This document shows positions 1 through 64,000 of a stretch of 64,000 bases of DNA, piece by piece. Every line of letters starts with the position of its first letter. Position 1 is the stretch's first letter. The DNA comes from a virus (Duplodnaviria; Caudoviricetes), in the IMG/VR virus record IMGVR_UViG_3300037067_012456, positions 40,535 to 104,534 of that record. One strand, written 5' to 3'. The notes beneath the pieces are model-generated. The model was not told where the DNA came from. It did no database searches and worked only from the letters and a program-made list of their open reading frames with translations. A program made the position numbers and the translations under genes.

Positions 1-126
1 AGTAAAAAATCCCATAAGAGCTTTATAAATATAAGATTTAATATATGGGTGTATTTTATTATTTTCCCAAATTTCTGGACATAGAATAGTCCGTTGATAA
101 TCTAAAATAGAGGATTGTTTATTCAT
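1..126 (-). CDS. 5' part of a gene running off the window (MNKQSSILDYQRTILCPEIWENNKIHP...), possibly a phage nucleotidyltransferase
   Basis: ATG at 126 overlaps the stop of the upstream gene; frame open to base 1; product guess from N-terminal resemblance only. Confidence 0.45.
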   Translation of the reverse strand, partial: MNKQSSILDYQRTILCPEIWENNKIHPYIKSYIYKALMGFFT

Positions 127-385
127 CATCGTCTGAATTTTTGTAATCTTGAATGATATTTGTAAGTTTTTCTGTTTTCTTTAGTAGTAGAATAGATTGA
201 TCATGAGATATATTTATATTAGCAAACCATTCATCACTTGTATACATTATTTCAACTATTGCATCACGGATTTCATTTAAGAAAAAAACCAAATTTCTAT
301 CTTTATTCATACGATCAATTTGTTCTAATTGACCAATTGAATATTCACATTTTTGACGAATAATATTTTCAAATAATTGTGTCAT
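119..385 (-). CDS. hypothetical protein
   Basis: ORF track; overlapping starts and stops with neighbours. Confidence 0.7.
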   Translation of the reverse strand: MTQLFENIIRQKCEYSIGQLEQIDRMNKDRNLVFFLNEIRDAIVEIMYTSDEWFANINISHDQSILLLKKTEKLTNIIQDYKNSDDDE

Positions 386-786
386 TAATCTATATCACCA
401 TAAGGTTCTGAAGTTGTGTGTACTTTAGTAAAATCACCTTCTTTTAATTTAAATACACTTTCTTTTGATAGCAACTGTGATCCACCAGTATCCCATTTAA
501 CTAAAATGGTATCACCATCATTTTTAATTCCTTTTACTGTTCCCTCACGACCAGTCATTCTTGATCTGACACTATTACCAATAGCGATATCTTCTTCTTT
601 AATAAAAGTAGAAATTAGATCTTCTCTTGCAGCTTTCTTAAATGTATTTTTAATAGCAGTTGTACTATATTTATATCCATAAGTAGCAAACCAATCTGCT
701 AATTTATCCATTTCAAAATTTCTTTCTAACATTCTATATAATGTATCTATATAATCTTGTTTACTTTCTTTATTAATTGGTCTCAT
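385..786 (-). CDS. hypothetical protein with C-terminal SH3/KOW-like beta-barrel
   Basis: IGNSVRS...GREGTV...ILVKWDTG pattern; GAGG RBS. Confidence 0.6.
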   Translation of the reverse strand: MRPINKESKQDYIDTLYRMLERNFEMDKLADWFATYGYKYSTTAIKNTFKKAAREDLISTFIKEEDIAIGNSVRSRMTGREGTVKGIKNDGDTILVKWDTGGSQLLSKESVFKLKEGDFTKVHTTSEPYGDID

Positions 787-795
787 TTTTTACCT

Positions 796-1464
796 CTATG
801 TTTCTATTAAAATTGGAGTATCTTGATTCATTTTATCTATTATTAAATATTTTAAATTAGCTCTTTTTTCATCTTGTCCTAATGAGTATTCTGCTGGTAA
901 GTCATTACTTCTTGTAAATTTTCCACCAAAACAAAATTTTATTGCTGTATCTCCAGATTTAAATTCAAATTCATACCATGATTTTTTATCAGGATTATCA
1001 AATAAATAAAATCTACTATCTTTATCATAATCTCCTATATTATAAAACACATCAGGAGATTGTTCTTCTAATTTTTTATTTGGCTCTGCTCCAGAATTAA
1101 CTATATAAATTTTATTTGTAGCTTTAATAACAAGAGGTAATTCTTCCAAATATTGCTTAATGGCATATTGATTTTCTGCAGTTTTAAACCATTGAGGAGT
1201 ATTATTAATATTTTTATTAATTAAATTAAATTCATTTTTACCTTTAACAGAATAAGTATTATGATTATTCATAATAAAATAAAGACATTCTAATGATAAA
1301 TCTATATTTTCATCAATTATATTACCTGTAGCAATTAATGTATCATTTTTATTAAAATTTTGTTCATAAAGAGCATCAATTAATAATTCATAATTGCCAC
1401 AAATATCACCAAATATGAAATATCTATCTGTTTTTAAATTTGATAAATCTAAAACAAAATCCAT
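796..1464 (-). CDS. calcineurin-like metallophosphoesterase fold with degenerate metal ligands
   Basis: GDICG / GNIID / GKNE / VNSG / FGGK in the positions of GDIHG / GDLID / GNHE / VHAG / FGH. Confidence 0.75.
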   Translation of the reverse strand: MDFVLDLSNLKTDRYFIFGDICGNYELLIDALYEQNFNKNDTLIATGNIIDENIDLSLECLYFIMNNHNTYSVKGKNEFNLINKNINNTPQWFKTAENQYAIKQYLEELPLVIKATNKIYIVNSGAEPNKKLEEQSPDVFYNIGDYDKDSRFYLFDNPDKKSWYEFEFKSGDTAIKFCFGGKFTRSNDLPAEYSLGQDEKRANLKYLIIDKMNQDTPILIET

Positions 1465-1522
1465 TAAATTATATACCTTTTATATAAAAATGAGTAATTT
1501 TCTTACTTTGTTAAGTAAATAA

Positions 1523-1783
1523 TTATACTTTTTCATATAAAACAAAATTGTTATTTTTTGTTAAAAAGAAATTGTATAAGTACCGTTTCCTTATAAGAAT
1601 AGCACCAAAACCATATGGACATCTAAAATGAACAAAATTGCCTTTATCGTCATTTATTTCATAATCAAAAGTAAAATATTCTTCCTCATTTTTCATTTTA
1701 AGAATATCTCCGCTAGATAATTCTTGCATAGATTTAGATTTAAGTATTTCTTGTAATTTAAATAATTTCATGATATTATCCAT
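1523..1783 (-). CDS. hypothetical protein
   Basis: ORF track; overlaps the upstream stop. Confidence 0.6.
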   Translation of the reverse strand: MDNIMKLFKLQEILKSKSMQELSSGDILKMKNEEEYFTFDYEINDDKGNFVHFRCPYGFGAILIRKRYLYNFFLTKNNNFVLYEKV

Positions 1784-2561
1784 TATTTATAAATCTTTTT
1801 GGAAGACCAGATTTTCCCTTTTGTATTAATTTACCAAATAATATCATTCCTTTCGGAGTCATATGAACTCCATCAGAATTCATATCTGATTTAGGCAAAA
1901 TATGATTTTTTTCTATAAAATTTTTAATAAGAGGTAAAAATACTGAATTTGAATCATTCAATACCCATTTAATAAGATTAGTATCATAGGCAGTAAAATT
2001 TAATATGGCATAAGATATTAAAGTTGCTGGTAAACCATATAAAATTATTCGTGCTTGTGGATATAATTCTCTAATTCGATTCAATAAAATTATACATTGT
2101 TCATTAACAGAATTAATCTCTTGATGAACAAGAATTGCATTTCCATTAGGAGTTCCAATAACAATATTTTTAGGAATATAATTATATTGTTTAAAAAGAG
2201 GTTCTAAATCATTTACCAATTGTAGCATATGATGAGACCAGGCACCACCCAAAGCATGATTCATTTTAGGTTTTATACTATCTATTCTATCTCTACATTG
2301 AGCTAAAATAGAATCTCCAATACCCCAAGTTTTATCATTATCATTAGCCATATCTTTTTTAGCATAGCTAATAAAATTATTTTTACAGGTATTTAAATGA
2401 TTAGTATAATTTGGATGTGGTATATATGGACCAATTTGAGGAGTTGGAATTTTAGACCACAAAGCTATATCCATTTCTCGTATTTTATCTTTTTGAGATT
2501 GATATTTTTTTGCATAATATAAAGTTTCTATTTCTGCTATTATTCTAGAAAATAATCCCAT
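1776..2561 (-). CDS. SGNH/GDSL hydrolase (esterase)
   Basis: GIGDSI block I, GTPNGN block III, DGVH block V; GGAG RBS. Confidence 0.8.
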   Translation of the reverse strand: MGLFSRIIAEIETLYYAKKYQSQKDKIREMDIALWSKIPTPQIGPYIPHPNYTNHLNTCKNNFISYAKKDMANDNDKTWGIGDSILAQCRDRIDSIKPKMNHALGGAWSHHMLQLVNDLEPLFKQYNYIPKNIVIGTPNGNAILVHQEINSVNEQCIILLNRIRELYPQARIILYGLPATLISYAILNFTAYDTNLIKWVLNDSNSVFLPLIKNFIEKNHILPKSDMNSDGVHMTPKGMILFGKLIQKGKSGLPKRFINNG

Positions 2562-2571
2562 TTTTATCTCC

Positions 2572-2793
2572 TTATTTTATTGAATATTTGCAATAATCAA
2601 CTATTTCATTAAATTTATCTATATCAGCTTTACTATCACCGGTCATTTGAAATTCTAACATTTTAGAATTTATACATATTTCAAATTGTGCTTTAACTTC
2701 TGCATACGTTTTTTTAGTACAACTTTTATAAGAAAATACTGATACCAAGATAAAAACTATAATACCTATAAATATAGGAGATTTTGAACTCAT
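2572..2793 (-). CDS. small membrane protein
   Basis: N-terminal hydrophobic helix IFIGIIVFILVSVF; GAGG RBS. Confidence 0.65.
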   Translation of the reverse strand: MSSKSPIFIGIIVFILVSVFSYKSCTKKTYAEVKAQFEICINSKMLEFQMTGDSKADIDKFNEIVDYCKYSIK

Positions 2794-2812
2794 ACTATCC
2801 TCTCTTTTTTAA

Positions 2813-3004
2813 TTAAATATTTTCTGATTTATCTAATGGACAAAAAGATGGAAATCCATCTTTTTTTATTGATTTTATATATTTTATTTTATATTTACTA
2901 TCATGAAATTTTGGATGTTTACAAATTTTTACTTCTTCCCAATTATCTATTGTGTAATAACCACATATAGTATCACATCTAAATAATTCTAATATCCTTG
3001 GCAT
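2813..3004 (-). CDS. small Cys-rich hypothetical protein
   Basis: CxxxC..C..FPSFCPL pattern; GAGG RBS. Confidence 0.65.
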   Translation of the reverse strand: MPRILELFRCDTICGYYTIDNWEEVKICKHPKFHDSKYKIKYIKSIKKDGFPSFCPLDKSENI

Positions 3005-3144
3005 ATATACCTCTATAAAATAATATAGTTATTTATACTATATTGAAGAGTAAAAAATTATTAATTTTTCATTCTTCAATATTTTTTACATAAACAGTTA
3101 AACCACATACACTACAAACTAAAATATGTGCATCTTCTATTTGT

Positions 3145-5067
3145 TCATTTTAATAAATTAATAATTGTATCTTTTTCTAATGATTCTGGTGATAAATCAA
3201 TATCACATTCTAATTTATCATCAACTTTTATAGCTCCTGCTTTAAATATCAAATCGTTTAAAGTAATCATATTAGTTAATGAATTAATTAGATATTTTCT
3301 ACTATATTCTGTATATTCATTAACAGATGAAGTAATATTATTTCCTAAATATGATTCATTAAAATAAAATTTACATTCATTTGTTGTTACAACTACTAAA
3401 CCTATAGTTTTCTGTTTTTGATCTATTTTAGAAGAAGCTATAGCTAATACATTATTAGGATCTACTAAACAATTTTTATTAAAAGGACCTGGAGCTTTTA
3501 ATCCTACCATTATTTTAAATGGTACTTCTTGATCCATATATCCTTTAGAAAACGTAAAATTATTCAATTGTACTAAATAGGATGATTTTATTTGTTTATG
3601 TATATAAAATAATTCTGTAGCTCCATCTGGTTTAGGAGCAGTAGTCATATCTCCAGAAAATAATATATTACTATTGCTAGTCCTATAAGCTCCATCCCAT
3701 CCTATTTTACCTTCATTTATATTTAACATAGATAAATCTAAGTCAATTCTATCATCATTAGTATTTTCCCAATGCACACCAAAAATCATATCTTTTGGTG
3801 TGGATATACAAGTACCAGAAGGAAAATATCCAGTAAATCTTTTTTCAGTAGATGGTAATGTATATGTTATATAATTAGGAATATATACTTTTTTACCTTC
3901 AACATTGACTTTTAGATCTTGTATAATTGAATCTAGAACTATATTAAGAATCAATTTAGCATTGTTTTGATCTTCAAAAGAAAATTTTGTAGAAAATGCT
4001 TTATCATTTCTAATAGTATATTGAATAGAATCAAAATTTTTAGTTCTATATTGAAGAGCATATGCTAAACGAATCTTTCTAAAAATATTCGCTTTTGATA
4101 GTTCTTGTTTTAGAGTAGCTATCTTAATACCTTCGTTATTTTTTATTTTTGAAGTAATTTCATTTAAATAATCTATTGGCATTGGTTTATGATATGTATT
4201 AGCAAGTCTTCTAATTTTATTTATAATTGGATTTAAATCTACTTCTCTATTACGAAATGCTAAAAATAATGGTTTAAATCTATAAAAAATTTCTGCTAAT
4301 TTATCTAAACCATTTTCTTTGTTATATCTATTAAATAATTTATAAATATCATAATTAACTGTAATAGCTTGAATTGTTGTTTTATTTTTAATAAGTAAAC
4401 TTTTTCCTGTACTTTTAAAGATAACATATCTTAAAAATTCAACAGGTTCATTAGGAATAATATTAAGAGCATCATATAATCTAATTTTTACTTCTTTATT
4501 TTTAATTAAATTAATATTAATACTATATTCAGGATTTTCAACAATAGATACAATATCTTTCATTGTATCTTCATTTAAAGCAATACCAGATTGTAAAATA
4601 TCAAGAATTTTATCTTTTAATTCCTCTACAGTATATCCTTTAATAATTGTAAAAATAAATTTATCTATACCTATTTTTTTAAAAATGTTATTATATTCAA
4701 TTTTCGGAATAACTAATTTTTCAGCAGGAATATAAACATAATTTTCATTATAAGCACCCAAAGACTCAAATCCATATGTAGTTAGATAATGAATAAATTG
4801 TTCCATTACGAGTTGATCTATAGAGGCTTCTTTAATCTTTTTCCAAGATTTGTGGAAAGAAGCATTCATTTGTTGAGGAGTTAAACCAAGATCTTTATTT
4901 ATTATATTAATAATACTATTTAATTCTTCTTCTGAATAATTGTACATAACTTCAGGAGAAAAAATAAAACCATATTGTATGGTTTTATTAATTAGAGAAG
5001 AATTAATTTTCTTTCTTTTTGTTTTAATAGGAAGAGCTTTAAAAAGACGTAATGTTTGTTTTTTCAT
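3145..5067 (-). CDS. 640-aa protein with helical, basic N-terminal region and C-terminal TerD-like domain
   Basis: GVHW...RIDLDLS...FSGDMTTAP..GATE resembles TerD motifs; AAGGA RBS directly after the RNA-like array. Confidence 0.65.
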   Translation of the reverse strand: MKKQTLRLFKALPIKTKRKKINSSLINKTIQYGFIFSPEVMYNYSEEELNSIINIINKDLGLTPQQMNASFHKSWKKIKEASIDQLVMEQFIHYLTTYGFESLGAYNENYVYIPAEKLVIPKIEYNNIFKKIGIDKFIFTIIKGYTVEELKDKILDILQSGIALNEDTMKDIVSIVENPEYSININLIKNKEVKIRLYDALNIIPNEPVEFLRYVIFKSTGKSLLIKNKTTIQAITVNYDIYKLFNRYNKENGLDKLAEIFYRFKPLFLAFRNREVDLNPIINKIRRLANTYHKPMPIDYLNEITSKIKNNEGIKIATLKQELSKANIFRKIRLAYALQYRTKNFDSIQYTIRNDKAFSTKFSFEDQNNAKLILNIVLDSIIQDLKVNVEGKKVYIPNYITYTLPSTEKRFTGYFPSGTCISTPKDMIFGVHWENTNDDRIDLDLSMLNINEGKIGWDGAYRTSNSNILFSGDMTTAPKPDGATELFYIHKQIKSSYLVQLNNFTFSKGYMDQEVPFKIMVGLKAPGPFNKNCLVDPNNVLAIASSKIDQKQKTIGLVVVTTNECKFYFNESYLGNNITSSVNEYTEYSRKYLINSLTNMITLNDLIFKAGAIKVDDKLECDIDLSPESLEKDTIINLLK

Positions 5068-5079
5068 ATTAATTTCCTT

Positions 5080-5260
5080 ATAAGGCGAGAGGTAAATTCA
5101 GTGTTATAGAGTTATAAATAGGAACCTCTTATGCCTTATTATTTTAAATGGCGAAAAGTAAATACATAAATGGTTTGTTTAATAGGAACTTTTTATGCCA
5201 TTTTTAAAGCGGGTGGTAGATCACCTATAGATTTTTTTAATAGGAACCACCTTTGCTTTA
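5080..5260 (-). ncRNA. array of three tandem structured RNA units (5205-5260, 5146-5203, 5080-5139)
   Basis: Each unit on the minus strand: 6-7 bp stem, A(T/A)A/C internal loop, 6 bp stem with compensatory changes (GGTGGT/ACCACC, AAAAGT/ACTTTT, AGAGGT/ACCTCT), then TCCTATT + 18-20 nt variable + TYT. Confidence 0.8.
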
Positions 5261-5263
5261 TAT

Positions 5264-5294
5264 ATTATATAATATATTTATTCAAATTTGTCAA
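5264..5294 (-). promoter_or_regulatory. sigma70-like promoter driving the array and the 640-aa gene
   Basis: TTGACA at 5294-5289; TATATA at 17 nt spacing, TATAAT at 19 nt; start site falls near 5260. Confidence 0.6.
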
Positions 5295-5301
5295 GAAAAT
5301 A

Positions 5302-5601
5302 TTATAAAGTTTCTGAATCTATTTCAAAATCTTCTTCTGGCACATCTGAATCAAAGTTATCAAAGTCTATATCAAGATCTTTAAATATAATATTTTCATC
5401 ATCAGCATATGCTCCAAGACCATTAAGTATAGTTTCTTTAGTAAAACTCATACCCAACATAGCTCTAACAAAAACATTTATAAATTCATATACATTAGAA
5501 GAAGAGTCAAAAGAACTATCTGATATAAGACTTACATTTTCATTATTTGCTTCATTATTCTCAATAAAAGGATTTGTTGCTTCAATACTAATTGTTAACA
5601 T
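5302..5601 (-). CDS. acidic hypothetical protein
   Basis: AGGAG RBS; acidic C-terminus. Confidence 0.7.
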   Translation of the reverse strand: MLTISIEATNPFIENNEANNENVSLISDSSFDSSSNVYEFINVFVRAMLGMSFTKETILNGLGAYADDENIIFKDLDIDFDNFDSDVPEEDFEIDSETL

Positions 5602-5621
5602 TATATTCTCCTATTTTTATA

Positions 5622-5885
5622 TTAATTTTCCATACTTAATTTTTTTCTATAAAATTTTATTTCTTCTTTAATTCTATCAGATTTTATCCAAGGATTATAA
5701 TTAATTTCTCCAGGAATAAGCATATTTACACATTTTTCCCAAAAAACAGCATTAGCTAAACATTGTATTTCTTCACCAGGCCAACCTTCAATAATTTTAT
5801 CATTTATTGCTACGGTTGCTATTTTTTTATTATCTTTCTTAATATCAATCTTCATCTTTAAACACTTTATTATATGATAAATCAT
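5622..5885 (-). CDS. hypothetical protein (true start probably the internal MKIDIKK)
   Basis: ORF track; operon context. Confidence 0.55.
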   Translation of the reverse strand: MIYHIIKCLKMKIDIKKDNKKIATVAINDKIIEGWPGEEIQCLANAVFWEKCVNMLIPGEINYNPWIKSDRIKEEIKFYRKKLSMEN

Positions 5886-6048
5886 TAAGAATTTGCTCTC
5901 CCGCAGAAATAAATAAATCTACATTATCAGAGAGTTCTGGTTGTATTTGATTTTTATTTCTTTCTGTAAGACTTTCAATTTCAGCCATCATTGCTTTCAT
6001 AATCCACATGAGAGCTTTTTTAATAGTTATAAGATCTTTATCTGTCAT
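5845..6048 (-). CDS. hypothetical protein
   Basis: ORF track. Confidence 0.6.
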   Translation of the reverse strand: MTDKDLITIKKALMWIMKAMMAEIESLTERNKNQIQPELSDNVDLFISAGEQILNDLSYNKVFKDED

Positions 6049-6071
6049 AGTATATATTATTATATCCTTAA

Positions 6072-6281
6072 TTATATATCTCTATAATCTTTAAAATTTT
6101 TTCCAAGAAATTCTAATATTTTAGTTCTATAAGTATCTATTTCTTCTTTTGTAGAAAGCCAAATACGGTATCCTTCTATTTCTTTTGTATAAAAGAGTTT
6201 ATTAAAAATTTCTATAGCTTTATCAATAGCAGCATCATTTGTTTCTTCATTTAAAGCAATTGCTAAGTGAATTGTTCTCAT
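6072..6281 (-). CDS. hypothetical protein
   Basis: ATGA overlap with the upstream gene. Confidence 0.65.
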   Translation of the reverse strand: MRTIHLAIALNEETNDAAIDKAIEIFNKLFYTKEIEGYRIWLSTKEEIDTYRTKILEFLGKNFKDYRDI

Positions 6282-6829
6282 TTTGCTGTTCCTTTTAATA
6301 TTTTATTATAAAAAACTAAAATTTCTTCCATTGATACTGGTCTATAATTCCAAACATCAACCCCAACATTTATAATAGGAATATTAACAATTTTAGGATC
6401 TTCGGTATTATATTGAAATTTCCAAAGATTATGTATATGACCACATAATGCAAAATCACAAAACTCTGGTACTTCTGGTCGCATCATTGGAGGTCTATGT
6501 TGAGCAAAAACTTGATATCCACCAAATTCTAATAAAGCAGCCATTAAAATAGATTTAACTCCATTATTAATATCATGATTTCCTGTTATATGGATAATCT
6601 TTCCATTTAATTTCTTTTCCCAATAATGTGCTTTATTATTTCCTCCTTCTTTTCCTCCACGAAAGCACCAATCTCCTAAATTATATACAATATCATCTGG
6701 TTTAACTCTTTGATTCCAATTATTTATTAATTTACTATTCATATCATCCACATTTTTAAATGGACGATTACAAAATTTAATTATTGATGCGTGTGCAAAG
6801 TGAGTGTCTGCACAAAAGAAGGTTTTCAT
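6278..6829 (-). CDS. calcineurin-like metallophosphoesterase (intact)
   Basis: DTHFAH, LGD, GNHD, H and GHIH motifs. Confidence 0.9.
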   Translation of the reverse strand: MKTFFCADTHFAHASIIKFCNRPFKNVDDMNSKLINNWNQRVKPDDIVYNLGDWCFRGGKEGGNNKAHYWEKKLNGKIIHITGNHDINNGVKSILMAALLEFGGYQVFAQHRPPMMRPEVPEFCDFALCGHIHNLWKFQYNTEDPKIVNIPIINVGVDVWNYRPVSMEEILVFYNKILKGTAK

Positions 6830-6833
6830 ATCA

Positions 6834-7142
6834 TTACCATGTTTTAGTTTTTTTAATTACTTCTAAAAAATGTTTCAAAGTATCTTCAGTTTTATATTCT
6901 TGATTAATACCATCTATATAATATAAAGTATCTGTTTTTCCAATACCTATTCCTTCATGAGTTTTATGTACAATAACTTCTTTTTGAACACCAAGTTTTT
7001 TATCTCTATAAGTTGTAATCCACTTTGTTTCTTGAGATTCAAATGCTGTTTTTTTCCATTCAATCATTCTTTTACACACAAAAAAGGTATTATATACACA
7101 TCTATTTAATGACATAATACCTATAATAAATTTAAATGTCAA
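6834..7142 (-). CDS. hypothetical protein (start uncertain)
   Basis: ORF track. Confidence 0.5.
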   Translation of the reverse strand: MTFKFIIGIMSLNRCVYNTFFVCKRMIEWKKTAFESQETKWITTYRDKKLGVQKEVIVHKTHEGIGIGKTDTLYYIDGINQEYKTEDTLKHFLEVIKKTKTW

Positions 7143-7167
7143 TAAAAATTTTTATTAATTTAAAAAT

Positions 7168-10100
7168 TTATCCACATTTACTAAACCCACACTCCATATT
7201 AGAACATTTTACACACCCATCAAAATAGATCAATTTACTACCACATTGTTGACATTTACCAGCATCTTCACCATCAGATATATATTTTTTTAATGTTCTA
7301 GCAATAACTTTAGCAAAATGAGTAATACCACCCTCACTTTTATTTAAAGTTTCAACAATAAATTTCAAAGGTATTCCATGACGTAATTCTAATGAAATTG
7401 ATCTAGCAAAAGCATCATGTTCTTTATTTGCAAATGTTTTCATTATATTATTAACTATTATTTCATCATCAAATTTAAAGGAATAATGACTTGATTTCTG
7501 TTTTACAATAAATCCTTCAGTTATATTTTTAGGAATATTCACATCTTCAACTGCTCCAGCAAATACTTCAAATGGTTTATTTTCATATAATCCTACAAAT
7601 GCAATCCACATTTTACCTTGATATACAACTCGGTGAATCTCACATGGAAGTTCTTTGGGTCGTTTTGGAGCATTTCTTAGTGTTTTATTATCATTATTAT
7701 GTGTTAATATACCTTCACGACATCCATCTCTATAACAAGTAACCCCGATAATACCTCTTTTATTTGCTTCTAAAAACACTTGTGACACTTCTTCTGGTGA
7801 AATATTTGATGGCATATTTATTGTATTATGAGAAATAATATTATTTATTAAATAACTGTTTGTATCTTCGACTTCTATATCATAAACTTCATTTTCATTA
7901 TTTTCTATTTTTTTTATTTTTATTAAATAAAGATCTTTATCAAAATTTGGAAAAAAGTCTAATAAAATTCTATTATTAGTTCTAAGTGGATTCTCATTTT
8001 TTTGTTGTATATTAAAAGTTTTATGTGAATGTGTATATTTTTCTATATTAGTTGAAACAATATCACATATTTTTATATTTTTCAATTCTTTTGGAAATGG
8101 AATTAAATTATATCCAGCAATTTTAATTTGTTTGTGTTTTTCAATTGGAGTAAAAAAAGATTCATTAATAGATACTCCATAAGTATATTTTGAAATTCTT
8201 CCATTTTTTACATATTTTTTCATTTTATATGGTTTTAAACCAAGTTCACAACATATAGAAAAAATAGAATCAACTAAAGTTTTTGAATATCCTTCGTATA
8301 GTACTAATGTATTTCTTTTTATATATCCATCCAAAGATAATCCATTAATAAAATTAATTTTTTCTTCTTTTGATCCATATAAAATTTCTTTTGGTATTGT
8401 TTTATCAAGACAACCATTTCCAATTAAATTTTTTATATATCTCATTAATTTTCTTGAAGTAATATATACAGATCTTGTATTTTTTGTTCTTTTATCTTTT
8501 ATTGTATTAACTTTTTTACATTTAAATAATTTGAAACATAATTGAGTAAAAATATTTTCAACTAAATCATCTGCAGTTGTAATACCAACATGTCCTGTAC
8601 TTTCAACTAATGAGCCATCTGAAACAATCATACCCAAAAATAATGCCAAATCTTCTGACATTATATTAGGTAAACAAATATCATTAGAATTTGATTTGTT
8701 AGTAAAATCTACACATAAAGATTGTTTACCTATAAACTCTTCTGAATAATCTCTACTTCTACAATAAATATAATCATTTTCTTTTAAATTTTTTGATTCT
8801 ATCCATCCATTTTTTGTATATAATTTATGTGTTTCAGAACATTCAAGAATATCACCATTATCAAAATATATTATTTTTGTTGGTTTTATACCACCAGAAT
8901 AATGTTTTTTTATTTTCTTCCAATCACCATTAATATCTCTAACTTTCAAATCTTTAGCTTTTCCAAAAACATCATTACCACTAGCATCTCCCAATTCTTC
9001 TATAGAGAATATTCCTTTATTAGTTTGTATCTTTGTTCCTTTAGCAACACATTTACTTACACTAAGAGATACATTATTTGCTACAGATTCTAAAATATCT
9101 AGATGTTCCATTGGTTTCAGATCACCCGCAGTTACAAAGACTTTTCTCATTTCTTCTGGAATATCTTTACAAGTTTGACAAGATCCATTATTTTCTGATA
9201 CTTCTTTCATTATTTTAGTTTTTATTTCAGCAGAAAAATTTTCATTTAAATATTCTTCAAATATAGGATCTGATAGATATACTGTTTCATATTCTTTATT
9301 CAATTTTTCTATTTTTCTAGAATATACTAAACCGAATACCGGTTCAATTCCACTAGATACGTCAGCTATAAAACTAATTGTTCCTGTAGGAGCTTGGCTA
9401 GTAAAACAACTGTTTCTTATACCATGTTTTTTAATATCTTTTTTTAATTGATCTATATCAATATCTCTACAATTTTTAGTAAAAAACCTCTCATTAGCTT
9501 TCATAAATAGATTATAATTAAATGCAGGATAAGCACCAACTTCTGCTGGATTTGCAAGACATTCCCATTTTTTGTCTCTTTCTATTTGTTCCTTTCTATA
9601 TTCTTTTGACAATTCTATAGATTCTTTCATTGAAATTAATGTAAAATATCTAAATAGTTCTTCTGTGAACTTTATGGCTTTTTCTGAATTATATGGTATT
9701 TTTTTCTTAAAAAGAATGTGAGCTAATCCCATTGTACCCAATCCAATGGGTCGTGTATCAAGAGTTATTTTCTTTATTTTTGATAGAGGATATATATTAA
9801 TATCTATGGCATTATCAATAAATCTAGTTGATTCTTTTATTAATTCAGTAAATCGTTCCCAATTAAATTTAGATCCATCAAGCATTTTAATTAAATTTAT
9901 TGAGCCTAAATTGCACGATTGATAAGGAATTCCTGTAAATTCGCTGCAAGGATTACAAATAACTTGATCATTTAAATTTGTTACAGTACATCTATCGTGT
10001 GCTATTGTTTCATTAAATATACCTGGTTCAGCACATTTCCATGCTTGTTTAATAATGAGATCCCAAACTTCTTTAGTAGTATATGTTTTTCCTGTTTTAT

Positions 10101-10719
10101 CCTGAACTGCATATTCAAGACCATTTTTACTCCTTACCATATGAGGACAATTAGGATCTTTTTCAAGTTTTTCATAAAATGAAGAAGGAATTTTAATTGA
10201 GAGATTTAATCTATTAATTTTTGAAGTATCATCTTTTACTTTAATAAAATCAAGAATATTTGGATGTTCTATAGAAAGAAGAGCCATTCCAGCTCCCCTT
10301 CTTTTACCCCCTTGACGAATACTATCAAGCATTGAATTAAAGTTTTCTATGAATGCAAGAGGTCCACTAGAATTAGCACTTAGACTTAATATATTTTCTC
10401 CAGAACCACGTAATGACGAAAAATCATATCCAACACCACCACCAGATTTTGTTACTAATGCTCCCTCTTTTAGAGATTCAAAGATTTCTTCTATGGAATC
10501 TTCTATTTGCATTGGAAAACAGGAACTTAATGTTCCTTTTCTTTCAGAAGTTCCCCCATTCATAAGAGTGGGGGAAGATGGGATAAACCATTTATTTTTA
10601 ATATATTCTTTAATGGGAGGATATATATTACTAACTCGTTCTGCTAGTTGCTCCCATGTTTCTTCATTTTTTAAGAAATAACGTTCCTTAAGAAGTTTTA
10701 AAATTGCCCCTTCATTCAT
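7168..10719 (-). CDS. nrdJ: class II (adenosylcobalamin-dependent) ribonucleotide reductase with intein
   Basis: SSCF, GGGVG, NPCSE, CNLGSINL, APTGTIS, SVSK/TINM and GVTCYRDG motifs; C-terminal RPKELP and Zn-ribbon domain. Confidence 0.9.
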   Translation of the reverse strand: MNEGAILKLLKERYFLKNEETWEQLAERVSNIYPPIKEYIKNKWFIPSSPTLMNGGTSERKGTLSSCFPMQIEDSIEEIFESLKEGALVTKSGGGVGYDFSSLRGSGENILSLSANSSGPLAFIENFNSMLDSIRQGGKRRGAGMALLSIEHPNILDFIKVKDDTSKINRLNLSIKIPSSFYEKLEKDPNCPHMVRSKNGLEYAVQDKTGKTYTTKEVWDLIIKQAWKCAEPGIFNETIAHDRCTVTNLNDQVICNPCSEFTGIPYQSCNLGSINLIKMLDGSKFNWERFTELIKESTRFIDNAIDINIYPLSKIKKITLDTRPIGLGTMGLAHILFKKKIPYNSEKAIKFTEELFRYFTLISMKESIELSKEYRKEQIERDKKWECLANPAEVGAYPAFNYNLFMKANERFFTKNCRDIDIDQLKKDIKKHGIRNSCFTSQAPTGTISFIADVSSGIEPVFGLVYSRKIEKLNKEYETVYLSDPIFEEYLNENFSAEIKTKIMKEVSENNGSCQTCKDIPEEMRKVFVTAGDLKPMEHLDILESVANNVSLSVSKCVAKGTKIQTNKGIFSIEELGDASGNDVFGKAKDLKVRDINGDWKKIKKHYSGGIKPTKIIYFDNGDILECSETHKLYTKNGWIESKNLKENDYIYCRSRDYSEEFIGKQSLCVDFTNKSNSNDICLPNIMSEDLALFLGMIVSDGSLVESTGHVGITTADDLVENIFTQLCFKLFKCKKVNTIKDKRTKNTRSVYITSRKLMRYIKNLIGNGCLDKTIPKEILYGSKEEKINFINGLSLDGYIKRNTLVLYEGYSKTLVDSIFSICCELGLKPYKMKKYVKNGRISKYTYGVSINESFFTPIEKHKQIKIAGYNLIPFPKELKNIKICDIVSTNIEKYTHSHKTFNIQQKNENPLRTNNRILLDFFPNFDKDLYLIKIKKIENNENEVYDIEVEDTNSYLINNIISHNTINMPSNISPEEVSQVFLEANKRGIIGVTCYRDGCREGILTHNNDNKTLRNAPKRPKELPCEIHRVVYQGKMWIAFVGLYENKPFEVFAGAVEDVNIPKNITEGFIVKQKSSHYSFKFDDEIIVNNIMKTFANKEHDAFARSISLELRHGIPLKFIVETLNKSEGGITHFAKVIARTLKKYISDGEDAGKCQQCGSKLIYFDGCVKCSNMECGFSKCG
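7825..9051 (-). mobile_element. 409-aa intein with LAGLIDADG homing endonuclease
   Basis: Begins CVAKGT and ends VYDIEV...ISHN before Thr; LGMIVSDG and INGLSLDG blocks; splits the SVSK|TINM motif. Confidence 0.92.
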
Positions 10720-10745
10720 ATATTACCTCAATTTAAAATTATCTA

Positions 10746-11492
10746 TTAGAAATTACCAGCAAAAAGATCTGTATCCATTTCAGCTATATATACTATATGT
10801 CTATCATAAAACCTAATAATATTAAGTGTTTCTGTTCCAGTTTGTACTTCTACACTTGCATAGCGTACCCAACCATTTGGAGTTATATCTGTAATCATAC
10901 CAATATGTCTATTAATATGAGGAACAGTTATATATTCACCATTTTTCATTTTAACTTTTTTGTAACTAGAATAATCTAAAATTATATAATCTCCAGCACA
11001 AACTTCACTTGGTTTTCGTCTAATAATTTTAGTTTGTGGATTATCTCTTTTTATTTTAGTTAATCTATAAGTTAAACCAGGAATAGATGCATTTTCTAAT
11101 CTTGCACCAAATTTTGCATAAAAGCCCTTAAATGAATTTAAACAATCTATAGTTTTTGCTCGTTCGTTTTTACCATATGCCCATTTCCAACCATTATACA
11201 TAGTTGCAAATTGAATTCTTTTTTCCATTGGAGAAATTTCATTATAAAAAATATCATGATTTTTTTGAGCTTCTGATTTAGCCAAATCAAGAGAAAAAGT
11301 AAATGATATCATTGAAGAAAAAATTATAATACAAATTACTGATAAAAATACTAATAAAGTAATTGGATTATATTTAGAGCATACATTTGAAAAATATTTT
11401 TTTTCATTTTTTAGAAAAAAATTATATCTAAATTTCATAAAGTTGTAACGATCTTTAAGTTTTTTTGAAAATATTTTTATTATAATATCCAT
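10746..11492 (-). CDS. membrane-anchored NlpC/P60-like peptidase/amidase
   Basis: TM helix near residues 43-65; Y-G..IDC, GD and HIG motifs. Confidence 0.6.
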   Translation of the reverse strand: MDIIIKIFSKKLKDRYNFMKFRYNFFLKNEKKYFSNVCSKYNPITLLVFLSVICIIIFSSMISFTFSLDLAKSEAQKNHDIFYNEISPMEKRIQFATMYNGWKWAYGKNERAKTIDCLNSFKGFYAKFGARLENASIPGLTYRLTKIKRDNPQTKIIRRKPSEVCAGDYIILDYSSYKKVKMKNGEYITVPHINRHIGMITDITPNGWVRYASVEVQTGTETLNIIRFYDRHIVYIAEMDTDLFAGNF

Positions 11493-11670
11493 TTTATTAA
11501 CCCTTTTTAAAATTTTTTATGGTATATAAAAAAGAATTCCTTTTTTAGTCTTCTTTTTAATAAAACTTTTTAATAAATATACATTTTTATTAAAATATAT
11601 ATTTATCTTTTTCTATCATAAAAAATATGAATGTAGGCTTTATTTCTATAGCTGCCATTCAAGTTATTAA

Positions 11671-11699
11671 AATATATCATAATTTTTAGTACAAGTCAA
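11671..11699 (-). promoter_or_regulatory. sigma70-like promoter
   Basis: TTGACT-N17-TATATT with extended -10 TG. Confidence 0.65.
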
Positions 11700-11707
11700 T
11701 AAGAATT

Positions 11708-11887
11708 TTAATTATTATTAATAAAAATTTTATGATTTAACGTAGCTTTAATTAATTTTCTTTCGTTAGTTTTAGCAGTAATATTTGAAATTAGCCATTG
11801 TTTTTTTAATTTTCTTAATGCTTTTTTATCGGGTAAATTTAAATGTGATGCATAACGTATTAATAGTGTGGCTGTTTTACCATTCAT
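11708..11887 (-). CDS. 59-aa basic protein, not in the ORF track (MNGKTATLLIRYASH...)
   Basis: AAGGAG RBS; manual translation. Confidence 0.65.
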   Translation of the reverse strand: MNGKTATLLIRYASHLNLPDKKALRKLKKQWLISNITAKTNERKLIKATLNHKIFINNN

Positions 11888-11910
11888 ATTATTCTCCTTT
11901 AATTATCATC

Positions 11911-12192
11911 TTATCCTTTATGAATATCATTTTCCCACCCTTTTGAAATAATATAGAGACAACAATAACCCATTAAATCTACAATGGTATCTCTAAATGC
12001 AGCAGTAGTTGGATCTAAATTTTTTAGACGGAGCAGTTTATCATCCAAACGGGAGGCTATTTGTTGATAATTAGTATTTTTGCAAAAAATTCCAAGTGGA
12101 ATTATTGCGGAGTCTCCATATTGTTCATTCTTTTTTAATACAACTTTGCAAATAGTATCAAAAACTAATTTAATTTTTTCTTGTGTACTCAC
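11911..12192 (-). CDS. nucleotide modification-associated domain protein (DUF1599-like)
   Basis: KKNEQYGDS...RLDDKLLR...DTIVDLMGY pattern. Confidence 0.75.
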   Translation of the reverse strand: MSTQEKIKLVFDTICKVVLKKNEQYGDSAIIPLGIFCKNTNYQQIASRLDDKLLRLKNLDPTTAAFRDTIVDLMGYCCLYIISKGWENDIHKG

Positions 12193-12193
12193 T

Positions 12194-12985
12194 TTATACT
12201 ATCTCCATTTCCTTTTTTCGTAAATAAGAGTTTCTTCTAGATTCATTTAACTTTCTTTGGTGTTCTTCAGAACGTATCCTACCCCTTAGAGATATACTTA
12301 TTTTATTTTTAGTTTCTTCAGACATTAATTGGCCTTTATGAGATCTACTTAAATTTTCTTTCCATTCTTCAGAAAATGTAGGACGGTTTTTTCCTTTTGT
12401 TTTTTTACTTAAATTATCTTTCCATTCTTGTGTATGTAGTCTCCCTTTTGAAGCTTCCCCTATTTTCTTTCTTGATTCTATATTTTGTTTTTTTCCTCTC
12501 ATTCCAAAATTAGGATTATTTTTTATATTTTCTTTAAATTTTCTTTTGGTTTCCTCCGTGGGTTTATAACCTTTATGAGATTCACTTAATTTTAATAATG
12601 TTTCTTTTGTACGAATTTTTCCTTTATTACTTTCACCTATTTTTTTCTTATGATCTTCTGTTAATTTTGAACCTTTACGAGAAGGAGGACCGTTTCCACC
12701 TTTTGCTATATTATATACATTATTTTTATTTAAAATAAAATATTCTGAAATTATAAATTCTTCCAGTTCATTTAAATCTTCTATACAATTACATTTATCA
12801 TAAATAATCTCCCATTTAAAATTATTAATACCATATTTTAAAATGGCTTTATGAAAATACATATTATCTTGAGATCTAGCTTGATATAAATGTCCTAATT
12901 TTCTCTTTTCAAGAGATTGTGTAGTTTTACCAATATAAATTTTTTTATTTATATTATTTGTAACTTTGTATAGTATCATTGTCAT
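12194..12985 (-). CDS. GIY-YIG homing endonuclease with NUMOD3 repeats
   Basis: LYKVTN..KIYIG, YNIAKGG and repeated xxEETKxKI units. Confidence 0.9.
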   Translation of the reverse strand: MTMILYKVTNNINKKIYIGKTTQSLEKRKLGHLYQARSQDNMYFHKAILKYGINNFKWEIIYDKCNCIEDLNELEEFIISEYFILNKNNVYNIAKGGNGPPSRKGSKLTEDHKKKIGESNKGKIRTKETLLKLSESHKGYKPTEETKRKFKENIKNNPNFGMRGKKQNIESRKKIGEASKGRLHTQEWKDNLSKKTKGKNRPTFSEEWKENLSRSHKGQLMSEETKNKISISLRGRIRSEEHQRKLNESRRNSYLRKKEMEIV

Positions 12986-13464
12986 ATGTTTGAAAAAGAT
13001 GTTCTATTATATGCATCTTTTATTCTAAAAATATCATTTTCGTCGTTGATTCCGAAAGCCACATCTAAAATCATTCCATATTCTTCTTTTCCAACATATT
13101 TAGCTCTATGAATAACATATTCATGAAATCCGAACATATCTAATTTATTAGCTTCTATTGTTATTAAATTTATATCTAAAAAATTTTCAATAAGTTTAAA
13201 TTTTTTATCATCAAAATCAGACATATTTACTATATCTAATGGAATTGGCGTAGAACTATATTGAATAATAAAATTATCTGAAAGTAATAAATAAAATTGT
13301 GCTCTTTTTAGATGATATTGTAAAGATAAAGTTTCATTCTTTTTAACATATAAAATTTTAGTAGTTGATTTGACATTATCTGCATAGAGGCCATAATATC
13401 CCCAAGGTCTAATAACTTCTTCAAATTTAAATGGTTCTACATTTTCGCCTTTTTTTAATCTCAT
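12982..13464 (-). CDS. cupin, mannose-6-phosphate isomerase type II C-terminal-like
   Basis: RPWG, LSLQYH, HR and ENDIFRIKDAY motifs. Confidence 0.8.
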   Translation of the reverse strand: MRLKKGENVEPFKFEEVIRPWGYYGLYADNVKSTTKILYVKKNETLSLQYHLKRAQFYLLLSDNFIIQYSSTPIPLDIVNMSDFDDKKFKLIENFLDINLITIEANKLDMFGFHEYVIHRAKYVGKEEYGMILDVAFGINDENDIFRIKDAYNRTSFSNI

Positions 13465-14231
13465 TTTATATCTCCGCTTTTAATATAAGTTATTTTCTCA
13501 GCTGGTTTCTCAATAAAACCACCTGATTTTAAAACACTCTCCTCTAAGTAGTTAAATCTTTTTGATAAAGTATATCTTAGTTGTCTTATTAATTCAGTAT
13601 AATTTGGATCTTTTTCATATTCTAAAAGCTCTAATTGAACATCATTTATCATTTTTTCCAAAGCATCTATTTTAAAAGATAGAAAAGCATTTGCCAACCC
13701 TTCTCTACTGTTTAAAGGATATAGATTATCTCGTACAGTTTGATATGTTTTTACAATTTGTGTTTCAACTTTTCCGCATAAAAGATGTAATTGATTATAT
13801 TCAATAGTTTCTTCTTGAGACAATATTCGTGATTCTTGATAATCTCTTAATTCTTTTAATCTATCTTGTATCATTTTTAATCTTAAACCCAATGATTCAA
13901 GAACACCAGAAGCACCTGCATAAATATCCAAATTTCCTTCAAGAATAGAAGTTATAATAGCTTGAGATTCTTGAGTATTAGATTCTTTTAAATTAATAAT
14001 TTTAGAAACTGATGGAGCTAATATAAAATGACTATCAAAATGAGTTTGAAGCATATTTAGAGAAATACCTTTTAATTGACTTATATCATCTAAACTCATA
14101 TGTTGTTTTGCTCTAAGCATATTAATTTCCATATGATTAGAAAGAGTACAAATAGAACATGCTCTACTTTTTCTAGTATATCGACCATATAATTCAGAAT
14201 CATCTTCAATTAGATTTGTTATATCACTCAT
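13461..14231 (-). CDS. hypothetical protein with N-terminal CxxC...HxxxH Zn/HTH module (DNA-binding, possibly terminase small subunit-like)
   Basis: CSIC...SLDDIS...THFDSH followed by a helical region. Confidence 0.4.
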   Translation of the reverse strand: MSDITNLIEDDSELYGRYTRKSRACSICTLSNHMEINMLRAKQHMSLDDISQLKGISLNMLQTHFDSHFILAPSVSKIINLKESNTQESQAIITSILEGNLDIYAGASGVLESLGLRLKMIQDRLKELRDYQESRILSQEETIEYNQLHLLCGKVETQIVKTYQTVRDNLYPLNSREGLANAFLSFKIDALEKMINDVQLELLEYEKDPNYTELIRQLRYTLSKRFNYLEESVLKSGGFIEKPAEKITYIKSGDIK

Positions 14232-14617
14232 TTATTTATCCTTTTAGCTGTAACTATACGAATTTTATCACCTTTATATTCTTTTTGTTCTTCTGTTGAT
14301 AAAATTATTTTTGATCCATCAATAATAGGATATACATCAATATATGCAAAATCTTTTGTATTAATATCTGATATATGTTTACATAATTTAATAATATCTT
14401 GTACTGAAATGTTTTCTTTTTCCATCATATCTAAAAAATCTGATAATGTTATAAAATATTCTTCTTTATTAGCTAATATAGCTTCAAATTCAATTTCATC
14501 AATTTTTTTCTTTTTTTTATTAATATCATCTGATAATATAGATAATTCTTTTATATTTGGCAATATATTATCCTTTAGTAATTTATTACCAAATAATTTT
14601 TTTATAAATGGATTCAT
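14228..14617 (-). CDS. hypothetical protein
   Basis: ORF track; operon overlaps. Confidence 0.65.
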   Translation of the reverse strand: MNPFIKKLFGNKLLKDNILPNIKELSILSDDINKKKKKIDEIEFEAILANKEEYFITLSDFLDMMEKENISVQDIIKLCKHISDINTKDFAYIDVYPIIDGSKIILSTEEQKEYKGDKIRIVTAKRINK

Positions 14618-14618
14618 A

Positions 14619-16079
14619 TTATTCTTTTGTAATAATTAAAGTATTTTTTATTTTATCGTGTTCTAAAATTGGAAATACAGAAAATACGGTATTAAGTGTT
14701 ACATCAAATAAATCTAATAATATTAATTTTGATGCTAATGCTTGAATAATATAAATATTTTCATTAGGATTTTTATTTATTAATTCATTAGCTAATAATG
14801 TAACATGATAACAAAAATAGTATCTTAAATAATTTGATACTGTAGTTACTGATATTGGTTGTAAAGGAGTAGATAAATGATTTATAATTGAACCATTTTC
14901 AATTGTTTGAATAGTCATATCAGCATAAGTTTGTGCTTGTTCTATTTTTAATTGTTTATTAAGAGATTGAGATTTTAATGATTTTAATTTAGAATCATCC
15001 CGTAGTAATTCTGCATAAAGACTATCTTGTTTATTATCTAATAATTTAATTTGATTATCCATATCAATTAAATCATCTTCAGTAAGTTTTTCGCCAGATT
15101 TAATTTCCTTATCTATAGTATCAATAGAAATTTCAGATGTTTTTATTAATTTCAAAATATCTTGTTTTGTTTTTTCTAAAGATGTTCTATCATGTTCAAA
15201 TACAATTCTTTTATCTTTTAAAAAACTTGTATCCTCCTCAGAACCACTTCTATCTAATGCCCAAGCAAGTTCAGAATCAATATCAGTTATAATTTTATCG
15301 AGTTTTTCAAGACGATTATTATAGTCATCAATAGTAACTCTAAGCATTTCATGTTCATTTATTAATCTATTTTTCTCCGCTATTAATTCTCCTCTATTTT
15401 CTACAGATGAAAAAGATGCTTGTTTTTTATTTTTAATATTTTCTTTTTCTATTTTAATTTGTTCCATTTGATTCATATAATTTGAAACTTGTTCTTCAAG
15501 AGCTTCTATTAAAAGTTTAGAATTAGAAATGTCTTTAGTAGTAATGTTTTCTTGATCAACAAATTCTTTTGAAGAATTAATATCAAATTTCTTTTCTAGA
15601 GCTGGAAATACTCTTTTTACTGTTGGCTTAAATTCATTTATAAAAGAAAATATATTATCATATTCTTCAAATATATCTCTAACTGGGTGTGTAATAAAAA
15701 ATGTATTAAATATATTTCCAAATTTAAGAAATTGTATTTCATCAGGAACAATTGTTTCTTCATTATTACAAATAATATTATATTCTTTATCTTGATATAA
15801 AAGACCTAAAGTAACAACAACAGATTTTGGTAATGTATAATAATTACCAAATGAGTTTTTTATCAATTCAATTATATATAATGGAATTGTTTTTTCTTTT
15901 TTAAAATTAATAACAGATGTAGATGCTCCATCAGAATCCTTATCTGTATAAGTTAAATATAACCATTGAATATCATTTAATTTTGTTAATGTCTCTGATA
16001 TTTTAAAAAATACAGATTCATAAACAGAATCCTTTAATCCAGTGTGTTCACAAAAATCTTTATAAATATTCTTTTTCAT
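14619..16079 (-). CDS. long coiled-coil protein
   Basis: Central heptad-rich region; AGGAG RBS. Confidence 0.7.
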   Translation of the reverse strand: MKKNIYKDFCEHTGLKDSVYESVFFKISETLTKLNDIQWLYLTYTDKDSDGASTSVINFKKEKTIPLYIIELIKNSFGNYYTLPKSVVVTLGLLYQDKEYNIICNNEETIVPDEIQFLKFGNIFNTFFITHPVRDIFEEYDNIFSFINEFKPTVKRVFPALEKKFDINSSKEFVDQENITTKDISNSKLLIEALEEQVSNYMNQMEQIKIEKENIKNKKQASFSSVENRGELIAEKNRLINEHEMLRVTIDDYNNRLEKLDKIITDIDSELAWALDRSGSEEDTSFLKDKRIVFEHDRTSLEKTKQDILKLIKTSEISIDTIDKEIKSGEKLTEDDLIDMDNQIKLLDNKQDSLYAELLRDDSKLKSLKSQSLNKQLKIEQAQTYADMTIQTIENGSIINHLSTPLQPISVTTVSNYLRYYFCYHVTLLANELINKNPNENIYIIQALASKLILLDLFDVTLNTVFSVFPILEHDKIKNTLIITKE

Positions 16080-16090
16080 AGAAACTCCTT

Positions 16091-18187
16091 TTAATTTACT
16101 ATATAACTTTTATATTCTGAAGACATTCTAACATTTATTACATTTGGAAAACTATCAGAATCTTCTGTATGAGTTATAATTAATATTTGATTAAAATAAT
16201 TAGATATTAATGTTAATATCTTTTTTATTAATGCTCTATTTTCTTCATCTAAGGAACCAAAAGGTTCATCCATTACAATAAATTTTATATTAGATTGAGA
16301 TTGCATAGCTATTACTCTTGAAAATCCTAATCTAATTCCTATATTAACTATTGTTCTTTGTCCTCCAGATAATCTTTTATAACTTCTATATTTCCCATTT
16401 ACTTCAAAACCAATAACAATAGGTAAAGATTTTTTACTAGTATCTTCATAAATAGTAACTGAAATTTCAGGCATAATTTGATGAATTAAATCGTTAGCAA
16501 GTTCTTCTATAGAACTAATAGAAGAATTAAATAATTGTCTTGGTATTTCTGAAAAGATTTGTTGCAAAACTTCATCATATTTTTTATTTTCTCTCATTTC
16601 CTTTAATAAAATTTCATCTGAAATTTTATCATTTATAAGTATTTGTTTTTGTTCTTCTTTTTCTTTTAAAATACCCAAATTAAAATTAATCTGATCTAAT
16701 TGTTTAGTATATTTATTTAATTCAGATATATTATAATTATACTCTTGTTCGGTAATATTTATATCTTTAATTTGATTATTTAATTCTTTTATATCAAGTT
16801 CTAATGAAGATATTTTCTCTTTACTTAATTTTTGTTCGTTTTCTAATGATAGAATTTGATTAGTATTTAATGTTATTTTTGATTGTTTTAGTTCTATTGA
16901 TGCTTTTCTTTGTATTTCTTCAGAATTAATTTTATTAATTTTATCTATTGTTTCTTTTAAATTTTTATTAAATTCTAATAACTTAGATTCAAAATCTTTT
17001 AGTTCCGCTTCTTTTTCTAAAAGAATATTTTTAATAATAGCTATATTATTATTAATATTAATAATATTTTTATTTATATCTTCATTTTCTTTTTCAAGAA
17101 GTTCTATATTGACTTCTTGTTTACAAGTAGGACATTTACCAGAAATAATTTTATTTAATTGTGATTTATTATATTTTAAATCTGCTTCATAAGAATATAA
17201 TTTTTGTGTATTTATATTAATTTCTGATTTAATATTTTTTATAGTTTCAACAATAGTATTTATACTATCTTCTATATCTTTAATAAAAATATCATATTCT
17301 TTTTTATACTTTAATGATGCTGGTTCAACTAATAAATCATTTAATTCTTTTGTTAAATCATATTTATCAATATTTAATGAATAAATAGATTTTTCATTTG
17401 TTTCAAATCTTTTTATTTCAAATTCAAGAATAGATTTATTACTTTTTAATGTAGAATTTATATACTTAATTTGATTATATTTATCAATATCTTCTTTTAA
17501 TTTAAACTGTTTTTTATTTATTTCAATAATATCAGTTTGTAGTTTATCTTTATCTTTTAAGAGAGTATCTATTTTTTCTATTTCTTCAATAGCTAAACTT
17601 ATTTGAGTTTGCGTATTAAAAATTATATCATCTTCTTTTTTTATATCACTTGTTATCTCTTTTAAAACCTTTCTCCAAATTTCTAATTGAATAACTTTAT
17701 CAATATAATTTCTTCGTATACCTGGTTCTGTATTTATAAATTTATCCATACCAGATTGTTCAAAAAAATTAGATGCAGTAAGCATATTATAATCCATACC
17801 TATGGTATTAATTATAGCTGCTTGAGTGGTTTTTATATTATCTCCCAATCTATTGTTTTTATCATTATTCATATAACATTCTAAATAGGATGTTTTTTTC
17901 CTTATACCCCTTTCAACAGTATAATCTACTCCATTCAATTTGTATTTAATACGAACATACATTTCTTCAGATTCATCATTAATAAACTCTGATATAGTGT
18001 CTGCTTCACCTTCTCCAAATAAAGCATACAAAATAGACATAACTATAGAAGTTTTACCAACTCCATTAGACTTATTTAAATTACCATCAAAAGAACCTAT
18101 AATACCAGTAATACCATTATTTATAGGAATATATGTATAGTCTTTATAAGAACCATATCCTTCTAATTCAATAGAATTTATATTCAT
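16091..18187 (-). CDS. sbcC: SbcC/Rad50/gp46-like ATPase
   Basis: Walker A NGVGKTS, Q-loop FEQ, CPTC hook, LSGGQ signature, MDEPFGSLD, IITH. Confidence 0.95.
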   Translation of the reverse strand: MNINSIELEGYGSYKDYTYIPINNGITGIIGSFDGNLNKSNGVGKTSIVMSILYALFGEGEADTISEFINDESEEMYVRIKYKLNGVDYTVERGIRKKTSYLECYMNNDKNNRLGDNIKTTQAAIINTIGMDYNMLTASNFFEQSGMDKFINTEPGIRRNYIDKVIQLEIWRKVLKEITSDIKKEDDIIFNTQTQISLAIEEIEKIDTLLKDKDKLQTDIIEINKKQFKLKEDIDKYNQIKYINSTLKSNKSILEFEIKRFETNEKSIYSLNIDKYDLTKELNDLLVEPASLKYKKEYDIFIKDIEDSINTIVETIKNIKSEININTQKLYSYEADLKYNKSQLNKIISGKCPTCKQEVNIELLEKENEDINKNIININNNIAIIKNILLEKEAELKDFESKLLEFNKNLKETIDKINKINSEEIQRKASIELKQSKITLNTNQILSLENEQKLSKEKISSLELDIKELNNQIKDINITEQEYNYNISELNKYTKQLDQINFNLGILKEKEEQKQILINDKISDEILLKEMRENKKYDEVLQQIFSEIPRQLFNSSISSIEELANDLIHQIMPEISVTIYEDTSKKSLPIVIGFEVNGKYRSYKRLSGGQRTIVNIGIRLGFSRVIAMQSQSNIKFIVMDEPFGSLDEENRALIKKILTLISNYFNQILIITHTEDSDSFPNVINVRMSSEYKSYIVN

Positions 18188-19326
18188 TTAGAAACCTCAA
18201 TAACTCTTTCTAATCTCTCTAATCCTCTTTTTATTAATTTTTCTTTATCTATAGAAAAATCTCCTGTTTTTACAAAATCAATAAAAGTATCTTGATGACT
18301 TTTTTTATTATTAATAAATATATTATCTATATTTGTACTTGATGCTTTTGTTCTTTTTTTAATAGAACCAATTAAACAATTTTTTGATTTAAAAAATTTA
18401 TATAGTTCATTTGTATCTATTTTTTCATTAAAAAAATAATCAATAAAAACAACAGAATTTGATAAAATTCTCATTGTTTTTAAATGATCAATAGGTGTTA
18501 TATCATCTGGTATAGAATATTTAATAAATCTTCTTATACCAATTATTTCTTCAAATTTTATATCTCCATTATGATCAATAAGACAATATCCTTTTTTAGT
18601 ATTAATATCTGTAGCATCCATATAAGTTGGAGAACCAGAATAAACTACTTTAACAGAAGGAGATCCATATATTTGATGCATATGAATATGACCAAGTAAG
18701 AAAAGAAATTTTTTATCAGAAGAAATTGTATTTTTATCTAAAAGAGGAACACCTCTTGATAGCATTCTACCTTCAGATCCAATTTGTGAACTAATTTCTT
18801 GTAAATGAGATACTATTATTGTTTTATCAGAAGATGTTTGAATTGCTTTATTTAAAGCGTCTTCAATTAAGATATCTTTATCTTTTAAAGATTTACTAGG
18901 AATATAAGGTATAAATTTTATATTCCAATTATTCCATGATATAGATTCTATGGGATCTAATTTATCACATAAATGAATATTATTTAATTTTAAATTATTT
19001 GTATAAATAATACTGTGTGCATACATACTTGTATCATGATTTCCAGTTATAAAATAGCAGGGTTTCCCTATTGTATTTATTTTTTGAAACCACCCTATCA
19101 AAAAATTTATAATTTGCGGAGTTGGATTATTTGTATGTGTCATATCTCCACCAAATATTAACATATCTATATCTGGTTTAGATAGTCGTTCAGCAATAGC
19201 ATTTAGAGCAACCATGCTATCTTGTTCTGCAGAATAAATACCATCCTCATTCTGTATTGAATGAGATCTTAAACCCACATGAGAATCACTAAAAAATAAT
19301 ATCATTAATCTATTCTGTTTCTCCAA
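18184..19326 (-). CDS. sbcD: SbcD/Mre11/gp47-like nuclease
   Basis: SDSHVG, GGD, GNHD, GHIH and YSGSP motifs; adjacent to sbcC. Confidence 0.93.
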   Translation of the reverse strand: MEKQNRLMILFFSDSHVGLRSHSIQNEDGIYSAEQDSMVALNAIAERLSKPDIDMLIFGGDMTHTNNPTPQIINFLIGWFQKINTIGKPCYFITGNHDTSMYAHSIIYTNNLKLNNIHLCDKLDPIESISWNNWNIKFIPYIPSKSLKDKDILIEDALNKAIQTSSDKTIIVSHLQEISSQIGSEGRMLSRGVPLLDKNTISSDKKFLFLLGHIHMHQIYGSPSVKVVYSGSPTYMDATDINTKKGYCLIDHNGDIKFEEIIGIRRFIKYSIPDDITPIDHLKTMRILSNSVVFIDYFFNEKIDTNELYKFFKSKNCLIGSIKKRTKASSTNIDNIFINNKKSHQDTFIDFVKTGDFSIDKEKLIKRGLERLERVIEVSK

Positions 19327-19847
19327 TCAATTTGTTTTTTACATTTAGAACACTCTAATTGCCAAGGATCAAATATATTACCACAAGAACAAACATAATT
19401 AAAATTATAGAAATTATCATCATAAGTATCTCTAACTTTTTTATATTTTTTTGGAATACATACTTCTGATATTACAACCTCAGTTGGATTATATTTAAAA
19501 TTTTTAACAAAATTAGTAAAACTTGATATTTGTTTAAATTTATCTGGAAGATCTCCAATTTTATGTTGTTCTAATGTATATTTTGCTGCTTCTAATAATT
19601 TATTTAATCCATGTTCTTCAGACAATAAATTAGTAATATTTTGAACTCTAGATTGAAATAAATTATCTAAAGATTTAGATGCGGCTTTTTTTATTAATTT
19701 CCCATTAGAATCATAAGATGCTTGAAATTTAAATACTAATACTTTAGAATATAGATCATATATATTTCTATAATCATTTTCTCCAAAAGTATCAATACAC
19801 CATTGTTTAAATTTATTATGAATTTTTATATAAGAATCTTGTGTCAT
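19305..19847 (-). CDS. hypothetical protein with C-terminal Zn ribbon
   Basis: CSCG...CSKC. Confidence 0.7.
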   Translation of the reverse strand: MTQDSYIKIHNKFKQWCIDTFGENDYRNIYDLYSKVLVFKFQASYDSNGKLIKKAASKSLDNLFQSRVQNITNLLSEEHGLNKLLEAAKYTLEQHKIGDLPDKFKQISSFTNFVKNFKYNPTEVVISEVCIPKKYKKVRDTYDDNFYNFNYVCSCGNIFDPWQLECSKCKKQIDWRNRID

Positions 19848-19877
19848 TATTTAATATAATATTATTTATTTTAAGTG

Positions 19878-20951
19878 TCAAGCACAATTTTTCTTTAAAG
19901 TGGCTTTATCTATTAAATTAAAATCAACAGTACGAGAACATTTTGGACAAACATCTTCTTTATCTAAATCAATTTCATAATTACACATACATTTATAATG
20001 TATATTACCTTCGGTAATATTAACTTCAGCTTTTTTATTTTTTGTTATAAATTGTACTAATAATCTTTTAGTAAAAAATGAAAAAATCTTGTTATCATAT
20101 TGTTTTTTTAAATTAATAATTCCTTGAACTAATAAATCTACTCCATATTCTTCTCTCATTTCTAAATAAGCTTTAGCTATCCACTTTTCTTTGTATTTCA
20201 CTAAATGACCGCTTGCAAGTTCAATTCTAGTCATCTGTTTTAAAAACTCATAGTATTCTAAATATTTCTGATCAAAATCAAGTTTTTGTACAGAAATGAA
20301 TTTTTGAGTTATATTAGTATTTTCTAAGTTAATTTCATCTTTACAAGAATTTTCTAAGGTAGTGTCGATCCCAGAGTCTTCTGCCTTTGGCACAAAAATC
20401 TTTGATGTAATCTCTTTAGTAGTCTTTATAGTAATCTCTGGTATTGCTGGTTCATTATAGTCCTTCATAAGTGCTTCCTGGTCTTTTGTAGGTTCACTGG
20501 GAACATTCGTAAGTGCTTCACCATTTATAGAATAACCCAATTTAAATAGATCTTCCTGTATTTTTAAATTATTAATTCTATATTGATATGTTTTGTCCCA
20601 TTTATACTTAGGATTTTTTCTTCTTAATATATATTCATTTTTTAATAAAATGTTCATTTTTCTGTGTATAGTATTTCTTGAGAAATCAATCATTAGTTCT
20701 TTAATAAGATCTTCTGCTTTTTTATAAATCCAACCAGATTTTAAACTTTCTATATCATTATCTAGTTCTTTTAGATTATTTTTTATTCTTCTATCATTTT
20801 CCTCTTTTAAATAATTATTAACATCATATACTCTTTCAGACCAATACATCATTTGATTAAGGATAAGAGCAGATAACCAATCTCCTGTTAATTCTACTAA
20901 TTCTTCTTTAATTACAACTCTTTTTGATTTTTTTGGTTTATTTTGGGGCAT
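19878..20951 (-). CDS. phage replication initiator / replisome organiser-like protein
   Basis: ALILNQMMYW...GWIYK..EDL winged-helix N-terminus, IPEIT linker motif, C-terminal Zn ribbon. Confidence 0.7.
   Translation of the reverse strand: MPQNKPKKSKRVVIKEELVELTGDWLSALILNQMMYWSERVYDVNNYLKEENDRRIKNNLKELDNDIESLKSGWIYKKAEDLIKELMIDFSRNTIHRKMNILLKNEYILRRKNPKYKWDKTYQYRINNLKIQEDLFKLGYSINGEALTNVPSEPTKDQEALMKDYNEPAIPEITIKTTKEITSKIFVPKAEDSGIDTTLENSCKDEINLENTNITQKFISVQKLDFDQKYLEYYEFLKQMTRIELASGHLVKYKEKWIAKAYLEMREEYGVDLLVQGIINLKKQYDNKIFSFFTKRLLVQFITKNKKAEVNITEGNIHYKCMCNYEIDLDKEDVCPKCSRTVDFNLIDKATLKKNCA
20449..20519. repeat. two imperfect direct repeats with 42-bp period (possible iterons)
   Basis: GGTTCA-N9-TTCRTAAGTGCTTC at 20449 and 20491. 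Confidence 0.45.
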
Positions 20952-20986
20952 TCTTTTACCTTTTTAAGAAATAAGTATAATTAATT

Positions 20987-21015
20987 AATATATTACATAA
21001 ATTAGGGAAAGTCAA
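20987..21015 (-). promoter_or_regulatory. sigma70-like promoter at the head of the leftward arm
   Basis: TTGACT-N17-TATATT, same boxes as at 11671-11699. Confidence 0.7.
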
Positions 21016-21119
21016 GAGAAAATTATCTTATAACTTTCTTAAATACTATTAAAATTTAACAAATTTACGACATATTTATTATAAACTCATTGTTTAATTA
21101 GATTAATAGAGGTATTTAT

Positions 21120-21968
21120 ATGGCTGAAATAATAAAAATCAATTCAAAGAAAGCTATCGTATCATTGACGAGAGAAGATATATCAAAATATGACTTGGCT
21201 AGATGGATTAGAACAAATTCAAAAGGACAGGGACAATATGCTTTTACTAATTTGCAGCCATTTGAAAGAGTAGCTGCTCAATTATTTGGAGCAGAACACC
21301 CATCAATGCAAGTTAAAATAGCTGAAAATGTTATTTTTTACCCATTAGATGGAAATATAGATATCTTTTTACAAATTACTGATGATTTTTCAAAAGGGTA
21401 TTATAATAATCATCCAACAAAACTTGTTTTTAATAAAGGAAAAAGTTTTGCTATTGAAGATTCTTTTAAACAAGCTGCTCTTGATGAAAAAGAGTCTGAA
21501 AAAGAGGAAGACTCTGAAGAAGATTCTGAAGAAGATTCTGAAGAAAAACCCGAAGAAACTTCTGAAAAAGAGGAAGATTCTAATTTAGAAGAAACACCAG
21601 AAAAAGAAGAATCTGAAGAAAACTCCGATGAAGAAGAATTTTTAACTGAAGTTAATACTTTCTTGGAAGAAATTAAAGACATGGCTCCAGAAGACATGGT
21701 TAAAAAGATAAGTCCAGAAGAATTACAAGCAATTAAAGATATGCTTCATATTACTAATACAGAAAGTGAAGAAAAACCTGAAAATGGTATTTTAAAAACA
21801 ATTGATTTGAATGATGTTTCTGAAGAAGGTCCATCAGTTATAAAAATTGATTTATTAAAAGATAATCCAGAAGAATTAGATAAATTTGTTTCAGATCATT
21901 TTCAAGATGATGCTCATGAATTTGGTTCAGATCAAATTAAAGATATAATGAAAAATGTTTTGAGGTAA
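21120..21968 (+). CDS. acidic hypothetical protein, probably head-associated
   Basis: GAGG RBS; E/D/S-rich tract after KQAA. Confidence 0.7.
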   Translation: MAEIIKINSKKAIVSLTREDISKYDLARWIRTNSKGQGQYAFTNLQPFERVAAQLFGAEHPSMQVKIAENVIFYPLDGNIDIFLQITDDFSKGYYNNHPTKLVFNKGKSFAIEDSFKQAALDEKESEKEEDSEEDSEEDSEEKPEETSEKEEDSNLEETPEKEESEENSDEEEFLTEVNTFLEEIKDMAPEDMVKKISPEELQAIKDMLHITNTESEEKPENGILKTIDLNDVSEEGPSVIKIDLLKDNPEELDKFVSDHFQDDAHEFGSDQIKDIMKNVLR

Positions 21969-21972
21969 TTAA

Positions 21973-23361
21973 ATGATTAATTATAATTCTTTATTATATA
22001 ATTTGAAAATAGCTAGTTTTGAGGATATATCTACTAGTTCTTCTTATACTACACCACAAAAAAAAGTAATATATAGAACTTTTATTACTTTTTTAAAAAA
22101 TATTAATAAATATCCAAGTGCTTTTAGTAGATTAATTGATTTATTTAAAAAAGCAAAAGAATCAAAATCAGAAACAGATCCATTTCATAAAAATACTTAT
22201 GATCCATTAAAATATACTGCTGACTATATTAAAAAATGTATTGAAAATTATTTACAGACAGAATCTGGTTTAGATTTTGTTGGAACAGATACATCTTTAA
22301 AAAAAGAAGATATAACTGACGAACAAATTTCTAAATTAAGAGAAGAATCTCAAACACAAAAAAAGAAAGAACTTCAAGAAATGAAGGACAAAGGAAAGAA
22401 AAAAAGATTAACTGTTCCTCAAGACGAATTAAATGCATTACCTACACCCACTTCTAAAGAACTTAGTGGTATAACTACTAAATCTCTTAATAAAAGTAAA
22501 TTTGTTGATCAATCTATTGTTGATAAAGCAATGGGTCTTCCTGAAGAAGAGGGTGGAGAAGATGTAGATTATATTGAAGAGGAAGAAGAACCAGTTGATA
22601 TTCGTATACAAAAACATAAAAGACATAGCAATGAAGATTCTTTGATTAAGATAGCTATAGAATTATTACAAGAAGATTATACTTTATTTGGAACATTAGT
22701 TTTACCAGCATTTTTTAAATTATGGTTAGAATCTTATGGTGATAAAATTATTGAACAATCTAATTTAACTAAAGAAGAAAAAGAAAAAGTAGAACATAGT
22801 GATACTTATAAAAAAACAGAAACAACAGATGCAACGGGTGCTCCTCTTAAAGTTGGTGATTCAATAAAATTAATACCAACATTTTCTGGTGAAGATAAAG
22901 ACAATGCTGTTTTTACAGTAACAGATATTATTAATAAAATAGATGATATTGAACAAGATCCTACTAAAAGATTAGATTTTATATCTTATATGATTGGAAA
23001 TGATCCAAAAAATACAAAAGTAGAACCACATTATATGGTTATAAAAGTTGATACAAATAAATCTGAAGCTATTGAAGAAGATCTTATACTTCATCAAGCT
23101 ATTTATGATGTTCTTTCTAAAATGGCTATAGATTTAGGAATTGTTCAAAAAAATGTTGGAAATTTAAATCCAGGAGAAATTTCTGAAGCTACTGGTCCCG
23201 ATAATACAAAATTACAAGTATCTAAAGATACAGAAGGTAATATTAGTGTTAAAGATGAAAAAACAACAGAACCACCTATTACAGTATCAAAAGAAACCGC
23301 ACCTCAATTAGACGAAACATTAAGACAGAAGAATATCAACTTAGTTCAAAATCAGGTATAG
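21973..23361 (+). CDS. hypothetical virion/internal head protein
   Basis: Located upstream of the portal; K-x-A motifs. Confidence 0.6.
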   Translation: MINYNSLLYNLKIASFEDISTSSSYTTPQKKVIYRTFITFLKNINKYPSAFSRLIDLFKKAKESKSETDPFHKNTYDPLKYTADYIKKCIENYLQTESGLDFVGTDTSLKKEDITDEQISKLREESQTQKKKELQEMKDKGKKKRLTVPQDELNALPTPTSKELSGITTKSLNKSKFVDQSIVDKAMGLPEEEGGEDVDYIEEEEEPVDIRIQKHKRHSNEDSLIKIAIELLQEDYTLFGTLVLPAFFKLWLESYGDKIIEQSNLTKEEKEKVEHSDTYKKTETTDATGAPLKVGDSIKLIPTFSGEDKDNAVFTVTDIINKIDDIEQDPTKRLDFISYMIGNDPKNTKVEPHYMVIKVDTNKSEAIEEDLILHQAIYDVLSKMAIDLGIVQKNVGNLNPGEISEATGPDNTKLQVSKDTEGNISVKDEKTTEPPITVSKETAPQLDETLRQKNINLVQNQV

Positions 23362-23366
23362 AAATT

Positions 23367-26300
23367 ATGAATGATTTTAAATTTTCTTCTACTAATGAAG
23401 AAGATCTCCAAATATTATTAGATGCTGCTCAAGAAGAATATTTTATAAATTCTGTAGTAAAATATGCTTATAAATTAGGAGAAATTGGAATTACTGATCC
23501 AGATAAACTTGCTACTATTATTGCTGAAGAATTTATTAAAATAAAAACAGCAGCAGATGCTCCTCAAGAAGCACAAACTATTGAAACAGGTGAAGATTAT
23601 TATAATTTTTCTTTATCTGGATATAATCTAGATACTTGGATGGATTATTGGTTTGGTTTATCAGAACCAGGTCAAACTTTAAATTATAATGGTGTTTTTT
23701 TTGATTTTAGTAATAAAAATATTGAATTATTAAATAATAGACTTAAAACACTATCAGATACATTTGGATATAATTTAGTACAAAAGAAAGATATTTCTAA
23801 AGAAGTTACTTTAAAAGAAACTTCTGAAGAAACAAAATCAAGTCCTTTAATGAGTGTTAATGTTCCTCAATATACTTTAGATGAAAGAGATTTAGAACAA
23901 AAGCAAAATTCTAAAATAACTATGATTACTGATTTTCAATTATTAAAAAAGAACCCAACAAAAGAAAATTTTTTAAAATTTACTCAAAAATATCCGAAAT
24001 TATTTGTTTCTACTGCCGAAGGTAAATATGTGGGTTTAGATAGACCAGGTATTAAAAAATTTCTTAAGGATTCTTTATATAATTTAAAAAGAAAAACAAC
24101 TGAATATTTAGAAACAGGTGGTACTTCATCTGCAAAAGGATTAGATATAATTGGAGCTGGATCAGGTGAAAAGGGTACACAAGCTACATTAGAAAGTGGT
24201 GGAGCAAAACACCAACTTGAACGATATAAAGAATGGTCTGATAAAGCACATAAAGAACAGCCTGAATATTTTGCATCACTGGATAAAATAAATAATCAAA
24301 TTATGGCTGAGTTTAATGATTTAAATGAGCAATTTAAACAAAAAGAATCAGTTGGTGAAGATACTAGTAATATTCGTAATGAAATGAATAAAAAGTATTT
24401 AGAAAGTAAAGATCTTATTCAAAAAAAGATTGAACGTTCTTATTATATTCAAGATTTAGATTGGAAAACAGAACAAATAGAAAAATTAATAATTAATTAT
24501 GAAGATATTATTAAAAAAAGTGATGAATTATTAAAATTATTAAGTCCTGGGGCTGATTTAACTATACAAGATTATGATTTATTAACTAATGTAACAACTG
24601 AATTAGGAGAATTTGGTCATTCATTTTTGATTAGACTTGGTTTATATGCTTCTAAAGATGTATATTTTCCAGAATTATCTAGTGAACAACATGCTGGTTC
24701 AATGGTAGATATTTTGAGTGGTATTGTTAATAAAGATGTTAGTAATATTTCTGATGAAATGTTTAATTATACAAAAGATGATTTATTTAATGTATTAGAT
24801 AAAAATATAGCTGAAAATGATGCTAATAAAATTGCTTCAAAAGCAATTTTAGAAATGATTATAGCTAAAATAAATGATATTATTACTCGTTATCAAGTAA
24901 TACAAACTCATGTGGAAAATCAAAAAAACAGATATAAAGCTATTTTAGAAGATTTTAATAGTCCTAAAACTGGAATATTTAGTTCTATTTATGGGCAATT
25001 AAATAAAATAATCGCTCAAAATGAAAAACAATTAAAATTAAAAGATGTAGAATATTTAAGATCTACTCAAAAAAGAATAACAGGATTCTTAAATGCTATG
25101 AAAATAGCTGAAGAGAACTATGGATCTTTATTTAAAAACAAAGAAATTTTAACTATTATTGAAAAGAATAAAAATGAATTTGGTAAAAAAACCGATATAT
25201 TAGAACCATATAAACATATAAGACAAAATACAAGTCGTTTAATGGATACTTTATTAGATACAAAACCAGAAAAAGTTTCGAAATATTCTGATATATTAGA
25301 AGATATTTCTTATACAAAGAATATGCTTGATTCTTTTAATAAACATATAAAACAAATTTTAAAATTATCTGAAAAAAGTTCATTATCTGATAATAGCCTT
25401 AATTTGCTAAAACAATACAATGCTGCTTTAGGTAGTATTCGTAATTTAATGTCTGATGGTTTAATTAAGGCTTATGGAAATAATTATGAATCTTATTCAG
25501 AACAACTTCAAGGAGCGGAATTATTAAAGTCAGCTTTAGAAACTATAAAAAGAGAAGCACCAGAAGGTCGTTCTGATATTAATACATATAAAAGTATTAT
25601 TTCTTTATTTAATGAAATTCCTAGATTTAAATCTATAATAAATACTACTTTTTTTGAAGAAACAATTAATAAATCAGCTAAAAGTTTAAAAGATACTGTT
25701 CTTACTATTGAACATTCTATTGTTCCTTTAAAAAATCACTTAAATAAAGCAGTTAATGAAGATTCATTATCAGCTTTAATTTCACAACAACAAGAAATTT
25801 TAAATAAGGATTTAACTGAAGATATTGGTATTGAAAATGATAGTTCAAGAGAATTAGTAGCAACTAGAATTAATAATGAATTTAATCCGCAAAAAACAAT
25901 GGTTGTTGATGTTATTGGTGATATGACTAATGTATTATTTCATGATTATGAATTTTCTGGTAGTGCTGCTAGTCAGAAAAAAGATTATCATATGAGAACT
26001 AGAAAAAGAGATAATTTTAATCAGGATGTTGGTTGGAGTCAATCTAAATGGAATTTTTATAATATAGTAAAAGAATGGAATAATACTGTAATTTCTTGTT
26101 TAAAATCTTTAGCATCAGCCAGAAAGAACGAAACAAGAACTTTTAATCCAAAAGATTCTTTTGGATTTAGACCAAATTTTGTTAATTTATCTGAAGATGA
26201 AAAGTCTTCTATTAATCAGAAGAATAGTTTATATTCTTATATGTCAAGAACATCTACAGATTCTTTAGCAACTATAATGTCTGAAACTTCTAGAAATAAA

Positions 26301-27314
26301 CAAATTACTAATTTGCGTTATGATATAGCAAGTGATTTTAACACTTTTATAGATATACTTAATAAATTTAAAGAAAATAATATTGTTAAATCTGATCCAC
26401 AAAGAATTAGAATAATAGACTCTGCTCTTTCAAAATTAAATAAATTAACGATTGGTTATAAGAATTATTATAATGATAAAAATAATGAAACTAGATTTAA
26501 ATTTGAAGAAGAATTAAAAAATTTAGAAGTACAATTTGAAGATAATATTTCTTTATTAAACTCTATTAGAGAACAAATAGATTCAACTCAAGATATTGGT
26601 GAAAAATCCAAACTAACTCAACAATTGAGAGATCAAATTCATAATCATGATGCTTTAAATACTAAAATTGGAAACATAAAAAAATCTATAAAAGAATTTT
26701 ATAGAGTTAATGAAGAAGTTGATTTGATAGATGAAAAAGAAAGAAACCATACTATAGAATTTGTATTGGCTGCTATTCAAACTGCAGAATCTTTTCCAGG
26801 TGAATATGAGTATTATAAGAAAATAGCTGTTGATATGGATGATAAATTCAAACAATTCGATGTTATTAGAAAAGCTCAAGAAGAACAAGTTGATAAAGAA
26901 TTGTTATTTAAAATGCTCTATGCTAGAGATAAATTAACAGCTATTGATAGAGAATCATTAGATCATATAACAGAAATGGCTTCTTTATATAAAACAAATT
27001 ATTCTAGAGATTTTGGTAAAAACATTAATCCAGGTAAATATAAAGAATTTGTTGGACATAAACAAACTGCTTTTGATTATGGAACACAAGGAACACCAAC
27101 AGAAAAACCAGATTGGGTTAAACAAGTACAAGAAGATTCTAAATTAAAGTTAAAAAGACCCATTACAAGACCTCCGGTTAATTCAGAATCTTTAGATGAA
27201 TTAATAAAATTAGCTAATTTATTAGAAATGACAACTGAATTACGAAAACAAGCTCAAGAAACTGAAAGATTGTCTCAATTAGATATAATTGATAATTTAT
27301 TAAATAATAGGTAA
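23367..27314 (+). CDS. large helical protein, putative internal head protein
   Basis: 1315 aa; KTAA near the N-terminus, KLAN/KQAQ near the C-terminus. Confidence 0.55.
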   Translation: MNDFKFSSTNEEDLQILLDAAQEEYFINSVVKYAYKLGEIGITDPDKLATIIAEEFIKIKTAADAPQEAQTIETGEDYYNFSLSGYNLDTWMDYWFGLSEPGQTLNYNGVFFDFSNKNIELLNNRLKTLSDTFGYNLVQKKDISKEVTLKETSEETKSSPLMSVNVPQYTLDERDLEQKQNSKITMITDFQLLKKNPTKENFLKFTQKYPKLFVSTAEGKYVGLDRPGIKKFLKDSLYNLKRKTTEYLETGGTSSAKGLDIIGAGSGEKGTQATLESGGAKHQLERYKEWSDKAHKEQPEYFASLDKINNQIMAEFNDLNEQFKQKESVGEDTSNIRNEMNKKYLESKDLIQKKIERSYYIQDLDWKTEQIEKLIINYEDIIKKSDELLKLLSPGADLTIQDYDLLTNVTTELGEFGHSFLIRLGLYASKDVYFPELSSEQHAGSMVDILSGIVNKDVSNISDEMFNYTKDDLFNVLDKNIAENDANKIASKAILEMIIAKINDIITRYQVIQTHVENQKNRYKAILEDFNSPKTGIFSSIYGQLNKIIAQNEKQLKLKDVEYLRSTQKRITGFLNAMKIAEENYGSLFKNKEILTIIEKNKNEFGKKTDILEPYKHIRQNTSRLMDTLLDTKPEKVSKYSDILEDISYTKNMLDSFNKHIKQILKLSEKSSLSDNSLNLLKQYNAALGSIRNLMSDGLIKAYGNNYESYSEQLQGAELLKSALETIKREAPEGRSDINTYKSIISLFNEIPRFKSIINTTFFEETINKSAKSLKDTVLTIEHSIVPLKNHLNKAVNEDSLSALISQQQEILNKDLTEDIGIENDSSRELVATRINNEFNPQKTMVVDVIGDMTNVLFHDYEFSGSAASQKKDYHMRTRKRDNFNQDVGWSQSKWNFYNIVKEWNNTVISCLKSLASARKNETRTFNPKDSFGFRPNFVNLSEDEKSSINQKNSLYSYMSRTSTDSLATIMSETSRNKQITNLRYDIASDFNTFIDILNKFKENNIVKSDPQRIRIIDSALSKLNKLTIGYKNYYNDKNNETRFKFEEELKNLEVQFEDNISLLNSIREQIDSTQDIGEKSKLTQQLRDQIHNHDALNTKIGNIKKSIKEFYRVNEEVDLIDEKERNHTIEFVLAAIQTAESFPGEYEYYKKIAVDMDDKFKQFDVIRKAQEEQVDKELLFKMLYARDKLTAIDRESLDHITEMASLYKTNYSRDFGKNINPGKYKEFVGHKQTAFDYGTQGTPTEKPDWVKQVQEDSKLKLKRPITRPPVNSESLDELIKLANLLEMTTELRKQAQETERLSQLDIIDNLLNNR

Positions 27315-27317
27315 GTC

Positions 27318-30300
27318 ATGTCAGATGAAATAAAAAAAGAAGGCGATTTATTTACAAATTTTGATGAAATGTTTCCAGGAGCAATGTTTGGTTCTCATTA
27401 TGCTGAAGCAGATCAAAAACAATTTGAAAAAGATAAAACAGGTGCTAGTAATCCTTATTCTGGAACTGTAAATACATCTTCCTTTTTAGGAATGAATCCA
27501 TCATCAAATATTTTAAGAAACCCTTCAAGGCGTTTTTATGATCCAGAAATAACAACAACTGCTATCTTTTTACCTAAAGATATAAAACGAAATAATAGAT
27601 GGTGTCGTTGGTTTTATGATCACGATGAAGTAGTTGGTGCTGTTTTAGATGTCCATGCTGAATTACCTTATTCAAAAGCAAGAATAAAAGTAAAAGATCC
27701 TATTATACAAAGAGAAATAGAAGATTGTTTGGATAGAACAAACTTTTTTTCAATGCTTCCTCTTATAGATCTTGAATATATGAAAGTTGGGGAAGTATTT
27801 ATAAATAATCATTGGAATGATTCTTTGGGAATGTGGGATAATATTGTTATTCACAATCCTGATTATATGGAAGTTAAATATAGTCCTTTTGCAGATCAAG
27901 AATCTGTTATAGAATTAACTCCTGATCAAGAATTACGATCATTAATATATTCAACAAGACCAGAAGATCAAAGATTGAAAAAACGTTTACCAGCCGATGT
28001 TGTAAAACGTGTTTTAACTGGTAGAAATATAATTTTAAATCCAGATGAAATTACTCATATTGCTCGTAGAAGTAATCCTTATGATATTAGAGGAACTTCT
28101 ATGATTCGTAGATTATTCAGAGTTTTACAATATCAAGATAAACTAAGAGAATCTCAAATAACAATTGCTGATAATTTTATTTATCCTTTAAAATTATTTA
28201 AATTGGGTGATAAACAGAGAGGATGGATACCTAATGCTAATCATCAAAAAGCATTAGCTCAAATGCTTCAACAAGCAAACTTTGATCCTAATTTTTCTTT
28301 AATATATCATTATGGTTTGGAAGTTGAATATATAACTGTTGCAGATAAAATTTTAAAATTAGATAAAGAGTGGACTCAAATTGATGAAATGAAATTCATT
28401 GCCTTGGGTGTAAGTAAAGAGTTCTTAACATCAGGTACTACATATGCTGCTGCTAATGTTGGTTTACAAACTCAATTGGCTCGTTACAGAGCTAAAAGAG
28501 ATCTATTTGAACTTAGATGGATTAGAGATAAATTTTTTAGAATCATGGCAGAAAGAAATGGTTGGTATACTCGTGATGCTAGAGAAATAACAGGTCAATT
28601 TAGAGTTGGTAGAAGTAAAGAGGAATTACGTAAAAGATTAATTCTTCCAGAACTTATTTGGGATAAGAAGTTAGCTATGAGAGATGATTCTCAATATCTA
28701 ACCTTTCTTAATAATGTATACGCACAAGGTAAAGGTCCCATTAGTGTTCTTACTTTATTAATGGCAATGGGATTAACATTAGATGATGAATTATCTAATA
28801 AAGAAAAACAAAAAGAATTAGAAGAAAAATTTGGATTAACTATATCTCCTCCACCCGCAGCCGGTGGTGCTGGTGGTGCTGGTGCTCCACCTCCTCCAGG
28901 TATTGCTTCAAGAATTATGGATAAAATAAAGAAGGGTTCTAAAAAAGAAGAAGAAGTTGTACAAGAGAAAGAAAGAGAATTTATTCCTGATGGAGAATTT
29001 ACAAAGCAAGATTTAGTTAAATATGGAAAAATTACTGAAGATGATGAAATAAAAATGGCTTTAGAATTATCAAAAGATTTATTTTCTGTTGATGAAAAAC
29101 ATTGGTTAAAAAATCTTAAATCAGATAATTTATCAAAAGAAGTTATTACTTTATTTACTACATATAATGATAAATTAGCTACTATTCATAAACGAAGTAA
29201 TGGAAACTTTATTAATGAAATTTTATCTTCTTTGGAAGATGTTAATGTTGTTTTATCTAAATTATATATTCAAGGTAAATTAAGTGCATATGAATTAACA
29301 AATTTTTTACCAATTCATACTTCTAGATATTCAAATGAAATAAAAGATTTTTCTGATTTGGTTTTAATTGAAGAATTTAAAAATTGGATAGAACAATTAT
29401 GTAAATCTGGTCTTGAAAAAGAAGATTTATTTAGTAATTTAAGAAATATAAGTAATACTTGTTTTGCTTATGGTCAATTAAAAGGTTATCAAGAACAAGG
29501 TATTAACAGGGTTAGAATAGCTAATGTTATTGAAAATGATGGATTAAGATATGATATTAATACTTTATTAAGTCATAGACATAATTTAGCTTCAATTGTA
29601 TCTCCTCAAGGTGATATTGCATTATTTAATGCATGTATAGAAAACGAAGAAGATATCGAAAGTACTTTAGATCCTCATATAGCTCGATATAAAGATTTTG
29701 CTGTTAATGGTATTAAAATTAATAATTGTCCTATTGAATTTATACCATCAATGACTAATTATATTAGTAAAGTTGGAAAACTTATTAAACGTAAATATGA
29801 TTCTATAACTTTTATTGATGATATAACTAATGCTAAAGCATGGGAAGATTCTTTTAAAAAAGCAGCAGAAAAAGAATTTACAGGTATTAATATAGAAATG
29901 CAAAAATCTGCTGTAGCTTCTGCTTTAATGCAAGAAAAACTTAAAAAACAGGGTAATTTAGCTATCTTTAATAAAGATAGAGATTTATACTTAGCCCATT
30001 GGTTAGGTACTGGAGATAAGCCACTTGTAGATAATTTAATAAGACACATAGATGTATATGATGAATATTTAGATAAATTATTAAGTAAATCTTTTGATAA
30101 AACAGCATTTAATTTATCTAGACAAGAAATAGATACATATAGTGTATTTAAATATATTACTCCTGTTTCTGATAATGATTCTAAAATCATTGGTTGGAAA
30201 CTTATAGATGGAATAGAAAAAGAAGCAAGTATCAATGAAAAATTAAAATCAGGAAAGATTTGGAATTCTGATGGTATTTGTTTAAACAAAGAGGGGCAAA

Positions 30301-30398
30301 AAACAAAAATTTTCTTTACTGATAATCTTAAGCTCTGGATTGATTATCCACATAAATTAGATGAAACATATGTTAATATTTTTAATAAATTGATGTAA
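27318..30398 (+). CDS. portal protein with long C-terminal extension
   Basis: RWCRWFY..DEVVGAVLDVHAELP, GEVF, HIARR...RGTSMIRR and LKLFKLG patterns of large-phage portals; head-module position. Confidence 0.8.
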   Translation: MSDEIKKEGDLFTNFDEMFPGAMFGSHYAEADQKQFEKDKTGASNPYSGTVNTSSFLGMNPSSNILRNPSRRFYDPEITTTAIFLPKDIKRNNRWCRWFYDHDEVVGAVLDVHAELPYSKARIKVKDPIIQREIEDCLDRTNFFSMLPLIDLEYMKVGEVFINNHWNDSLGMWDNIVIHNPDYMEVKYSPFADQESVIELTPDQELRSLIYSTRPEDQRLKKRLPADVVKRVLTGRNIILNPDEITHIARRSNPYDIRGTSMIRRLFRVLQYQDKLRESQITIADNFIYPLKLFKLGDKQRGWIPNANHQKALAQMLQQANFDPNFSLIYHYGLEVEYITVADKILKLDKEWTQIDEMKFIALGVSKEFLTSGTTYAAANVGLQTQLARYRAKRDLFELRWIRDKFFRIMAERNGWYTRDAREITGQFRVGRSKEELRKRLILPELIWDKKLAMRDDSQYLTFLNNVYAQGKGPISVLTLLMAMGLTLDDELSNKEKQKELEEKFGLTISPPPAAGGAGGAGAPPPPGIASRIMDKIKKGSKKEEEVVQEKEREFIPDGEFTKQDLVKYGKITEDDEIKMALELSKDLFSVDEKHWLKNLKSDNLSKEVITLFTTYNDKLATIHKRSNGNFINEILSSLEDVNVVLSKLYIQGKLSAYELTNFLPIHTSRYSNEIKDFSDLVLIEEFKNWIEQLCKSGLEKEDLFSNLRNISNTCFAYGQLKGYQEQGINRVRIANVIENDGLRYDINTLLSHRHNLASIVSPQGDIALFNACIENEEDIESTLDPHIARYKDFAVNGIKINNCPIEFIPSMTNYISKVGKLIKRKYDSITFIDDITNAKAWEDSFKKAAEKEFTGINIEMQKSAVASALMQEKLKKQGNLAIFNKDRDLYLAHWLGTGDKPLVDNLIRHIDVYDEYLDKLLSKSFDKTAFNLSRQEIDTYSVFKYITPVSDNDSKIIGWKLIDGIEKEASINEKLKSGKIWNSDGICLNKEGQKTKIFFTDNLKLWIDYPHKLDETYVNIFNKLM

Positions 30399-30408
30399 TG
30401 AGGTTCCT

Positions 30409-32997
30409 ATGAAAATTGTAAAACTTGGTAAAGAAGATCATAAAAGTTTAAATAATATATTATCTGATATAGCTAAAAAATCAAATATTGACCAAGTAAA
30501 ATCTGTTAATATAGTTTTGAAACCAGATATTGGTATTGTTAAATATGCTTTAACAAATCAAGAATATATTCAAATGTTACAGAATGATCCTTTAGGAGGT
30601 GTACAAAATCCTGCTACTAATTTTGTACAACAAGGAGCACAACAAGCATTAACTAATACTCCTACTGGAGTAAATGAAGTACTAAATCCTGGTTCAATGG
30701 CTATGAATGCTGTTCAACAAGCACAACAAGTACAGCAAACAGGACAACAACAAACAGGGCAACAATCAACTGGAACAGAAACGGCAACATGGAAACCACA
30801 GATGAGGGGTCAAGGTGCTGATTTATTTACACAAACTGAAGGTGGTGCTGGTCAACTTATTCCAGTAGTTTTTGAGGGAGCTATTGATCCACAAGCACAA
30901 AATGTTCAAGTGTGGAACACTCAAACTAATAGTAAACAATGGGTTCCTATGGCTAGTGTTTTTGAATCAGGTACTCAAAGACCATATCCGTTTCAAGGAA
31001 CACAAGCAGAAACAAGTCCAGGAAATATGGAGAATCCACCAGCAAATGTAGCTCAAGCAAAACAAGATTTACAAGATTTTTATTATAGATTATCTGCCGA
31101 AAGAGAATTAAAAGAAGCAGATGCTTTAGATTTAGCATCAAAGGGTTTAGGAGTTGCTTCATTAGGATCAAAATTTGTGGCTCCACAAGCATATCCTTTT
31201 ATAAAAGCTGCTAATATTATATTAAAATTATATAATTTTTATAGAAATAATAAAAATTTATTTTCTGACATATTTGGTAATGAATCTTCTTCTGAGACTC
31301 AACAAATTGAACAAAAAGCTGCTTCAATAACTAAAGAAGCATTTGAAATACAAGGAATAATAGATTTTTTTGATAAATTAATTTCAGATCCAAGAATAGA
31401 ACAAATAATAGCAAATACAGATGCAGAATTAGCTATGGATTTAAATATTGTTAAAAAAATTATAAATGTTGGTTCTGAAGCAATAGATAAAATTAAAGAA
31501 ATTCTTAGTGGGAATAACTCCGATCAAAATACAATAAATGTTCCTAAAGGAGATTATAAAGTATCTAATGATATAGTTCAATTGAATTCTGAAACTATTT
31601 TAGTAAGAAAAGGATCAGATTTATATAATGCTTTAGAATCAAAAATAGAAAAAATAGCAGAACAAAATAATATTGATGGAATTAACGGTATTAAAATTGA
31701 AGTCACACCAGAACAATTTAAAGTAGCTTATTTAAAAAACGAGAAAGTAAGTTATAAATTAACTTCAAAATTTGCTGCGGGAGATCAATTTCCAATGCCA
31801 TTTGGTGGAGGAGGAGGTCTTTTTGGTGGTGGTGCAACTGGTGGGGAAAGTGCATTAGCTGGAGCACCAGCATCAGATTCTGGTGGTGGAATAATGGGTA
31901 CAGTTATGAATGTAGCTAAACCAATTTATGGTATAACTGGACAATTTCCTAATTTAACTGGTGGAGCAAGTGTTCTTGGTTCTATTATGTTAGCTAAAGC
32001 CCAAGGTAAAGAATGGAATTTATTTGATAATGGTTTAGTTCCTTTCTTAGCTGGTAGATATGGTGGACCACTTACTATGGCAGCAGTTATGGGAACACAA
32101 GCAGCTGGAATGGAAGGATTAGGAAAATGGGCATTAATTCTTGGTGGTTTTATAATAGATAATGCAATGAAAACTAGTATAGCAGAGGATGAAAATAAGA
32201 AAAAAGCTTTAGAATATGCTAAAAATAATATGGATGCCAAACTTTATAAAGAAAATCCTCAATTTGCTAGGATGATTTCAACATATCTTTCACAAATGAG
32301 AAAAACTAATCCAGATTATACTTTTCAACAAGCTAAAGAAGATTTAACTGAAGCAGGTGTAAATGCATCTGTTTTTGGTGTTATTGAAAAAATAGCTTCT
32401 ATAAAAAGAATAATGGAAGCAGATTCAGTTCATATTTCTATGAACGAAGATTATGCTGTATTTAGATTTAAAAATGCTGTTGGAGAAATTGATCCAAATA
32501 CTGGACAACCAATTGTTGCAAATTCTGCACAAGTTGATCCAAATACTGGACAACCCGCCCAATCAGCAGAACAACCCGCCCAACCAGCAGAACAACCCGC
32601 CCAACCAGCAGGACAACCCGCTCAACCAGCAGGACAACCCGCTCAAGAAACACCAGAAACTCAAGAGCAACAACCCCTAGTTTCTAAGGATATTGAAGAG
32701 GAATTTAAAAAGAAATTAGATCAATTAAATAATTTAGTAGAACAAAACAGTGCTGCAGCAAAAGAAGTAGCAGGAAATCCAACGGGTGGAGAAGAAGAAG
32801 CTAAAGCATCTACTGAAGGATTATCTGCTCAAATAACAGCTCTTGCTGATGAAATTCAGAATGATACAAGATTTAAACCATTAATTGATCAAATGAATGG
32901 TCAAATACCTAAAGAACAAACTGCTCCTGCTGAAGGACAAGTTCCTCAACAGGAACAACAACCAGTTCAACAGGAACAACAACCAGTAGAAGCATAA
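30409..32997 (+). CDS. multi-segment virion protein with Gln-rich and Gly-rich hydrophobic segments
   Basis: Low-complexity segments separated by K-x-A motifs. Confidence 0.6.
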   Translation: MKIVKLGKEDHKSLNNILSDIAKKSNIDQVKSVNIVLKPDIGIVKYALTNQEYIQMLQNDPLGGVQNPATNFVQQGAQQALTNTPTGVNEVLNPGSMAMNAVQQAQQVQQTGQQQTGQQSTGTETATWKPQMRGQGADLFTQTEGGAGQLIPVVFEGAIDPQAQNVQVWNTQTNSKQWVPMASVFESGTQRPYPFQGTQAETSPGNMENPPANVAQAKQDLQDFYYRLSAERELKEADALDLASKGLGVASLGSKFVAPQAYPFIKAANIILKLYNFYRNNKNLFSDIFGNESSSETQQIEQKAASITKEAFEIQGIIDFFDKLISDPRIEQIIANTDAELAMDLNIVKKIINVGSEAIDKIKEILSGNNSDQNTINVPKGDYKVSNDIVQLNSETILVRKGSDLYNALESKIEKIAEQNNIDGINGIKIEVTPEQFKVAYLKNEKVSYKLTSKFAAGDQFPMPFGGGGGLFGGGATGGESALAGAPASDSGGGIMGTVMNVAKPIYGITGQFPNLTGGASVLGSIMLAKAQGKEWNLFDNGLVPFLAGRYGGPLTMAAVMGTQAAGMEGLGKWALILGGFIIDNAMKTSIAEDENKKKALEYAKNNMDAKLYKENPQFARMISTYLSQMRKTNPDYTFQQAKEDLTEAGVNASVFGVIEKIASIKRIMEADSVHISMNEDYAVFRFKNAVGEIDPNTGQPIVANSAQVDPNTGQPAQSAEQPAQPAEQPAQPAGQPAQPAGQPAQETPETQEQQPLVSKDIEEEFKKKLDQLNNLVEQNSAAAKEVAGNPTGGEEEAKASTEGLSAQITALADEIQNDTRFKPLIDQMNGQIPKEQTAPAEGQVPQQEQQPVQQEQQPVEA
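32550..32646 (+). repeat. 21-bp coding tandem repeat (QPAQPAE/G, about 4.5 copies)
   Basis: acaacccgcccaaccagcaga-like units. Confidence 0.9.
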
Positions 32998-33449
32998 TGG
33001 ATTATAAAGCATATATAAAAAGAAGAATCGGCTCTTTAGTAAATAAAAGAAATAATGAATATCTTAAATCAGTATATGCATACCGTTTTAGGGGTATGAC
33101 TGATAATAAAGAGAAAGAAATTGTTGTTTATTTAAGAAATCAAACTGATATGGATAAACAACAATTAATTGATTTTTCTAAAGAAAAATTTAATCTTAAT
33201 GATGTAGAAGCAGAAAGATTATTTGATATGTCATTTCCTGATGGATTAGATTTAAATGAGGATAAATTATTAAATAATCTTAATAATTATTTAAAGGAAT
33301 CAAATACAGTATCAAAAAAATCTATAGATACTATTTTTGATTCATTGTTAAACAATACTGAATCAGAAATAAAATCAATTAATCCTATGTTAATTGATAC
33401 AACAAGAATAGTTATATCTTCTCTTTTACAAAGAAGAAGACTAATTTAA
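32997..33449 (+). CDS. hypothetical protein
   Basis: TAATG overlap. Confidence 0.7.
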   Translation: MDYKAYIKRRIGSLVNKRNNEYLKSVYAYRFRGMTDNKEKEIVVYLRNQTDMDKQQLIDFSKEKFNLNDVEAERLFDMSFPDGLDLNEDKLLNNLNNYLKESNTVSKKSIDTIFDSLLNNTESEIKSINPMLIDTTRIVISSLLQRRRLI

Positions 33450-33458
33450 GAGATTATT

Positions 33459-33848
33459 ATGGCGATTAAATTAAAAAAATGTAAAATTTGTGGTAGATTT
33501 GATAATTTACATGTATCAAAAACTAACAAAGTAATGGGAATATATTATAATAATATATTAATATGTTGTGGTATTATAGATAAAAACTATAATGAATTAT
33601 ATACTATATATTTTATTGGGAATAAAAATTATTTTTCTAATGTATTAACTTTTGTTGAAAATCAATATAAACAAATAAAATTACAAACAATTGTTGATCT
33701 TAGATTTAATGATAAAATAATACTGAAAGAACTTGGATTTAATGTTTCTAAATTACTAGAACCAGTATCAACAACAATTAAAAAAGGTAAAAAATTATAT
33801 ACAATTTTTGATGCTGGGTATTATCTTATGGAGAAAAATTATGCTTAA
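33459..33848 (+). CDS. stand-alone paralogue of the C-terminal domain of the 43431 endonuclease
   Basis: GIYYNNILIC / IVDLRF / IFDAG align with GLYFDDILIC / FIDVRY / IFDAG. Confidence 0.6.
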   Translation: MAIKLKKCKICGRFDNLHVSKTNKVMGIYYNNILICCGIIDKNYNELYTIYFIGNKNYFSNVLTFVENQYKQIKLQTIVDLRFNDKIILKELGFNVSKLLEPVSTTIKKGKKLYTIFDAGYYLMEKNYA

Positions 33849-34719
33849 TACTTTAAAAGTACCAGTGTCAGCTGTTAAGTTATTTACAGAATTTAATAAG
33901 AAAGAAAAAGAAAAGATAGCATCGATTCTAGAAGAAAATTCTAAAGAATATTATATTGCACCTACTGTTGAAAATTTTACTTATTGTACTTGTAGAGCAT
34001 TGGATTTTGGAGATTATCATGGTACTCTTGATAAAAAAGCATTATGGGAACATGCAGTAAATAAAAATGCAGATTTATTCAATTATGATGAAATAATTGA
34101 AGAACACCCAACAAGAAAAATATCTCGTTATCTAACATTTAGAACAGCTGGTATCTTTTTAAATCATAATAGTCAAAATCCAGAGGCAGCTATTGGTTTA
34201 GCTTTTGATTCAACTATTATTATGGAACCTTATGAGGATATGCATGTAGTATTATTATTTGGAATTGATAAACAAAAGAGTCCTGGTATTGCAAGAACTC
34301 TTCAAACATATCCTACTCGTATAGGAACTAGTATGGGATGTTCAATTAAAAGTAGTGTATGTACTGTGTGTGGTAAGGAAATTTATAAAGATTCTGATTT
34401 TTGTAATTGTTTAAAACATAATAGAGGTGGTAGAGTTAAAGGTAAAAAGGCAGCTGAATTATTAAGAGGAATGGAGTTTTATGAGCAAAGTGTTGTAACT
34501 TCTCCAGCATGTGATACTGCTTATGTTATTGATTCTATTTCTGAATTAATACCAGGTCGTTTATTAAAAGTTGCTGCTGAAGATACAAACGTACAGGTTA
34601 TTTGTAGAATTATGGGAACTATTCATAATCAGATAAGAGAAGCTAGAACAATTCAAGATAAAAAACGATTAATTAATCAATTTGATTCATTATTATCAAG
34701 ATTAGAAGGAATGATCTAA
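33841..34719 (+). CDS. prohead (capsid maturation) protease with Zn-finger insertion
   Basis: FLNH, TSMGC, CTVCG...CNC and FYEQSVVTSPA motifs; GGAG RBS favours ATG 33841 over 33808. Confidence 0.82.
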   Translation: MLNTLKVPVSAVKLFTEFNKKEKEKIASILEENSKEYYIAPTVENFTYCTCRALDFGDYHGTLDKKALWEHAVNKNADLFNYDEIIEEHPTRKISRYLTFRTAGIFLNHNSQNPEAAIGLAFDSTIIMEPYEDMHVVLLFGIDKQKSPGIARTLQTYPTRIGTSMGCSIKSSVCTVCGKEIYKDSDFCNCLKHNRGGRVKGKKAAELLRGMEFYEQSVVTSPACDTAYVIDSISELIPGRLLKVAAEDTNVQVICRIMGTIHNQIREARTIQDKKRLINQFDSLLSRLEGMI

Positions 34720-37097
34720 TGGCTGAATTACGTAGACAAACAACAGGGGAAGATATGACAATATCTTTTTCTCCGGGTTCTTTTCCTGTTTTGGGTTATG
34801 AAGGAAAAGAAAATACTCCTGTTAAAAAGAATATTAATGATCTTGCCGAAGCTTTAAAAAATCAACTTTCATCAATAACTAATATTGAAGTTAAAGATAA
34901 TCAAATTATTGCTGATGTAAAAGGATATAATAAACCTATATCAGATAAAATTCGTGAAATAGTTAAAAGTTTTATTGTTCCTGAAGAATTAAATAGAGAT
35001 GAAATTAATCCTTATACAGGAAAACCATATTCTATTGCATATGATCGACAAAAAAATGAGTTTAGTAGATTTAAAATTAATTTTCAAAGAACAAAAGATG
35101 TTAAATCTCCTGCTACAAAAGAAATGTCAGGAGAACTTGCTTGGTTTGCATTTCCAATAATGGAAAAAAATACTGAAGTAATTAGATATATTGTAAATAA
35201 AATACAAGATGTAGCAAATCCATCAAAACCAGAATTTAACCCATTAATTCCTATTTATAAGGCTGAATATGGAACAGCTAATATGGTATATGTTTTAGCA
35301 AAAAGAGAAGAATCTGTTTATGATTATATTTCTTCTATTGGAAAGATGTATTTTCCAATTGGTTTAAATACTTTAAATCAAATGACTCCACTAAAAACAG
35401 TTTCTGAAATAGCAAAAGCTGTTGGTATGCATGAAGCTAATTCATTTATTATAAGAAAATTTCTTACAAAAAACCCAAATTTTTTCTCTGATTTATTAGA
35501 AGGAAAAATAGGACCAGAAATTTCAGCTTCTTTTTATGATACTATATTTGAGGGTTTAAAAAAGAATAATCCAAATTTTGTTATATTAATAATAGATGCA
35601 ATTATAACTCCAAAAACATTTAAATCAAATAGACCAGTATTTTTTAAAGAAGAAAGATTTGTTGAGAAACATAAAAAATTTGTTGGTAATAAAAGAGGTT
35701 CTGAAACAAAAGAAGCTGTTACTAAATATCGTTCAGAAAAGGGAGATATTCTTTCTAATCCAGAAGATATTAAATTTTCTTTAGTTATTCATACAGTAAC
35801 AGAATTTGCAAGAAGTACTGATATTAATTCATTTCAAAAACAAGGTATATTTAACCAATTAGAAGATAGAATGATTCTAAACGATCAAACTGAAAATTTG
35901 GGTGATATTTCATTAAGTGATAAAACATTAGATGAAAATATATTATCTGAGATGTTTTCTAGTTTTGATATGACAGTACAAGAAATTAAGTCATTTGATC
36001 CAGAAACATTATTAGATCCTACTATTTTACAGTTTCAGAAAAAAATAAATCCAGAAACAAAAGAAGAAGAGATAATACAAGGAGAACTTGAAAAAGAAAA
36101 ATTTGAATTTTTACGAGAAATAGATTTTACTAAAATGTCTTCTAATCAAGATATAATTAAAATTGGGATTGATACTGAATCAACAAAAAAACAAATAAAT
36201 ATAGATGCTATAGATAAAAGAATAAAAGAAATAAATTTTAAATTAAAAGAAATTAATAAAAATAATTATGAAAAAGAAAAGAGATTAGAATCATTAAAGA
36301 AAATAAATGAGGCTGATTACTCAAATTTATATTCATCTTTTAAATTTGATCAAACACCTAGATTAAATGATCCTTCTATCTTAGAAGATTTTAATGCTTA
36401 TCTTTTATTAATTGGTAAAAAAGGAACATATTTTCAATATTTAAGTGGTGGAGAATTAGAATCAGAAAAAGAATCTATTGAACCTATTATTAAAGAATAT
36501 GCAATAAATAAATTAAATGAATCAAAAAGATCTATAGATTCTAATCTAAACAATTTAATATTAGAGACATCAATAGAAGTTGAAAAGTTAGAAGATGAAA
36601 AAAATTTATTATCAAATAAATTATATAATCAAACAACAATAGAACAAATAGAAGATAAAGAACAAATTACTTCTGGTTATATTATTGAAACAGGTATTTA
36701 TTTAAATCCAAATGGAGTGTTTGAAGGACAATATATTATTTATAAAGATATAAATGGTACTAAAGGAGAGATCATTAAACGTTTTAAATTTAATATTGGT
36801 AATTATACGATAGATAATATTATTAATGAATATGGTAAAGCAGAAATATTAGATGCAATTGTTAAATCAATACAAAAATATTCAAATGTTATTACACCAA
36901 TAATGAATCCAGATAGAATAGGAAATTATATAACGTTTCCTATTGATGTTAAATTAGGAAATATAAATGATCTTACTACACATGAGAAAGTAGTAACAAA
37001 ACAAGGAAGAATTAGATTTATCCAACAAGGTGATATAGCGATGGATAAATTGGAACAAATTCTTACTCAAACAGAAGAATCTATGGGGAGTAAATAA
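34719..37097 (+). CDS. hypothetical protein in head module
   Basis: TAATG coupling at both ends. Confidence 0.7.
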   Translation: MAELRRQTTGEDMTISFSPGSFPVLGYEGKENTPVKKNINDLAEALKNQLSSITNIEVKDNQIIADVKGYNKPISDKIREIVKSFIVPEELNRDEINPYTGKPYSIAYDRQKNEFSRFKINFQRTKDVKSPATKEMSGELAWFAFPIMEKNTEVIRYIVNKIQDVANPSKPEFNPLIPIYKAEYGTANMVYVLAKREESVYDYISSIGKMYFPIGLNTLNQMTPLKTVSEIAKAVGMHEANSFIIRKFLTKNPNFFSDLLEGKIGPEISASFYDTIFEGLKKNNPNFVILIIDAIITPKTFKSNRPVFFKEERFVEKHKKFVGNKRGSETKEAVTKYRSEKGDILSNPEDIKFSLVIHTVTEFARSTDINSFQKQGIFNQLEDRMILNDQTENLGDISLSDKTLDENILSEMFSSFDMTVQEIKSFDPETLLDPTILQFQKKINPETKEEEIIQGELEKEKFEFLREIDFTKMSSNQDIIKIGIDTESTKKQINIDAIDKRIKEINFKLKEINKNNYEKEKRLESLKKINEADYSNLYSSFKFDQTPRLNDPSILEDFNAYLLLIGKKGTYFQYLSGGELESEKESIEPIIKEYAINKLNESKRSIDSNLNNLILETSIEVEKLEDEKNLLSNKLYNQTTIEQIEDKEQITSGYIIETGIYLNPNGVFEGQYIIYKDINGTKGEIIKRFKFNIGNYTIDNIINEYGKAEILDAIVKSIQKYSNVITPIMNPDRIGNYITFPIDVKLGNINDLTTHEKVVTKQGRIRFIQQGDIAMDKLEQILTQTEESMGSK

Positions 37098-38866
37098 TGT
37101 CTGTTTCTTATTCTGGAGCGGGTACAGATATCTTTATTAGAAAGGTGAAGCCTGGTGCTACAGTAGGTGTTGGGTATTTTTTTGATGTATATGAAAATGG
37201 TGTTAAAATTGAATCTACAAAAATAGATACAAAGAAACACGTTTTACAATTAATAAAAGATTATAAAGAGAAATATCATACTGATAGAGCATTTCAAAAT
37301 GAATTACAGGTTCATATTACATATAAATCCAAAGAAGAACGAGGAGAAATTGCGATGCAATCTTTAGACCAAGAACTCTTAAAAAAAGCTAATAATATTA
37401 ATATAGCTTTGCAAAAATTAATATCTCCAGATCTTCCCATTAAAATAAGGGAAGCAGAATTAGCTGTTGGTAATGTAGATTTCATCCCAACTACTCCTGG
37501 TGGAACAGAGGGAACAATGGATGAAAATGGGATAGGTACAACTATTGCTACAAAATTTGTAGAATTTATAACAGGTAGTCAACCACAACAGGGACAAGAA
37601 TGGATAAAATCAGATAATTTATATAATCCACTAAAAAAATGGTTAACAGTAATTTCTAAAAAAATTAAAGAATTTGAACAAACAAATAATACAAAATTGG
37701 ATAGAAATAAAATATCTGATATTGCAGAAGCAGCAGTATTATCGGGAGATGCAAATTTATTAAAACAAAAAACACAAATGCAGGTTTCACCAGAAGTAGC
37801 TATTAAAGTAAAAGAAATTGGAGAAATGAAGGCTGGAATTAGAAAACCAACACCAATAAAAGAAAAAACCCAAGAAACAGCTCCACAACCTTTACCTGTC
37901 GCAGCTTCAGATAATAATATAGATTTACAAAAAATAGCTGAAGAATTAGAAGATCTTACTAAAACAGATGAAGGATTTGGGCAATCTTCAGAAGAAATAA
38001 ATTTTGATAAATTATTAAAATCTGAAGAAGAACCTGAAGAAGATTTGGGTTCTGATGTATTAGGAGAAGAATCTGAATTAGAAGAAAAAGATAGAATGGA
38101 AGTAGCAACTATTGATACTTTGAAAAAATCTTTTTTTGATTATGTTAAAAATATTAATAAAATAGCATCATTAGAAGATGCTTTTGCTTCTTGGAGTAAT
38201 AAACAAAATTTAGAATTTATTGAATCAAAATTAGTATTTAGTGCAATTAATGAAGATATAATGAATGATTTTTCGAAAGAACAAAGTGAATCTTATGCAG
38301 AAGCTATTAATTATTTATTGGGAGAAGTAGCTACTTATACGGCTCAATCATTAAGTAAAATAGCAAAAATTGGAACAGAATCTATTGATAAGACTCAATT
38401 AGATTCCATAGCAAATTCTGTTATATCTGATCCTATTATTCAACTTTCACTTTCAAATTTTTTATATCAATATTTTCATAAAAATTTAGAGAATATGTTT
38501 GTTCAATTTGGAGATATTGATGAAACTTCTGTTGATAAGATCTCATTAGACGCTGCAATTGAAAAAATAAGAAGTAATGAGTTTATAAAACAATTAGCTA
38601 ATGATATAAATAATAATTTTAAAAATATAGGATCTAATCAGTTTATAGGTGAACAAAGAAATATAGCAATGATTATAATTTTAGAATTGTCTAAATTGAT
38701 TTGTATTAAGCTAATTTTAGCTTTAAATACACTTTTTCCTAAATATAAAGAATCATTTAAAACACATTCTAATGGATTACCTAAATTAATTGCAGATTTT
38801 AAGAAACATTGGCCAAAAGAACCAGAAATGACAGAAATATCAGAACAAACTGAAAGTCAAGAATAA
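37097..38866 (+). CDS. hypothetical protein in head module
   Basis: ORF track; K-x-A motifs. Confidence 0.7.
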   Translation: MSVSYSGAGTDIFIRKVKPGATVGVGYFFDVYENGVKIESTKIDTKKHVLQLIKDYKEKYHTDRAFQNELQVHITYKSKEERGEIAMQSLDQELLKKANNINIALQKLISPDLPIKIREAELAVGNVDFIPTTPGGTEGTMDENGIGTTIATKFVEFITGSQPQQGQEWIKSDNLYNPLKKWLTVISKKIKEFEQTNNTKLDRNKISDIAEAAVLSGDANLLKQKTQMQVSPEVAIKVKEIGEMKAGIRKPTPIKEKTQETAPQPLPVAASDNNIDLQKIAEELEDLTKTDEGFGQSSEEINFDKLLKSEEEPEEDLGSDVLGEESELEEKDRMEVATIDTLKKSFFDYVKNINKIASLEDAFASWSNKQNLEFIESKLVFSAINEDIMNDFSKEQSESYAEAINYLLGEVATYTAQSLSKIAKIGTESIDKTQLDSIANSVISDPIIQLSLSNFLYQYFHKNLENMFVQFGDIDETSVDKISLDAAIEKIRSNEFIKQLANDINNNFKNIGSNQFIGEQRNIAMIIILELSKLICIKLILALNTLFPKYKESFKTHSNGLPKLIADFKKHWPKEPEMTEISEQTESQE

Positions 38867-38958
38867 TACTAATACTTTTTCGGTTAGATTACCTTAAATT
38901 TTTGATGTTTTTGTACATATTTATTTTGATACTAAAATACATATATTTATAAGTATTA

Positions 38959-39270
38959 ATGACAAAAAATATAACTAAACGTTTTTGGGATAATATTAAA
39001 ACAAGTAATAGCATCTCTTCATTAGAAGATGCTTTTGTTGTTTGGTCAAATAAAGAAAAACTTGATATTAATTCAGCAAAACAAGCATGGATTGATATAA
39101 ATAATGAAGTTAAAACAATATTTGCTCAAATTCCTACAGCAGTCCCACAAGCACCAATAGAAAATACAACACCCCCACAACAAGGGGGTTCTTTGCAAAT
39201 AGAAGATGTTAAAAGTGGGGAAGATAAAGGTTTAACATTAATTCGTGGGATTTTAACACAGGAAGCATAA
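38959..39270 (+). CDS. small protein paralogous to an internal segment of 37097-38866
   Basis: SLEDAFVVWSNK vs SLEDAFASWSNK. Confidence 0.7.
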   Translation: MTKNITKRFWDNIKTSNSISSLEDAFVVWSNKEKLDINSAKQAWIDINNEVKTIFAQIPTAVPQAPIENTTPPQQGGSLQIEDVKSGEDKGLTLIRGILTQEA

Positions 39271-39284
39271 AAAGGGACTAATAA

Positions 39285-41405
39285 ATGGCTGAACCAACCC
39301 TTGATAGTTTATCAACACAAATGAAAGATGCTCCTGTTGGTTCTATTCCTACAAGTGGACCTGGGAGTAAAACACCCGCTACTCCTCCGTTAGGTGGAGG
39401 AACGCCATTAGGTGGGGGTTCTCCAATAAAGCCTATAGGTGAACCAGGTGCTCCTAATAAAGATTCAATAGAGGCACCAACTCCTTTAGATCAAGATTCT
39501 TTTAAAGGATTGGTTGATGATGTTTATGCAGCAATGGATGACGCTAAAGTTTTAGCTAAAACATCAGAAGATATAATAAATTATTTATTAGAAAATAAAT
39601 GGTCTGAAAAAAGACTCCGTGATTTATCTAAATATTTAAAAACATCTATAAAAGAGATGATTTTATCTATAAAGAAACATGTTAAAAAAGATGGAGTTAA
39701 TGAGACTATTGATTTAATAAAAAAGAAGATTAATAAAATTCAAAGTGAAAATGCATCAGAAATGCCAGCACCTGGGATTCCTCCATTGACTCCCAATTTA
39801 GCAGGGCCTCCTGGTGCAGCAATGGGTGCAGGTACTGGATTACCATTAACTCCACCACCTCCAACAGGAGGACCTGGGATAGTGGCCAGTTCAAATGATA
39901 CTAGAACATTAACAGATGTAGATCTGAAAAATATAAGTAAAAGAGGTTCACAAATGAGTAAAGTTATTATAAAAGATGGGGCAGTTGTTGATTCTTCTGC
40001 ATATGCAAAAGAACTCATCGATAAACTTTCCGATTCTATACGTACAGTTAAAACTAGCATGAAGAAATTTGATGATGTGAAAGTTAAATATGCTGGTGCT
40101 TTAGCTCTAAAGAAAGCTATAGAAGAGATTGGTTTAAAGACTCCAGGTGGTGGAATGGATGCTGGTATTGATATGGATATGGGTCCAGGAGCTGCTGAAG
40201 GTGAAGAAGGTGGTGTTGATTCTAAACTAGATACTATTATTGATAAACTTGATACAATGTCTGGTGATCTTGCAGCGTTAAAGGGTGAAGAAGAAGAAGT
40301 TGGTGATGAATTAGAGGGTGATACTGATGTATTAGATGATGTTACCGACGAAGCAGAAAAAGAATCTGAATCTATTCCTGGAAAAGAAGGAAAAGATGTT
40401 ATGTCTATGGTTGAAGAAGCTAGAACAGTTATTTCTACTGCTAAATCAAAACTTAGAGAAAATATTACAGCTTCTTTTGAAGATATGATTAAAGCTAAAA
40501 AAGAAAAAGCAGATAAAAAAGACGATAAAAAAGACGATAAAAAAGACGATAAAAAAGACGATAAAAAAGAAAATCCATTTAAAAAGAAAGACGAAAAGAA
40601 AGATGAAAAAAAGGATAAAGATGCTTCTATAGATGTTGAAGATCTTATTAGAAAAGTGAAAGCTCGTATTGAAGAAATACGTTCAGAAAAAGAAGCTAAT
40701 TTATATCCATTTAAGAAAGAAATTAAACCAATTCCTCCAGTTGATAATATCAATGCTGAAACTGCTGGCAAACAAATTTCTACTGTTGATAAAGAAATTA
40801 AAGGGCAACCAGTTACTGATAAAGATATGGAAAATATCAATCATGGTGATATTGGTCAAAAAGATCTTTCTTATTCACAAGGGAAATCAGATCCAGGTAA
40901 AACTACTGAAAAGAAAGTTTCTATTGAAGTTGCTGAAAGAATTAGAAAACATAGTATTCAAAATGCTATTGATAAAGCAAGATTGTCAGTTGAATTGGCA
41001 TCTCGTCAGCAATTAAAAGGTATGATAGACGATCCTCTTCGTGTATCTCTTTCTAAGAATATAGTAGAAGCCGGAATCGATCCCGAAACAGCAGAAGCTA
41101 TTATACATAATGCATATATTGATGCTTATGAAGAATCTCATAAATCTATTATGAAAGAAGCTTTTGATACTTTCATGGAAAAAGATTTTGATGAGTTTAC
41201 TAAGATTGCAAAATTTGTTGATGATTATAAGGTCAAACAAGCTGAAATTAGTTCTGTAGAGAACACAGAGGAATCATTTAGAGATAAAGAAGCCAGTGAT
41301 AATGCACCTCTTCGTGGATTTAGTGCTGATAAGGATAGTAGAAAAGAGATGTATAGAGAGTACTGGACACACGTTTCCAATAATCGTGGAATCGTAAAAG
41401 GGTAA
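39285..41405 (+). CDS. putative capsid scaffolding protein
   Basis: Charged/coiled-coil and Pro/Gly-rich; directly precedes the decoration and capsid genes. Confidence 0.65.
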   Translation: MAEPTLDSLSTQMKDAPVGSIPTSGPGSKTPATPPLGGGTPLGGGSPIKPIGEPGAPNKDSIEAPTPLDQDSFKGLVDDVYAAMDDAKVLAKTSEDIINYLLENKWSEKRLRDLSKYLKTSIKEMILSIKKHVKKDGVNETIDLIKKKINKIQSENASEMPAPGIPPLTPNLAGPPGAAMGAGTGLPLTPPPPTGGPGIVASSNDTRTLTDVDLKNISKRGSQMSKVIIKDGAVVDSSAYAKELIDKLSDSIRTVKTSMKKFDDVKVKYAGALALKKAIEEIGLKTPGGGMDAGIDMDMGPGAAEGEEGGVDSKLDTIIDKLDTMSGDLAALKGEEEEVGDELEGDTDVLDDVTDEAEKESESIPGKEGKDVMSMVEEARTVISTAKSKLRENITASFEDMIKAKKEKADKKDDKKDDKKDDKKDDKKENPFKKKDEKKDEKKDKDASIDVEDLIRKVKARIEEIRSEKEANLYPFKKEIKPIPPVDNINAETAGKQISTVDKEIKGQPVTDKDMENINHGDIGQKDLSYSQGKSDPGKTTEKKVSIEVAERIRKHSIQNAIDKARLSVELASRQQLKGMIDDPLRVSLSKNIVEAGIDPETAEAIIHNAYIDAYEESHKSIMKEAFDTFMEKDFDEFTKIAKFVDDYKVKQAEISSVENTEESFRDKEASDNAPLRGFSADKDSRKEMYREYWTHVSNNRGIVKG
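40512..40570 (+). repeat. 12-bp coding tandem repeat (DKKD, about 5 copies)
   Basis: gataaaaaagac units. Confidence 0.95.
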
Positions 41406-41457
41406 GAAGCAGCCCAAAATGCTTGATATTATTATAAAACTTGCTAGGAGATAGATT

Positions 41458-42180
41458 ATGGCGACACTTCCTGATCTTGGCATGAATGGTCTTGTAAATT
41501 CTGTGCGTAGACTTAGCGGTCTTGCAAATCCAGGTTACAGAAATGTAGATCCTGATGCAGAATTTATTGCCGGTTGCGTAGCAAAATTAGCAGCAGATTC
41601 GAATGGTAATCCCGTTCTTCAAACAGCTGATGCTGATGATACTAACTTAATCGGACTATTCTATTGCCACAAAACGCTAAGTTTTTATAGGCCAGTTGTA
41701 AATGAGGAACAAACCTTTGGTACTTCCCCAAATACAGCTACTATTGCTTATTTAAACCATGCAAACGTTAAAACCGGTTCTGTACAGGTGACATCTACAG
41801 GGGCTTCCCCAACACCTTATACAATTACAACCGACTATACAGTTAATACAACTAATGGTTATATTAATACCTCAACAGGTACTAGTTCTATTGGAGCTAC
41901 TGATACTGTATATATTTCTTACTTATACCTCGATCCAAACCTCGTTGGTATAGACCAGACTTTAGGTTCTGGAAAAGCGGCTACACTTGAAGATGCTGGT
42001 GAAGTTGCAACATTAGTATATGCTACAGGCGTTTCAACACCTTATACATTAATGTGTAGCTTGTATTCAGATGCTAATGGATATATCACTACTGCAAATG
42101 GTGGTGGAACTGTAGTTGGTAAGTGTACAAAAGTACCTACAGCTGAAGATCCTGAACTCCATTTTAAGTTATTGGTATAG
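41458..42180 (+). CDS. putative head decoration / minor capsid protein
   Basis: Thr/Gly-rich beta protein directly upstream of the MCP; AGGAG RBS. Confidence 0.6.
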   Translation: MATLPDLGMNGLVNSVRRLSGLANPGYRNVDPDAEFIAGCVAKLAADSNGNPVLQTADADDTNLIGLFYCHKTLSFYRPVVNEEQTFGTSPNTATIAYLNHANVKTGSVQVTSTGASPTPYTITTDYTVNTTNGYINTSTGTSSIGATDTVYISYLYLDPNLVGIDQTLGSGKAATLEDAGEVATLVYATGVSTPYTLMCSLYSDANGYITTANGGGTVVGKCTKVPTAEDPELHFKLLV

Positions 42181-42193
42181 GAGGTAACTAACT

Positions 42194-43342
42194 ATGTGGG
42201 CTACTAATATGGAAAAGAAAGAAATTAGAAAAGTTGCCTCTAAAGACGAGAGGTTGTTAAATCCAAAAGCATTCGGTGGAACAGATTCTACTGGTCGTGA
42301 AAAACATGCTTCCAAAGAAGATATGTTTAATAGCAAAGGCGAAATGAATGCATACGATAAAAAGGATGTCATTACTCAGCAACAAAAATTCGCCAGCTTA
42401 AGAGAACAATATAAGAAATCTGGTTCCTTTTATTCAATGGATGAAAAACAAAGAATTATGGAAGCAGCTTTTGGTGGTAACGAAGAAGAAAGAATGAGAT
42501 TTGGAGCAGAAATGATTCCACTTATTCTGGATAGATTAGACTATGAAGGATTTATCCGTCAGGTCTTTAAAACTCACGAAGTTGCTCAAGGTCAAATTAT
42601 ATCATACGAAAAGGATATAAATGTTACCGCTCTTATTATCCAAGAAGACGGTCAGACAATTGAGTGCGTTGTGAAGGGTAATCGTGTATTCCCAGCTGAA
42701 TTCTGGGTTACAGCATTCCCAAAAATTAATATGGCCGAAATTGCCAAACGTCAGTTTGACATCGTAGACCGTACTCATGATAAAGCTACATTCCAAATCA
42801 TGCTTCAAGAAGATAGAAATGGACTCCGTGAGCTTTATCAAGCTTCTACTTTAGAAAACTCAAACATAACTATTTCCTCAACAGTTAATAAGTCTGTTCT
42901 TGAGTCACTACAGTATGAAGTAGAAAGACACAGATTAATTTGCGATAAGTTCCTCATGAATCGTGCTGAATTAGGCGATTTCAAGAGAAACATTAACTCT
43001 ATGGATTACGATCCAATTACTTCCAGAGACATCTTGTTAACTGGTATTTTTGGAAACATCTGGGGAGTTAATATATTCGTATCTGCTGGTGTTGACGAAG
43101 CCGGTATCCAAAACGTATCTGTTCCAGAGGGCATGGTCTTTGCTGTAACCGAAGGTAGATATTTGGGTGCTATGCCAATTCGTATTTCTTTAACAATGCT
43201 TCCTGCTGATCAATTTGTTTTTGGAAAATTTCAGTATGGTTACTTGTTTGGTGAAATGATTGGTCAGGCTATTCTTAACCCAAGAGCAATTGCATGTGGT
43301 ATTAAAACCGGTACAACAGTTCCTGCATGGATGTCTGCTTAA
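42194..43342 (+). CDS. major capsid protein (HK97 fold)
   Basis: LDYEGFIRQVF, YEKD, FDIVDR..Q.ED, GNIWGVNI and NPRAIA patterns; GGAGG RBS, biased codons, followed by a terminator. Confidence 0.85.
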   Translation: MWATNMEKKEIRKVASKDERLLNPKAFGGTDSTGREKHASKEDMFNSKGEMNAYDKKDVITQQQKFASLREQYKKSGSFYSMDEKQRIMEAAFGGNEEERMRFGAEMIPLILDRLDYEGFIRQVFKTHEVAQGQIISYEKDINVTALIIQEDGQTIECVVKGNRVFPAEFWVTAFPKINMAEIAKRQFDIVDRTHDKATFQIMLQEDRNGLRELYQASTLENSNITISSTVNKSVLESLQYEVERHRLICDKFLMNRAELGDFKRNINSMDYDPITSRDILLTGIFGNIWGVNIFVSAGVDEAGIQNVSVPEGMVFAVTEGRYLGAMPIRISLTMLPADQFVFGKFQYGYLFGEMIGQAILNPRAIACGIKTGTTVPAWMSA

Positions 43343-43363
43343 TAATTTAGTAACAAAATAATT

Positions 43364-43393
43364 AAATACCCTTTGAAAAAAGGGTATTTTTTT
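43364..43393 (+). terminator. intrinsic terminator after the MCP gene
   Basis: aaatacccttt-gaaa-aaagggtattt followed by a T run. Confidence 0.88.
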
Positions 43394-43394
43394 A

Positions 43395-43424
43395 TTGACA
43401 AAAATACTATTTGATGCTACTAAT
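43395..43424 (+). promoter_or_regulatory. possible sigma70-like promoter for the endonuclease gene
   Basis: TTGACA-N17-TACTAA(T), preceded by TG. Confidence 0.45.
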
Positions 43425-43430
43425 GGATTT

Positions 43431-45116
43431 ATGAAGAAAAAAGAATGTAAATACTGTAATGCAACAGAAAATCTTGTTGAAGGAATTAGATTAGGTAAGA
43501 AGTTTTATTATCCTGTATGTATTGATTGTTTTTATTTATATCAACAGGATAAAACTTTAAAAAGAAAAAAAACTACATTAAAAAAATATGGTGTAGAAAA
43601 TGTATCCCAATCTGAGGATATTAAAAATAAAATAAAAAACACTTCTATGAGTGTTTATGGATTTTCCAATGCATCACAATCTTCTTTAATTAAAGAAAAA
43701 AGAGAAAAAACTAATATTGAGAGATATGGAGGAAAGACACCAGCTTCTAATAAAAAAGTTAGAGATAAAATGAAAAAAACATCTAAAGATAGATATGGTG
43801 TAGAAAATCCAATACAAAATACTGAAATAAAAAATAAAGCAATTATAACATTAATTAATAAGTATGGAGTTGATAATATATTTAAAAGTGAAGAATTTAA
43901 AGAATCTATGAGGATTCTGAATAGGGAAAAATATGGTGTTGATTTTTTTACACAAACTAATGAAATGAAAGAAAAGTCACAAGACACTATGTTAAAAAAC
44001 TATGGAGTTAAGTTTCATTCTCAAGATCCCACAATAAAAAAGAAAATGTGGACTACTTATAGAACTAATTATTGGGAAACATTTATAGTTACTTTAGCAC
44101 AAAAATATATAGAACCTTTATTTGATAAGGAACAATATATAACTAATAACAACTTTTTATTAAATAAATATAAATGTTTACGATGTGGAAATACTTTAGA
44201 CTTTGAATATTTAAATCCTCATAGAATAAATTGTATATGTACACAACATAGATCGTATTATGAAGATAATATAATAGATTGGTTAAAACTTAATAATATT
44301 TCTAATATTATTCCAAATAAAAAGTTTTATGAAAATGGAAAATTTAAGTATGAAATAGATATTTTTTTTCCTGAAAAAAATTTTGGTATAGATTTTTCTG
44401 GTATTTATTGGCATAGTGATAGGTATAAAGAAAAAAATTATCATCAAAATAAATACAAATATTTTAAAGAAAAAAATATAGAATTTATTCAAATTTTTGA
44501 AAATGAATGGGTTAATAAACAAGATATTGTAAAATCAATAATTCTGTCAAAGTTTGGATTAAATAAAAGAATATTTGCTAGAAAGTGTACTATAAAAGAA
44601 GTATCAACAAAAGATTACAAAGATTTCATGTTAAAAAATCATTTACAGGGATATATTCCAGCAAAAATTTTAATAGGATTATATTTTGATGATATTCTTA
44701 TTTGTGCTGCATCTTTTAGTAAATATAGGTATATTAAAGAAGATTCATATGAAATAATACGTTTTGCAACTAAATTAGGTTATACAGTAATTGGAGGATT
44801 TGGCAAAATATTGAAATATTTTGAACTTAAGTATTGCCCGAATAAATTAATAAGTTTTATTGATGTAAGGTATTTTAATGGTAAAAGTTATATTGATTTT
44901 ACTTTTGAAAAGTTAACAAATCCTAATTATTTTTATTTTAAAATAAAAGATGAAAGTTTAACACTTCATAGTAGAATTAAATTTCAAAAACATAAATTAT
45001 CTTCTTTATTAGAAAATTTTGATGATAATTTATCTGAATTAGAAAACATGAAAAATAATGGTTTTGTACGAATATTTGATGCTGGTAATCTAAAAATGAT
45101 TAAACTTTATATTTAA
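43431..45116 (+). CDS. putative homing endonuclease (Zn finger, YGV repeats, Vsr/PD-(D/E)XK-like domain, Hef-like C-terminal domain)
   Basis: KKYGVEN repeats; EIDIF...GIYWHS; ARKC..NHLQG..IFDAG; ATG 43431 preferred as start. Confidence 0.8.
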   Translation: MKKKECKYCNATENLVEGIRLGKKFYYPVCIDCFYLYQQDKTLKRKKTTLKKYGVENVSQSEDIKNKIKNTSMSVYGFSNASQSSLIKEKREKTNIERYGGKTPASNKKVRDKMKKTSKDRYGVENPIQNTEIKNKAIITLINKYGVDNIFKSEEFKESMRILNREKYGVDFFTQTNEMKEKSQDTMLKNYGVKFHSQDPTIKKKMWTTYRTNYWETFIVTLAQKYIEPLFDKEQYITNNNFLLNKYKCLRCGNTLDFEYLNPHRINCICTQHRSYYEDNIIDWLKLNNISNIIPNKKFYENGKFKYEIDIFFPEKNFGIDFSGIYWHSDRYKEKNYHQNKYKYFKEKNIEFIQIFENEWVNKQDIVKSIILSKFGLNKRIFARKCTIKEVSTKDYKDFMLKNHLQGYIPAKILIGLYFDDILICAASFSKYRYIKEDSYEIIRFATKLGYTVIGGFGKILKYFELKYCPNKLISFIDVRYFNGKSYIDFTFEKLTNPNYFYFKIKDESLTLHSRIKFQKHKLSSLLENFDDNLSELENMKNNGFVRIFDAGNLKMIKLYI

Positions 45117-45230
45117 GTATCTTTTTTTCTGTCTTTTTTGAAAAAATACTTGACTATATTACATAGTTATATATTTATTAATATATATGAAATTTTAATT
45201 ATTAATAATTATATTAAATGAGATAAATTT

Positions 45231-46112
45231 TTGAGAAGACCTCCCTTATTAACCTTTTTAACATTTAATAGGCTAGGAAATACTATACCTAGTCTTAGAT
45301 CATTACTAGAATCTACCGATGATTTTGAATTATATCTATTAGATAATTTTTCTCAAGATAAAACATGGGATTATTTGAATTCAGTATCTGATCCTAGAAT
45401 AGTATATAGAGAAAGATCTGATAAGAATATTGGTGGAGTTTTATTAAATAAAGCATTAATTCATAGGAAACCAGATCAAGATTGGTTTAATTATGAATAT
45501 GATTGTTTTTTAATAACAATAAAGTTTATATCAATTTTTCAAGATATATTTGATAATGAATCAAATATTGCTGGTTTATGTGGTAATCTTCCTGGTATTA
45601 TTCCTAAAGGTGTTGATGATACTCAACTTATTAAAGTAAATAATTATAGAATTTATAAATCTCATATAATGGGTTATTGTATGGGTATGAGATATGAAGT
45701 TATGAATAAGTTAGGATATCTTGATGAAGTAACATATGGAATGGATATGGATCTTTATTATAGAATTGATCGTATGTTACACATGAAAACAGGATATTCT
45801 TTAGATGCTCATTGTTTAATGGTAGGAATACCTACATGTGACATGTGTACTGCTGGGCAAAAAATTTGTTTAGGAGATAAAATTTGTACTAAATATTATT
45901 CAAGGGTTTTAAATGATTTTTATTCACAATATAATCCAGATATGGTTAAACGAGTAAAGGAAAGTATCAATAAAGATAAACTTTATTGTGATACTATTTA
46001 TAACCCGAATACTTCTTTAACAATAGAAGAGCAAAAAGTAGCAAAAGAGAATATAGATAATTTTTCTAATATTTATAATAAATTTTTAAATACACTAAAA
46101 GAGAATATATGA
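45231..46112 (+). CDS. glycosyltransferase family 2
   Basis: LTFNR..., LLDNFSQD.T, LGYLDE..YG.D.D. Confidence 0.85.
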   Translation: MRRPPLLTFLTFNRLGNTIPSLRSLLESTDDFELYLLDNFSQDKTWDYLNSVSDPRIVYRERSDKNIGGVLLNKALIHRKPDQDWFNYEYDCFLITIKFISIFQDIFDNESNIAGLCGNLPGIIPKGVDDTQLIKVNNYRIYKSHIMGYCMGMRYEVMNKLGYLDEVTYGMDMDLYYRIDRMLHMKTGYSLDAHCLMVGIPTCDMCTAGQKICLGDKICTKYYSRVLNDFYSQYNPDMVKRVKESINKDKLYCDTIYNPNTSLTIEEQKVAKENIDNFSNIYNKFLNTLKENI

Positions 46113-47026
46113 GACCACCATTATTTACATTTTTAACGTTTAATAGATTAGGAAATACTTGTATTAGTTTAGAATCTGTATTACAAAGTCCAGATGATTT
46201 TGAAATGTATATTATAGATAATGGATCTAAAGATTTTACATGGGATTATTTAAATACTATTGATGATCCACGAATAAAAGATAGAAAAAGATTTGATAGT
46301 AACTTTGGAATAGCAGCATTAAATTACGCTCTCTCTTTTAGAAAAGAGGACCAAGATTGGGTAAATGTAGAACCAGATACCCATATACATAATAAAAATT
46401 TTATATCAGAATTTAAAAAAGCATCTGAATTTTATCCTGAATTTGGATATTTTTCTGGTATGCTCTATGGTGGTGATGTTCCACTTACTGTAATTTCTCA
46501 TGATTATGTTAAAACAATGGTAGATACTTATCCACAAACAGTAATTCAAAGAGGACAGTACAGAGTTTGGGATAGTGGTGTAGGAATGACGGGTTATTGT
46601 TTATATATTCCATCAAATGTGATGAATCAATTAATGTTTTTAGATGAAGTATCTTATGGAGCAGATGTTGATTTAAATTGTAGAATTATGAAGGGATTGA
46701 AAAAAAAGGCTGGATTTGTATTTAATATTGGATGTTCTATGATAGGAACAGATTGTAAAATCTGTTTATCATATGGAAATATTTGCCCCGGTCAAAATAT
46801 TTGTAATAAAATATATTCTAGAGTTACAAGTACTTTTATAGCAAAAAGAGGAACTTGGACAACTGATGTTATAAATCAAAGAATATCTGGTAAACTCCCA
46901 TTAAAATGTGATTCTATTTTTGGACAACAAATATCAGATAGTGATAAAGCACAAAGTTTAAAAAATATAGAAGAATTAAAGAATATTTATGATGAATATC
47001 TTAGAACAATGGGATATCAAAAATGA
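46109..47026 (+). CDS. glycosyltransferase family 2 (tandem paralogue)
   Basis: IIDNGSKD.T, N.G...LN, LDE..YG.DVD. Confidence 0.88.
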   Translation: MRPPLFTFLTFNRLGNTCISLESVLQSPDDFEMYIIDNGSKDFTWDYLNTIDDPRIKDRKRFDSNFGIAALNYALSFRKEDQDWVNVEPDTHIHNKNFISEFKKASEFYPEFGYFSGMLYGGDVPLTVISHDYVKTMVDTYPQTVIQRGQYRVWDSGVGMTGYCLYIPSNVMNQLMFLDEVSYGADVDLNCRIMKGLKKKAGFVFNIGCSMIGTDCKICLSYGNICPGQNICNKIYSRVTSTFIAKRGTWTTDVINQRISGKLPLKCDSIFGQQISDSDKAQSLKNIEELKNIYDEYLRTMGYQK

Positions 47027-47547
47027 AGTTGCACATTGGTTGCGGGTATCAACATAAAGATGGTTGGATTAATATAGATATAGAGAAATTTTCAAGTGTT
47101 GATATAGTTCATGATGCAAGAACTATATTTCCTTATTCAGACAATTCTATTGATTTTGTTTTTAATGAACATTTTATAGAACATATTTCGTTACAAGACG
47201 GCATTTCTTTTTTAAAAGAAATGTACAGAATTATTAAACCAAATGGAGTTATTAGAATAGCAGCACCTGATTTGGATGTTATTATTGATCAATTTGTAAA
47301 TGATTCTTGGAGAGATGATTTTAAAAAAGCACAAATTCCTTGTAATACTCGTTGTGAAATGTTGGACATGTCCATGAGGGGTTGGGGACATTTGTATTTA
47401 TATAACTATGAAGAATTAGAATATCGTCTTAAAAATAGTGGTTTTATAAACATATCACGAAAAGAATTATATAAAAGTGATTACCCAGAATTATGTAATC
47501 TAGAAACAAGATGGGCTTCTTTTTTAATTATTGAGGCGACAAAATGA
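47023..47547 (+). CDS. SAM-dependent methyltransferase (type 11-like)
   Basis: LHIGCG, GWINID, EHFIEH, RIIKPNG. Confidence 0.9.
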   Translation: MKLHIGCGYQHKDGWINIDIEKFSSVDIVHDARTIFPYSDNSIDFVFNEHFIEHISLQDGISFLKEMYRIIKPNGVIRIAAPDLDVIIDQFVNDSWRDDFKKAQIPCNTRCEMLDMSMRGWGHLYLYNYEELEYRLKNSGFINISRKELYKSDYPELCNLETRWASFLIIEATK

Positions 47548-48245
47548 AACTTGGAATAATGCAACCTTATTTTCTTCCATATATTGGATATTGGCAACTC
47601 ATAAATTCTGTTGATGAATTTGTAATTTATGATAATATTAAATATACTAAAAAAGGTTGGATCAATAGAAATAGAATTTTATGTAACGGTAAAGATGAGT
47701 ATATTACTATACCTTTAAAAAAAGATTCAGATTATTTGGATGTAAAAGATAGATACATTGCATATTCTTGGGATGATGAAAAAAATAAAATATTAAACAA
47801 AATAAGACAATACTATAAAAAATCTCCACAATTTTCTCAAGGATATACTCTTTTTGAAACTTGCATATCTTGCGAAGAAAGAAATTTATTTAAATTTATT
47901 CTAAATTCAGTTGAATTGATAAAAACATATCTCGATATTAAAACTCCACTTATAATCTCTTCAACAATTCCTTCAGATCAAAATCTACAATCTGAAGATA
48001 AAGTATTAGACATTTGTAAAGTAAGAAAAGCAACTACTTACATAAATGCCAGTGGTGGTGTAGAATTATATGATAAAAATAATTTCACCAAAGAAGGAAT
48101 GGAACTCAATTTTATTAAATCAAACCAAATTACTTATAAACAATTTGATAATGAATTTATTCCTTGGCTCTCTATTTTAGATGTTTTGATGTTTAATTCA
48201 AAAGAAGAAATACAATCAATGCTAAATAATTATACTTTATTTTAG
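47544..48245 (+). CDS. wbqC: WbqC-like protein (putative aminoacyl/glycine transferase)
   Basis: IMQPYFLPYIGYWQL, WINRNRI, LSILDVL. Confidence 0.92.
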   Translation: MKLGIMQPYFLPYIGYWQLINSVDEFVIYDNIKYTKKGWINRNRILCNGKDEYITIPLKKDSDYLDVKDRYIAYSWDDEKNKILNKIRQYYKKSPQFSQGYTLFETCISCEERNLFKFILNSVELIKTYLDIKTPLIISSTIPSDQNLQSEDKVLDICKVRKATTYINASGGVELYDKNNFTKEGMELNFIKSNQITYKQFDNEFIPWLSILDVLMFNSKEEIQSMLNNYTLF

Positions 48246-48255
48246 GATATATGAA

Positions 48256-49209
48256 ATGTTTAGATGGAAAAAATTAGGACAAATATTCTCACCACAAACT
48301 GTAAACGATGGTATTGATAGACCTTGGATGAAGGAATATTCTCAATGCACAAGTACAGTATTTTTCGATAAATTTATACGAATATACTTTTCTTGTAGAC
48401 CATTCAAAGATAAAGAAGGAGCTGTATCATATACGGCTTTTGTTGATGTTGATAAAAATGATTTAACAAAAATTATAAATATAGCAAAAGAACCCATTCT
48501 TCCTTTAGGTAGGCTAGGTACTTTTGATGAACATGCTGTTTATCCTACTTGTGTTATTAAGCGAAAAGATGACTTTGCTTTATATTACGCTGGTTGGTAC
48601 AGATGCAAGTCTGTCCCATTTAATACATCAATTGGATTGGCAATCAGTAATGATGGTGCCTCATTTAAGCGGATTGGAGATGGGCCAATTATGGCTCCAA
48701 ATATTAATGAACCTTTCGTTATTAGTGGCCCAAAAGTCAGAAGATTTAAAGAATATTGGTACATGTATTATTTAGCTGGAACTGAGTGGATATCAAACAA
48801 TGGAAGCCCCGAAATAATATATAAAATAAAAATGGCTTCTTCAGAGGATGGGATAGAATGGGAAAGAGTGGGTCAAAATATTATACCTGATATTTTAGAA
48901 CCAGAGGAGTGTCAAGCAGGTCCTGATGTATTTTATCATGAAGGAAAGTATCATATGTATTTTGCATACAGATACGGATTGGATTTTCGTGGAAATAATA
49001 GAGGTTACAGAATAGGATATGCCTATTCCTATGATTTATATAACTGGACAAGGGATGATGCTAATGTTGGAATAGGTTATTCTGAATCTGGTTGGGATAG
49101 TCAAATGCATCATTATCCTCATATATTTAAACATAATGATAAATTATATATGTTATATAATGGAAATGATTTTGGTAGATATGGATTTGGATTAGCAGTA
49201 GCAGAATAA
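48256..49209 (+). CDS. five-bladed beta-propeller glycosidase-like protein
   Basis: WKKLG, GTFDE, IGLAISNDG, SEDGIEW, YNGNDFG. Confidence 0.8.
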   Translation: MFRWKKLGQIFSPQTVNDGIDRPWMKEYSQCTSTVFFDKFIRIYFSCRPFKDKEGAVSYTAFVDVDKNDLTKIINIAKEPILPLGRLGTFDEHAVYPTCVIKRKDDFALYYAGWYRCKSVPFNTSIGLAISNDGASFKRIGDGPIMAPNINEPFVISGPKVRRFKEYWYMYYLAGTEWISNNGSPEIIYKIKMASSEDGIEWERVGQNIIPDILEPEECQAGPDVFYHEGKYHMYFAYRYGLDFRGNNRGYRIGYAYSYDLYNWTRDDANVGIGYSESGWDSQMHHYPHIFKHNDKLYMLYNGNDFGRYGFGLAVAE

Positions 49210-49661
49210 TGGATATTTCATATAAAATAAATAATTCTACTCAAAAAGATATCCATGATCATTTAGTTATTTGTGATACTTATTTTGATAATATTTTAAG
49301 TAGTAGAGTTAATTTAGATGAATTTTCAGAAAAAATTTATACCAAAGCTATTAGATTTGAAGCTTGGTATGAGAAAAAATTAATTGGATTAATTAGTGCT
49401 TATTTTACTAGTGATGTAATTGGATTTATTAATCATGTAGCTGTTTTTACTAGATTTCAAAGAAAAGGAATATCAAGAATTTTATTACAATCTTGTATAG
49501 ATTATGGTAAAAAGAATAATTATAAGTTTATCCATTTAGAAATAAATAGTAAAAATAAGAAAGCTATGGATTTATATAAATCATTTAATTTTGTAGTATT
49601 AGAAACGTCAGATGATAATATAAAAATGAGGAAAGATATAAGAAATGGAAAGAGATTATAA
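49209..49661 (+). CDS. GNAT acetyltransferase
   Basis: FQRKGIS; N.KA..LY...F. Confidence 0.9.
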   Translation: MDISYKINNSTQKDIHDHLVICDTYFDNILSSRVNLDEFSEKIYTKAIRFEAWYEKKLIGLISAYFTSDVIGFINHVAVFTRFQRKGISRILLQSCIDYGKKNNYKFIHLEINSKNKKAMDLYKSFNFVVLETSDDNIKMRKDIRNGKRL

Positions 49662-50382
49662 TATAGAATTTAAAGATACAAAAGATCATAAATATGCATA
49701 TAATTTTGATTTTGATATTATGCATCCATATATGATTAAATCTTTTATGCCTTTTTTTACAGGAAACAATGTTTTAGAATTAGGTAGTTTTAAAGGAGAA
49801 TTCACTAAATTATTATCCCCAATTTTCCCTCTTATTACTTGTATAGAAGCATCTAAAGAGGCTGTTTTAGAAGCAAGAGAAAAATTTTCATATCAAGTAA
49901 GAATACATAATAATACTTTTGAAGAAATAGAATTAATGGATACTTATTCTAATATCATAATGACTCATGTTCTTGAACACTTAGACAATCCAGTAGAAAT
50001 ACTTAAAAAAATAAATGATAAGTGGTTATCTGAAACAGGAAGATTGTTTTTAGTATGTCCAAATGGAAATGCTCCATCTAGACAAATTGCAGTTAAAATG
50101 GGATTAATTAGTCATAATACAGCAATTACTCCTGCAGAAAAAGAACATGGACATAGAATAACTTATACATTAGATACTCTAGAAAGAGGTGTAAAAGAAG
50201 CTGGATTAAAAATTATTCATAGATCTGGAATCTTTTTTAAAGCATTAGCTAATTTTCAATGGGATAGACTACTTCAAACAGATATTATATCTAAAGAATA
50301 TTTAGATGGGTGTTATGCATTAGGGCAGCAATATCCTGATCTTTGTTCTAGTATTTTTTTGGTTTGTGAAAAAGGAAATTAG
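49645..50382 (+). CDS. class I SAM-dependent methyltransferase
   Basis: VLELGSFKG, HVLEHLDNP. Confidence 0.9.
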   Translation: MERDYNIEFKDTKDHKYAYNFDFDIMHPYMIKSFMPFFTGNNVLELGSFKGEFTKLLSPIFPLITCIEASKEAVLEAREKFSYQVRIHNNTFEEIELMDTYSNIIMTHVLEHLDNPVEILKKINDKWLSETGRLFLVCPNGNAPSRQIAVKMGLISHNTAITPAEKEHGHRITYTLDTLERGVKEAGLKIIHRSGIFFKALANFQWDRLLQTDIISKEYLDGCYALGQQYPDLCSSIFLVCEKGN

Positions 50383-51189
50383 ATGAAAAAAGTATTATTA
50401 GTATCTTTAGTTTACCAAGAAATTGATTTAAATATGACTCAAATGGAATCTTTATTTCCTTTAATTGATTTATTAGATATAATAGTTCTTGAAAATTATA
50501 GTAGCACTACAGAAGAAAAAGGAATTCCTTATTTTTTAAATTTGCTTAAAGAAAAGAAAATAAGTCAATATATTCTTTTTGAAAAGAATATAGGTGGATC
50601 TGCTTTTTTTATGTTTTTTATTGACTTTTTAAATAATTTGAAAAATTATGATTATATTGTTATTACTGATGGAGATGTTCAGGCTTTAAATAATAATTGG
50701 TTGTTTGAATCCATAATGATTATAGATAAAGCTGAAAATGCTTTTTGTTGTGCAGTTGATTATAATACTGATAATTTACCTATAGAATCCTTTCCAGAAT
50801 CTAGAAATTGGATGCCAATTCCAATAGATCATGGATGGTATTTAGAATCAGCGACTGGTGGACATCTTTTGATGTTTAAATCAGAGAGTATAAATGATTT
50901 TGTAGTTTGGTTACAGGAGAATAAATTATTATTTATAGATGATAATATAAGAGGATTTTGTCACACAATCTTGAAAAAAAGATGGTATAAAACAAAATAC
51001 AGCAAATGTAAACACCTTGTATGGGATTTATATCATGATAAAACACATCCATATACAATAATGAAAATGAAACCAAGAGAAGAAATATTTAGAACAGTAA
51101 CTTTTTGTAATTATATTAAGCATAAATTAATAAATAATGAAATAATTTCCAATAAAATTGTATATAGAGAGGCTACTAGTGATAAATAA
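50383..51189 (+). CDS. GT-A fold glycosyltransferase-like protein
   Basis: IIVLENYS, FEKNIG, ITDGD (DxD). Confidence 0.65.
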   Translation: MKKVLLVSLVYQEIDLNMTQMESLFPLIDLLDIIVLENYSSTTEEKGIPYFLNLLKEKKISQYILFEKNIGGSAFFMFFIDFLNNLKNYDYIVITDGDVQALNNNWLFESIMIIDKAENAFCCAVDYNTDNLPIESFPESRNWMPIPIDHGWYLESATGGHLLMFKSESINDFVVWLQENKLLFIDDNIRGFCHTILKKRWYKTKYSKCKHLVWDLYHDKTHPYTIMKMKPREEIFRTVTFCNYIKHKLINNEIISNKIVYREATSDK

Positions 51190-52081
51190 AAGATTGGTTA
51201 TCTCTGAACCGGCAAGAGAATTTCATTTTACAAAATGGGAATTACCTGAATTTAAGAAACATTTTTCAAATGTGATTATGCATTATTATAATGAAGATCC
51301 TCAATTTACTCAAATAAAAAAAGATGATATTCTTTTTGTTTTTTTAAGTTTACCTCAATACCAAAATGTAGAATGTGATTTTAAATTTGGTATGATATAT
51401 CCGGGATTTGGATTTCACCCCTTACATCATTTAGATCAAAGAGCTAGAATGAAATCTGTTATTTCACAATATTCTGCTGTATTCATGAATGATGGACCCT
51501 TATGGGAAAGTTTTAAAGATCTCCCAAATGTTTATAATACCCCATATGCCGTTGATTCACATATGTTTAAAAAAACAAGAGTAAGAACTAAATTTAAAAG
51601 AATTATTCAAGTAGCAAATAATGTTGCATGGCAGTATAAAGGAAGACATATTTCAGAAGCAGCAATGAAATTAATGCCGTATGAATGGGAATTGTTTCCT
51701 GAAAATAATAATAAAATGGGAGCAATTCCTTTTAATGAATTACCTGATATTTATCAGAAAGCAGATGGATTTTTAAATCCAAATATGATCGGAGATCCTC
51801 CGGGATATTGGGTTGACTGTAAATATACAGGAACAACTTTAGAAGCAGGTCTAAGTGGTTGTATAATATTTTGGCACGATTGTATGAAGTTAGGTAATGA
51901 TTTTGAAACAGTTTTTGAAATATCTAGTAATCCAATAGAAATTGCAAAAAGAATACCAGAAATTATAAATTCAATAGATTTAGAAAAACATAGTTTATTA
52001 ACATCGCAAGAATTTTATGAAAGATGTAATATAAAAAGTTCAGTTGAGCATAAAATAAATACTATACAAAAATTTATTTAA
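51158..52081 (+). CDS. GT-B fold (GT4-like) glycosyltransferase
   Basis: PYAVD..F, KG, IYQKAD.F..P, LEAGLSG. Confidence 0.7.
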   Translation: MYIERLLVINKRLVISEPAREFHFTKWELPEFKKHFSNVIMHYYNEDPQFTQIKKDDILFVFLSLPQYQNVECDFKFGMIYPGFGFHPLHHLDQRARMKSVISQYSAVFMNDGPLWESFKDLPNVYNTPYAVDSHMFKKTRVRTKFKRIIQVANNVAWQYKGRHISEAAMKLMPYEWELFPENNNKMGAIPFNELPDIYQKADGFLNPNMIGDPPGYWVDCKYTGTTLEAGLSGCIIFWHDCMKLGNDFETVFEISSNPIEIAKRIPEIINSIDLEKHSLLTSQEFYERCNIKSSVEHKINTIQKFI

Positions 52082-52093
52082 TAGTAAAGTTAT

Positions 52094-53428
52094 ATGAAAA
52101 TATTGTTATTAAATCCTCCTAAAGAAAAAGAAATAACTTTTGCTGTATTAACAGATTATAATACAAAAGCAAGAAATAATAATCCTCCATTGGGTTTACT
52201 ATATCTTCATTCCTATTTATCACCATATCATAATGTTGATGTTGTTGATATGAGTGCAGAAGAACTTGGTATATTAAATATACATAATATACTTCTTAAA
52301 TATAAACCTGATATAGTTGGGATTACTTGTGTTATTTCTAAATGGCCAACAACAAAAGAATTATCTAGACAGATAAAAATATTTAATAAAGATATAATTA
52401 CTATTGTTGGTGGCGTAAATCCATCATTATATACATATGAAACTCTTCAATGTGAAGATATAGATTATGTTATTAGAGGATTTGGTCAAATTCCTTTATT
52501 AGAATTATGTAATGCTTTAGATAAAAAAGAAACTACTACTACAATAAAAAATTGTTGTACTAAAGAAACTTATAGATATCCTGAAAAAGGATGTTTTAAT
52601 TTTGAAGATATAGATAAATATCCTTTTCCTAATAGAAAGATTGTTCCAATTGATAATTATAATATGCCTTTTTCTCCTAAAAATCCAACTACATCTATGT
52701 TAACAAGTTTTGGATGTTTTCATAAATGTCATTTTTGTCAATGTAGGACATTTACTCCTATTGTAATAAGAAAACCAGAATATGTAATAGATGAATTAAA
52801 AGAAGTTAAAACTGATGGTATTAAATCTGTTATTTTTCAAGATGAGCTTTTTACTATGTCTAATAGACGAATAACTGATATTTGTACTCCAATGATAGAA
52901 AATAAAATAGATCTTAATTGGGCTATAAGAGCTAGAGCAACTCATTTAAAACAAGAATCATTGGATTTAATGAGACAAGCTGGTTGTTTTAATATTCATA
53001 TGGGTATAGAGTCGGGAACAGATAGGATATTGAAAAGAATGAATAAAAATATTACTGTTCCCCAAATAAAAGAATCTATAAAGGCAATAAAAAAAGCTGG
53101 GATGTCCTGTTCAGCAAGTTTTATGTTGGGTTATCCCGGAGAAACAAAAGAGGAGATACTAGAAACAATTTATTTTGCTGCAGAATTGGAATTAAATGTT
53201 TGTCAATTCTACATAACAATACCATCTCCGGGGACAGAGCTATATAAAGAATGGCAAGAAAGAACTGGATATAAAGGAGATGTATTTAGTCAATTTACAA
53301 TGAATCCCGATAGTATTGATCTTGATGGGAATATAGCTTCTGATCTATTTACAAGAGAAGAAATGAATGAATTTGTTCAGCTAGGGTTTTCTAAAACAAA
53401 TAATTTATATAAAATAAAAAATGATTAG
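52094..53428 (+). CDS. cobalamin-binding radical SAM enzyme (class B methyltransferase-like)
   Basis: PPLGLLYL, PDIVGI, VGG; CFHKCHFC; GIESG, GYPGET. Confidence 0.92.
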   Translation: MKILLLNPPKEKEITFAVLTDYNTKARNNNPPLGLLYLHSYLSPYHNVDVVDMSAEELGILNIHNILLKYKPDIVGITCVISKWPTTKELSRQIKIFNKDIITIVGGVNPSLYTYETLQCEDIDYVIRGFGQIPLLELCNALDKKETTTTIKNCCTKETYRYPEKGCFNFEDIDKYPFPNRKIVPIDNYNMPFSPKNPTTSMLTSFGCFHKCHFCQCRTFTPIVIRKPEYVIDELKEVKTDGIKSVIFQDELFTMSNRRITDICTPMIENKIDLNWAIRARATHLKQESLDLMRQAGCFNIHMGIESGTDRILKRMNKNITVPQIKESIKAIKKAGMSCSASFMLGYPGETKEEILETIYFAAELELNVCQFYITIPSPGTELYKEWQERTGYKGDVFSQFTMNPDSIDLDGNIASDLFTREEMNEFVQLGFSKTNNLYKIKND

Positions 53429-53437
53429 GTAAAATTA

Positions 53438-53992
53438 ATGACATCCTTTTATTCAAGAGAAGAATTAGAGTTATTAAAGTTTAAATCTTTAGGAGAAAAT
53501 GTTTTATTAAGTAGAAATGCTTCTATATATTCTCCAGAAAAAATTAATATTTCTAATAATGTTAGAATAGATGATTTTTGTATAATATCTGGTAATATTA
53601 ATATAGGTAATTATGTTCACATAGCTGCTGGATGTTATTTATTTGGAGAACATGGAATTATCTTAGAAGATTTTTCTGCAATTTCATCTCGAAGTGCTCT
53701 TTATAGTGGAACAGATGATTATACTGGGGAATTTTTAAGTAATCCAATGTGTCCCATACTATGTAGAAAAATAACAAAAGGACCTATTTTTTTAGGAAAG
53801 CATGTTTTAATAGGAACTGGAACAACAATTCTACCGGGAGTTTATATAGGAGAAGGAACTTCTGTAGGAGCGATGAGTTTAGTTAATAGATCTTTGAAAG
53901 AATGGAAGATTTATAAAGGAATACCCGCAAGAGAATATAAAGAAAGATTGCGAGGATGCTCTGAATTTGAAGAATTATTATTTAAAAAATAA
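53438..53992 (+). CDS. hexapeptide-repeat sugar acyltransferase (VioB-like)
   Basis: SFYS.EEL, NVRIDDFC, left-handed beta-helix repeats, GIPA. Confidence 0.85.
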   Translation: MTSFYSREELELLKFKSLGENVLLSRNASIYSPEKINISNNVRIDDFCIISGNINIGNYVHIAAGCYLFGEHGIILEDFSAISSRSALYSGTDDYTGEFLSNPMCPILCRKITKGPIFLGKHVLIGTGTTILPGVYIGEGTSVGAMSLVNRSLKEWKIYKGIPAREYKERLRGCSEFEELLFKK

Positions 53993-54012
53993 AATAACAT
54001 ATGGTATAACAC

Positions 54013-55128
54013 ATGGAAAAATTTGTATTTCCTATATTAATAACAAAACCTCTTATTCCAGACATTAATATATATTTTAAATATGTTAAAGATATTTTTG
54101 ATTCTAAAATGTTATCAAATAGTGGTAAATATCATTTAATTCTTGAAGATGATTTAAAATACATATTAAAAGTTAATAACTTATTAGTATTTAATAATGG
54201 TACTAATGCTTTAATGATAGCATTAAAGGGATTAAATTTAACTGGAGAAATTATTACAACTCCTTTTACTTTTCCAGCTACTCCACATGCCATTACTTGG
54301 AATGGATTAAAACCAATATTTTGTGATATTGATAATAAAACAATGAATATTGATGCTAATAAGATAGAATCTTATATAACTAAAGATACATCAGCTATTT
54401 TAGCTGTTCATACATTTGGTACTCCTTGTGATGTTATGAAAATAGAACAAATAGCTAAAGAACATAATTTAAAAGTTATATATGATAGTGCTCATGCTTT
54501 TATGACTGAAATAGATGGTGACGGAATTGGAAATTTTGGTGATGTTTCTATGTTTAGTTTCCATCCAACTAAATTGTTTCATACATCTGAGGGTGGTGCT
54601 TTAACTTTTAATAACGATACTTTAAAGGAAACTTATAAACTACTTAGAAATTTTGGGATAGTTTTTAAAGATGGTACGGAATCCGTAGAATTAGATGGTA
54701 TTAATGGTAAAATGAGTGAAATACAAGCTGCTATGGGATTGTGTGTTTTAGATATAGTTGATAAAGAAAGAAGAAAAAGAGAATCTATTTCTAAAAGATA
54801 TATTCATAATTTATCGGTAAAAAAAGGAATATCTTTCCAAAAGTTAGAATCTAATATAACTCCAAGTTATCAATATTTTCCGATAAGAATAAATAAAGAA
54901 GAATTTGGAGAATCTAGAGATGATGTATACAATAGATTAAGAGAATATAATGTTTTTGCTAGAAAATATTTTAATCCTTTATGTATTGATTATGATCATT
55001 ATAAAGATACAAAAGGTGATTTTTCTATAGCTAGAAAGGTTGTTACAGAAGTATTATGTTTACCTTTTTATGGTGATTTAACTATGAATGATATTAATAA
55101 AATATGTTCTATTATTTTGGGTGAATAA
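54013..55128 (+). CDS. DegT/DnrJ family NDP-4-keto-6-deoxysugar aminotransferase (VioA-like)
   Basis: NGT.AL, TTPFTF, YDSAHAF, SFHPTKLF.T.EGG, GINGKMSE. Confidence 0.93.
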   Translation: MEKFVFPILITKPLIPDINIYFKYVKDIFDSKMLSNSGKYHLILEDDLKYILKVNNLLVFNNGTNALMIALKGLNLTGEIITTPFTFPATPHAITWNGLKPIFCDIDNKTMNIDANKIESYITKDTSAILAVHTFGTPCDVMKIEQIAKEHNLKVIYDSAHAFMTEIDGDGIGNFGDVSMFSFHPTKLFHTSEGGALTFNNDTLKETYKLLRNFGIVFKDGTESVELDGINGKMSEIQAAMGLCVLDIVDKERRKRESISKRYIHNLSVKKGISFQKLESNITPSYQYFPIRINKEEFGESRDDVYNRLREYNVFARKYFNPLCIDYDHYKDTKGDFSIARKVVTEVLCLPFYGDLTMNDINKICSIILGE

Positions 55129-55632
55129 ATGTTAATTTGTTTAGATGAATCAATTGTATTAAGAAGAATAACTGAATTAGATACCGATTTTGTTTTATCT
55201 TTATTAAATAATGAATCTATTAAAAATAATTTTCCTAGAACTAAAGATATTACATTAAAAGATCATGAAACCTTTTTAAATAAATTATCTAATAAAAATC
55301 TTTATTGGATAATTGAAAAAGATAAAATACCAGTTGGTACTATATCTTTATATGATATTAATTATGATCATAAAAGAGCTGAATGGGGAAGATTAATGAT
55401 TCTTCCTAAATATAGGAATCAAGATATCGGAAAACTTGCTTTAAAAGAAATTATTAATTATTCTTTTTTAAAGTTAAAATTACATAAAATTTATTGTTAT
55501 GTAATGGAAAATAATGATATAGCATTAAAGATGTATCAAGATTTAGGATTTAAAATAAAAGGTATATTAAAAGATCATTATTATATAAATAATAAATATA
55601 TAGATTATTATTTATTGGAATTACTTAATTAA
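55129..55632 (+). CDS. RimJ/PseH-like GNAT N-acetyltransferase
   Basis: PVGTISL..I......AEWG; N..A..MY..LGF. Confidence 0.85.
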   Translation: MLICLDESIVLRRITELDTDFVLSLLNNESIKNNFPRTKDITLKDHETFLNKLSNKNLYWIIEKDKIPVGTISLYDINYDHKRAEWGRLMILPKYRNQDIGKLALKEIINYSFLKLKLHKIYCYVMENNDIALKMYQDLGFKIKGILKDHYYINNKYIDYYLLELLN

Positions 55633-56346
55633 TGTATTATCTGTTTTTAATAAATTTAAAATATCTTCAATAGAAAAAATATTATTATTTTTATATAATT
55701 TTTCATAAATAGTTTTAACAAATTTATATTCATTTTTATAATCTACAGTAAAATGTATATTTTTAAATGGATTATTTATTCCACAAGGAAATGTTATATA
55801 TTTATATTTTTGAGGATTTCTTTTAATAAAAGTAGTAACATGTTCTAAATGACCCTTTTTTTCTTCTAATGATCTAATTTTATCAATTTCTCTATTACTA
55901 TCATGTAAAGCAGTAGATCTTATTATTTCTACTCCTATTCCTATTGGAATTTCTCCCATATCCATTAAATCACATTTTTCAAAAAGAGCCTCTTTTATCA
56001 TATTATCTGCATGATAAGGATCAATTAATGGATTATCTCCTGTAATTCTAAGAATATAATCAGGATTATATAATTTTTCAATCATAAGGAATCTTTCAAG
56101 AACATTTTCTTCAGATCCTGTAATTACAGTACAATTCATTTTATAGGCTAAATCTACTATTACTTCATTTTTTTTGGTATAACTTGTTGCAATAATTATA
56201 TTATTAATATTTTTAATTGCTTTAACTCGATTTATTACATGAGCTAATAGAGGTTTACCGCAGATGGGGAGCATTGATTTCCCTGGTAATCTAGATGATC
56301 CCATTCTGGCTTGTATTACTGCAGTAACCTTTAGTTTTTCATTCAT
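55621..56346 (-). CDS. spsF: SpsF-like cytidylyltransferase
   Basis: IQARMGSSRLPGK, GSEENVL.RF, RITGDNP, EHVT, TVD. Confidence 0.88.
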   Translation of the reverse strand: MNEKLKVTAVIQARMGSSRLPGKSMLPICGKPLLAHVINRVKAIKNINNIIIATSYTKKNEVIVDLAYKMNCTVITGSEENVLERFLMIEKLYNPDYILRITGDNPLIDPYHADNMIKEALFEKCDLMDMGEIPIGIGVEIIRSTALHDSNREIDKIRSLEEKKGHLEHVTTFIKRNPQKYKYITFPCGINNPFKNIHFTVDYKNEYKFVKTIYEKLYKNNNIFSIEDILNLLKTDNTLIK

Positions 56347-56500
56347 TTATATCACAATCTACAATAAATTCATTCTTATTTTTGGTCACAGGAACCAATA
56401 TTATATACTGTTTAGTTCGTCCACAACACACAAAAGTATCTTCCTGACCCCTATTTAGTTTACATTCCATACAATTCTGTAATGTTTTAATATTATTCAT
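56339..56500 (-). CDS. 53-aa Cys-rich protein, not in the ORF track (MNNIKTLQNCMECK...)
   Basis: Manual translation; AAGG upstream; stop overlaps the spsF start. Confidence 0.55.
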   Translation of the reverse strand: MNNIKTLQNCMECKLNRGQEDTFVCCGRTKQYIILVPVTKNKNEFIVDCDINE

Positions 56501-56656
56501 AATATTGCCTTTTTATACAAAAATTTATTTATCTGTATAAAAAATAACATATTATAAGGAATTTTTAATGTTCTATTATATTAAATTTATCTTAAATTTA
56601 TAAGAAAAAACACCATTATTATAATAAATACTATATTTAAACAAATGAAATAGGAG

Positions 56657-57517
56657 ATGAATATGAGTAACATTAATTTAACACCAGATCAGGTTCAAAA
56701 ATTAGGAAATCATTTACAAAAAGAGGCAGAAAACGACTTTGAAATACGTCCAATTGTTCCTCAAACAACTGTAAGTGAGGCTCTTAAACGTGTTATTCCT
56801 GATGAACCTATGGAAACAGGAAAACAAAGTTTAAAAGATAGGATTAAAGATTTGGAAGCAGAATACAAGGGATCTACAGTATCTGTACCAAAAGATTCTT
56901 TAAAGAAATCCTATTTAGACGAAATGGGTAGAGATACCTTTTATGTAAAAAATATTTCTGGAAATCACGTAGCTATTTCAGAATTAGAGTTTACTATTAA
57001 AAAAGGAGCAGTAGAAAATCTGCTTGAAGTAGCTTCTTTAGAAGATTGTTATTCTTCAAGAGATTTAAAAAAGTTAATGAATGGATATGCTGGAGACTCT
57101 CCTGCATTGAAAAGAATTACAGAAGAAGAATATGCTGATGAAATGGAAAAGGCTATTATATCAAAAAAGAAAATTGAAGTAGTTAGACAACAAGAATCAA
57201 TTAAACAATATCAAAACCAAAATGGACAAAATCAGAATAATCAAAACCAAAATAATCCTTTTCAGAATCCAACTCCTAGAGTTGATAAAGCAGCAAAGCT
57301 TAGTTATAAAGTTATTGGGCAACTTGAGAAATTACGTTTGTCAACTGCAGTTGATCCAGAAGATTCAAAATTTGGAATTAATTCAGCTCAGTTTATTCAA
57401 TGGATGTGGCAAGAAGTTCTTTCTGATGAAGAACTAGATTATATTCTTGGTGATCCAATGGCAACAAAATTTCCAGATGTTAAATATGCTGCTATAGAAA
57501 AGAAGACTATAAAATAA
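56657..57517 (+). CDS. hypothetical protein
   Basis: AGGAG RBS; QNN-rich linker. Confidence 0.75.
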   Translation: MNMSNINLTPDQVQKLGNHLQKEAENDFEIRPIVPQTTVSEALKRVIPDEPMETGKQSLKDRIKDLEAEYKGSTVSVPKDSLKKSYLDEMGRDTFYVKNISGNHVAISELEFTIKKGAVENLLEVASLEDCYSSRDLKKLMNGYAGDSPALKRITEEEYADEMEKAIISKKKIEVVRQQESIKQYQNQNGQNQNNQNQNNPFQNPTPRVDKAAKLSYKVIGQLEKLRLSTAVDPEDSKFGINSAQFIQWMWQEVLSDEELDYILGDPMATKFPDVKYAAIEKKTIK

Positions 57518-57527
57518 GAAGGACTAA

Positions 57528-58463
57528 ATGTTACGATTAGTTGATATTATTGAACGAACACAAAACTATATTTTATTCTATACTTCAGAAATAACAGAAG
57601 CAGACGCTACTGTTTATGTTGTGTTTGATACATCTACAGGAGCATCATATAGTGTTGGTTTAACAGAAGATTATTATGCTTGGAGAGCAACATCTATAAC
57701 AAGTACTGGAGTTGATGGTGCTTATTATATAATTAGTAATTCTAATATATATCCTTCTTATTCAGAAACTATTACTAATTATCTTTATTTAAAACCAGCA
57801 TTACTTACAACACTTACTTATGCTGAATATAATATTCTTCAAAGTGTTTTAATTCGTTTAGATTTGGTTAGAAGAAGATTTCCAAATCCAGGTTTCGTTG
57901 TTAATTCAACTAATAGTATTGGTCAAAATGGTAATGTATCATTTTCTGGTGGTTATGAAAAGAAAATGACTGTATATGAAATATCAATGATGATGGCATC
58001 TACTATTGTAGAAGTAAATGCTACATCTCCTACAACATCATTTTGGCCAACATATACTTCTGATATAGCTACAAGTCCTTATATTGCTTATTCTAGTAAT
58101 ACTACAAGTATTCCTTATGATATGGTTGAATTGGCTTCACTGGGTACATTTATTAGATGTTTATGTGCTTGGGGTATTCTTGAAGTTGATTTAAGTTTTC
58201 AAGCAAGCGATTCTGGATTACAAATTACCTGGGATAGAGCAACTCATGCTAAAGGTTGGTATGATTCTCTTTTGAAAGATTATACTGATCAAAAACTATT
58301 ATTCAAAATGAATTATGCTAATCATGCAGGAGTTGGTGTAGGTACATATGCTTTTCCTTCTGTATCTATTTTTGGAACATTATTAAATAATGTTACAAGT
58401 GGAGGAACTTTAGCTTATACTTCTATTATGGGTCTAAGTGGAAGAGGCAATGTACAAATGTAA
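57528..58463 (+). CDS. virion structural protein, possible head-tail adaptor
   Basis: Position after the capsid region; EVNATSP and F..SDSG patterns. Confidence 0.45.
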   Translation: MLRLVDIIERTQNYILFYTSEITEADATVYVVFDTSTGASYSVGLTEDYYAWRATSITSTGVDGAYYIISNSNIYPSYSETITNYLYLKPALLTTLTYAEYNILQSVLIRLDLVRRRFPNPGFVVNSTNSIGQNGNVSFSGGYEKKMTVYEISMMMASTIVEVNATSPTTSFWPTYTSDIATSPYIAYSSNTTSIPYDMVELASLGTFIRCLCAWGILEVDLSFQASDSGLQITWDRATHAKGWYDSLLKDYTDQKLLFKMNYANHAGVGVGTYAFPSVSIFGTLLNNVTSGGTLAYTSIMGLSGRGNVQM

Positions 58464-58483
58464 AATAACAGGAGTTATATGAT

Positions 58484-59458
58484 ATGAAAAAATGTAAATA
58501 TTGTGGGAAAGAAAATAATTTAGTTATTAGTGAAAGAAAAAATAAAGGAACATCAGAAGAAAAAATAATATATAAAAATATTTGTTATGATTGTTCTAAT
58601 AAGAGAAAATTAAAAGGTAAATGTAGATATTGTGGGGTTACAGAAAATTTAATGACTAGATTTGTCATGAATCAATATTTAAAAGAACCAAAATTAATAA
58701 TACAAGATGTATGTAGAAAATGTTTTGGAGATTTAACTAGAAAACATACAATTGGAAAGATACATTCTGATGAAACAAAAAATAATATAAGTATAAGTGT
58801 GAAAAAATGGCACCAATCGGAAGAAGGAAAAAGAAAACACAAAGAAAGTCAGAAAAATAAAAAATTTAGTTTAGAAGGAAAAGAAATATTAAGACAAAAA
58901 GCTATATTACAATGGAAAGATCCTGAATTTAGAATTAAGAAATCATTGCTTTCTAAAGAACAATGGAATGATTCAAATTTTAGAGAATTAATGAGTAATA
59001 ATATATCTAAAAGATTAGTTGAATATTGGAAAAATTCAGATTATAAAGAAAAGATGATAAAAGTGTCAAAAGAAACATGGTCTAATTTCGAATTTAAAGA
59101 AAAAATGTCAATTTTACATAAAAATCGTCTTAGAGACAACAATCCTTTTGATAATAATGGATTTATAAAAATTTCTAAACCAGAACAAAAACTTTTTGAT
59201 CTTGTTAAAATATTATTTCCATCTGCTGAACAAAATAAATCTATTAAAACTAAAGAATCTAGAAGATTTCCTGATATTCTTATTGAAGATTATAAACTTA
59301 TTTTTGAGTATGATGGTAGTTATTGGCATAAGTCAGAAAAAGATGATAAACGTAATAAAGAATTACAAGATGTTGGTTATAAAATAATTCATTATATAGA
59401 TAGAATACCAGATATGAAGGAATTATTTAATGATGCAGATAAAATATTGAATAGATAA
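58484..59458 (+). CDS. putative homing endonuclease (two CxxC modules, W-x4-F repeats, DUF559/Vsr-like domain)
   Basis: SKPEQ, PDIL..IFEYDGSYWH, D..R...L...GY. Confidence 0.82.
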   Translation: MKKCKYCGKENNLVISERKNKGTSEEKIIYKNICYDCSNKRKLKGKCRYCGVTENLMTRFVMNQYLKEPKLIIQDVCRKCFGDLTRKHTIGKIHSDETKNNISISVKKWHQSEEGKRKHKESQKNKKFSLEGKEILRQKAILQWKDPEFRIKKSLLSKEQWNDSNFRELMSNNISKRLVEYWKNSDYKEKMIKVSKETWSNFEFKEKMSILHKNRLRDNNPFDNNGFIKISKPEQKLFDLVKILFPSAEQNKSIKTKESRRFPDILIEDYKLIFEYDGSYWHKSEKDDKRNKELQDVGYKIIHYIDRIPDMKELFNDADKILNR

Positions 59459-59491
59459 TATGAAGTAATTTAATTTTATAGGAGCTTAAAA

Positions 59492-59719
59492 ATGGCATCA
59501 ACACATGTAGGAGACATAAAATTTACTGGTGAATCAGGAAAAGAAGGACTTATGTATGAATATACTTATCCAGGCTTAGTACTTGTAGGATATAAACTTC
59601 TTCATACTGAAACTATGCCAGCTAATTTTACTGCGGGTAATAAACTTTATTATGAATATACAACACAATCTGGTGATGGTGAAAATTGGGTAACAGTTAA
59701 TTCAATAACAGTTGTATAA
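59492..59719 (+). CDS. small hypothetical protein
   Basis: AGGAG RBS. Confidence 0.7.
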   Translation: MASTHVGDIKFTGESGKEGLMYEYTYPGLVLVGYKLLHTETMPANFTAGNKLYYEYTTQSGDGENWVTVNSITVV

Positions 59720-59769
59720 TAAAATTATATAATTTTATTATTTTTCTTAGTAAATAATAAGAGGAAGAC

Positions 59770-60822
59770 ATGTCTAAACAAAATTCTGATAAACCAATTC
59801 AAAATGATTTTTTTGGTAATCTATTTAAATCTGTTAATATTAAAGATTTTTTAGATGACGAAATTAATAAAAAAAGAATAAGAAGCGGTGCTGCTCCTAT
59901 GGATATACCACCAGTAGCTCCTATCGAGGGAGCTGCTGGTCCAGCTGTTGGAGGAATGGGTTCTCCAGCACCAGGTGGTCCTCCTCCTATTGGTGGAGCT
60001 GCTCCAGGTGGTCCTCCTCTTCCTATTGGTGGAGCTGCTCCAGGTGGTCCTCCTCCTGCAGCACCCCAACCTTTACCAATACAAAATGCTATTCCTGAAG
60101 GTATTCCCCAAATGGGACCAAAACAGGATAATGCTACTCAAGATAAAATAAACACTATTTTTGAAACCGTTTCTCAATTAGAAGATGAAATAAGAGAATT
60201 AAAACACGAAAAAAAATTAAAAGATCTTGAAGAATATGTTTATTCTAATTTAGAAGATTTAAAGAGAATAGTAAATGATTTTAGAGATAAAAAAGTTCCA
60301 TTAAGAAGTGAATATGATACTGAGGGTGTGTATAGAGAAAAATTATATGGTTTAGTAACGGAAGTTTTAGATAAACATCTTCCTGAATTATTTGAGGAAA
60401 TACCAGATTATAGTTTTATAGCAACACAAATTAGTAGAGTATTTGAAGATGGAACAGTTTGTGATGCAACAGTTACTTTAGGTATTACTGTTTCACGAGA
60501 TGGAAATAGATATGATTTTAAATGTGAAGTATTTATTGGAAATGGTTTAATTCATATGCCTTATTATATTTCAAGAGGTCCAAGAAATATACCATTAACA
60601 AAAGATGCAATTCAAAGAGAATTAAATTCCTTTTCATATAGAAAAATCAATATAGATACACCATATGAAAAAGAAAATATATATAATAATGTTGGTGAAA
60701 ATATTTTAAAAAGACAAAATCTTCAAAAAGAGTATGACAGTACTATGAGTCAAACAACTCAAAGTACTCTCCCAGCTAAACATAAATGGGAAACACAACA
60801 AAGAACACCTTATAATATTTAA
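59770..60822 (+). CDS. hypothetical protein with Pro/Gly-rich segment
   Basis: GAGG RBS. Confidence 0.75.
   Translation: MSKQNSDKPIQNDFFGNLFKSVNIKDFLDDEINKKRIRSGAAPMDIPPVAPIEGAAGPAVGGMGSPAPGGPPPIGGAAPGGPPLPIGGAAPGGPPPAAPQPLPIQNAIPEGIPQMGPKQDNATQDKINTIFETVSQLEDEIRELKHEKKLKDLEEYVYSNLEDLKRIVNDFRDKKVPLRSEYDTEGVYREKLYGLVTEVLDKHLPELFEEIPDYSFIATQISRVFEDGTVCDATVTLGITVSRDGNRYDFKCEVFIGNGLIHMPYYISRGPRNIPLTKDAIQRELNSFSYRKINIDTPYEKENIYNNVGENILKRQNLQKEYDSTMSQTTQSTLPAKHKWETQQRTPYNI
59971..60057 (+). repeat. coding repeat PGGPP(L)PIGGAA, about 2.5 copies
   Basis: 33/36-bp units. Confidence 0.85.
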
Positions 60823-60836
60823 AATTAAAGGAATAT

Positions 60837-61088
60837 ATGATGAAAAATGATAATATTTTTTCTACAAAAGATTTAGTTAGTGCTACATATATATCATATA
60901 ATGGGGTTAAATTTTCTTCTCCTGGTTATGATCTAGAAACAAAATGTTGGATATTTGAAAATCCAGATAAATGTCAAGAATTGGATTTTGAACTAAGAAA
61001 CGGTGATACTACTGTTGAAGCAATTCGTTGGGAAAGTACACGAAGACTCTTATTGGGTATGGCTAATAAAAATAAAATTAATAGATAA
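60837..61088 (+). CDS. DUF5659-like small protein
   Basis: FSTKDL..ATYI...G...WIFE pattern. Confidence 0.55.
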   Translation: MMKNDNIFSTKDLVSATYISYNGVKFSSPGYDLETKCWIFENPDKCQELDFELRNGDTTVEAIRWESTRRLLLGMANKNKINR

Positions 61089-61104
61089 TATATTTTATTG
61101 AATC

Positions 61105-61278
61105 ATGAAAAAAAGAAATAATGATTTGGAATTCTTTTTAAAAAAATTACAAGTTATTGAAAAAAAATTAAATAATATTGATTCAAAATTAAATGATATA
61201 TCTAGGCTATTAAATAATAAATCAAATGATCCTATAATTCATAAGATACAACAATGGTCACAACTGAGCGAAAAGTAG
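61105..61278 (+). CDS. 57-aa coiled-coil protein, not in the ORF track
   Basis: Manual translation MKKRNNDLEFFLKKLQVIEKKLNNIDSKL... Confidence 0.45.
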   Translation: MKKRNNDLEFFLKKLQVIEKKLNNIDSKLNDISRLLNNKSNDPIIHKIQQWSQLSEK

Positions 61279-61424
61279 AGAAAGTTAAATGGGTAAATTT
61301 TGTTATTCCAGCATCTCTCTATGAAAAATTAAAAATAAAAGCTTATTCAGAGGGTTTTTCTGTTTATAGTTTAATGAAATCTTTAGTTATCAGTTATTTA
61401 AATGATACTATTGAAATAAAATAA
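61254..61424 (+). CDS. 56-aa ribbon-helix-helix DNA-binding protein, not in the ORF track
   Basis: WVNFVIP-ASLYEKLKIKAYSEG-SVYSLMKSLVISYL. Confidence 0.7.
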   Translation: MVTTERKVEKVKWVNFVIPASLYEKLKIKAYSEGFSVYSLMKSLVISYLNDTIEIK

Positions 61425-61491
61425 TTAAAAATTTTTGTAAATAGAAATAAAATATAGAAATAATTAGAGAAATATAATAAGGAAATACTAA

Positions 61492-62805
61492 ATGGCTATA
61501 GCGGATAATAGACTTCTTTGTTTAAACTTTGAACAGAATTTATGGGATGCTAGTGATCAGCATAATAATGCTTATTCTAATAATCCAATATATATTGAAA
61601 GAGCAACAAATAATTATGCAATTACTAATGCTGCAATAACTGATAATATTCTTTATCTTCCTTTGGATAGTTTTAGGCATGATGCATTTACTGTTGCTTT
61701 TTGGTTTAATACTCCCTCTACTAATTCAGCAGATATAACCGTTCATTTTGGTGAATGGTGGCTAAATGGATATTGCTATCATATTCACAACAATGGTATA
61801 ACTATACCAATGCACATGCCAGAAGGATATACTGATTATCAAATAACTGGAACTATTCCTAATAATGAATGGCATCATATGACTTACACCTTCAATATGG
61901 TCTCCGGTGCAAGTCCTGATCATGGTGGAACAATTACTGCCTATCTAGATGGTGTACTTTTTGGATCTTGTACTCCAAATTATTGGTATCCTTCAATTGA
62001 GGGTGGACCTGGTGAATTTCGATTTTTTAATTCAAGTTGGATTGGATCTATTGATTTACTTCAATATTGGGATAGAATTTTAACAACTGAAGAAATAGCA
62101 CAGTTACCTGTATATACATATTCTTATTCAAATCCAACTATAACAGAAACTTTAACATCTACTTTGAGTGAATGGCCTTGTAATGAAGGAACAGGAACCA
62201 CTATTAATGATTCGAATAGTATTAATGATTTAATAGATGTTGCTGATTTAAATTGGGTTACCGGTCATTCTGATAATAGTTATGCATATGATCCCTATTT
62301 AAATTATGTAGATGCACAATCCGTTACAATAAATTCTGATGGTGGTTTGAGTCTTGCTTGGTGGGTTAAAGTTCCTTCTGGGCTATCTAGAAATGGTATT
62401 GGAGCATTATTTAGATTTAATGGTGGTGCATTATATATACATGGTTCTTTTGTTAATACAAATAGAATAACGCATGGAATTAATGGAGGACAAACCTCTA
62501 CATATATTTCATTAGATGAGTGGAATCATATTGGACTTGTTTTAACAGGAACAACCTATCAATGGTACATTAATGGTTATGCTGATGTTTCTGGAAGTTT
62601 TTCATATGATTTAACTACATTAAATAATTTGCAATTTGGTGGATTTGATGCGGGTGCTATTTATCAGGGATATGTAAACACGGTTTATTTATGGAATACA
62701 GCAATTACCCAGAGCGATATTATTTCAGCAATGGAATTACCAGAAGAAATTCCTCCTACACCAACAAACAGAAATGGTATTGTAATTATTATAGCTAATC
62801 ATTAG
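61492..62805 (+). CDS. virion protein with two LamG/concanavalin A-like domains
   Basis: FTVAFW...WHHM..T...YLDG, repeated as LSLAWW...WNHI...YING. Confidence 0.85.
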   Translation: MAIADNRLLCLNFEQNLWDASDQHNNAYSNNPIYIERATNNYAITNAAITDNILYLPLDSFRHDAFTVAFWFNTPSTNSADITVHFGEWWLNGYCYHIHNNGITIPMHMPEGYTDYQITGTIPNNEWHHMTYTFNMVSGASPDHGGTITAYLDGVLFGSCTPNYWYPSIEGGPGEFRFFNSSWIGSIDLLQYWDRILTTEEIAQLPVYTYSYSNPTITETLTSTLSEWPCNEGTGTTINDSNSINDLIDVADLNWVTGHSDNSYAYDPYLNYVDAQSVTINSDGGLSLAWWVKVPSGLSRNGIGALFRFNGGALYIHGSFVNTNRITHGINGGQTSTYISLDEWNHIGLVLTGTTYQWYINGYADVSGSFSYDLTTLNNLQFGGFDAGAIYQGYVNTVYLWNTAITQSDIISAMELPEEIPPTPTNRNGIVIIIANH

Positions 62806-62813
62806 GATAGAAA

Positions 62814-64000
62814 ATGCCGAGATTTTGTAAATGGAAAGCCAATACTAAATTGCATGGATATAGTGCATCAATAATTAGAGGACCACATCCTTCAAAATTT
62901 GTGGGTTTTTCTAATTCTGGTCCTTTACAAAATAGTAGCTTTTTCATAATCTCTTCTTTTATGCAAGATCCAGATGATGATGCATATGATACTACATATA
63001 ATGCTGAAGCACTTGCAGCTATTGGAGTTAATACAATATTTGCATGTAGTATTGAAACAGCACAAATGGCAAGTAAACTTGAAAGATGGAAAGATAATGG
63101 AATATATATTTTTTTAGATTTAACTACTTATTCTGGTCAAACAGTTTCTTGGGCATTAGATTTTTTAGGATCTAATCCTACATATAATAGTACTATTATA
63201 GGATGGATAACTGTTGAAGATGAATCTGATGGTAAATATAATCTTAGTGATGCTTGTTCACCTTTAGTAGTATTAGCAAATGCTACTACTGCTAGACAAA
63301 CAGATCCAACCAGACCTCTTTCTTGTACTTATACTGGTGCTATGGTAAGATCAGAACCAATGGAATGGTATCATCCCGAAGAAGTATTAAATCAAAATAA
63401 TACAACTGGAACTTATCAAGGAGATATGGACGCATATTCAGAAGCACCAAATATTTGTTTGTTTGATAAGTATCCAATGACAGGAGAATTATATGCACCA
63501 GTAGATCCTGAGTATTCTACAGATAGTGAAGGTAATCCTGCATATTATGGGGGAATGTGGGTAGCCGGTAGAACTATTGATGGTATTCGTGCTAATATCT
63601 GGAGAGTTAATGAAGAATGTCCTATTATAGCTGCACTAGAAGATGCAAATCCCTGGGAAGAAGATGCAGCTAGGCACACAGGACCAACACCAAGTCAATT
63701 AAAACAAATGGTTCAAATGTGTATTGTTCACGGTGCGAGAGGTATTTTATGGTTTGGACATACATGGGGAAATGATGGTAACGGAAGTCCTGGTTCGTTT
63801 AATTCTTTAACAGCGGCTAATCAATATCAAATAGCAGATAAAATGGCAGCACTTACTGAAATTCATGCGTGGGTTCAAGATTTAGCACCAGTATTAAATT
63901 CCCCTACTCTTGGAACAATATACTATGGGGGGGATAATTATCAGCTAGAAGGTAAAGAGTTATTACCTAGTGGATACTCTGTAGTATCATCAACAGGTGT
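62814..64000 (+). CDS. clan GH-A-like TIM-barrel glycoside hydrolase (partial; runs off the window)
   Basis: Manual translation open to the end: IGVNT, IIGW..EDE, DPTRP, FDKYP, HGARGILWF. Confidence 0.7.
   Translation, partial: MPRFCKWKANTKLHGYSASIIRGPHPSKFVGFSNSGPLQNSSFFIISSFMQDPDDDAYDTTYNAEALAAIGVNTIFACSIETAQMASKLERWKDNGIYIFLDLTTYSGQTVSWALDFLGSNPTYNSTIIGWITVEDESDGKYNLSDACSPLVVLANATTARQTDPTRPLSCTYTGAMVRSEPMEWYHPEEVLNQNNTTGTYQGDMDAYSEAPNICLFDKYPMTGELYAPVDPEYSTDSEGNPAYYGGMWVAGRTIDGIRANIWRVNEECPIIAALEDANPWEEDAARHTGPTPSQLKQMVQMCIVHGARGILWFGHTWGNDGNGSPGSFNSLTAANQYQIADKMAALTEIHAWVQDLAPVLNSPTLGTIYYGGDNYQLEGKELLPSGYSVVSSTG

What the first reader, a model, noticed from the sequence alone, without database searches (positions are those of the whole stretch)
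5080..5260. Tandem array of three covarying stem-loop RNAs with a constant scaffold and variable loops: candidate new small-RNA/protein system
Seen directly on the minus strand: TAAAGC-AAA-GGTGGT-TCCTATT-[AAAAAAATCTATAGGTGA]-TCT-ACCACC-C-GCTTTA; AAATGGC-ATA-AAAAGT-TCCTATT-[AAACAAACCATTTATGTA]-TTT-ACTTTT-C-GCCATTT; ATAAGGC-ATA-AGAGGT-TCCTATT-[TATAACTCTATAACACTGAA]-TTT-ACCTCT-C-GCCTTAT. Stem sequences differ between copies but pairing is perfectly kept. The 3x1 internal loop (AWA opposite C), the GT-TCCTATT motif and TYT-AC are invariant, and the 18/18/20 nt inserts differ. That pattern indicates selection on RNA structure. The units are 1-6 nt apart and fill the space between a promoter and the RBS of a 640-aa gene. 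Inference: they are processed into ~57-nt RNAs bound by that protein, as guide-like RNAs, Y-RNA-like scaffolds or decoys. Alternatively they are tandem autoregulatory operators.
Basis: partly seen in the sequence, partly recalled or inferred. Interest (0 to 1): 0.92.

Follow-up and report, generated by a model that had tools for sequence, protein, structure and literature searches.

The report
Y-RNA-like RNAs with TerD-domain partner
Three small folded RNAs with one shared, highly conserved "handle" sit in front of an uncharacterised phage gene, and the same RNA-protein pair recurs in hundreds of phages, bacteria and archaea, often among tRNA or RNA-repair genes, so it is probably an undescribed counterpart of the Ro60/Y-RNA particle.

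Summary
Three 56-60-nt stem-loop units lie on the minus strand at 5080-5260, between a TTGACA promoter and the RBS of a 640-aa gene (3145-5067).

A covariance model built from related units finds 218 copies beside homologues of this gene in 77 of 80 viral contigs. It also finds 95 copies in 65 of 78 bacterial or archaeal loci, and copies in three isolate phages whose proteins are only 26-30% identical. Every hit is on the gene's strand. Nine of 11 stem pairs show compensatory changes. No Rfam family matches the window's units.

Units are usually in the 5' leader. Some lie downstream of the gene or alone between tRNA genes, so they are not merely a leader.

The apical part is modular. Some relatives carry a permuted tRNA-like module that hits Rfam YrlA below threshold.

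The protein has a basic helical N-domain of unknown fold and a TerD-fold C-domain. TROVE homology is not detectable by sequence, and the fold comparison is inconclusive.

Best reading: a Ro60/Y-RNA-like RNP linked to tRNA or RNA-repair biology. Processing and binding are untested. The guide-RNA idea is not supported.

Other agents of this scan reached the same reading on other DNA.

The parts
5264..5294 (-). Probable sigma-70-type promoter: TTGACA at 5294-5289, with -10 as TATATA (17-nt spacer) or TATAAT (19-nt spacer). Transcription would start at or next to the first base of unit 1.
   Evidence: Sequence read. Not listed by the consensus scan. The orthologous contig L169 has TTGACA-17-TATATT at the same place.
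5205..5260 (-). RNA unit 1: P1 UAAAGC/GCUUUA, AAA/C internal loop, P2 GGUGGU/ACCACC. The apical segment contains AUAGG.
   Evidence: CM R1 scores 58.9 bits, E 1.3e-13.
5146..5203 (-). RNA unit 2: P1 AAAUGGC/GCCAUUU, AUA/C internal loop, P2 AAAAGU/ACUUUU.
   Evidence: CM R1 scores 61.3 bits. The loop is conserved in orthologue L169.
5080..5139 (-). RNA unit 3: P1 AUAAGGC/GCCUUAU, AUA/C internal loop, P2 AGAGGU/ACCUCU.
   Evidence: CM R1 scores 63.3 bits. The loop has diverged in L169.
5075..5079 (-). Shine-Dalgarno AAGGA, 7 nt before the ATG. It directly follows unit 3.
3838..5067 (-). N-terminal ~410 residues of the 640-aa partner protein. Basic (pI 9.5) and mostly helical, with no Pfam or PHROG family. 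Invariant residues are basic or aromatic (K73, H93, Y94, Y98, R213, R263, R353).
3289..3801 (-). TerD-fold beta-sandwich domain (residues ~423-593), acidic (pI 5.0 for residues 411-640).
3145..3288 (-). C-terminal helical tail of the protein, plus the stop codon.

Best explanation
The three units are genes for small structured RNAs of an undescribed family. Each RNA has a constant 'handle': P1, a C-A-N-A/C internal loop, P2, and the invariant G-UUCCUA ... UAC junction. On top of the handle sits a variable apical module.

I infer that the handle is the docking site for the basic helical domain of the adjacent 640-aa helical/TerD protein. I infer that the apical modules present RNA shapes to other factors. 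Those shapes are plain hairpins, anticodon-loop-like hairpins and, in some relatives, a whole permuted tRNA-like domain.

The result would be a modular RNP that works like Ro60 with its Y RNAs (YrlA/YrlB). It would most likely act on tRNA or damaged RNA during infection, through tethering, decoy or quality control.

In this phage the array is transcribed from its own promoter as the 5' part of the protein's mRNA. It would have to be cut out to act in trans. While still in the leader it may also let the protein feed back on its own translation.

Shown: the RNA family, its covariation, its strand specificity, its strict co-occurrence with the protein family, the YrlA-like modules in relatives, and the TerD fold.

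Inferred: binding, processing and cellular role.
For: 1. Co-occurrence. CM R1 finds 218 units in 77 of 80 viral loci that carry a homologue. The three loci without a hit are two with no upstream DNA and one divergent locus. It finds 95 units in 65 of 78 bacterial or archaeal loci. It also finds units beside the 26-30%-identical proteins of isolate phages S-CRM01, S-CBWM1 and Phass-1. The window's own 104-kb genome has only these three.

2. The feature is RNA, on this strand. All 313 hits with E <= 0.1 are on the gene's strand. Nine of 11 pairs have compensatory changes. In 75 hits that were not used for training, 97.7% of cells pair, with 22 G-U against 2 A-C.

3. It is not only a leader. Units lie just downstream of the gene in 7 viral loci and in S-CRM01. 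They lie 1.4 kb downstream in Phass-1. One sits alone between tRNA-Pro and tRNA-Glu in S-CBWM1.

4. tRNA link. The module sits inside same-strand tRNA gene clusters in about 15 of 60 loci and in both cyanophages. Large units in L023, L164, L127 and L140 carry T arm, closed acceptor stem and D arm. They hit Rfam YrlA at 39-52 bits, E 2.5e-7 to 5.6e-6. Anticodon-loop-like apical loops number 34 of 283, against 9.5 +/- 3.1 in shuffles.

5. RNA-repair neighbours. RtcB lies within about 3 kb in 4 of 78 genome loci. One locus has a CCA-adding enzyme. Sigma-54 activators lie downstream in Fibrobacter loci.

6. Precedent. Thermus phage phiLo has two Y-RNA-like genes directly upstream of its Ro60 gene, each a stem-bulge-stem with a CGAA bulge (PMC12135203). 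The YrlA Ro60 motif is GNCGAAN0-1G (PMC4201824). Here the corresponding sequence is G-R-C-A-N-A-R-G.

7. The N-domain is basic (pI 9.5) and its invariant residues are basic or aromatic.
Against: - There is no expression, processing or binding data.
- In this window the array is contiguous with the mRNA and no terminator separates them, so a purely cis role cannot be excluded here.
- The handle lacks the CGAA motif.
- The YrlA hits are below Rfam's gathering score and occur in only a small minority of units, none of them in this window.
- RNA-repair neighbours are present in only a few loci, and no neighbouring protein gene is conserved overall.
- The 100% pairing in alignment A2 is partly circular, because I selected units by pairing.
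Confidence: 0.6

Rival explanations
1. The units are a cis-regulatory leader. They would be tandem operators in the 5' UTR through which the encoded protein, or another factor, controls translation or stability of its own mRNA. No trans-acting RNA product would exist.
For: About 200 of 218 viral units lie within about 520 nt upstream of the start codon. In the window the last unit ends directly at the Shine-Dalgarno sequence, and no terminator separates array and gene. The promoter appears to start transcription at unit 1.
Against: Units lie downstream of the gene in 7 viral loci and in S-CRM01. They are 1.4 kb away behind other genes in Phass-1 and 1.3 kb upstream in L033. One lies alone between two tRNA genes in S-CBWM1. 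Copy number ranges from 1 to 7, and apical modules differ, including full tRNA-like domains. Operators have no need for these. This rival is compatible with the best explanation as a second role.
Confidence: 0.2
2. The units are stand-alone tRNA-part mimics. They would act as decoys or substrates for host tRNA-targeting nucleases, modification enzymes, RNase P/Z or the CCA enzyme, and would work without binding the neighbouring protein. The protein would be an enzyme of the same pathway and not an RNP partner.
For: The units are embedded in tRNA clusters. Anticodon-loop-like loops recur with covarying stems: CUGUUAA in 8 units and CUUGAAA in 4. Some units carry tRNA-like modules. P1 plus P2 gives a 12-13-bp stack followed by G-UUC, reminiscent of an acceptor/T-arm minihelix (sequence, my inference).
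Against: The invariant handle is kept even where the protein is only 26% identical, and it is never found without the gene in the DNA examined. This argues for direct recognition. Most apical modules are not tRNA-like.
Confidence: 0.12
3. The units are guide-like RNAs whose variable loops base-pair with nucleic-acid targets, analogous to CRISPR or OMEGA guides.
For: A constant scaffold carries a variable 18-20-nt segment in a tandem array beside a large protein.
Against: Loops are inherited with the locus and partly conserved in the 83% orthologue. They fall into recurring classes with conserved loop sequence and covarying stems across distant phages. Many are replaced by GC hairpins capped by UUCG or GAAA, or by tRNA-like domains. 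The protein has no recognisable nuclease domain.
Confidence: 0.04
4. The units are a DNA-level element, such as recombination sites, an origin or a miniature repeat, or they are tandem riboswitch aptamers.
For: They are tandem imperfect palindromes. Their conserved internal loops could form a ligand pocket.
Against: Orientation relative to the gene is strictly constant (313 of 313 hits). G-U greatly exceeds A-C. The units do not spread through the genome. No expression platform is present, and some units lie downstream of the gene.
Confidence: 0.04

Closest known systems
Ro60 (Rsr; TROVE + vWA) with bacterial and phage Y RNAs: YrlA/YrlB of the Salmonella rsr-yrlBA-rtcBA operon, Yrn1 of Deinococcus, Yrl1/Yrl2 of Thermus phage phiLo
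   Same: - One or several small RNA genes lie next to the protein gene. In phiLo two lie directly upstream.
- The RNA is modular: a stem-bulge-stem handle plus a variable effector module.
- In some members the module is a permuted tRNA-like domain (T arm, closed acceptor stem, D arm) that hits Rfam YrlA.
- RtcB and sigma-54 activators are occasional neighbours.
- The bulge motif is similar in form: GRC-ANA-RG here against GNCGAAN0-1G in YrlA.
   Different: - The partner has no TROVE or vWA domain by Pfam or hhalign. It ends in a TerD fold instead.
- The handle lacks CGAA and has its own invariant G-UUCCUA...UAC junction.
- Most units are only 50-60 nt and have no tRNA-like domain.
- Arrays reach 7 copies.
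- Rfam YrlA scores stay below the gathering score.
- One bacterium (Bythopirellula, L111) has both this protein and a canonical Ro60 1.8 kb apart, so the two are distinct.
TerD family (PF02342; tellurite-resistance / Ter stress system proteins, e.g. PDB 2kxt, 3ibz, 2qz7)
   Different: The domain is fused to a 410-residue basic helical domain and is not in a ter operon. The Pfam TerD model does not reach significance. From my knowledge of the family, not tested here, the acidic Ca-binding stretch after SGD reads TTAPKPDGATE in this protein.
Phage tRNA gene clusters and tRNA-like small RNAs
   Same: Same strand and same clusters as the tRNA genes. Some apical modules copy tRNA parts.
   Different: ARAGORN and Rfam tRNA do not call the units. 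They have no cloverleaf.

Membership tests
Y RNA / YrlA (Rfam RF02553) | Matches the Rfam covariance model at or above its gathering score (69 bits). | tested here: not met
   The window's units give no YrlA hit at E <= 10. Large relatives in L023, L164, L127 and L140 score 39-52 bits, below 69.
Y RNA / YrlA (Rfam RF02553) | tRNA-like domain: T arm, closed acceptor-like stem, D arm. | tested here: not met
   Absent from the three window units. Present in a minority of related units, such as L023:2354-2471 and L025:2361-2475.
Y RNA / YrlA (Rfam RF02553) | Ro60-binding motif GNCGAAN0-1G (CGAA bulge) near the 5' end (PMC4201824, PMC12135203). | tested here: not met
   The handle reads G-R-C-A-N-A-R-G, with C 100%, A 100%, N, A 97%. 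The form is similar but it is not the motif.
Y RNA / YrlA (Rfam RF02553) | Encoded next to, and bound by, a Ro60 (TROVE) protein. | tested here: not met
   The neighbour is the helical/TerD protein. No TROVE gene is present in the 104-kb record. Binding cannot be tested here.
Ro60 / TROVE (PF05731) | Sequence match to the TROVE and Ro60-vWA models. | tested here: not met
   No Pfam hit at E <= 5 for 29 members. hhalign of A1 and A6 against a TROVE+vWA_Ro60 protein gives probability 0.3% and 0.03%.
Ro60 / TROVE (PF05731) | HEAT-repeat ring fold. | tested here: inconclusive
TerD (PF02342) | TerD beta-sandwich fold. | tested here: met
TerD (PF02342) | Pfam model match above cut-off. | tested here: not met
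   No TerD hit for any of 29 members at E <= 5.
tRNA | Cloverleaf recognised by ARAGORN or Rfam RF00005. | tested here: not met
   No tRNA is called in the window and there is no RF00005 hit on the units.
CRISPR-like / guide RNA arrays | Variable segments unrelated between close relatives, beside an effector nuclease. | tested here: not met
   The orthologue keeps the same units and two of three loops. Loops form recurring classes. No nuclease domain was found.

The most novel reading that the evidence does not exclude
This would be a widespread, undescribed ribonucleoprotein class that evolved independently of Ro60. A helical/TerD protein would hold a set of interchangeable small RNAs by a common handle. 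Their tips would imitate parts of tRNA: the anticodon stem-loops of tRNA-Asn and tRNA-Ser, the tRNA elbow, or a whole tRNA-like domain. Large phages would use it to decoy, titrate or recruit host tRNA-directed enzymes (anticodon nucleases, modification enzymes, RtcB-type repair). That would protect the phage's own large tRNA set. Bacteria would use the same particle in RNA-damage responses.
Probability: 0.3. Interest if true: 0.9.

Novelty: new variant of a known kind. Interest (0 to 1): 0.8.

Why it matters
Ro60/Y RNA is so far the only known system of this type in bacteria and phages, namely a protein that carries modular tRNA-mimicking small RNAs. Here a second protein family fills the same genomic niche. 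It has 1363 clusters at 50% identity and no Pfam or PHROG family. It comes with its own RNA family of more than 300 copies, which is absent from Rfam.

The system is common in large phages with big tRNA sets, including cultivable cyanophages (S-CRM01, S-CBWM1). It also occurs in cultured bacteria (Ktedonobacter racemifer, Marinicella meishanensis). It can therefore be tested directly.

The finding gives a function lead for a large 'hypothetical protein' family. It points to spurious ORF calls such as S-CRM01 g173c. It may also bear on how phages defend or manage tRNAs against host anticodon nucleases.

Tried and rejected
- blastn of the locus against 50,697 phage records found no match.
- A single-protein scan of viral contigs found nothing. 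A scan with a query alignment was needed.
- Pfam and PHROGs gave nothing for the protein or its small neighbours.
- A PDB sequence profile search gave only noise.
- hhalign against a TROVE protein was negative. The template was a single sequence, so sensitivity was limited.
- The exhaustive profile search returned 1363 hits but lists only the best 150, so the weak tail could not be inspected for a bridge to TROVE.
- The ESM Atlas returned only unnamed viral clusters.
- The contig for P0003 is not on record.
- Clustering of neighbouring genes found no conserved partner protein. The apparent clusters were antisense ORFs inside the gene.
- Supplements of the 10,006-csRNA catalogue (PMC10690425) are not held, so I could not check whether this motif is among its unnamed candidates.
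- Literature searches for TerD with Y RNA, tRNA or phage found no description of this system.
- The terminator-like site on the + strand at 5211-5226 is only the antisense of unit 1.
- A k-turn reading of the 3-nt loop was rejected, because no G-A/A-G pairs follow the loop.
- The pairing CCUAU/AUAGG inside unit 1 is not kept in the orthologue, so I do not count it as part of the structure.
- I did not search the loops against genomes. At 18-20 AT-rich nt, chance 11-mer matches are expected.

Full report
OBSERVATION

On the minus strand three units lie at 5260-5205, 5203-5146 and 5139-5080, separated by 1 and 6 nt. Each unit reads as follows: P1 (6-7 bp); A-N-A opposite a single C; P2 (6 bp, ending G-C then U-A); UCCUAUU; a variable 18-20 nt segment; U-Y-U; then the 3' strands of P2 and P1.

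Each unit folds this way on its own (z -3.9, -2.2, -3.9), and so does the whole leader (z -4.1).

Upstream is TTGACA (5294-5289), with a -10 at a 17-nt spacer (TATATA) or a 19-nt spacer (TATAAT). The consensus scan did not list it. The 83%-identical orthologue L169 has TTGACA-17-TATATT in the same position. Transcription therefore probably starts at the first base of unit 1.

Unit 3 is followed at once by AAGGA and then, 7 nt later, the ATG of a 640-aa ORF (3145-5067). No terminator separates array and gene.

The window is part of a 104.5-kb IMG/VR virus record, estimated 38% complete. The motif occurs only here in that record.

IS IT MORE THAN CHANCE?

The protein has more than 2000 homologues of about 630 aa, none of them named. 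A profile of its N-domain finds 1363 clusters at 50% identity.

In 80 viral contigs carrying a homologue, a simple look for TTCC.A showed 2-6 hits with a 60-80-nt period upstream of the gene.

I aligned 62 units (A2). Nine of 11 stem pairs show compensatory changes, and the covariation score is 0.72 against 0.10-0.17 for slid partners. The 100% pairing in A2 is partly circular, because I picked units by pairing.

The covariance model R1 then found 218 units in 77 of the 80 loci. Two of the other three loci have no upstream DNA. Among 75 distinct hits not used for training, 97.7% of cells pair, with 22 G-U against 2 A-C. All hits are on the gene's strand.

The invariant positions are:
- C-A-N-A at the internal loop;
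- G-UUCCUA after P2;
- U-A-C before the P2 3' strand;
- C-G at the bulge.

This is an RNA feature of this strand under structural selection.

HOW FAR DOES THE ASSOCIATION REACH?

tblastn found full-length homologues, 26-30% identical, in the isolate phages S-CRM01 (g174), S-CBWM1 (gp22) and Phass-1. R1 finds units in all three.

- S-CRM01 has two units upstream and one directly downstream of g174. The upstream pair overlaps the annotated antisense ORF g173c.
- S-CBWM1 has one unit directly upstream of gp22. A second unit sits 2.5 kb away, alone between tRNA-Pro and tRNA-Glu.
- Phass-1 has four units 1.4 kb downstream of the gene.

In 78 bacterial and archaeal genome loci R1 finds 95 units in 65 loci, again all on the gene's strand and mostly just upstream. 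These loci include chromosomes of Melioribacteraceae and Bythopirellula and the isolate Ktedonobacter racemifer. Most loci without a hit lack upstream DNA.

In viral loci, units lie downstream of the gene in L011, L030, L041, L046, L064, L069 and L075. They lie more than 1 kb upstream in L033, L027 and L073.

The RNA and the gene are therefore a conserved pair, but the RNA is not bound to the 5' UTR.

THE APICAL PART

The variable segment is not random. Several loop classes recur in distant phages with covarying stems:
- a 3-5-bp stem capped by CUGUUAA (8 units, 6 different stems);
- a stem capped by CUUGAAA (4 units);
- a stem capped by A-U-U-G-G-N;
- GC-rich hairpins capped by UUCG or GAAA.

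Seven-nt loops with U at position 2 and a purine at position 6, the anticodon-loop signature, number 34 of 283. Shuffled sequences give 9.5 +/- 3.1.

A few units carry a roughly 60-nt insert made of a T arm (GGGUUCGAUUCCC), a closed 8-bp stem and a D arm. This is the permuted tRNA-like domain of YrlA. Rfam YrlA matches L023:2359-2471 over the full model (39 bits, E 2.5e-7). It also matches L164, L127 and L140 (42-52 bits). All are below the gathering score of 69.

The window's own three units have short apical parts and no Rfam hit at E <= 10.

In the 83% orthologue the same three units occur in the same order. The loops of units 1 and 2 are largely conserved and the loop of unit 3 has changed. 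This is ordinary vertical descent, not spacer-like turnover.

GENOMIC CONTEXT

No neighbouring protein gene is conserved.

The module sits inside same-strand tRNA gene clusters in about 15 of 60 viral loci and in both cyanophages.

In genome loci I found the following:
- RtcB lies within about 3 kb in L090, L103, L106 and L146. In L103 one unit directly follows rtcB.
- L090 also has a CCA-adding enzyme.
- Five Fibrobacter loci have a sigma-54 activator with a GAF domain just downstream, and a large unit lies between it and the gene in the four loci that hold that stretch (YrlA match checked in L164).
- In Bythopirellula a canonical Ro60 (TROVE + vWA_Ro60) lies 1.8 kb away.

My rough estimate is that 4 of 78 loci with RtcB is tens of times more than chance would give.

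THE PROTEIN

AlphaFold2 with 29 sequences gives mean pLDDT 84.

The N-terminal ~410 residues are basic (pI 9.5, against 5.0 for the C-part) and mostly helical. Their invariant residues are basic or aromatic.

There is no Pfam, PHROG or PDB sequence match.

BFVD holds full-length structural relatives in Campylobacter, Lactobacillus and other phages.

MECHANISM

The best reading (confidence about 0.6) is an RNP that works like Ro60/Y RNA. The protein's basic helical domain would hold the constant handle. The apical modules would present RNA shapes, many of them tRNA-like, to other factors in tRNA or RNA-repair biology.

The published parallels are close in form:
- Y RNAs are a stem-bulge-stem handle plus an effector module.
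- YrlA mimics tRNA and carries GNCGAAN0-1G near its 5' end (PMC4201824).
- Thermus phage phiLo has two Y-RNA-like genes directly upstream of its Ro60 gene, and they bind it (PMC12135203).

Here the handle reads G-R-C-A-N-A-R-G.

Binding, processing and the cellular role are all inferred.

A cis-regulatory role for leader copies (about 0.2) is compatible with this reading and may coexist with it. Stand-alone tRNA-part decoys (about 0.12) are possible. Guide RNAs, DNA elements and riboswitches are disfavoured.

NOVELTY

No Rfam family, no Pfam family and no paper in the searchable library describes this pair. A 2023 catalogue of 10,006 unnamed viral RNA candidates could contain the motif, but I could not check it.

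The system fails the tested defining features of Y RNA/Ro60 membership, so I file it as a new variant of that kind and not as a member.

Other agents of this scan reached the same reading on other genomes. I re-tested the main claims here and they hold. The RNA-repair association is real but involves only a few loci.

Noticed in passing
L087:3797-3943 (Synechococcus phage S-CRM01, NC_015569 132391-132537): The annotated antisense ORF g173c (48 aa) overlaps both RNA units (3754-3812 and 3822-3883) on the opposite strand. It is probably a spurious gene call.
   Followed up: partly
L111:9693-11339 (-), Bythopirellula chromosome OZ245849.1: A canonical but divergent Ro60 (TROVE 37.6 bits, vWA_Ro60 49.5 bits) lies 1.8 kb from the helical/TerD gene on the opposite strand, with a PcfJ-like gene between them. 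The two systems coexist in one locus.
   Followed up: partly
L162, L164, L166, L167 (Fibrobacter): about 7838-7949 and the ORF from about 7870 in L164, L166, L167; unit at 6361-6466 in L162: A ~108-nt unit lies just downstream of the gene (L164's hits Rfam YrlA at 51.7 bits; the other three were not run against Rfam). It overlaps the start of the called ORF of a sigma-54 activator with a GAF domain. This recalls RtcR control of rsr-yrlBA-rtcBA.
   Followed up: partly
L103:3463-4841; also L090, L106, L146: RtcB RNA ligase genes lie close to the module. In L103 a unit (4793-4841) directly follows rtcB. L090 also has a CCA-adding enzyme (PolyA_pol + HD) next to the gene.
   Followed up: partly
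Related units, e.g. L007:2280-2330, L014:2424-2474, L005:2346-2400: Apical hairpins capped by CUGUUAA (the loop of tRNA-Asn GUU) or CUUGAAA (tRNA-Ser UGA) recur with different, covarying stems. They may be anticodon stem-loop mimics.
   Followed up: partly
window 7168-10719 (-): A ribonucleotide reductase large subunit is interrupted by an intein: Ribonuc_red_lgC to residue 558, Intein_splicing over 572-965, then a TSCPD domain.
   Followed up: no
window 796-1464 (-) and 6278-6829 (-): Two calcineurin-like phosphoesterases flank the locus within a few kb: a NinI-like phosphatase (phrog_246) and a phosphoesterase (phrog_547). I did not check this.
   Followed up: no
L088:6030-6206 (S-CBWM1): Two features annotated 'tRNA-pseudo' lie just downstream of the homologue gp22, inside the tRNA cluster. 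They were not examined with the model beyond the negative R1 scan.
   Followed up: no

Follow-up and report, generated by a model that had tools for sequence, protein, structure and literature searches.

Analysis of a 64,000-nucleotide stretch of viral DNA (the window) reveals a run of 14 tightly packed genes downstream of a capsid gene (positions 45231–56346, about 11 kb), which we regard, with a probability of about 0.85, as an accessory, horizontally acquired glycan-synthesis island of a jumbo phage. The phage is uncultured, low in GC and comes from groundwater and landfill; its identity as a phage rests on matches of the major capsid protein (MCP), portal and head protease, and the phage contig is 104.5 kb long with an estimated completeness of 38%. 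ORF calling places 13 of the 14 genes on the plus strand, with all frames intact and stops and starts overlapping, and Pfam and Foldseek searches identify four glycosyltransferases (GTs), the other ten genes encoding tailoring or activating enzymes. An unbroken row of fourteen genes from carbohydrate-tailoring families greatly exceeds what chance would give, and every element listed in a preliminary description of this DNA was found in its place, as was the predominantly shared orientation. The arrangement is that of a phage-borne glycan (LPS-like) island, with a cluster of GT and tailoring genes, a plastic site and no export genes of its own. The island and its borders contain the following features.

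42194–43342, plus strand: major capsid protein, left border of the slot (phrog_2522 major head protein, 9.7e-53)
43364–43389, no strand: putative terminator-like hairpin directly 3′ of the MCP gene (11-bp stem, then a T run; consensus match)
43395–45116, plus strand: HNH-type homing endonuclease between the MCP gene and the island (phrog_3339 1.1e-112, DUF7487)
45231–46112, plus strand: GT2-family glycosyltransferase a, soluble (PF00535 6e-6, above cutoff; no transmembrane segment)
46109–47026, plus strand: GT2-family glycosyltransferase b, tandem paralog (PF00535 1.3e-6)
47023–47547, plus strand: small class-I SAM methyltransferase, Methyltransf_11 (PF08241 2.1e-9)
47544–48245, plus strand: WbqC-family protein, core cassette (PF08889 1.6e-69, 234 bits)
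48256–49209, plus strand: putative five-bladed-propeller-like GH130/GH43/GH32 protein, core cassette (weak Pfam, NCBIfam and PDB matches)
49209–49661, plus strand: GNAT N-acetyltransferase 1, core cassette (PF00583 7.6e-14)
49645–50382, plus strand: SAM methyltransferase, Methyltransf_23, core cassette (PF13489 8.3e-15)
50383–51189, plus strand: GT-A fold glycosyltransferase with DGD motif (no Pfam match; predicted structure and Foldseek)
51179–52081, plus strand: GT-B (GT4-like) glycosyltransferase (no Pfam match; alignment A2, predicted structure and Foldseek)
52094–53428, plus strand: radical SAM enzyme with B12-binding domain (PF04055 3.4e-26, PF02310 2.2e-14)
53438–53992, plus strand: left-handed beta-helix (hexapeptide) acyltransferase (PF00132 1.5e-16)
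54013–55128, plus strand: DegT-family nucleotide-sugar aminotransferase, DesI/perosamine-synthase-like (PF01041 6.8e-91)
55129–55632, plus strand: GNAT N-acetyltransferase 2, PseH family (TIGR03585 PseH, 105 bits, above the 93.1-bit cutoff)
55621–56346, minus strand: cytidylyltransferase (CTP_transf_3; SpsF/KdsB-like), the sole minus-strand island gene (PF02348 8.9e-33)
56657–58463 (56657–57517 and 57528–58463), plus strand: two conserved backbone genes, right border of the slot (homologs after the MCP slot in relatives)

The glycosyltransferases are of two kinds, a pair of GT2 paralogs that are 41% identical to each other, and one GT-A and one GT-B protein detected by fold only. GT2b, the one of the four for which cultured-phage relatives were sought, has only six further homologs in a set of 5.8 billion clustered proteins and no match in 50,697 phage records, mycobacteriophages included (tblastn, E 1e-3). 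Residues D96-G97-D98 of the GT-A protein are invariant in alignment A1, and its model (pLDDT 82) matches SpsA, TarP, GtrB and hyaluronan synthases in Foldseek (prob 1.00 for each), the likeness to GtrB being confined to the catalytic domain; distant relatives adjoin WbqC and the propeller in two viral contigs (L058 and L062) and WbqC in a third (L059), which stops there. The GT-B gene, with a likely GTG start at 51179, encodes a protein with many viral GT1-type neighbours, and its model (pLDDT 92.7) aligns with PglA, BshA and a B. anthracis GT4 at TM 0.65–0.74; the GT4-fold neighbours include the small-molecule transferases BshA, SenB and tetrahydrobiopterin glucosyltransferase. Hydrophobic segments of transmembrane grade are absent from all island proteins (the largest 19-residue Kyte-Doolittle mean is 1.38), and Pfam scans of the island gave no family for lipid-carrier priming or for a flippase, polymerase or transporter. 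The preliminary description was thus right that membrane GTs, flippase and polymerase are missing and that the island enzymes, which bring no transport machinery with them, work in the cytoplasm. A serotype-converting module (Gtr, Oac, Wzy-beta) was rejected, the island having neither transmembrane segments nor such Pfam families.

The tailoring enzymes vary in how closely they can be placed. The structure search gave no solved relative of WbqC, and no literature was found on WbqC chemistry. The propeller scores below cutoff in all Pfam models (NCBIfam beta-1,2-mannobiose phosphorylase 3.6e-16; PDB sequence 3.6e-5) and has no sequence match in cultured phages; to judge from its sequence it may be a hydrolase, phosphorylase or transferase. 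The radical SAM enzyme, for which all NCBIfam matches are below cutoff and no relative was present in the viral contigs searched, has AprD4 as its nearest solved structure (6fd2, 1.3e-21) and would be expected to carry out sugar C-methylation or deoxygenation. The hexapeptide enzyme matches the NeuD/PglB/VioB family at 6e-17 (62 bits, below the cutoff of 161). Two models match the DegT protein, both below cutoff, DesI (1.8e-83, the best NCBIfam match) and PseC (1e-62; 212 bits against 423.5), and its best solved relatives are DesI (PDB 2po3, 2.3e-54) and perosamine synthases, which suggests a C4 aminotransferase of the DesI/VioA/Per group, the regiochemistry being predicted from these relatives. 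GNAT 2 matches PseH by sequence (PDB 4xpk, 6.4e-14), yet spermidine acetyltransferases score better. The cytidylyltransferase is closest to PDB 6oew (5.3e-24), followed by KdsB structures, and falls below the cutoffs of the KdsB and PseF models (30 bits for PseF, cutoff 205.7).

The MCP is 34% identical to that of Virus Rctr197k and 30% to that of Bacillus phage G, and has 15 metagenomic relatives at 71–93%. Synteny was compared among MCP relatives (71–87% amino acid identity) whose contigs extend past the capsid gene, and all seven show the same order, with the MCP gene followed by a slot of 0.2–3 kb and then by homologs of the genes at 56657 and 57528 (L006, L007, L008, L014, L016, L017 and L018), and lack the island. 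The slot cargo differs among these contigs and includes homing endonucleases and DNA-methylase pieces; homologs of the HNH endonuclease are present in L004, L010, L011 and L016 and missing from other relatives, and the L010/L011 contigs, which stop short of the next backbone gene, have an HNH endonuclease and a cation-efflux gene after the MCP gene. There is no GT2 gene in the contigs of five relatives (372 kb). The genes at 56657, 57528 and 59770 form a conserved backbone of the lineage, for which family searches gave no matches, and those at 56657 and 57528 have no match in cultured phages; of the earlier statement that the island lies between the capsid gene and later structural genes, the capsid side stands, and the structural role of the downstream genes is putative. 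Since the capsid gene is followed by a hot spot for cargo, the position of the island is uninformative on function.

A core of five genes (DegT, WbqC, propeller, GNAT and methyltransferase) recurs in bacterial surface-polysaccharide loci, mostly in Bacteroidota, and the DegT-WbqC-propeller-methyltransferase combination was found in Bacteroidota and five other bacterial phyla. The four-gene cassette WbqC-propeller-GNAT-methyltransferase is also present, with its order kept, in 17 viral contigs at about 57–71% identity (31–43% for the GNAT), and occurs in unrelated T4-like phages. Individually, WbqC is 56–64% identical in 18 other viral contigs; the propeller is 57–70% identical in 17, always adjoining WbqC, and 34–64% over all 12 bacterial MAG copies (43–64% in the nearer ones); and the Methyltransf_23 protein is 63–73% identical in phage and the nearest Bacteroidota copies and lower in distant MAG copies. 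GNAT 1 occupies this place in the majority of phage copies and in part of the bacterial ones, and WbqC-GNAT fusion proteins are present in the Atlas. In a tree of the propeller, the window copy lies in a clade (support 99/95) with Bacteroidota and T4-like phage copies. In the bacterial cassettes, such as that of a Chitinophaga-like MAG (L043, of the ABC-transporter type), the five families are common to both, four core genes are in the same order, and in nearer copies WbqC, propeller and methyltransferase are 43–64% identical to those of the island. The bacterial locus also has Wzt (with Wzt_C), Acyl_transf_3 and soluble GT2/GT4 proteins of its own, and a full-length DegT, 33–43% identical to that of the island, adjoins WbqC, whereas the phage has no transporter and its DegT gene lies at a distance of 6 kb.

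The enzyme set suggests a modified amino sugar. Candidates for the N-acyl transfer of a viosamine/perosamine-type pathway are WbqC, the hexapeptide enzyme (below the VioB-family cutoff) and the two GNATs, and of an N-acylated 4-amino-4,6-dideoxyhexose pathway the nucleotidyltransferase and NDP-hexose 4,6-dehydratase steps are missing on the contig. PF00483 and PF16363 have no match on the 104.5 kb contig (about 38% of the genome; controls were positive in 14/14 genomes), nor has the NeuB-family synthase PF03102, and no lipid-carrier or export gene was found; host precursors would therefore be needed. We propose that the infecting phage takes NDP-4-keto-6-deoxyhexose from the host, this starting point being chosen because the contig has no dehydratase or hexose-1-P nucleotidyltransferase, and that a phage enzyme would aminate it at C4. 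The amine would then be acylated by WbqC and GNAT, and/or by the hexapeptide or PseH-like enzyme, the amino sugar could be methylated or deoxygenated by island enzymes, and the four cytoplasmic transferases would assemble a short glycan containing it directly on a cytoplasmic acceptor. The pseudaminic/legionaminic pathway (PseB, C, H, G, I, F; SpsC-G in B. subtilis) likewise has an adjacent aminotransferase, PseH-family GNAT and CTP_transf_3. However, its PseB-type dehydratase and NeuB/PseI synthase have no counterpart on the phage contig, the island aminotransferase matches DesI with a higher score than PseC, and for PseC and PseF the superfamilies agree with the island enzymes but the scores are below the equivalog cutoffs.

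Three targets for such a glycan are considered, the virion, the host surface and DNA, here in falling order of likelihood. Giant viruses have amino-sugar pathways for fibril glycans, and in the viosamine/bacillosamine clusters of mimivirus a DegT-type 4-aminotransferase, an N-acetyltransferase and GTs decorate the particle, with the dehydratase step included; by description the enzyme set is similar, but it belongs to a eukaryotic-virus lineage and has the dehydratase. Our leading guess, at somewhat less than even odds, is that the acceptor is a virion protein, as in these viruses and in mycobacteriophages. This would fit a GT set that is self-contained, without a priming or export gene, and an island that is co-oriented with the head/late gene block (portal and head protease genes upstream of the MCP gene) with no integrase seen. 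[quoted passage not shown] The mycobacteriophage system resembles the present one in its tandem soluble GTs and methyltransferase, its lytic tailed phage and its cytoplasmic action, and in being found in some phages and missing from relatives. It differs in that glycosylated virions are known there, while the present island is known from its genes, which would also provide a modified amino sugar of its own; in the GT2b search the two are unrelated in sequence. The host of the present phage is probably Gram-negative.

Several points count against a virion acceptor: the terminator-like hairpin separates the MCP gene from the island; the MCP C-terminus has the same length and type in island-less relatives, with no extension or Ser/Thr tract; GT2b has no detectable cultured-phage relatives; the slot readily accumulates cargo; the homologs in bacteria work on polysaccharide that is exported; and in a T4-like carrier (97% complete) the four-gene core is at least 45 kb from the sheath, capsid and portal genes. 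A complex virion glycan coat, as first proposed, still leads, but the two arguments by which it was preferred do not discriminate: position fails because the slot is a variable cargo site and a strong terminator-like hairpin follows the MCP gene, and the lack of membrane parts does not speak against O-antigen conversion, as export by the host could serve.

The last point leads to a possible but less likely target, the host envelope, in which soluble transferases would build or cap an undecaprenyl-linked glycan with the new sugar at the cytoplasmic face, and a host ABC transporter and ligase would export it, so that over a long infection the cell surface would change and competing phages, or progeny meeting infected cells, would be kept from adsorbing. 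In ABC-transporter-type polysaccharide pathways the transferases are soluble or peripheral, and because the bacterial counterpart lies in a Wzt/Wzt_C locus with soluble GT2/GT4 proteins, the phage could feed host export. The GT-A model also resembles TarP, a soluble prophage enzyme by which wall teichoic acid is altered ahead of its export, and the distance of the T4-like cassette from virion genes fits equally here. Against this, the island encodes no membrane protein at all, nor a priming transferase, ligase or transporter; genes that share the orientation of the late, structural ones would be badly timed for exclusion; and known serotype converters manage with fewer enzymes than four GTs and a full tailoring set. 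Also counting against it, we know of no lytic phage with experimentally shown host-envelope remodelling of this kind. As accessory cargo in a plastic slot, the island has parallels in pelagimyophages and cyanomyoviruses, for whose GT-rich islands the authors favour host-surface modification (PMC7029224, PMC12801897).

It is rather unlikely that the genes have another or no phage-specific role, as passengers of homing-endonuclease traffic or by acting on a lipid, a soluble metabolite or a cytoplasmic protein of the host. Unrelated cargo in the slot of relatives, the incomplete pathway on the contig and the small-molecule transferases near the GT-B fold would agree with this. However, the 14 frames are intact and tightly packed, the composition is fully ameliorated to that of the phage (GC3 about 0.1, as in the backbone), the island and both flanks are contiguous at 100% identity in groundwater-run and landfill-run contigs from different studies, and the cassette is kept as a unit across many phages, which together indicate selection for function. 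DNA hypermodification, in which the glycan would sit on a modified base and protect against restriction/CRISPR as in T-even phages and complex DNA glycans, is improbable: the island enzymes are cytoplasmic and soluble, the phage has many nucleic-acid-related accessory genes and multi-sugar DNA modifications can be built by phage GT sets (Pyle 2024, as cited in PMC12619734), but PF00303 (the thymidylate-synthase-family hydroxymethylase) is missing from the 104.5 kb contig and from the partial contigs of five relatives (372 kb), Pfam scans match no island protein to the T4 alpha- or beta-glucosyltransferase families, the replication module is at least 25 kb away, the bacterial homologs are polysaccharide genes, and, as weak evidence, short-read assemblies of four runs span the region without anomalies.

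Marine T4-like islands (P-SSM2, S-SCSM2R and pelagimyophages) likewise combine many soluble GTs with nucleotide-sugar tailoring genes; they are non-syntenic, without export genes and sometimes inside the structural region (PMC7029224). The present phage differs in its phage G/Rctr197k-like capsid lineage and its groundwater and landfill habitat, and its island in having no epimerase/dehydratase or KdsA and in a propeller and GT2b without sequence match to any cultured phage; the WbqC-propeller cassette and the B12-domain radical SAM enzyme are absent from the descriptions in PMC12801897 and PMC7029224. Cyanomyovirus islands do have a DegT/perosamine-type aminotransferase, GH130-type phosphorylase, KdsB-type cytidylyltransferase and radical SAM enzyme (PMC12801897). 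The earlier view, by which it would be unusual for a phage to make a rare sugar itself, was therefore overstated, comparable islands having already been published: pelagimyophages carry GT-rich islands (a ‘host recognition cluster’) within the structural region (PMC7029224), and among the 22 such genes of cyanomyovirus S-SCSM2R are 13 for GTs, together with those for KdsA/KdsB, a perosamine-type aminotransferase and a GH130 phosphorylase (PMC12801897).

Fourteen close-packed open reading frames, many with overlapping stops and starts and 13 of them on the + strand, make up a glycan island at 45231–56346. The enzyme families named in the preliminary description are borne out by Pfam, apart from two reading frames without a Pfam match (50383–51189 and 51179–52081), whose structures were modelled from alignments of few homologs. 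Its count of four glycosyltransferase-like genes is right, with two assigned to GT2 by Pfam and one each to GT-A and GT-B by fold, as is its view that there is no membrane glycosyltransferase: a hydrophobic stretch of transmembrane grade is absent from all island proteins.

Features of the head region and the glycan island (window coordinates, strand, assignment)
21120 onwards, +: head genes, with portal (27318–30398), head protease (33808–34719) and major capsid protein (42194–43342)
45231–46112 and 46109–47026, +: two GT2 glycosyltransferases (Pfam), GT2a and GT2b, tandem paralogs 41% identical
47023–47547, +: Methyltransf_11 (Pfam)
47544–48245, +: WbqC (Pfam, 1.6e-69)
48256–49209, +: GH130/43/32-like propeller (Pfam, weak)
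49209–49661, +: first GNAT (Pfam)
49645–50382, +: Methyltransf_23 (Pfam)
50383–51189, +: GT-A fold (model pLDDT 82, invariant DGD; matches SpsA, TarP and hyaluronan synthases)
51179–52081, +: GT-B/GT4 fold (model pLDDT 93; matches PglA and BshA)
52094–53428, +: B12-binding and Radical_SAM enzyme (Pfam)
53438–53992, +: hexapeptide transferase (Pfam)
54013–55128, +: DegT (Pfam, 6.8e-91)
55129–55632, +: second GNAT (Pfam)
55621–56346, -: CTP_transf_3 cytidylyltransferase (Pfam)

The closest relatives of these enzymes give some indication of the chemistry. The DegT aminotransferase is nearest to DesI (PDB 2po3, 2.3e-54) and also resembles perosamine synthases, which suggests that it aminates an NDP-4-keto-6-deoxyhexose at C4. 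The second GNAT scores 105 bits, above the 93.1 of the curated PseH cutoff, and the nearest solved structure to the cytidylyltransferase is the uncharacterised cytidylyltransferase 6oew, followed by KdsB. AprD4, a diol dehydratase acting on amino sugars, is the nearest relative of the radical SAM enzyme, which carries a B12-binding domain of the class B methylase kind, a combination that suggests either C-methylation or deoxygenation; neither this enzyme nor the GT-B protein has relatives that we could find in IMG/VR. WbqC we take to be linked to the N-acetylglycyl-viosamine O-antigen of E. coli O121; a literature search gave nothing on its function, and to our knowledge there is no known reaction for it or for the propeller, which makes the module that the two belong to a defined target for biochemistry. 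The island matches the pseudaminic-acid and viosamine pathways each only in part.

The location of the island behind the capsid gene is best understood by comparison with relatives. Fifteen IMG/VR contigs encode capsids 71–93% identical to the one in the window, and in all of those that reach past this gene it is followed, after a gap of 0.2–3 kb, by homologs of the backbone genes starting at 56657 and 57528, with the homolog of the gene at 59770 next in order where the contigs extend far enough (it was undetected in relative L016). Synteny in relatives, which the preliminary description had named as a check, is not found: the island genes are absent from this slot in every relative with sequence past the capsid gene. 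The gap instead holds LAGLIDADG, HNH or HTH-LAGLIDADG endonucleases and pieces of DNA methylases, and in the window phage an HNH endonuclease (43395–45116) together with the island; a strong terminator-like hairpin stands right after the capsid gene. These comparisons mark the island as accessory and its site as a hot spot for cargo. The adjacency of such islands to a capsid gene can be an accident of a homing-endonuclease hot spot, and position is therefore not evidence of function. No GT2 gene is present on the contigs of five relatives (372 kb in total). The GC3 of the island (~0.1) equals that of the backbone, so that it is either long resident or derived from an equally AT-rich donor, and a search for flanking direct or inverted repeats marking an insertion gave only AT-rich chance matches.

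Several further observations concern this part of the genome. The slot is a homing-endonuclease hot spot across the lineage, holding HNH, LAGLIDADG or multi-HTH LAGLIDADG genes in capsid relatives L004, L006/L018, L008, L014 and L016. Relative L010 has a cation-efflux transporter (CDF, ZT_dimer; 13496–14425) after the capsid gene and an HNH endonuclease, at the place taken by the glycan island in the window, and the same gene is present in L011 (capsids of both 79% identical), both contigs stopping short of the next backbone gene. In L016 (capsid 74% identical) a lone PseC-like DegT gene (13551–14699) lies two genes past the slot and is followed by a DNA methylase; its product scores 395 bits, just short of the 423.5-bit PseC equivalog cutoff. 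Sugar-aminotransferase genes have thus entered this lineage on more than one occasion, and not at a single site. A second endonuclease-like gene of the window (DUF559/Vsr-like, 58484–59458) lies between the conserved genes at 57528 and 59492, and tblastn finds it in no relative. The downstream backbone genes have no Pfam, PHROG, NCBIfam or cultured-phage match, and their Atlas model is poor. An 11-mer found upstream of both 45231 and 56657 was rejected as a late promoter (35 found, 35.6 expected by chance), and a sigma-70 promoter scan scored below shuffled sequences.

One part of the island recurs elsewhere. WbqC, the propeller, the first GNAT and Methyltransf_23 (47544–50382), which we refer to as the cassette, keep this order in a further 17 viral contigs (GC 28–32%), with identities of 57–71% for three of the proteins and 31–43% for the GNAT. 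These contigs are T4-like, since they match Gp23 and not the capsid of the window, and two or more unrelated phage lineages carry this part; the propeller was not found in any cultured phage. The larger island of the T4-like carriers includes two GT1 genes, several GT2 genes, an SDR dehydratase/epimerase, a TylF O-methyltransferase and a short DegT-like gene, and in a 97%-complete carrier of 158 kb it lies at ~58–79 kb, with sheath, capsid and portal genes at 124, 151 and 158 kb. Fusions of WbqC with a GNAT are also known and occur often in viral records, suggesting that WbqC and the acetyltransferase carry out consecutive steps. Distant relatives of the GT-A protein adjoin WbqC and the propeller in two contigs (L058 and L062) and WbqC in a third (L059), which stops there. 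The closest cultured phage to the T4-like carriers is Flavobacterium phage vB_FspM_immuto and not a pelagiphage, and their identification as pelagimyophages was rejected.

The ESM Atlas neighbours of the WbqC protein at 47544–48245 include a cluster of 66 WbqC-GNAT fusions (383 aa), many in tailed-phage records. Just upstream of WbqC in the T4-like contigs (L019–L036) is a conserved reading frame of ~210 residues (e.g. L030 9367–9990) that matches only the first 70–90 residues of DegT-type aminotransferases, at a place that in bacteria is taken by a full-length DegT; it may represent either a remnant or a novel small protein. The genome of an uncultured huge phage (L072, LR756500.1; 462 kb, 22% GC) encodes a DegT and a cytidylyltransferase 43% and 37% identical to those of the window; these genes (15001–16053 and 25523–25846) are 10 kb apart and may belong to another huge-phage glycan island.

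The cassette is also bacterial. Propeller homologs 34–64% identical occur in 12 loci of metagenome-assembled genomes (MAGs), and in nine of these DegT, WbqC and the methyltransferase adjoin it, the rest being short contigs or missing one gene. The best matches (53–64%) are in Bacteroidota, and the other carriers are Glaciecola, Verrucomicrobia, betaproteobacterial, Chloroflexia and Levyibacteriota genomes. Full-length DegT copies linked to the cassette are 33–43% identical to the window DegT. Around the cassette of a Chitinophaga-like MAG lie genes for a Wzt ABC-transporter ATPase that has a Wzt_C domain, for GT2 and GT4 enzymes, for an FkbM methyltransferase and for Acyl_transf_3; this is an ABC-type surface-polysaccharide locus. 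In the propeller tree the window copy falls in a clade with 99/95 support that mixes copies from T4-like phages with copies from Bacteroidota, indicating repeated exchange. DegT, WbqC, propeller, GNAT and methyltransferase travel together, as a compact module, between phages and the polysaccharide loci of bacteria. The clade and the relatives suggest a Bacteroidota gene pool, and perhaps a Bacteroidota host, for a jumbo phage lineage that is otherwise unplaced; we infer that the host is probably Gram-negative.

The island holds a soluble set for nucleotide-sugar amination, N-acylation, methylation, possibly deoxygenation, and CMP activation of some acid sugar or phosphate, as well as for four or five glycosyl transfers. 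A hexose-1-P nucleotidyltransferase, a 4,6-dehydratase and a NeuB synthase are all absent from the 104.5-kb contig (~38% of the genome), and on present evidence the pathway would therefore start from host intermediates. NDP-4-keto-6-deoxyhexose would be taken from the host, and the product, assembled in the cytoplasm, would be a short glycan with an N-acylated, methylated 4-amino-4,6-dideoxyhexose. Virion proteins rank first as acceptor, at somewhat below an even chance, because the set is self-contained, it lies in the late, co-oriented block, and demonstrations in lytic viruses are limited to virion and DNA acceptors (mycobacteriophages, as cited in PMC11600133 and PMC12619734). The glycan coat on the virion envisaged in the preliminary description may still hold, but the arguments offered for it do not establish it, the capsid-side position being that of a cargo slot. 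Remodelling of a host polysaccharide, a close second if itself doubtful, draws on the bacterial cassette homologs, which feed an ABC-type pathway with soluble transferases, and is the reading preferred for similar islands by authors working on cyanophages and pelagimyophages (PMC12801897, PMC7029224). Glycosylation of DNA is very unlikely, there being no hydroxymethylase on the window contig or on those of five relatives. Returning to the virion, we put at roughly 0.3 the probability of the full reading: that a tailed phage, probably of a Gram-negative (Bacteroidota-type) host, makes for itself a rare sugar, an N-acylated, methylated 4-amino-4,6-dideoxyhexose, through WbqC, a GH130-like propeller, GNAT and methyltransferase together with a B12-domain radical SAM enzyme, and that four soluble transferases coat virion proteins with the glycan so formed.

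If this reading is true, it would give the first example, beyond actinophages and giant viruses, of a virion glycan that a virus supplies for itself, and the cassette would be a marker of virion glycosylation for many aquatic phages of the T4-like kind; a glycan proven on the virion would extend virion glycosylation into a new region of phage diversity. We know of no large glycan-gene island of a big environmental phage whose role has been settled by experiment. Large aquatic phages are already known to carry islands rich in glycosyltransferases and sugar-tailoring genes in their plastic regions (PMC12801897, PMC7029224), and the published gene lists overlap this one by category; the present island differs in phage lineage and habitat, both new, and in a well-delimited cassette without known chemistry. 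A search with GT2b found no homology to the mycobacteriophage system.

The window takes up the final 64 kb of a contig of 104,534 bases (GC ~25%), which CheckV places at 38% complete, implying a jumbo phage of roughly 270 kb. A minus-strand replication module (window 1–20951 and the 40 kb upstream) encodes RNR with an intein, SbcCD, DnaB and primase with inteins, RecA and RNA ligase. The major capsid protein matches phrog_2522 (1e-52) and is only distantly related to those of cultured phages (34% identity to Rctr197k, 30% to Bacillus phage G). The whole region is present at 100% identity in contigs of one groundwater run and one landfill run, a single 16.9-kb metagenome contig covers 43108–59000, and identical fragments occur in two further runs; any one of the four runs may be the source of the window. 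Long pieces of 41000–59000 from groundwater (2022) and landfill (2018), in different studies, show zero differences, indicating a widespread and very uniform population, with the caveat that one run may be the contig source. No contig in these runs bridges the slot without the island, apparent joints having unreliable sides of 20–26 letters. This phage is unusually rich in selfish elements; RNR, DnaB helicase and primase each have an intein bearing a homing-endonuclease domain (window 7168–10719, L002 14184–16724 and L003 1216–3306). Finally, L002 begins with a gene (337–1425) for an ARPP-1 domain protein, associated with ARG and the rhodanese-phosphatase superfamily, and about 2 kb past it lies an RNA ligase gene (3670–4722), with a PHA02142 OB-fold domain.
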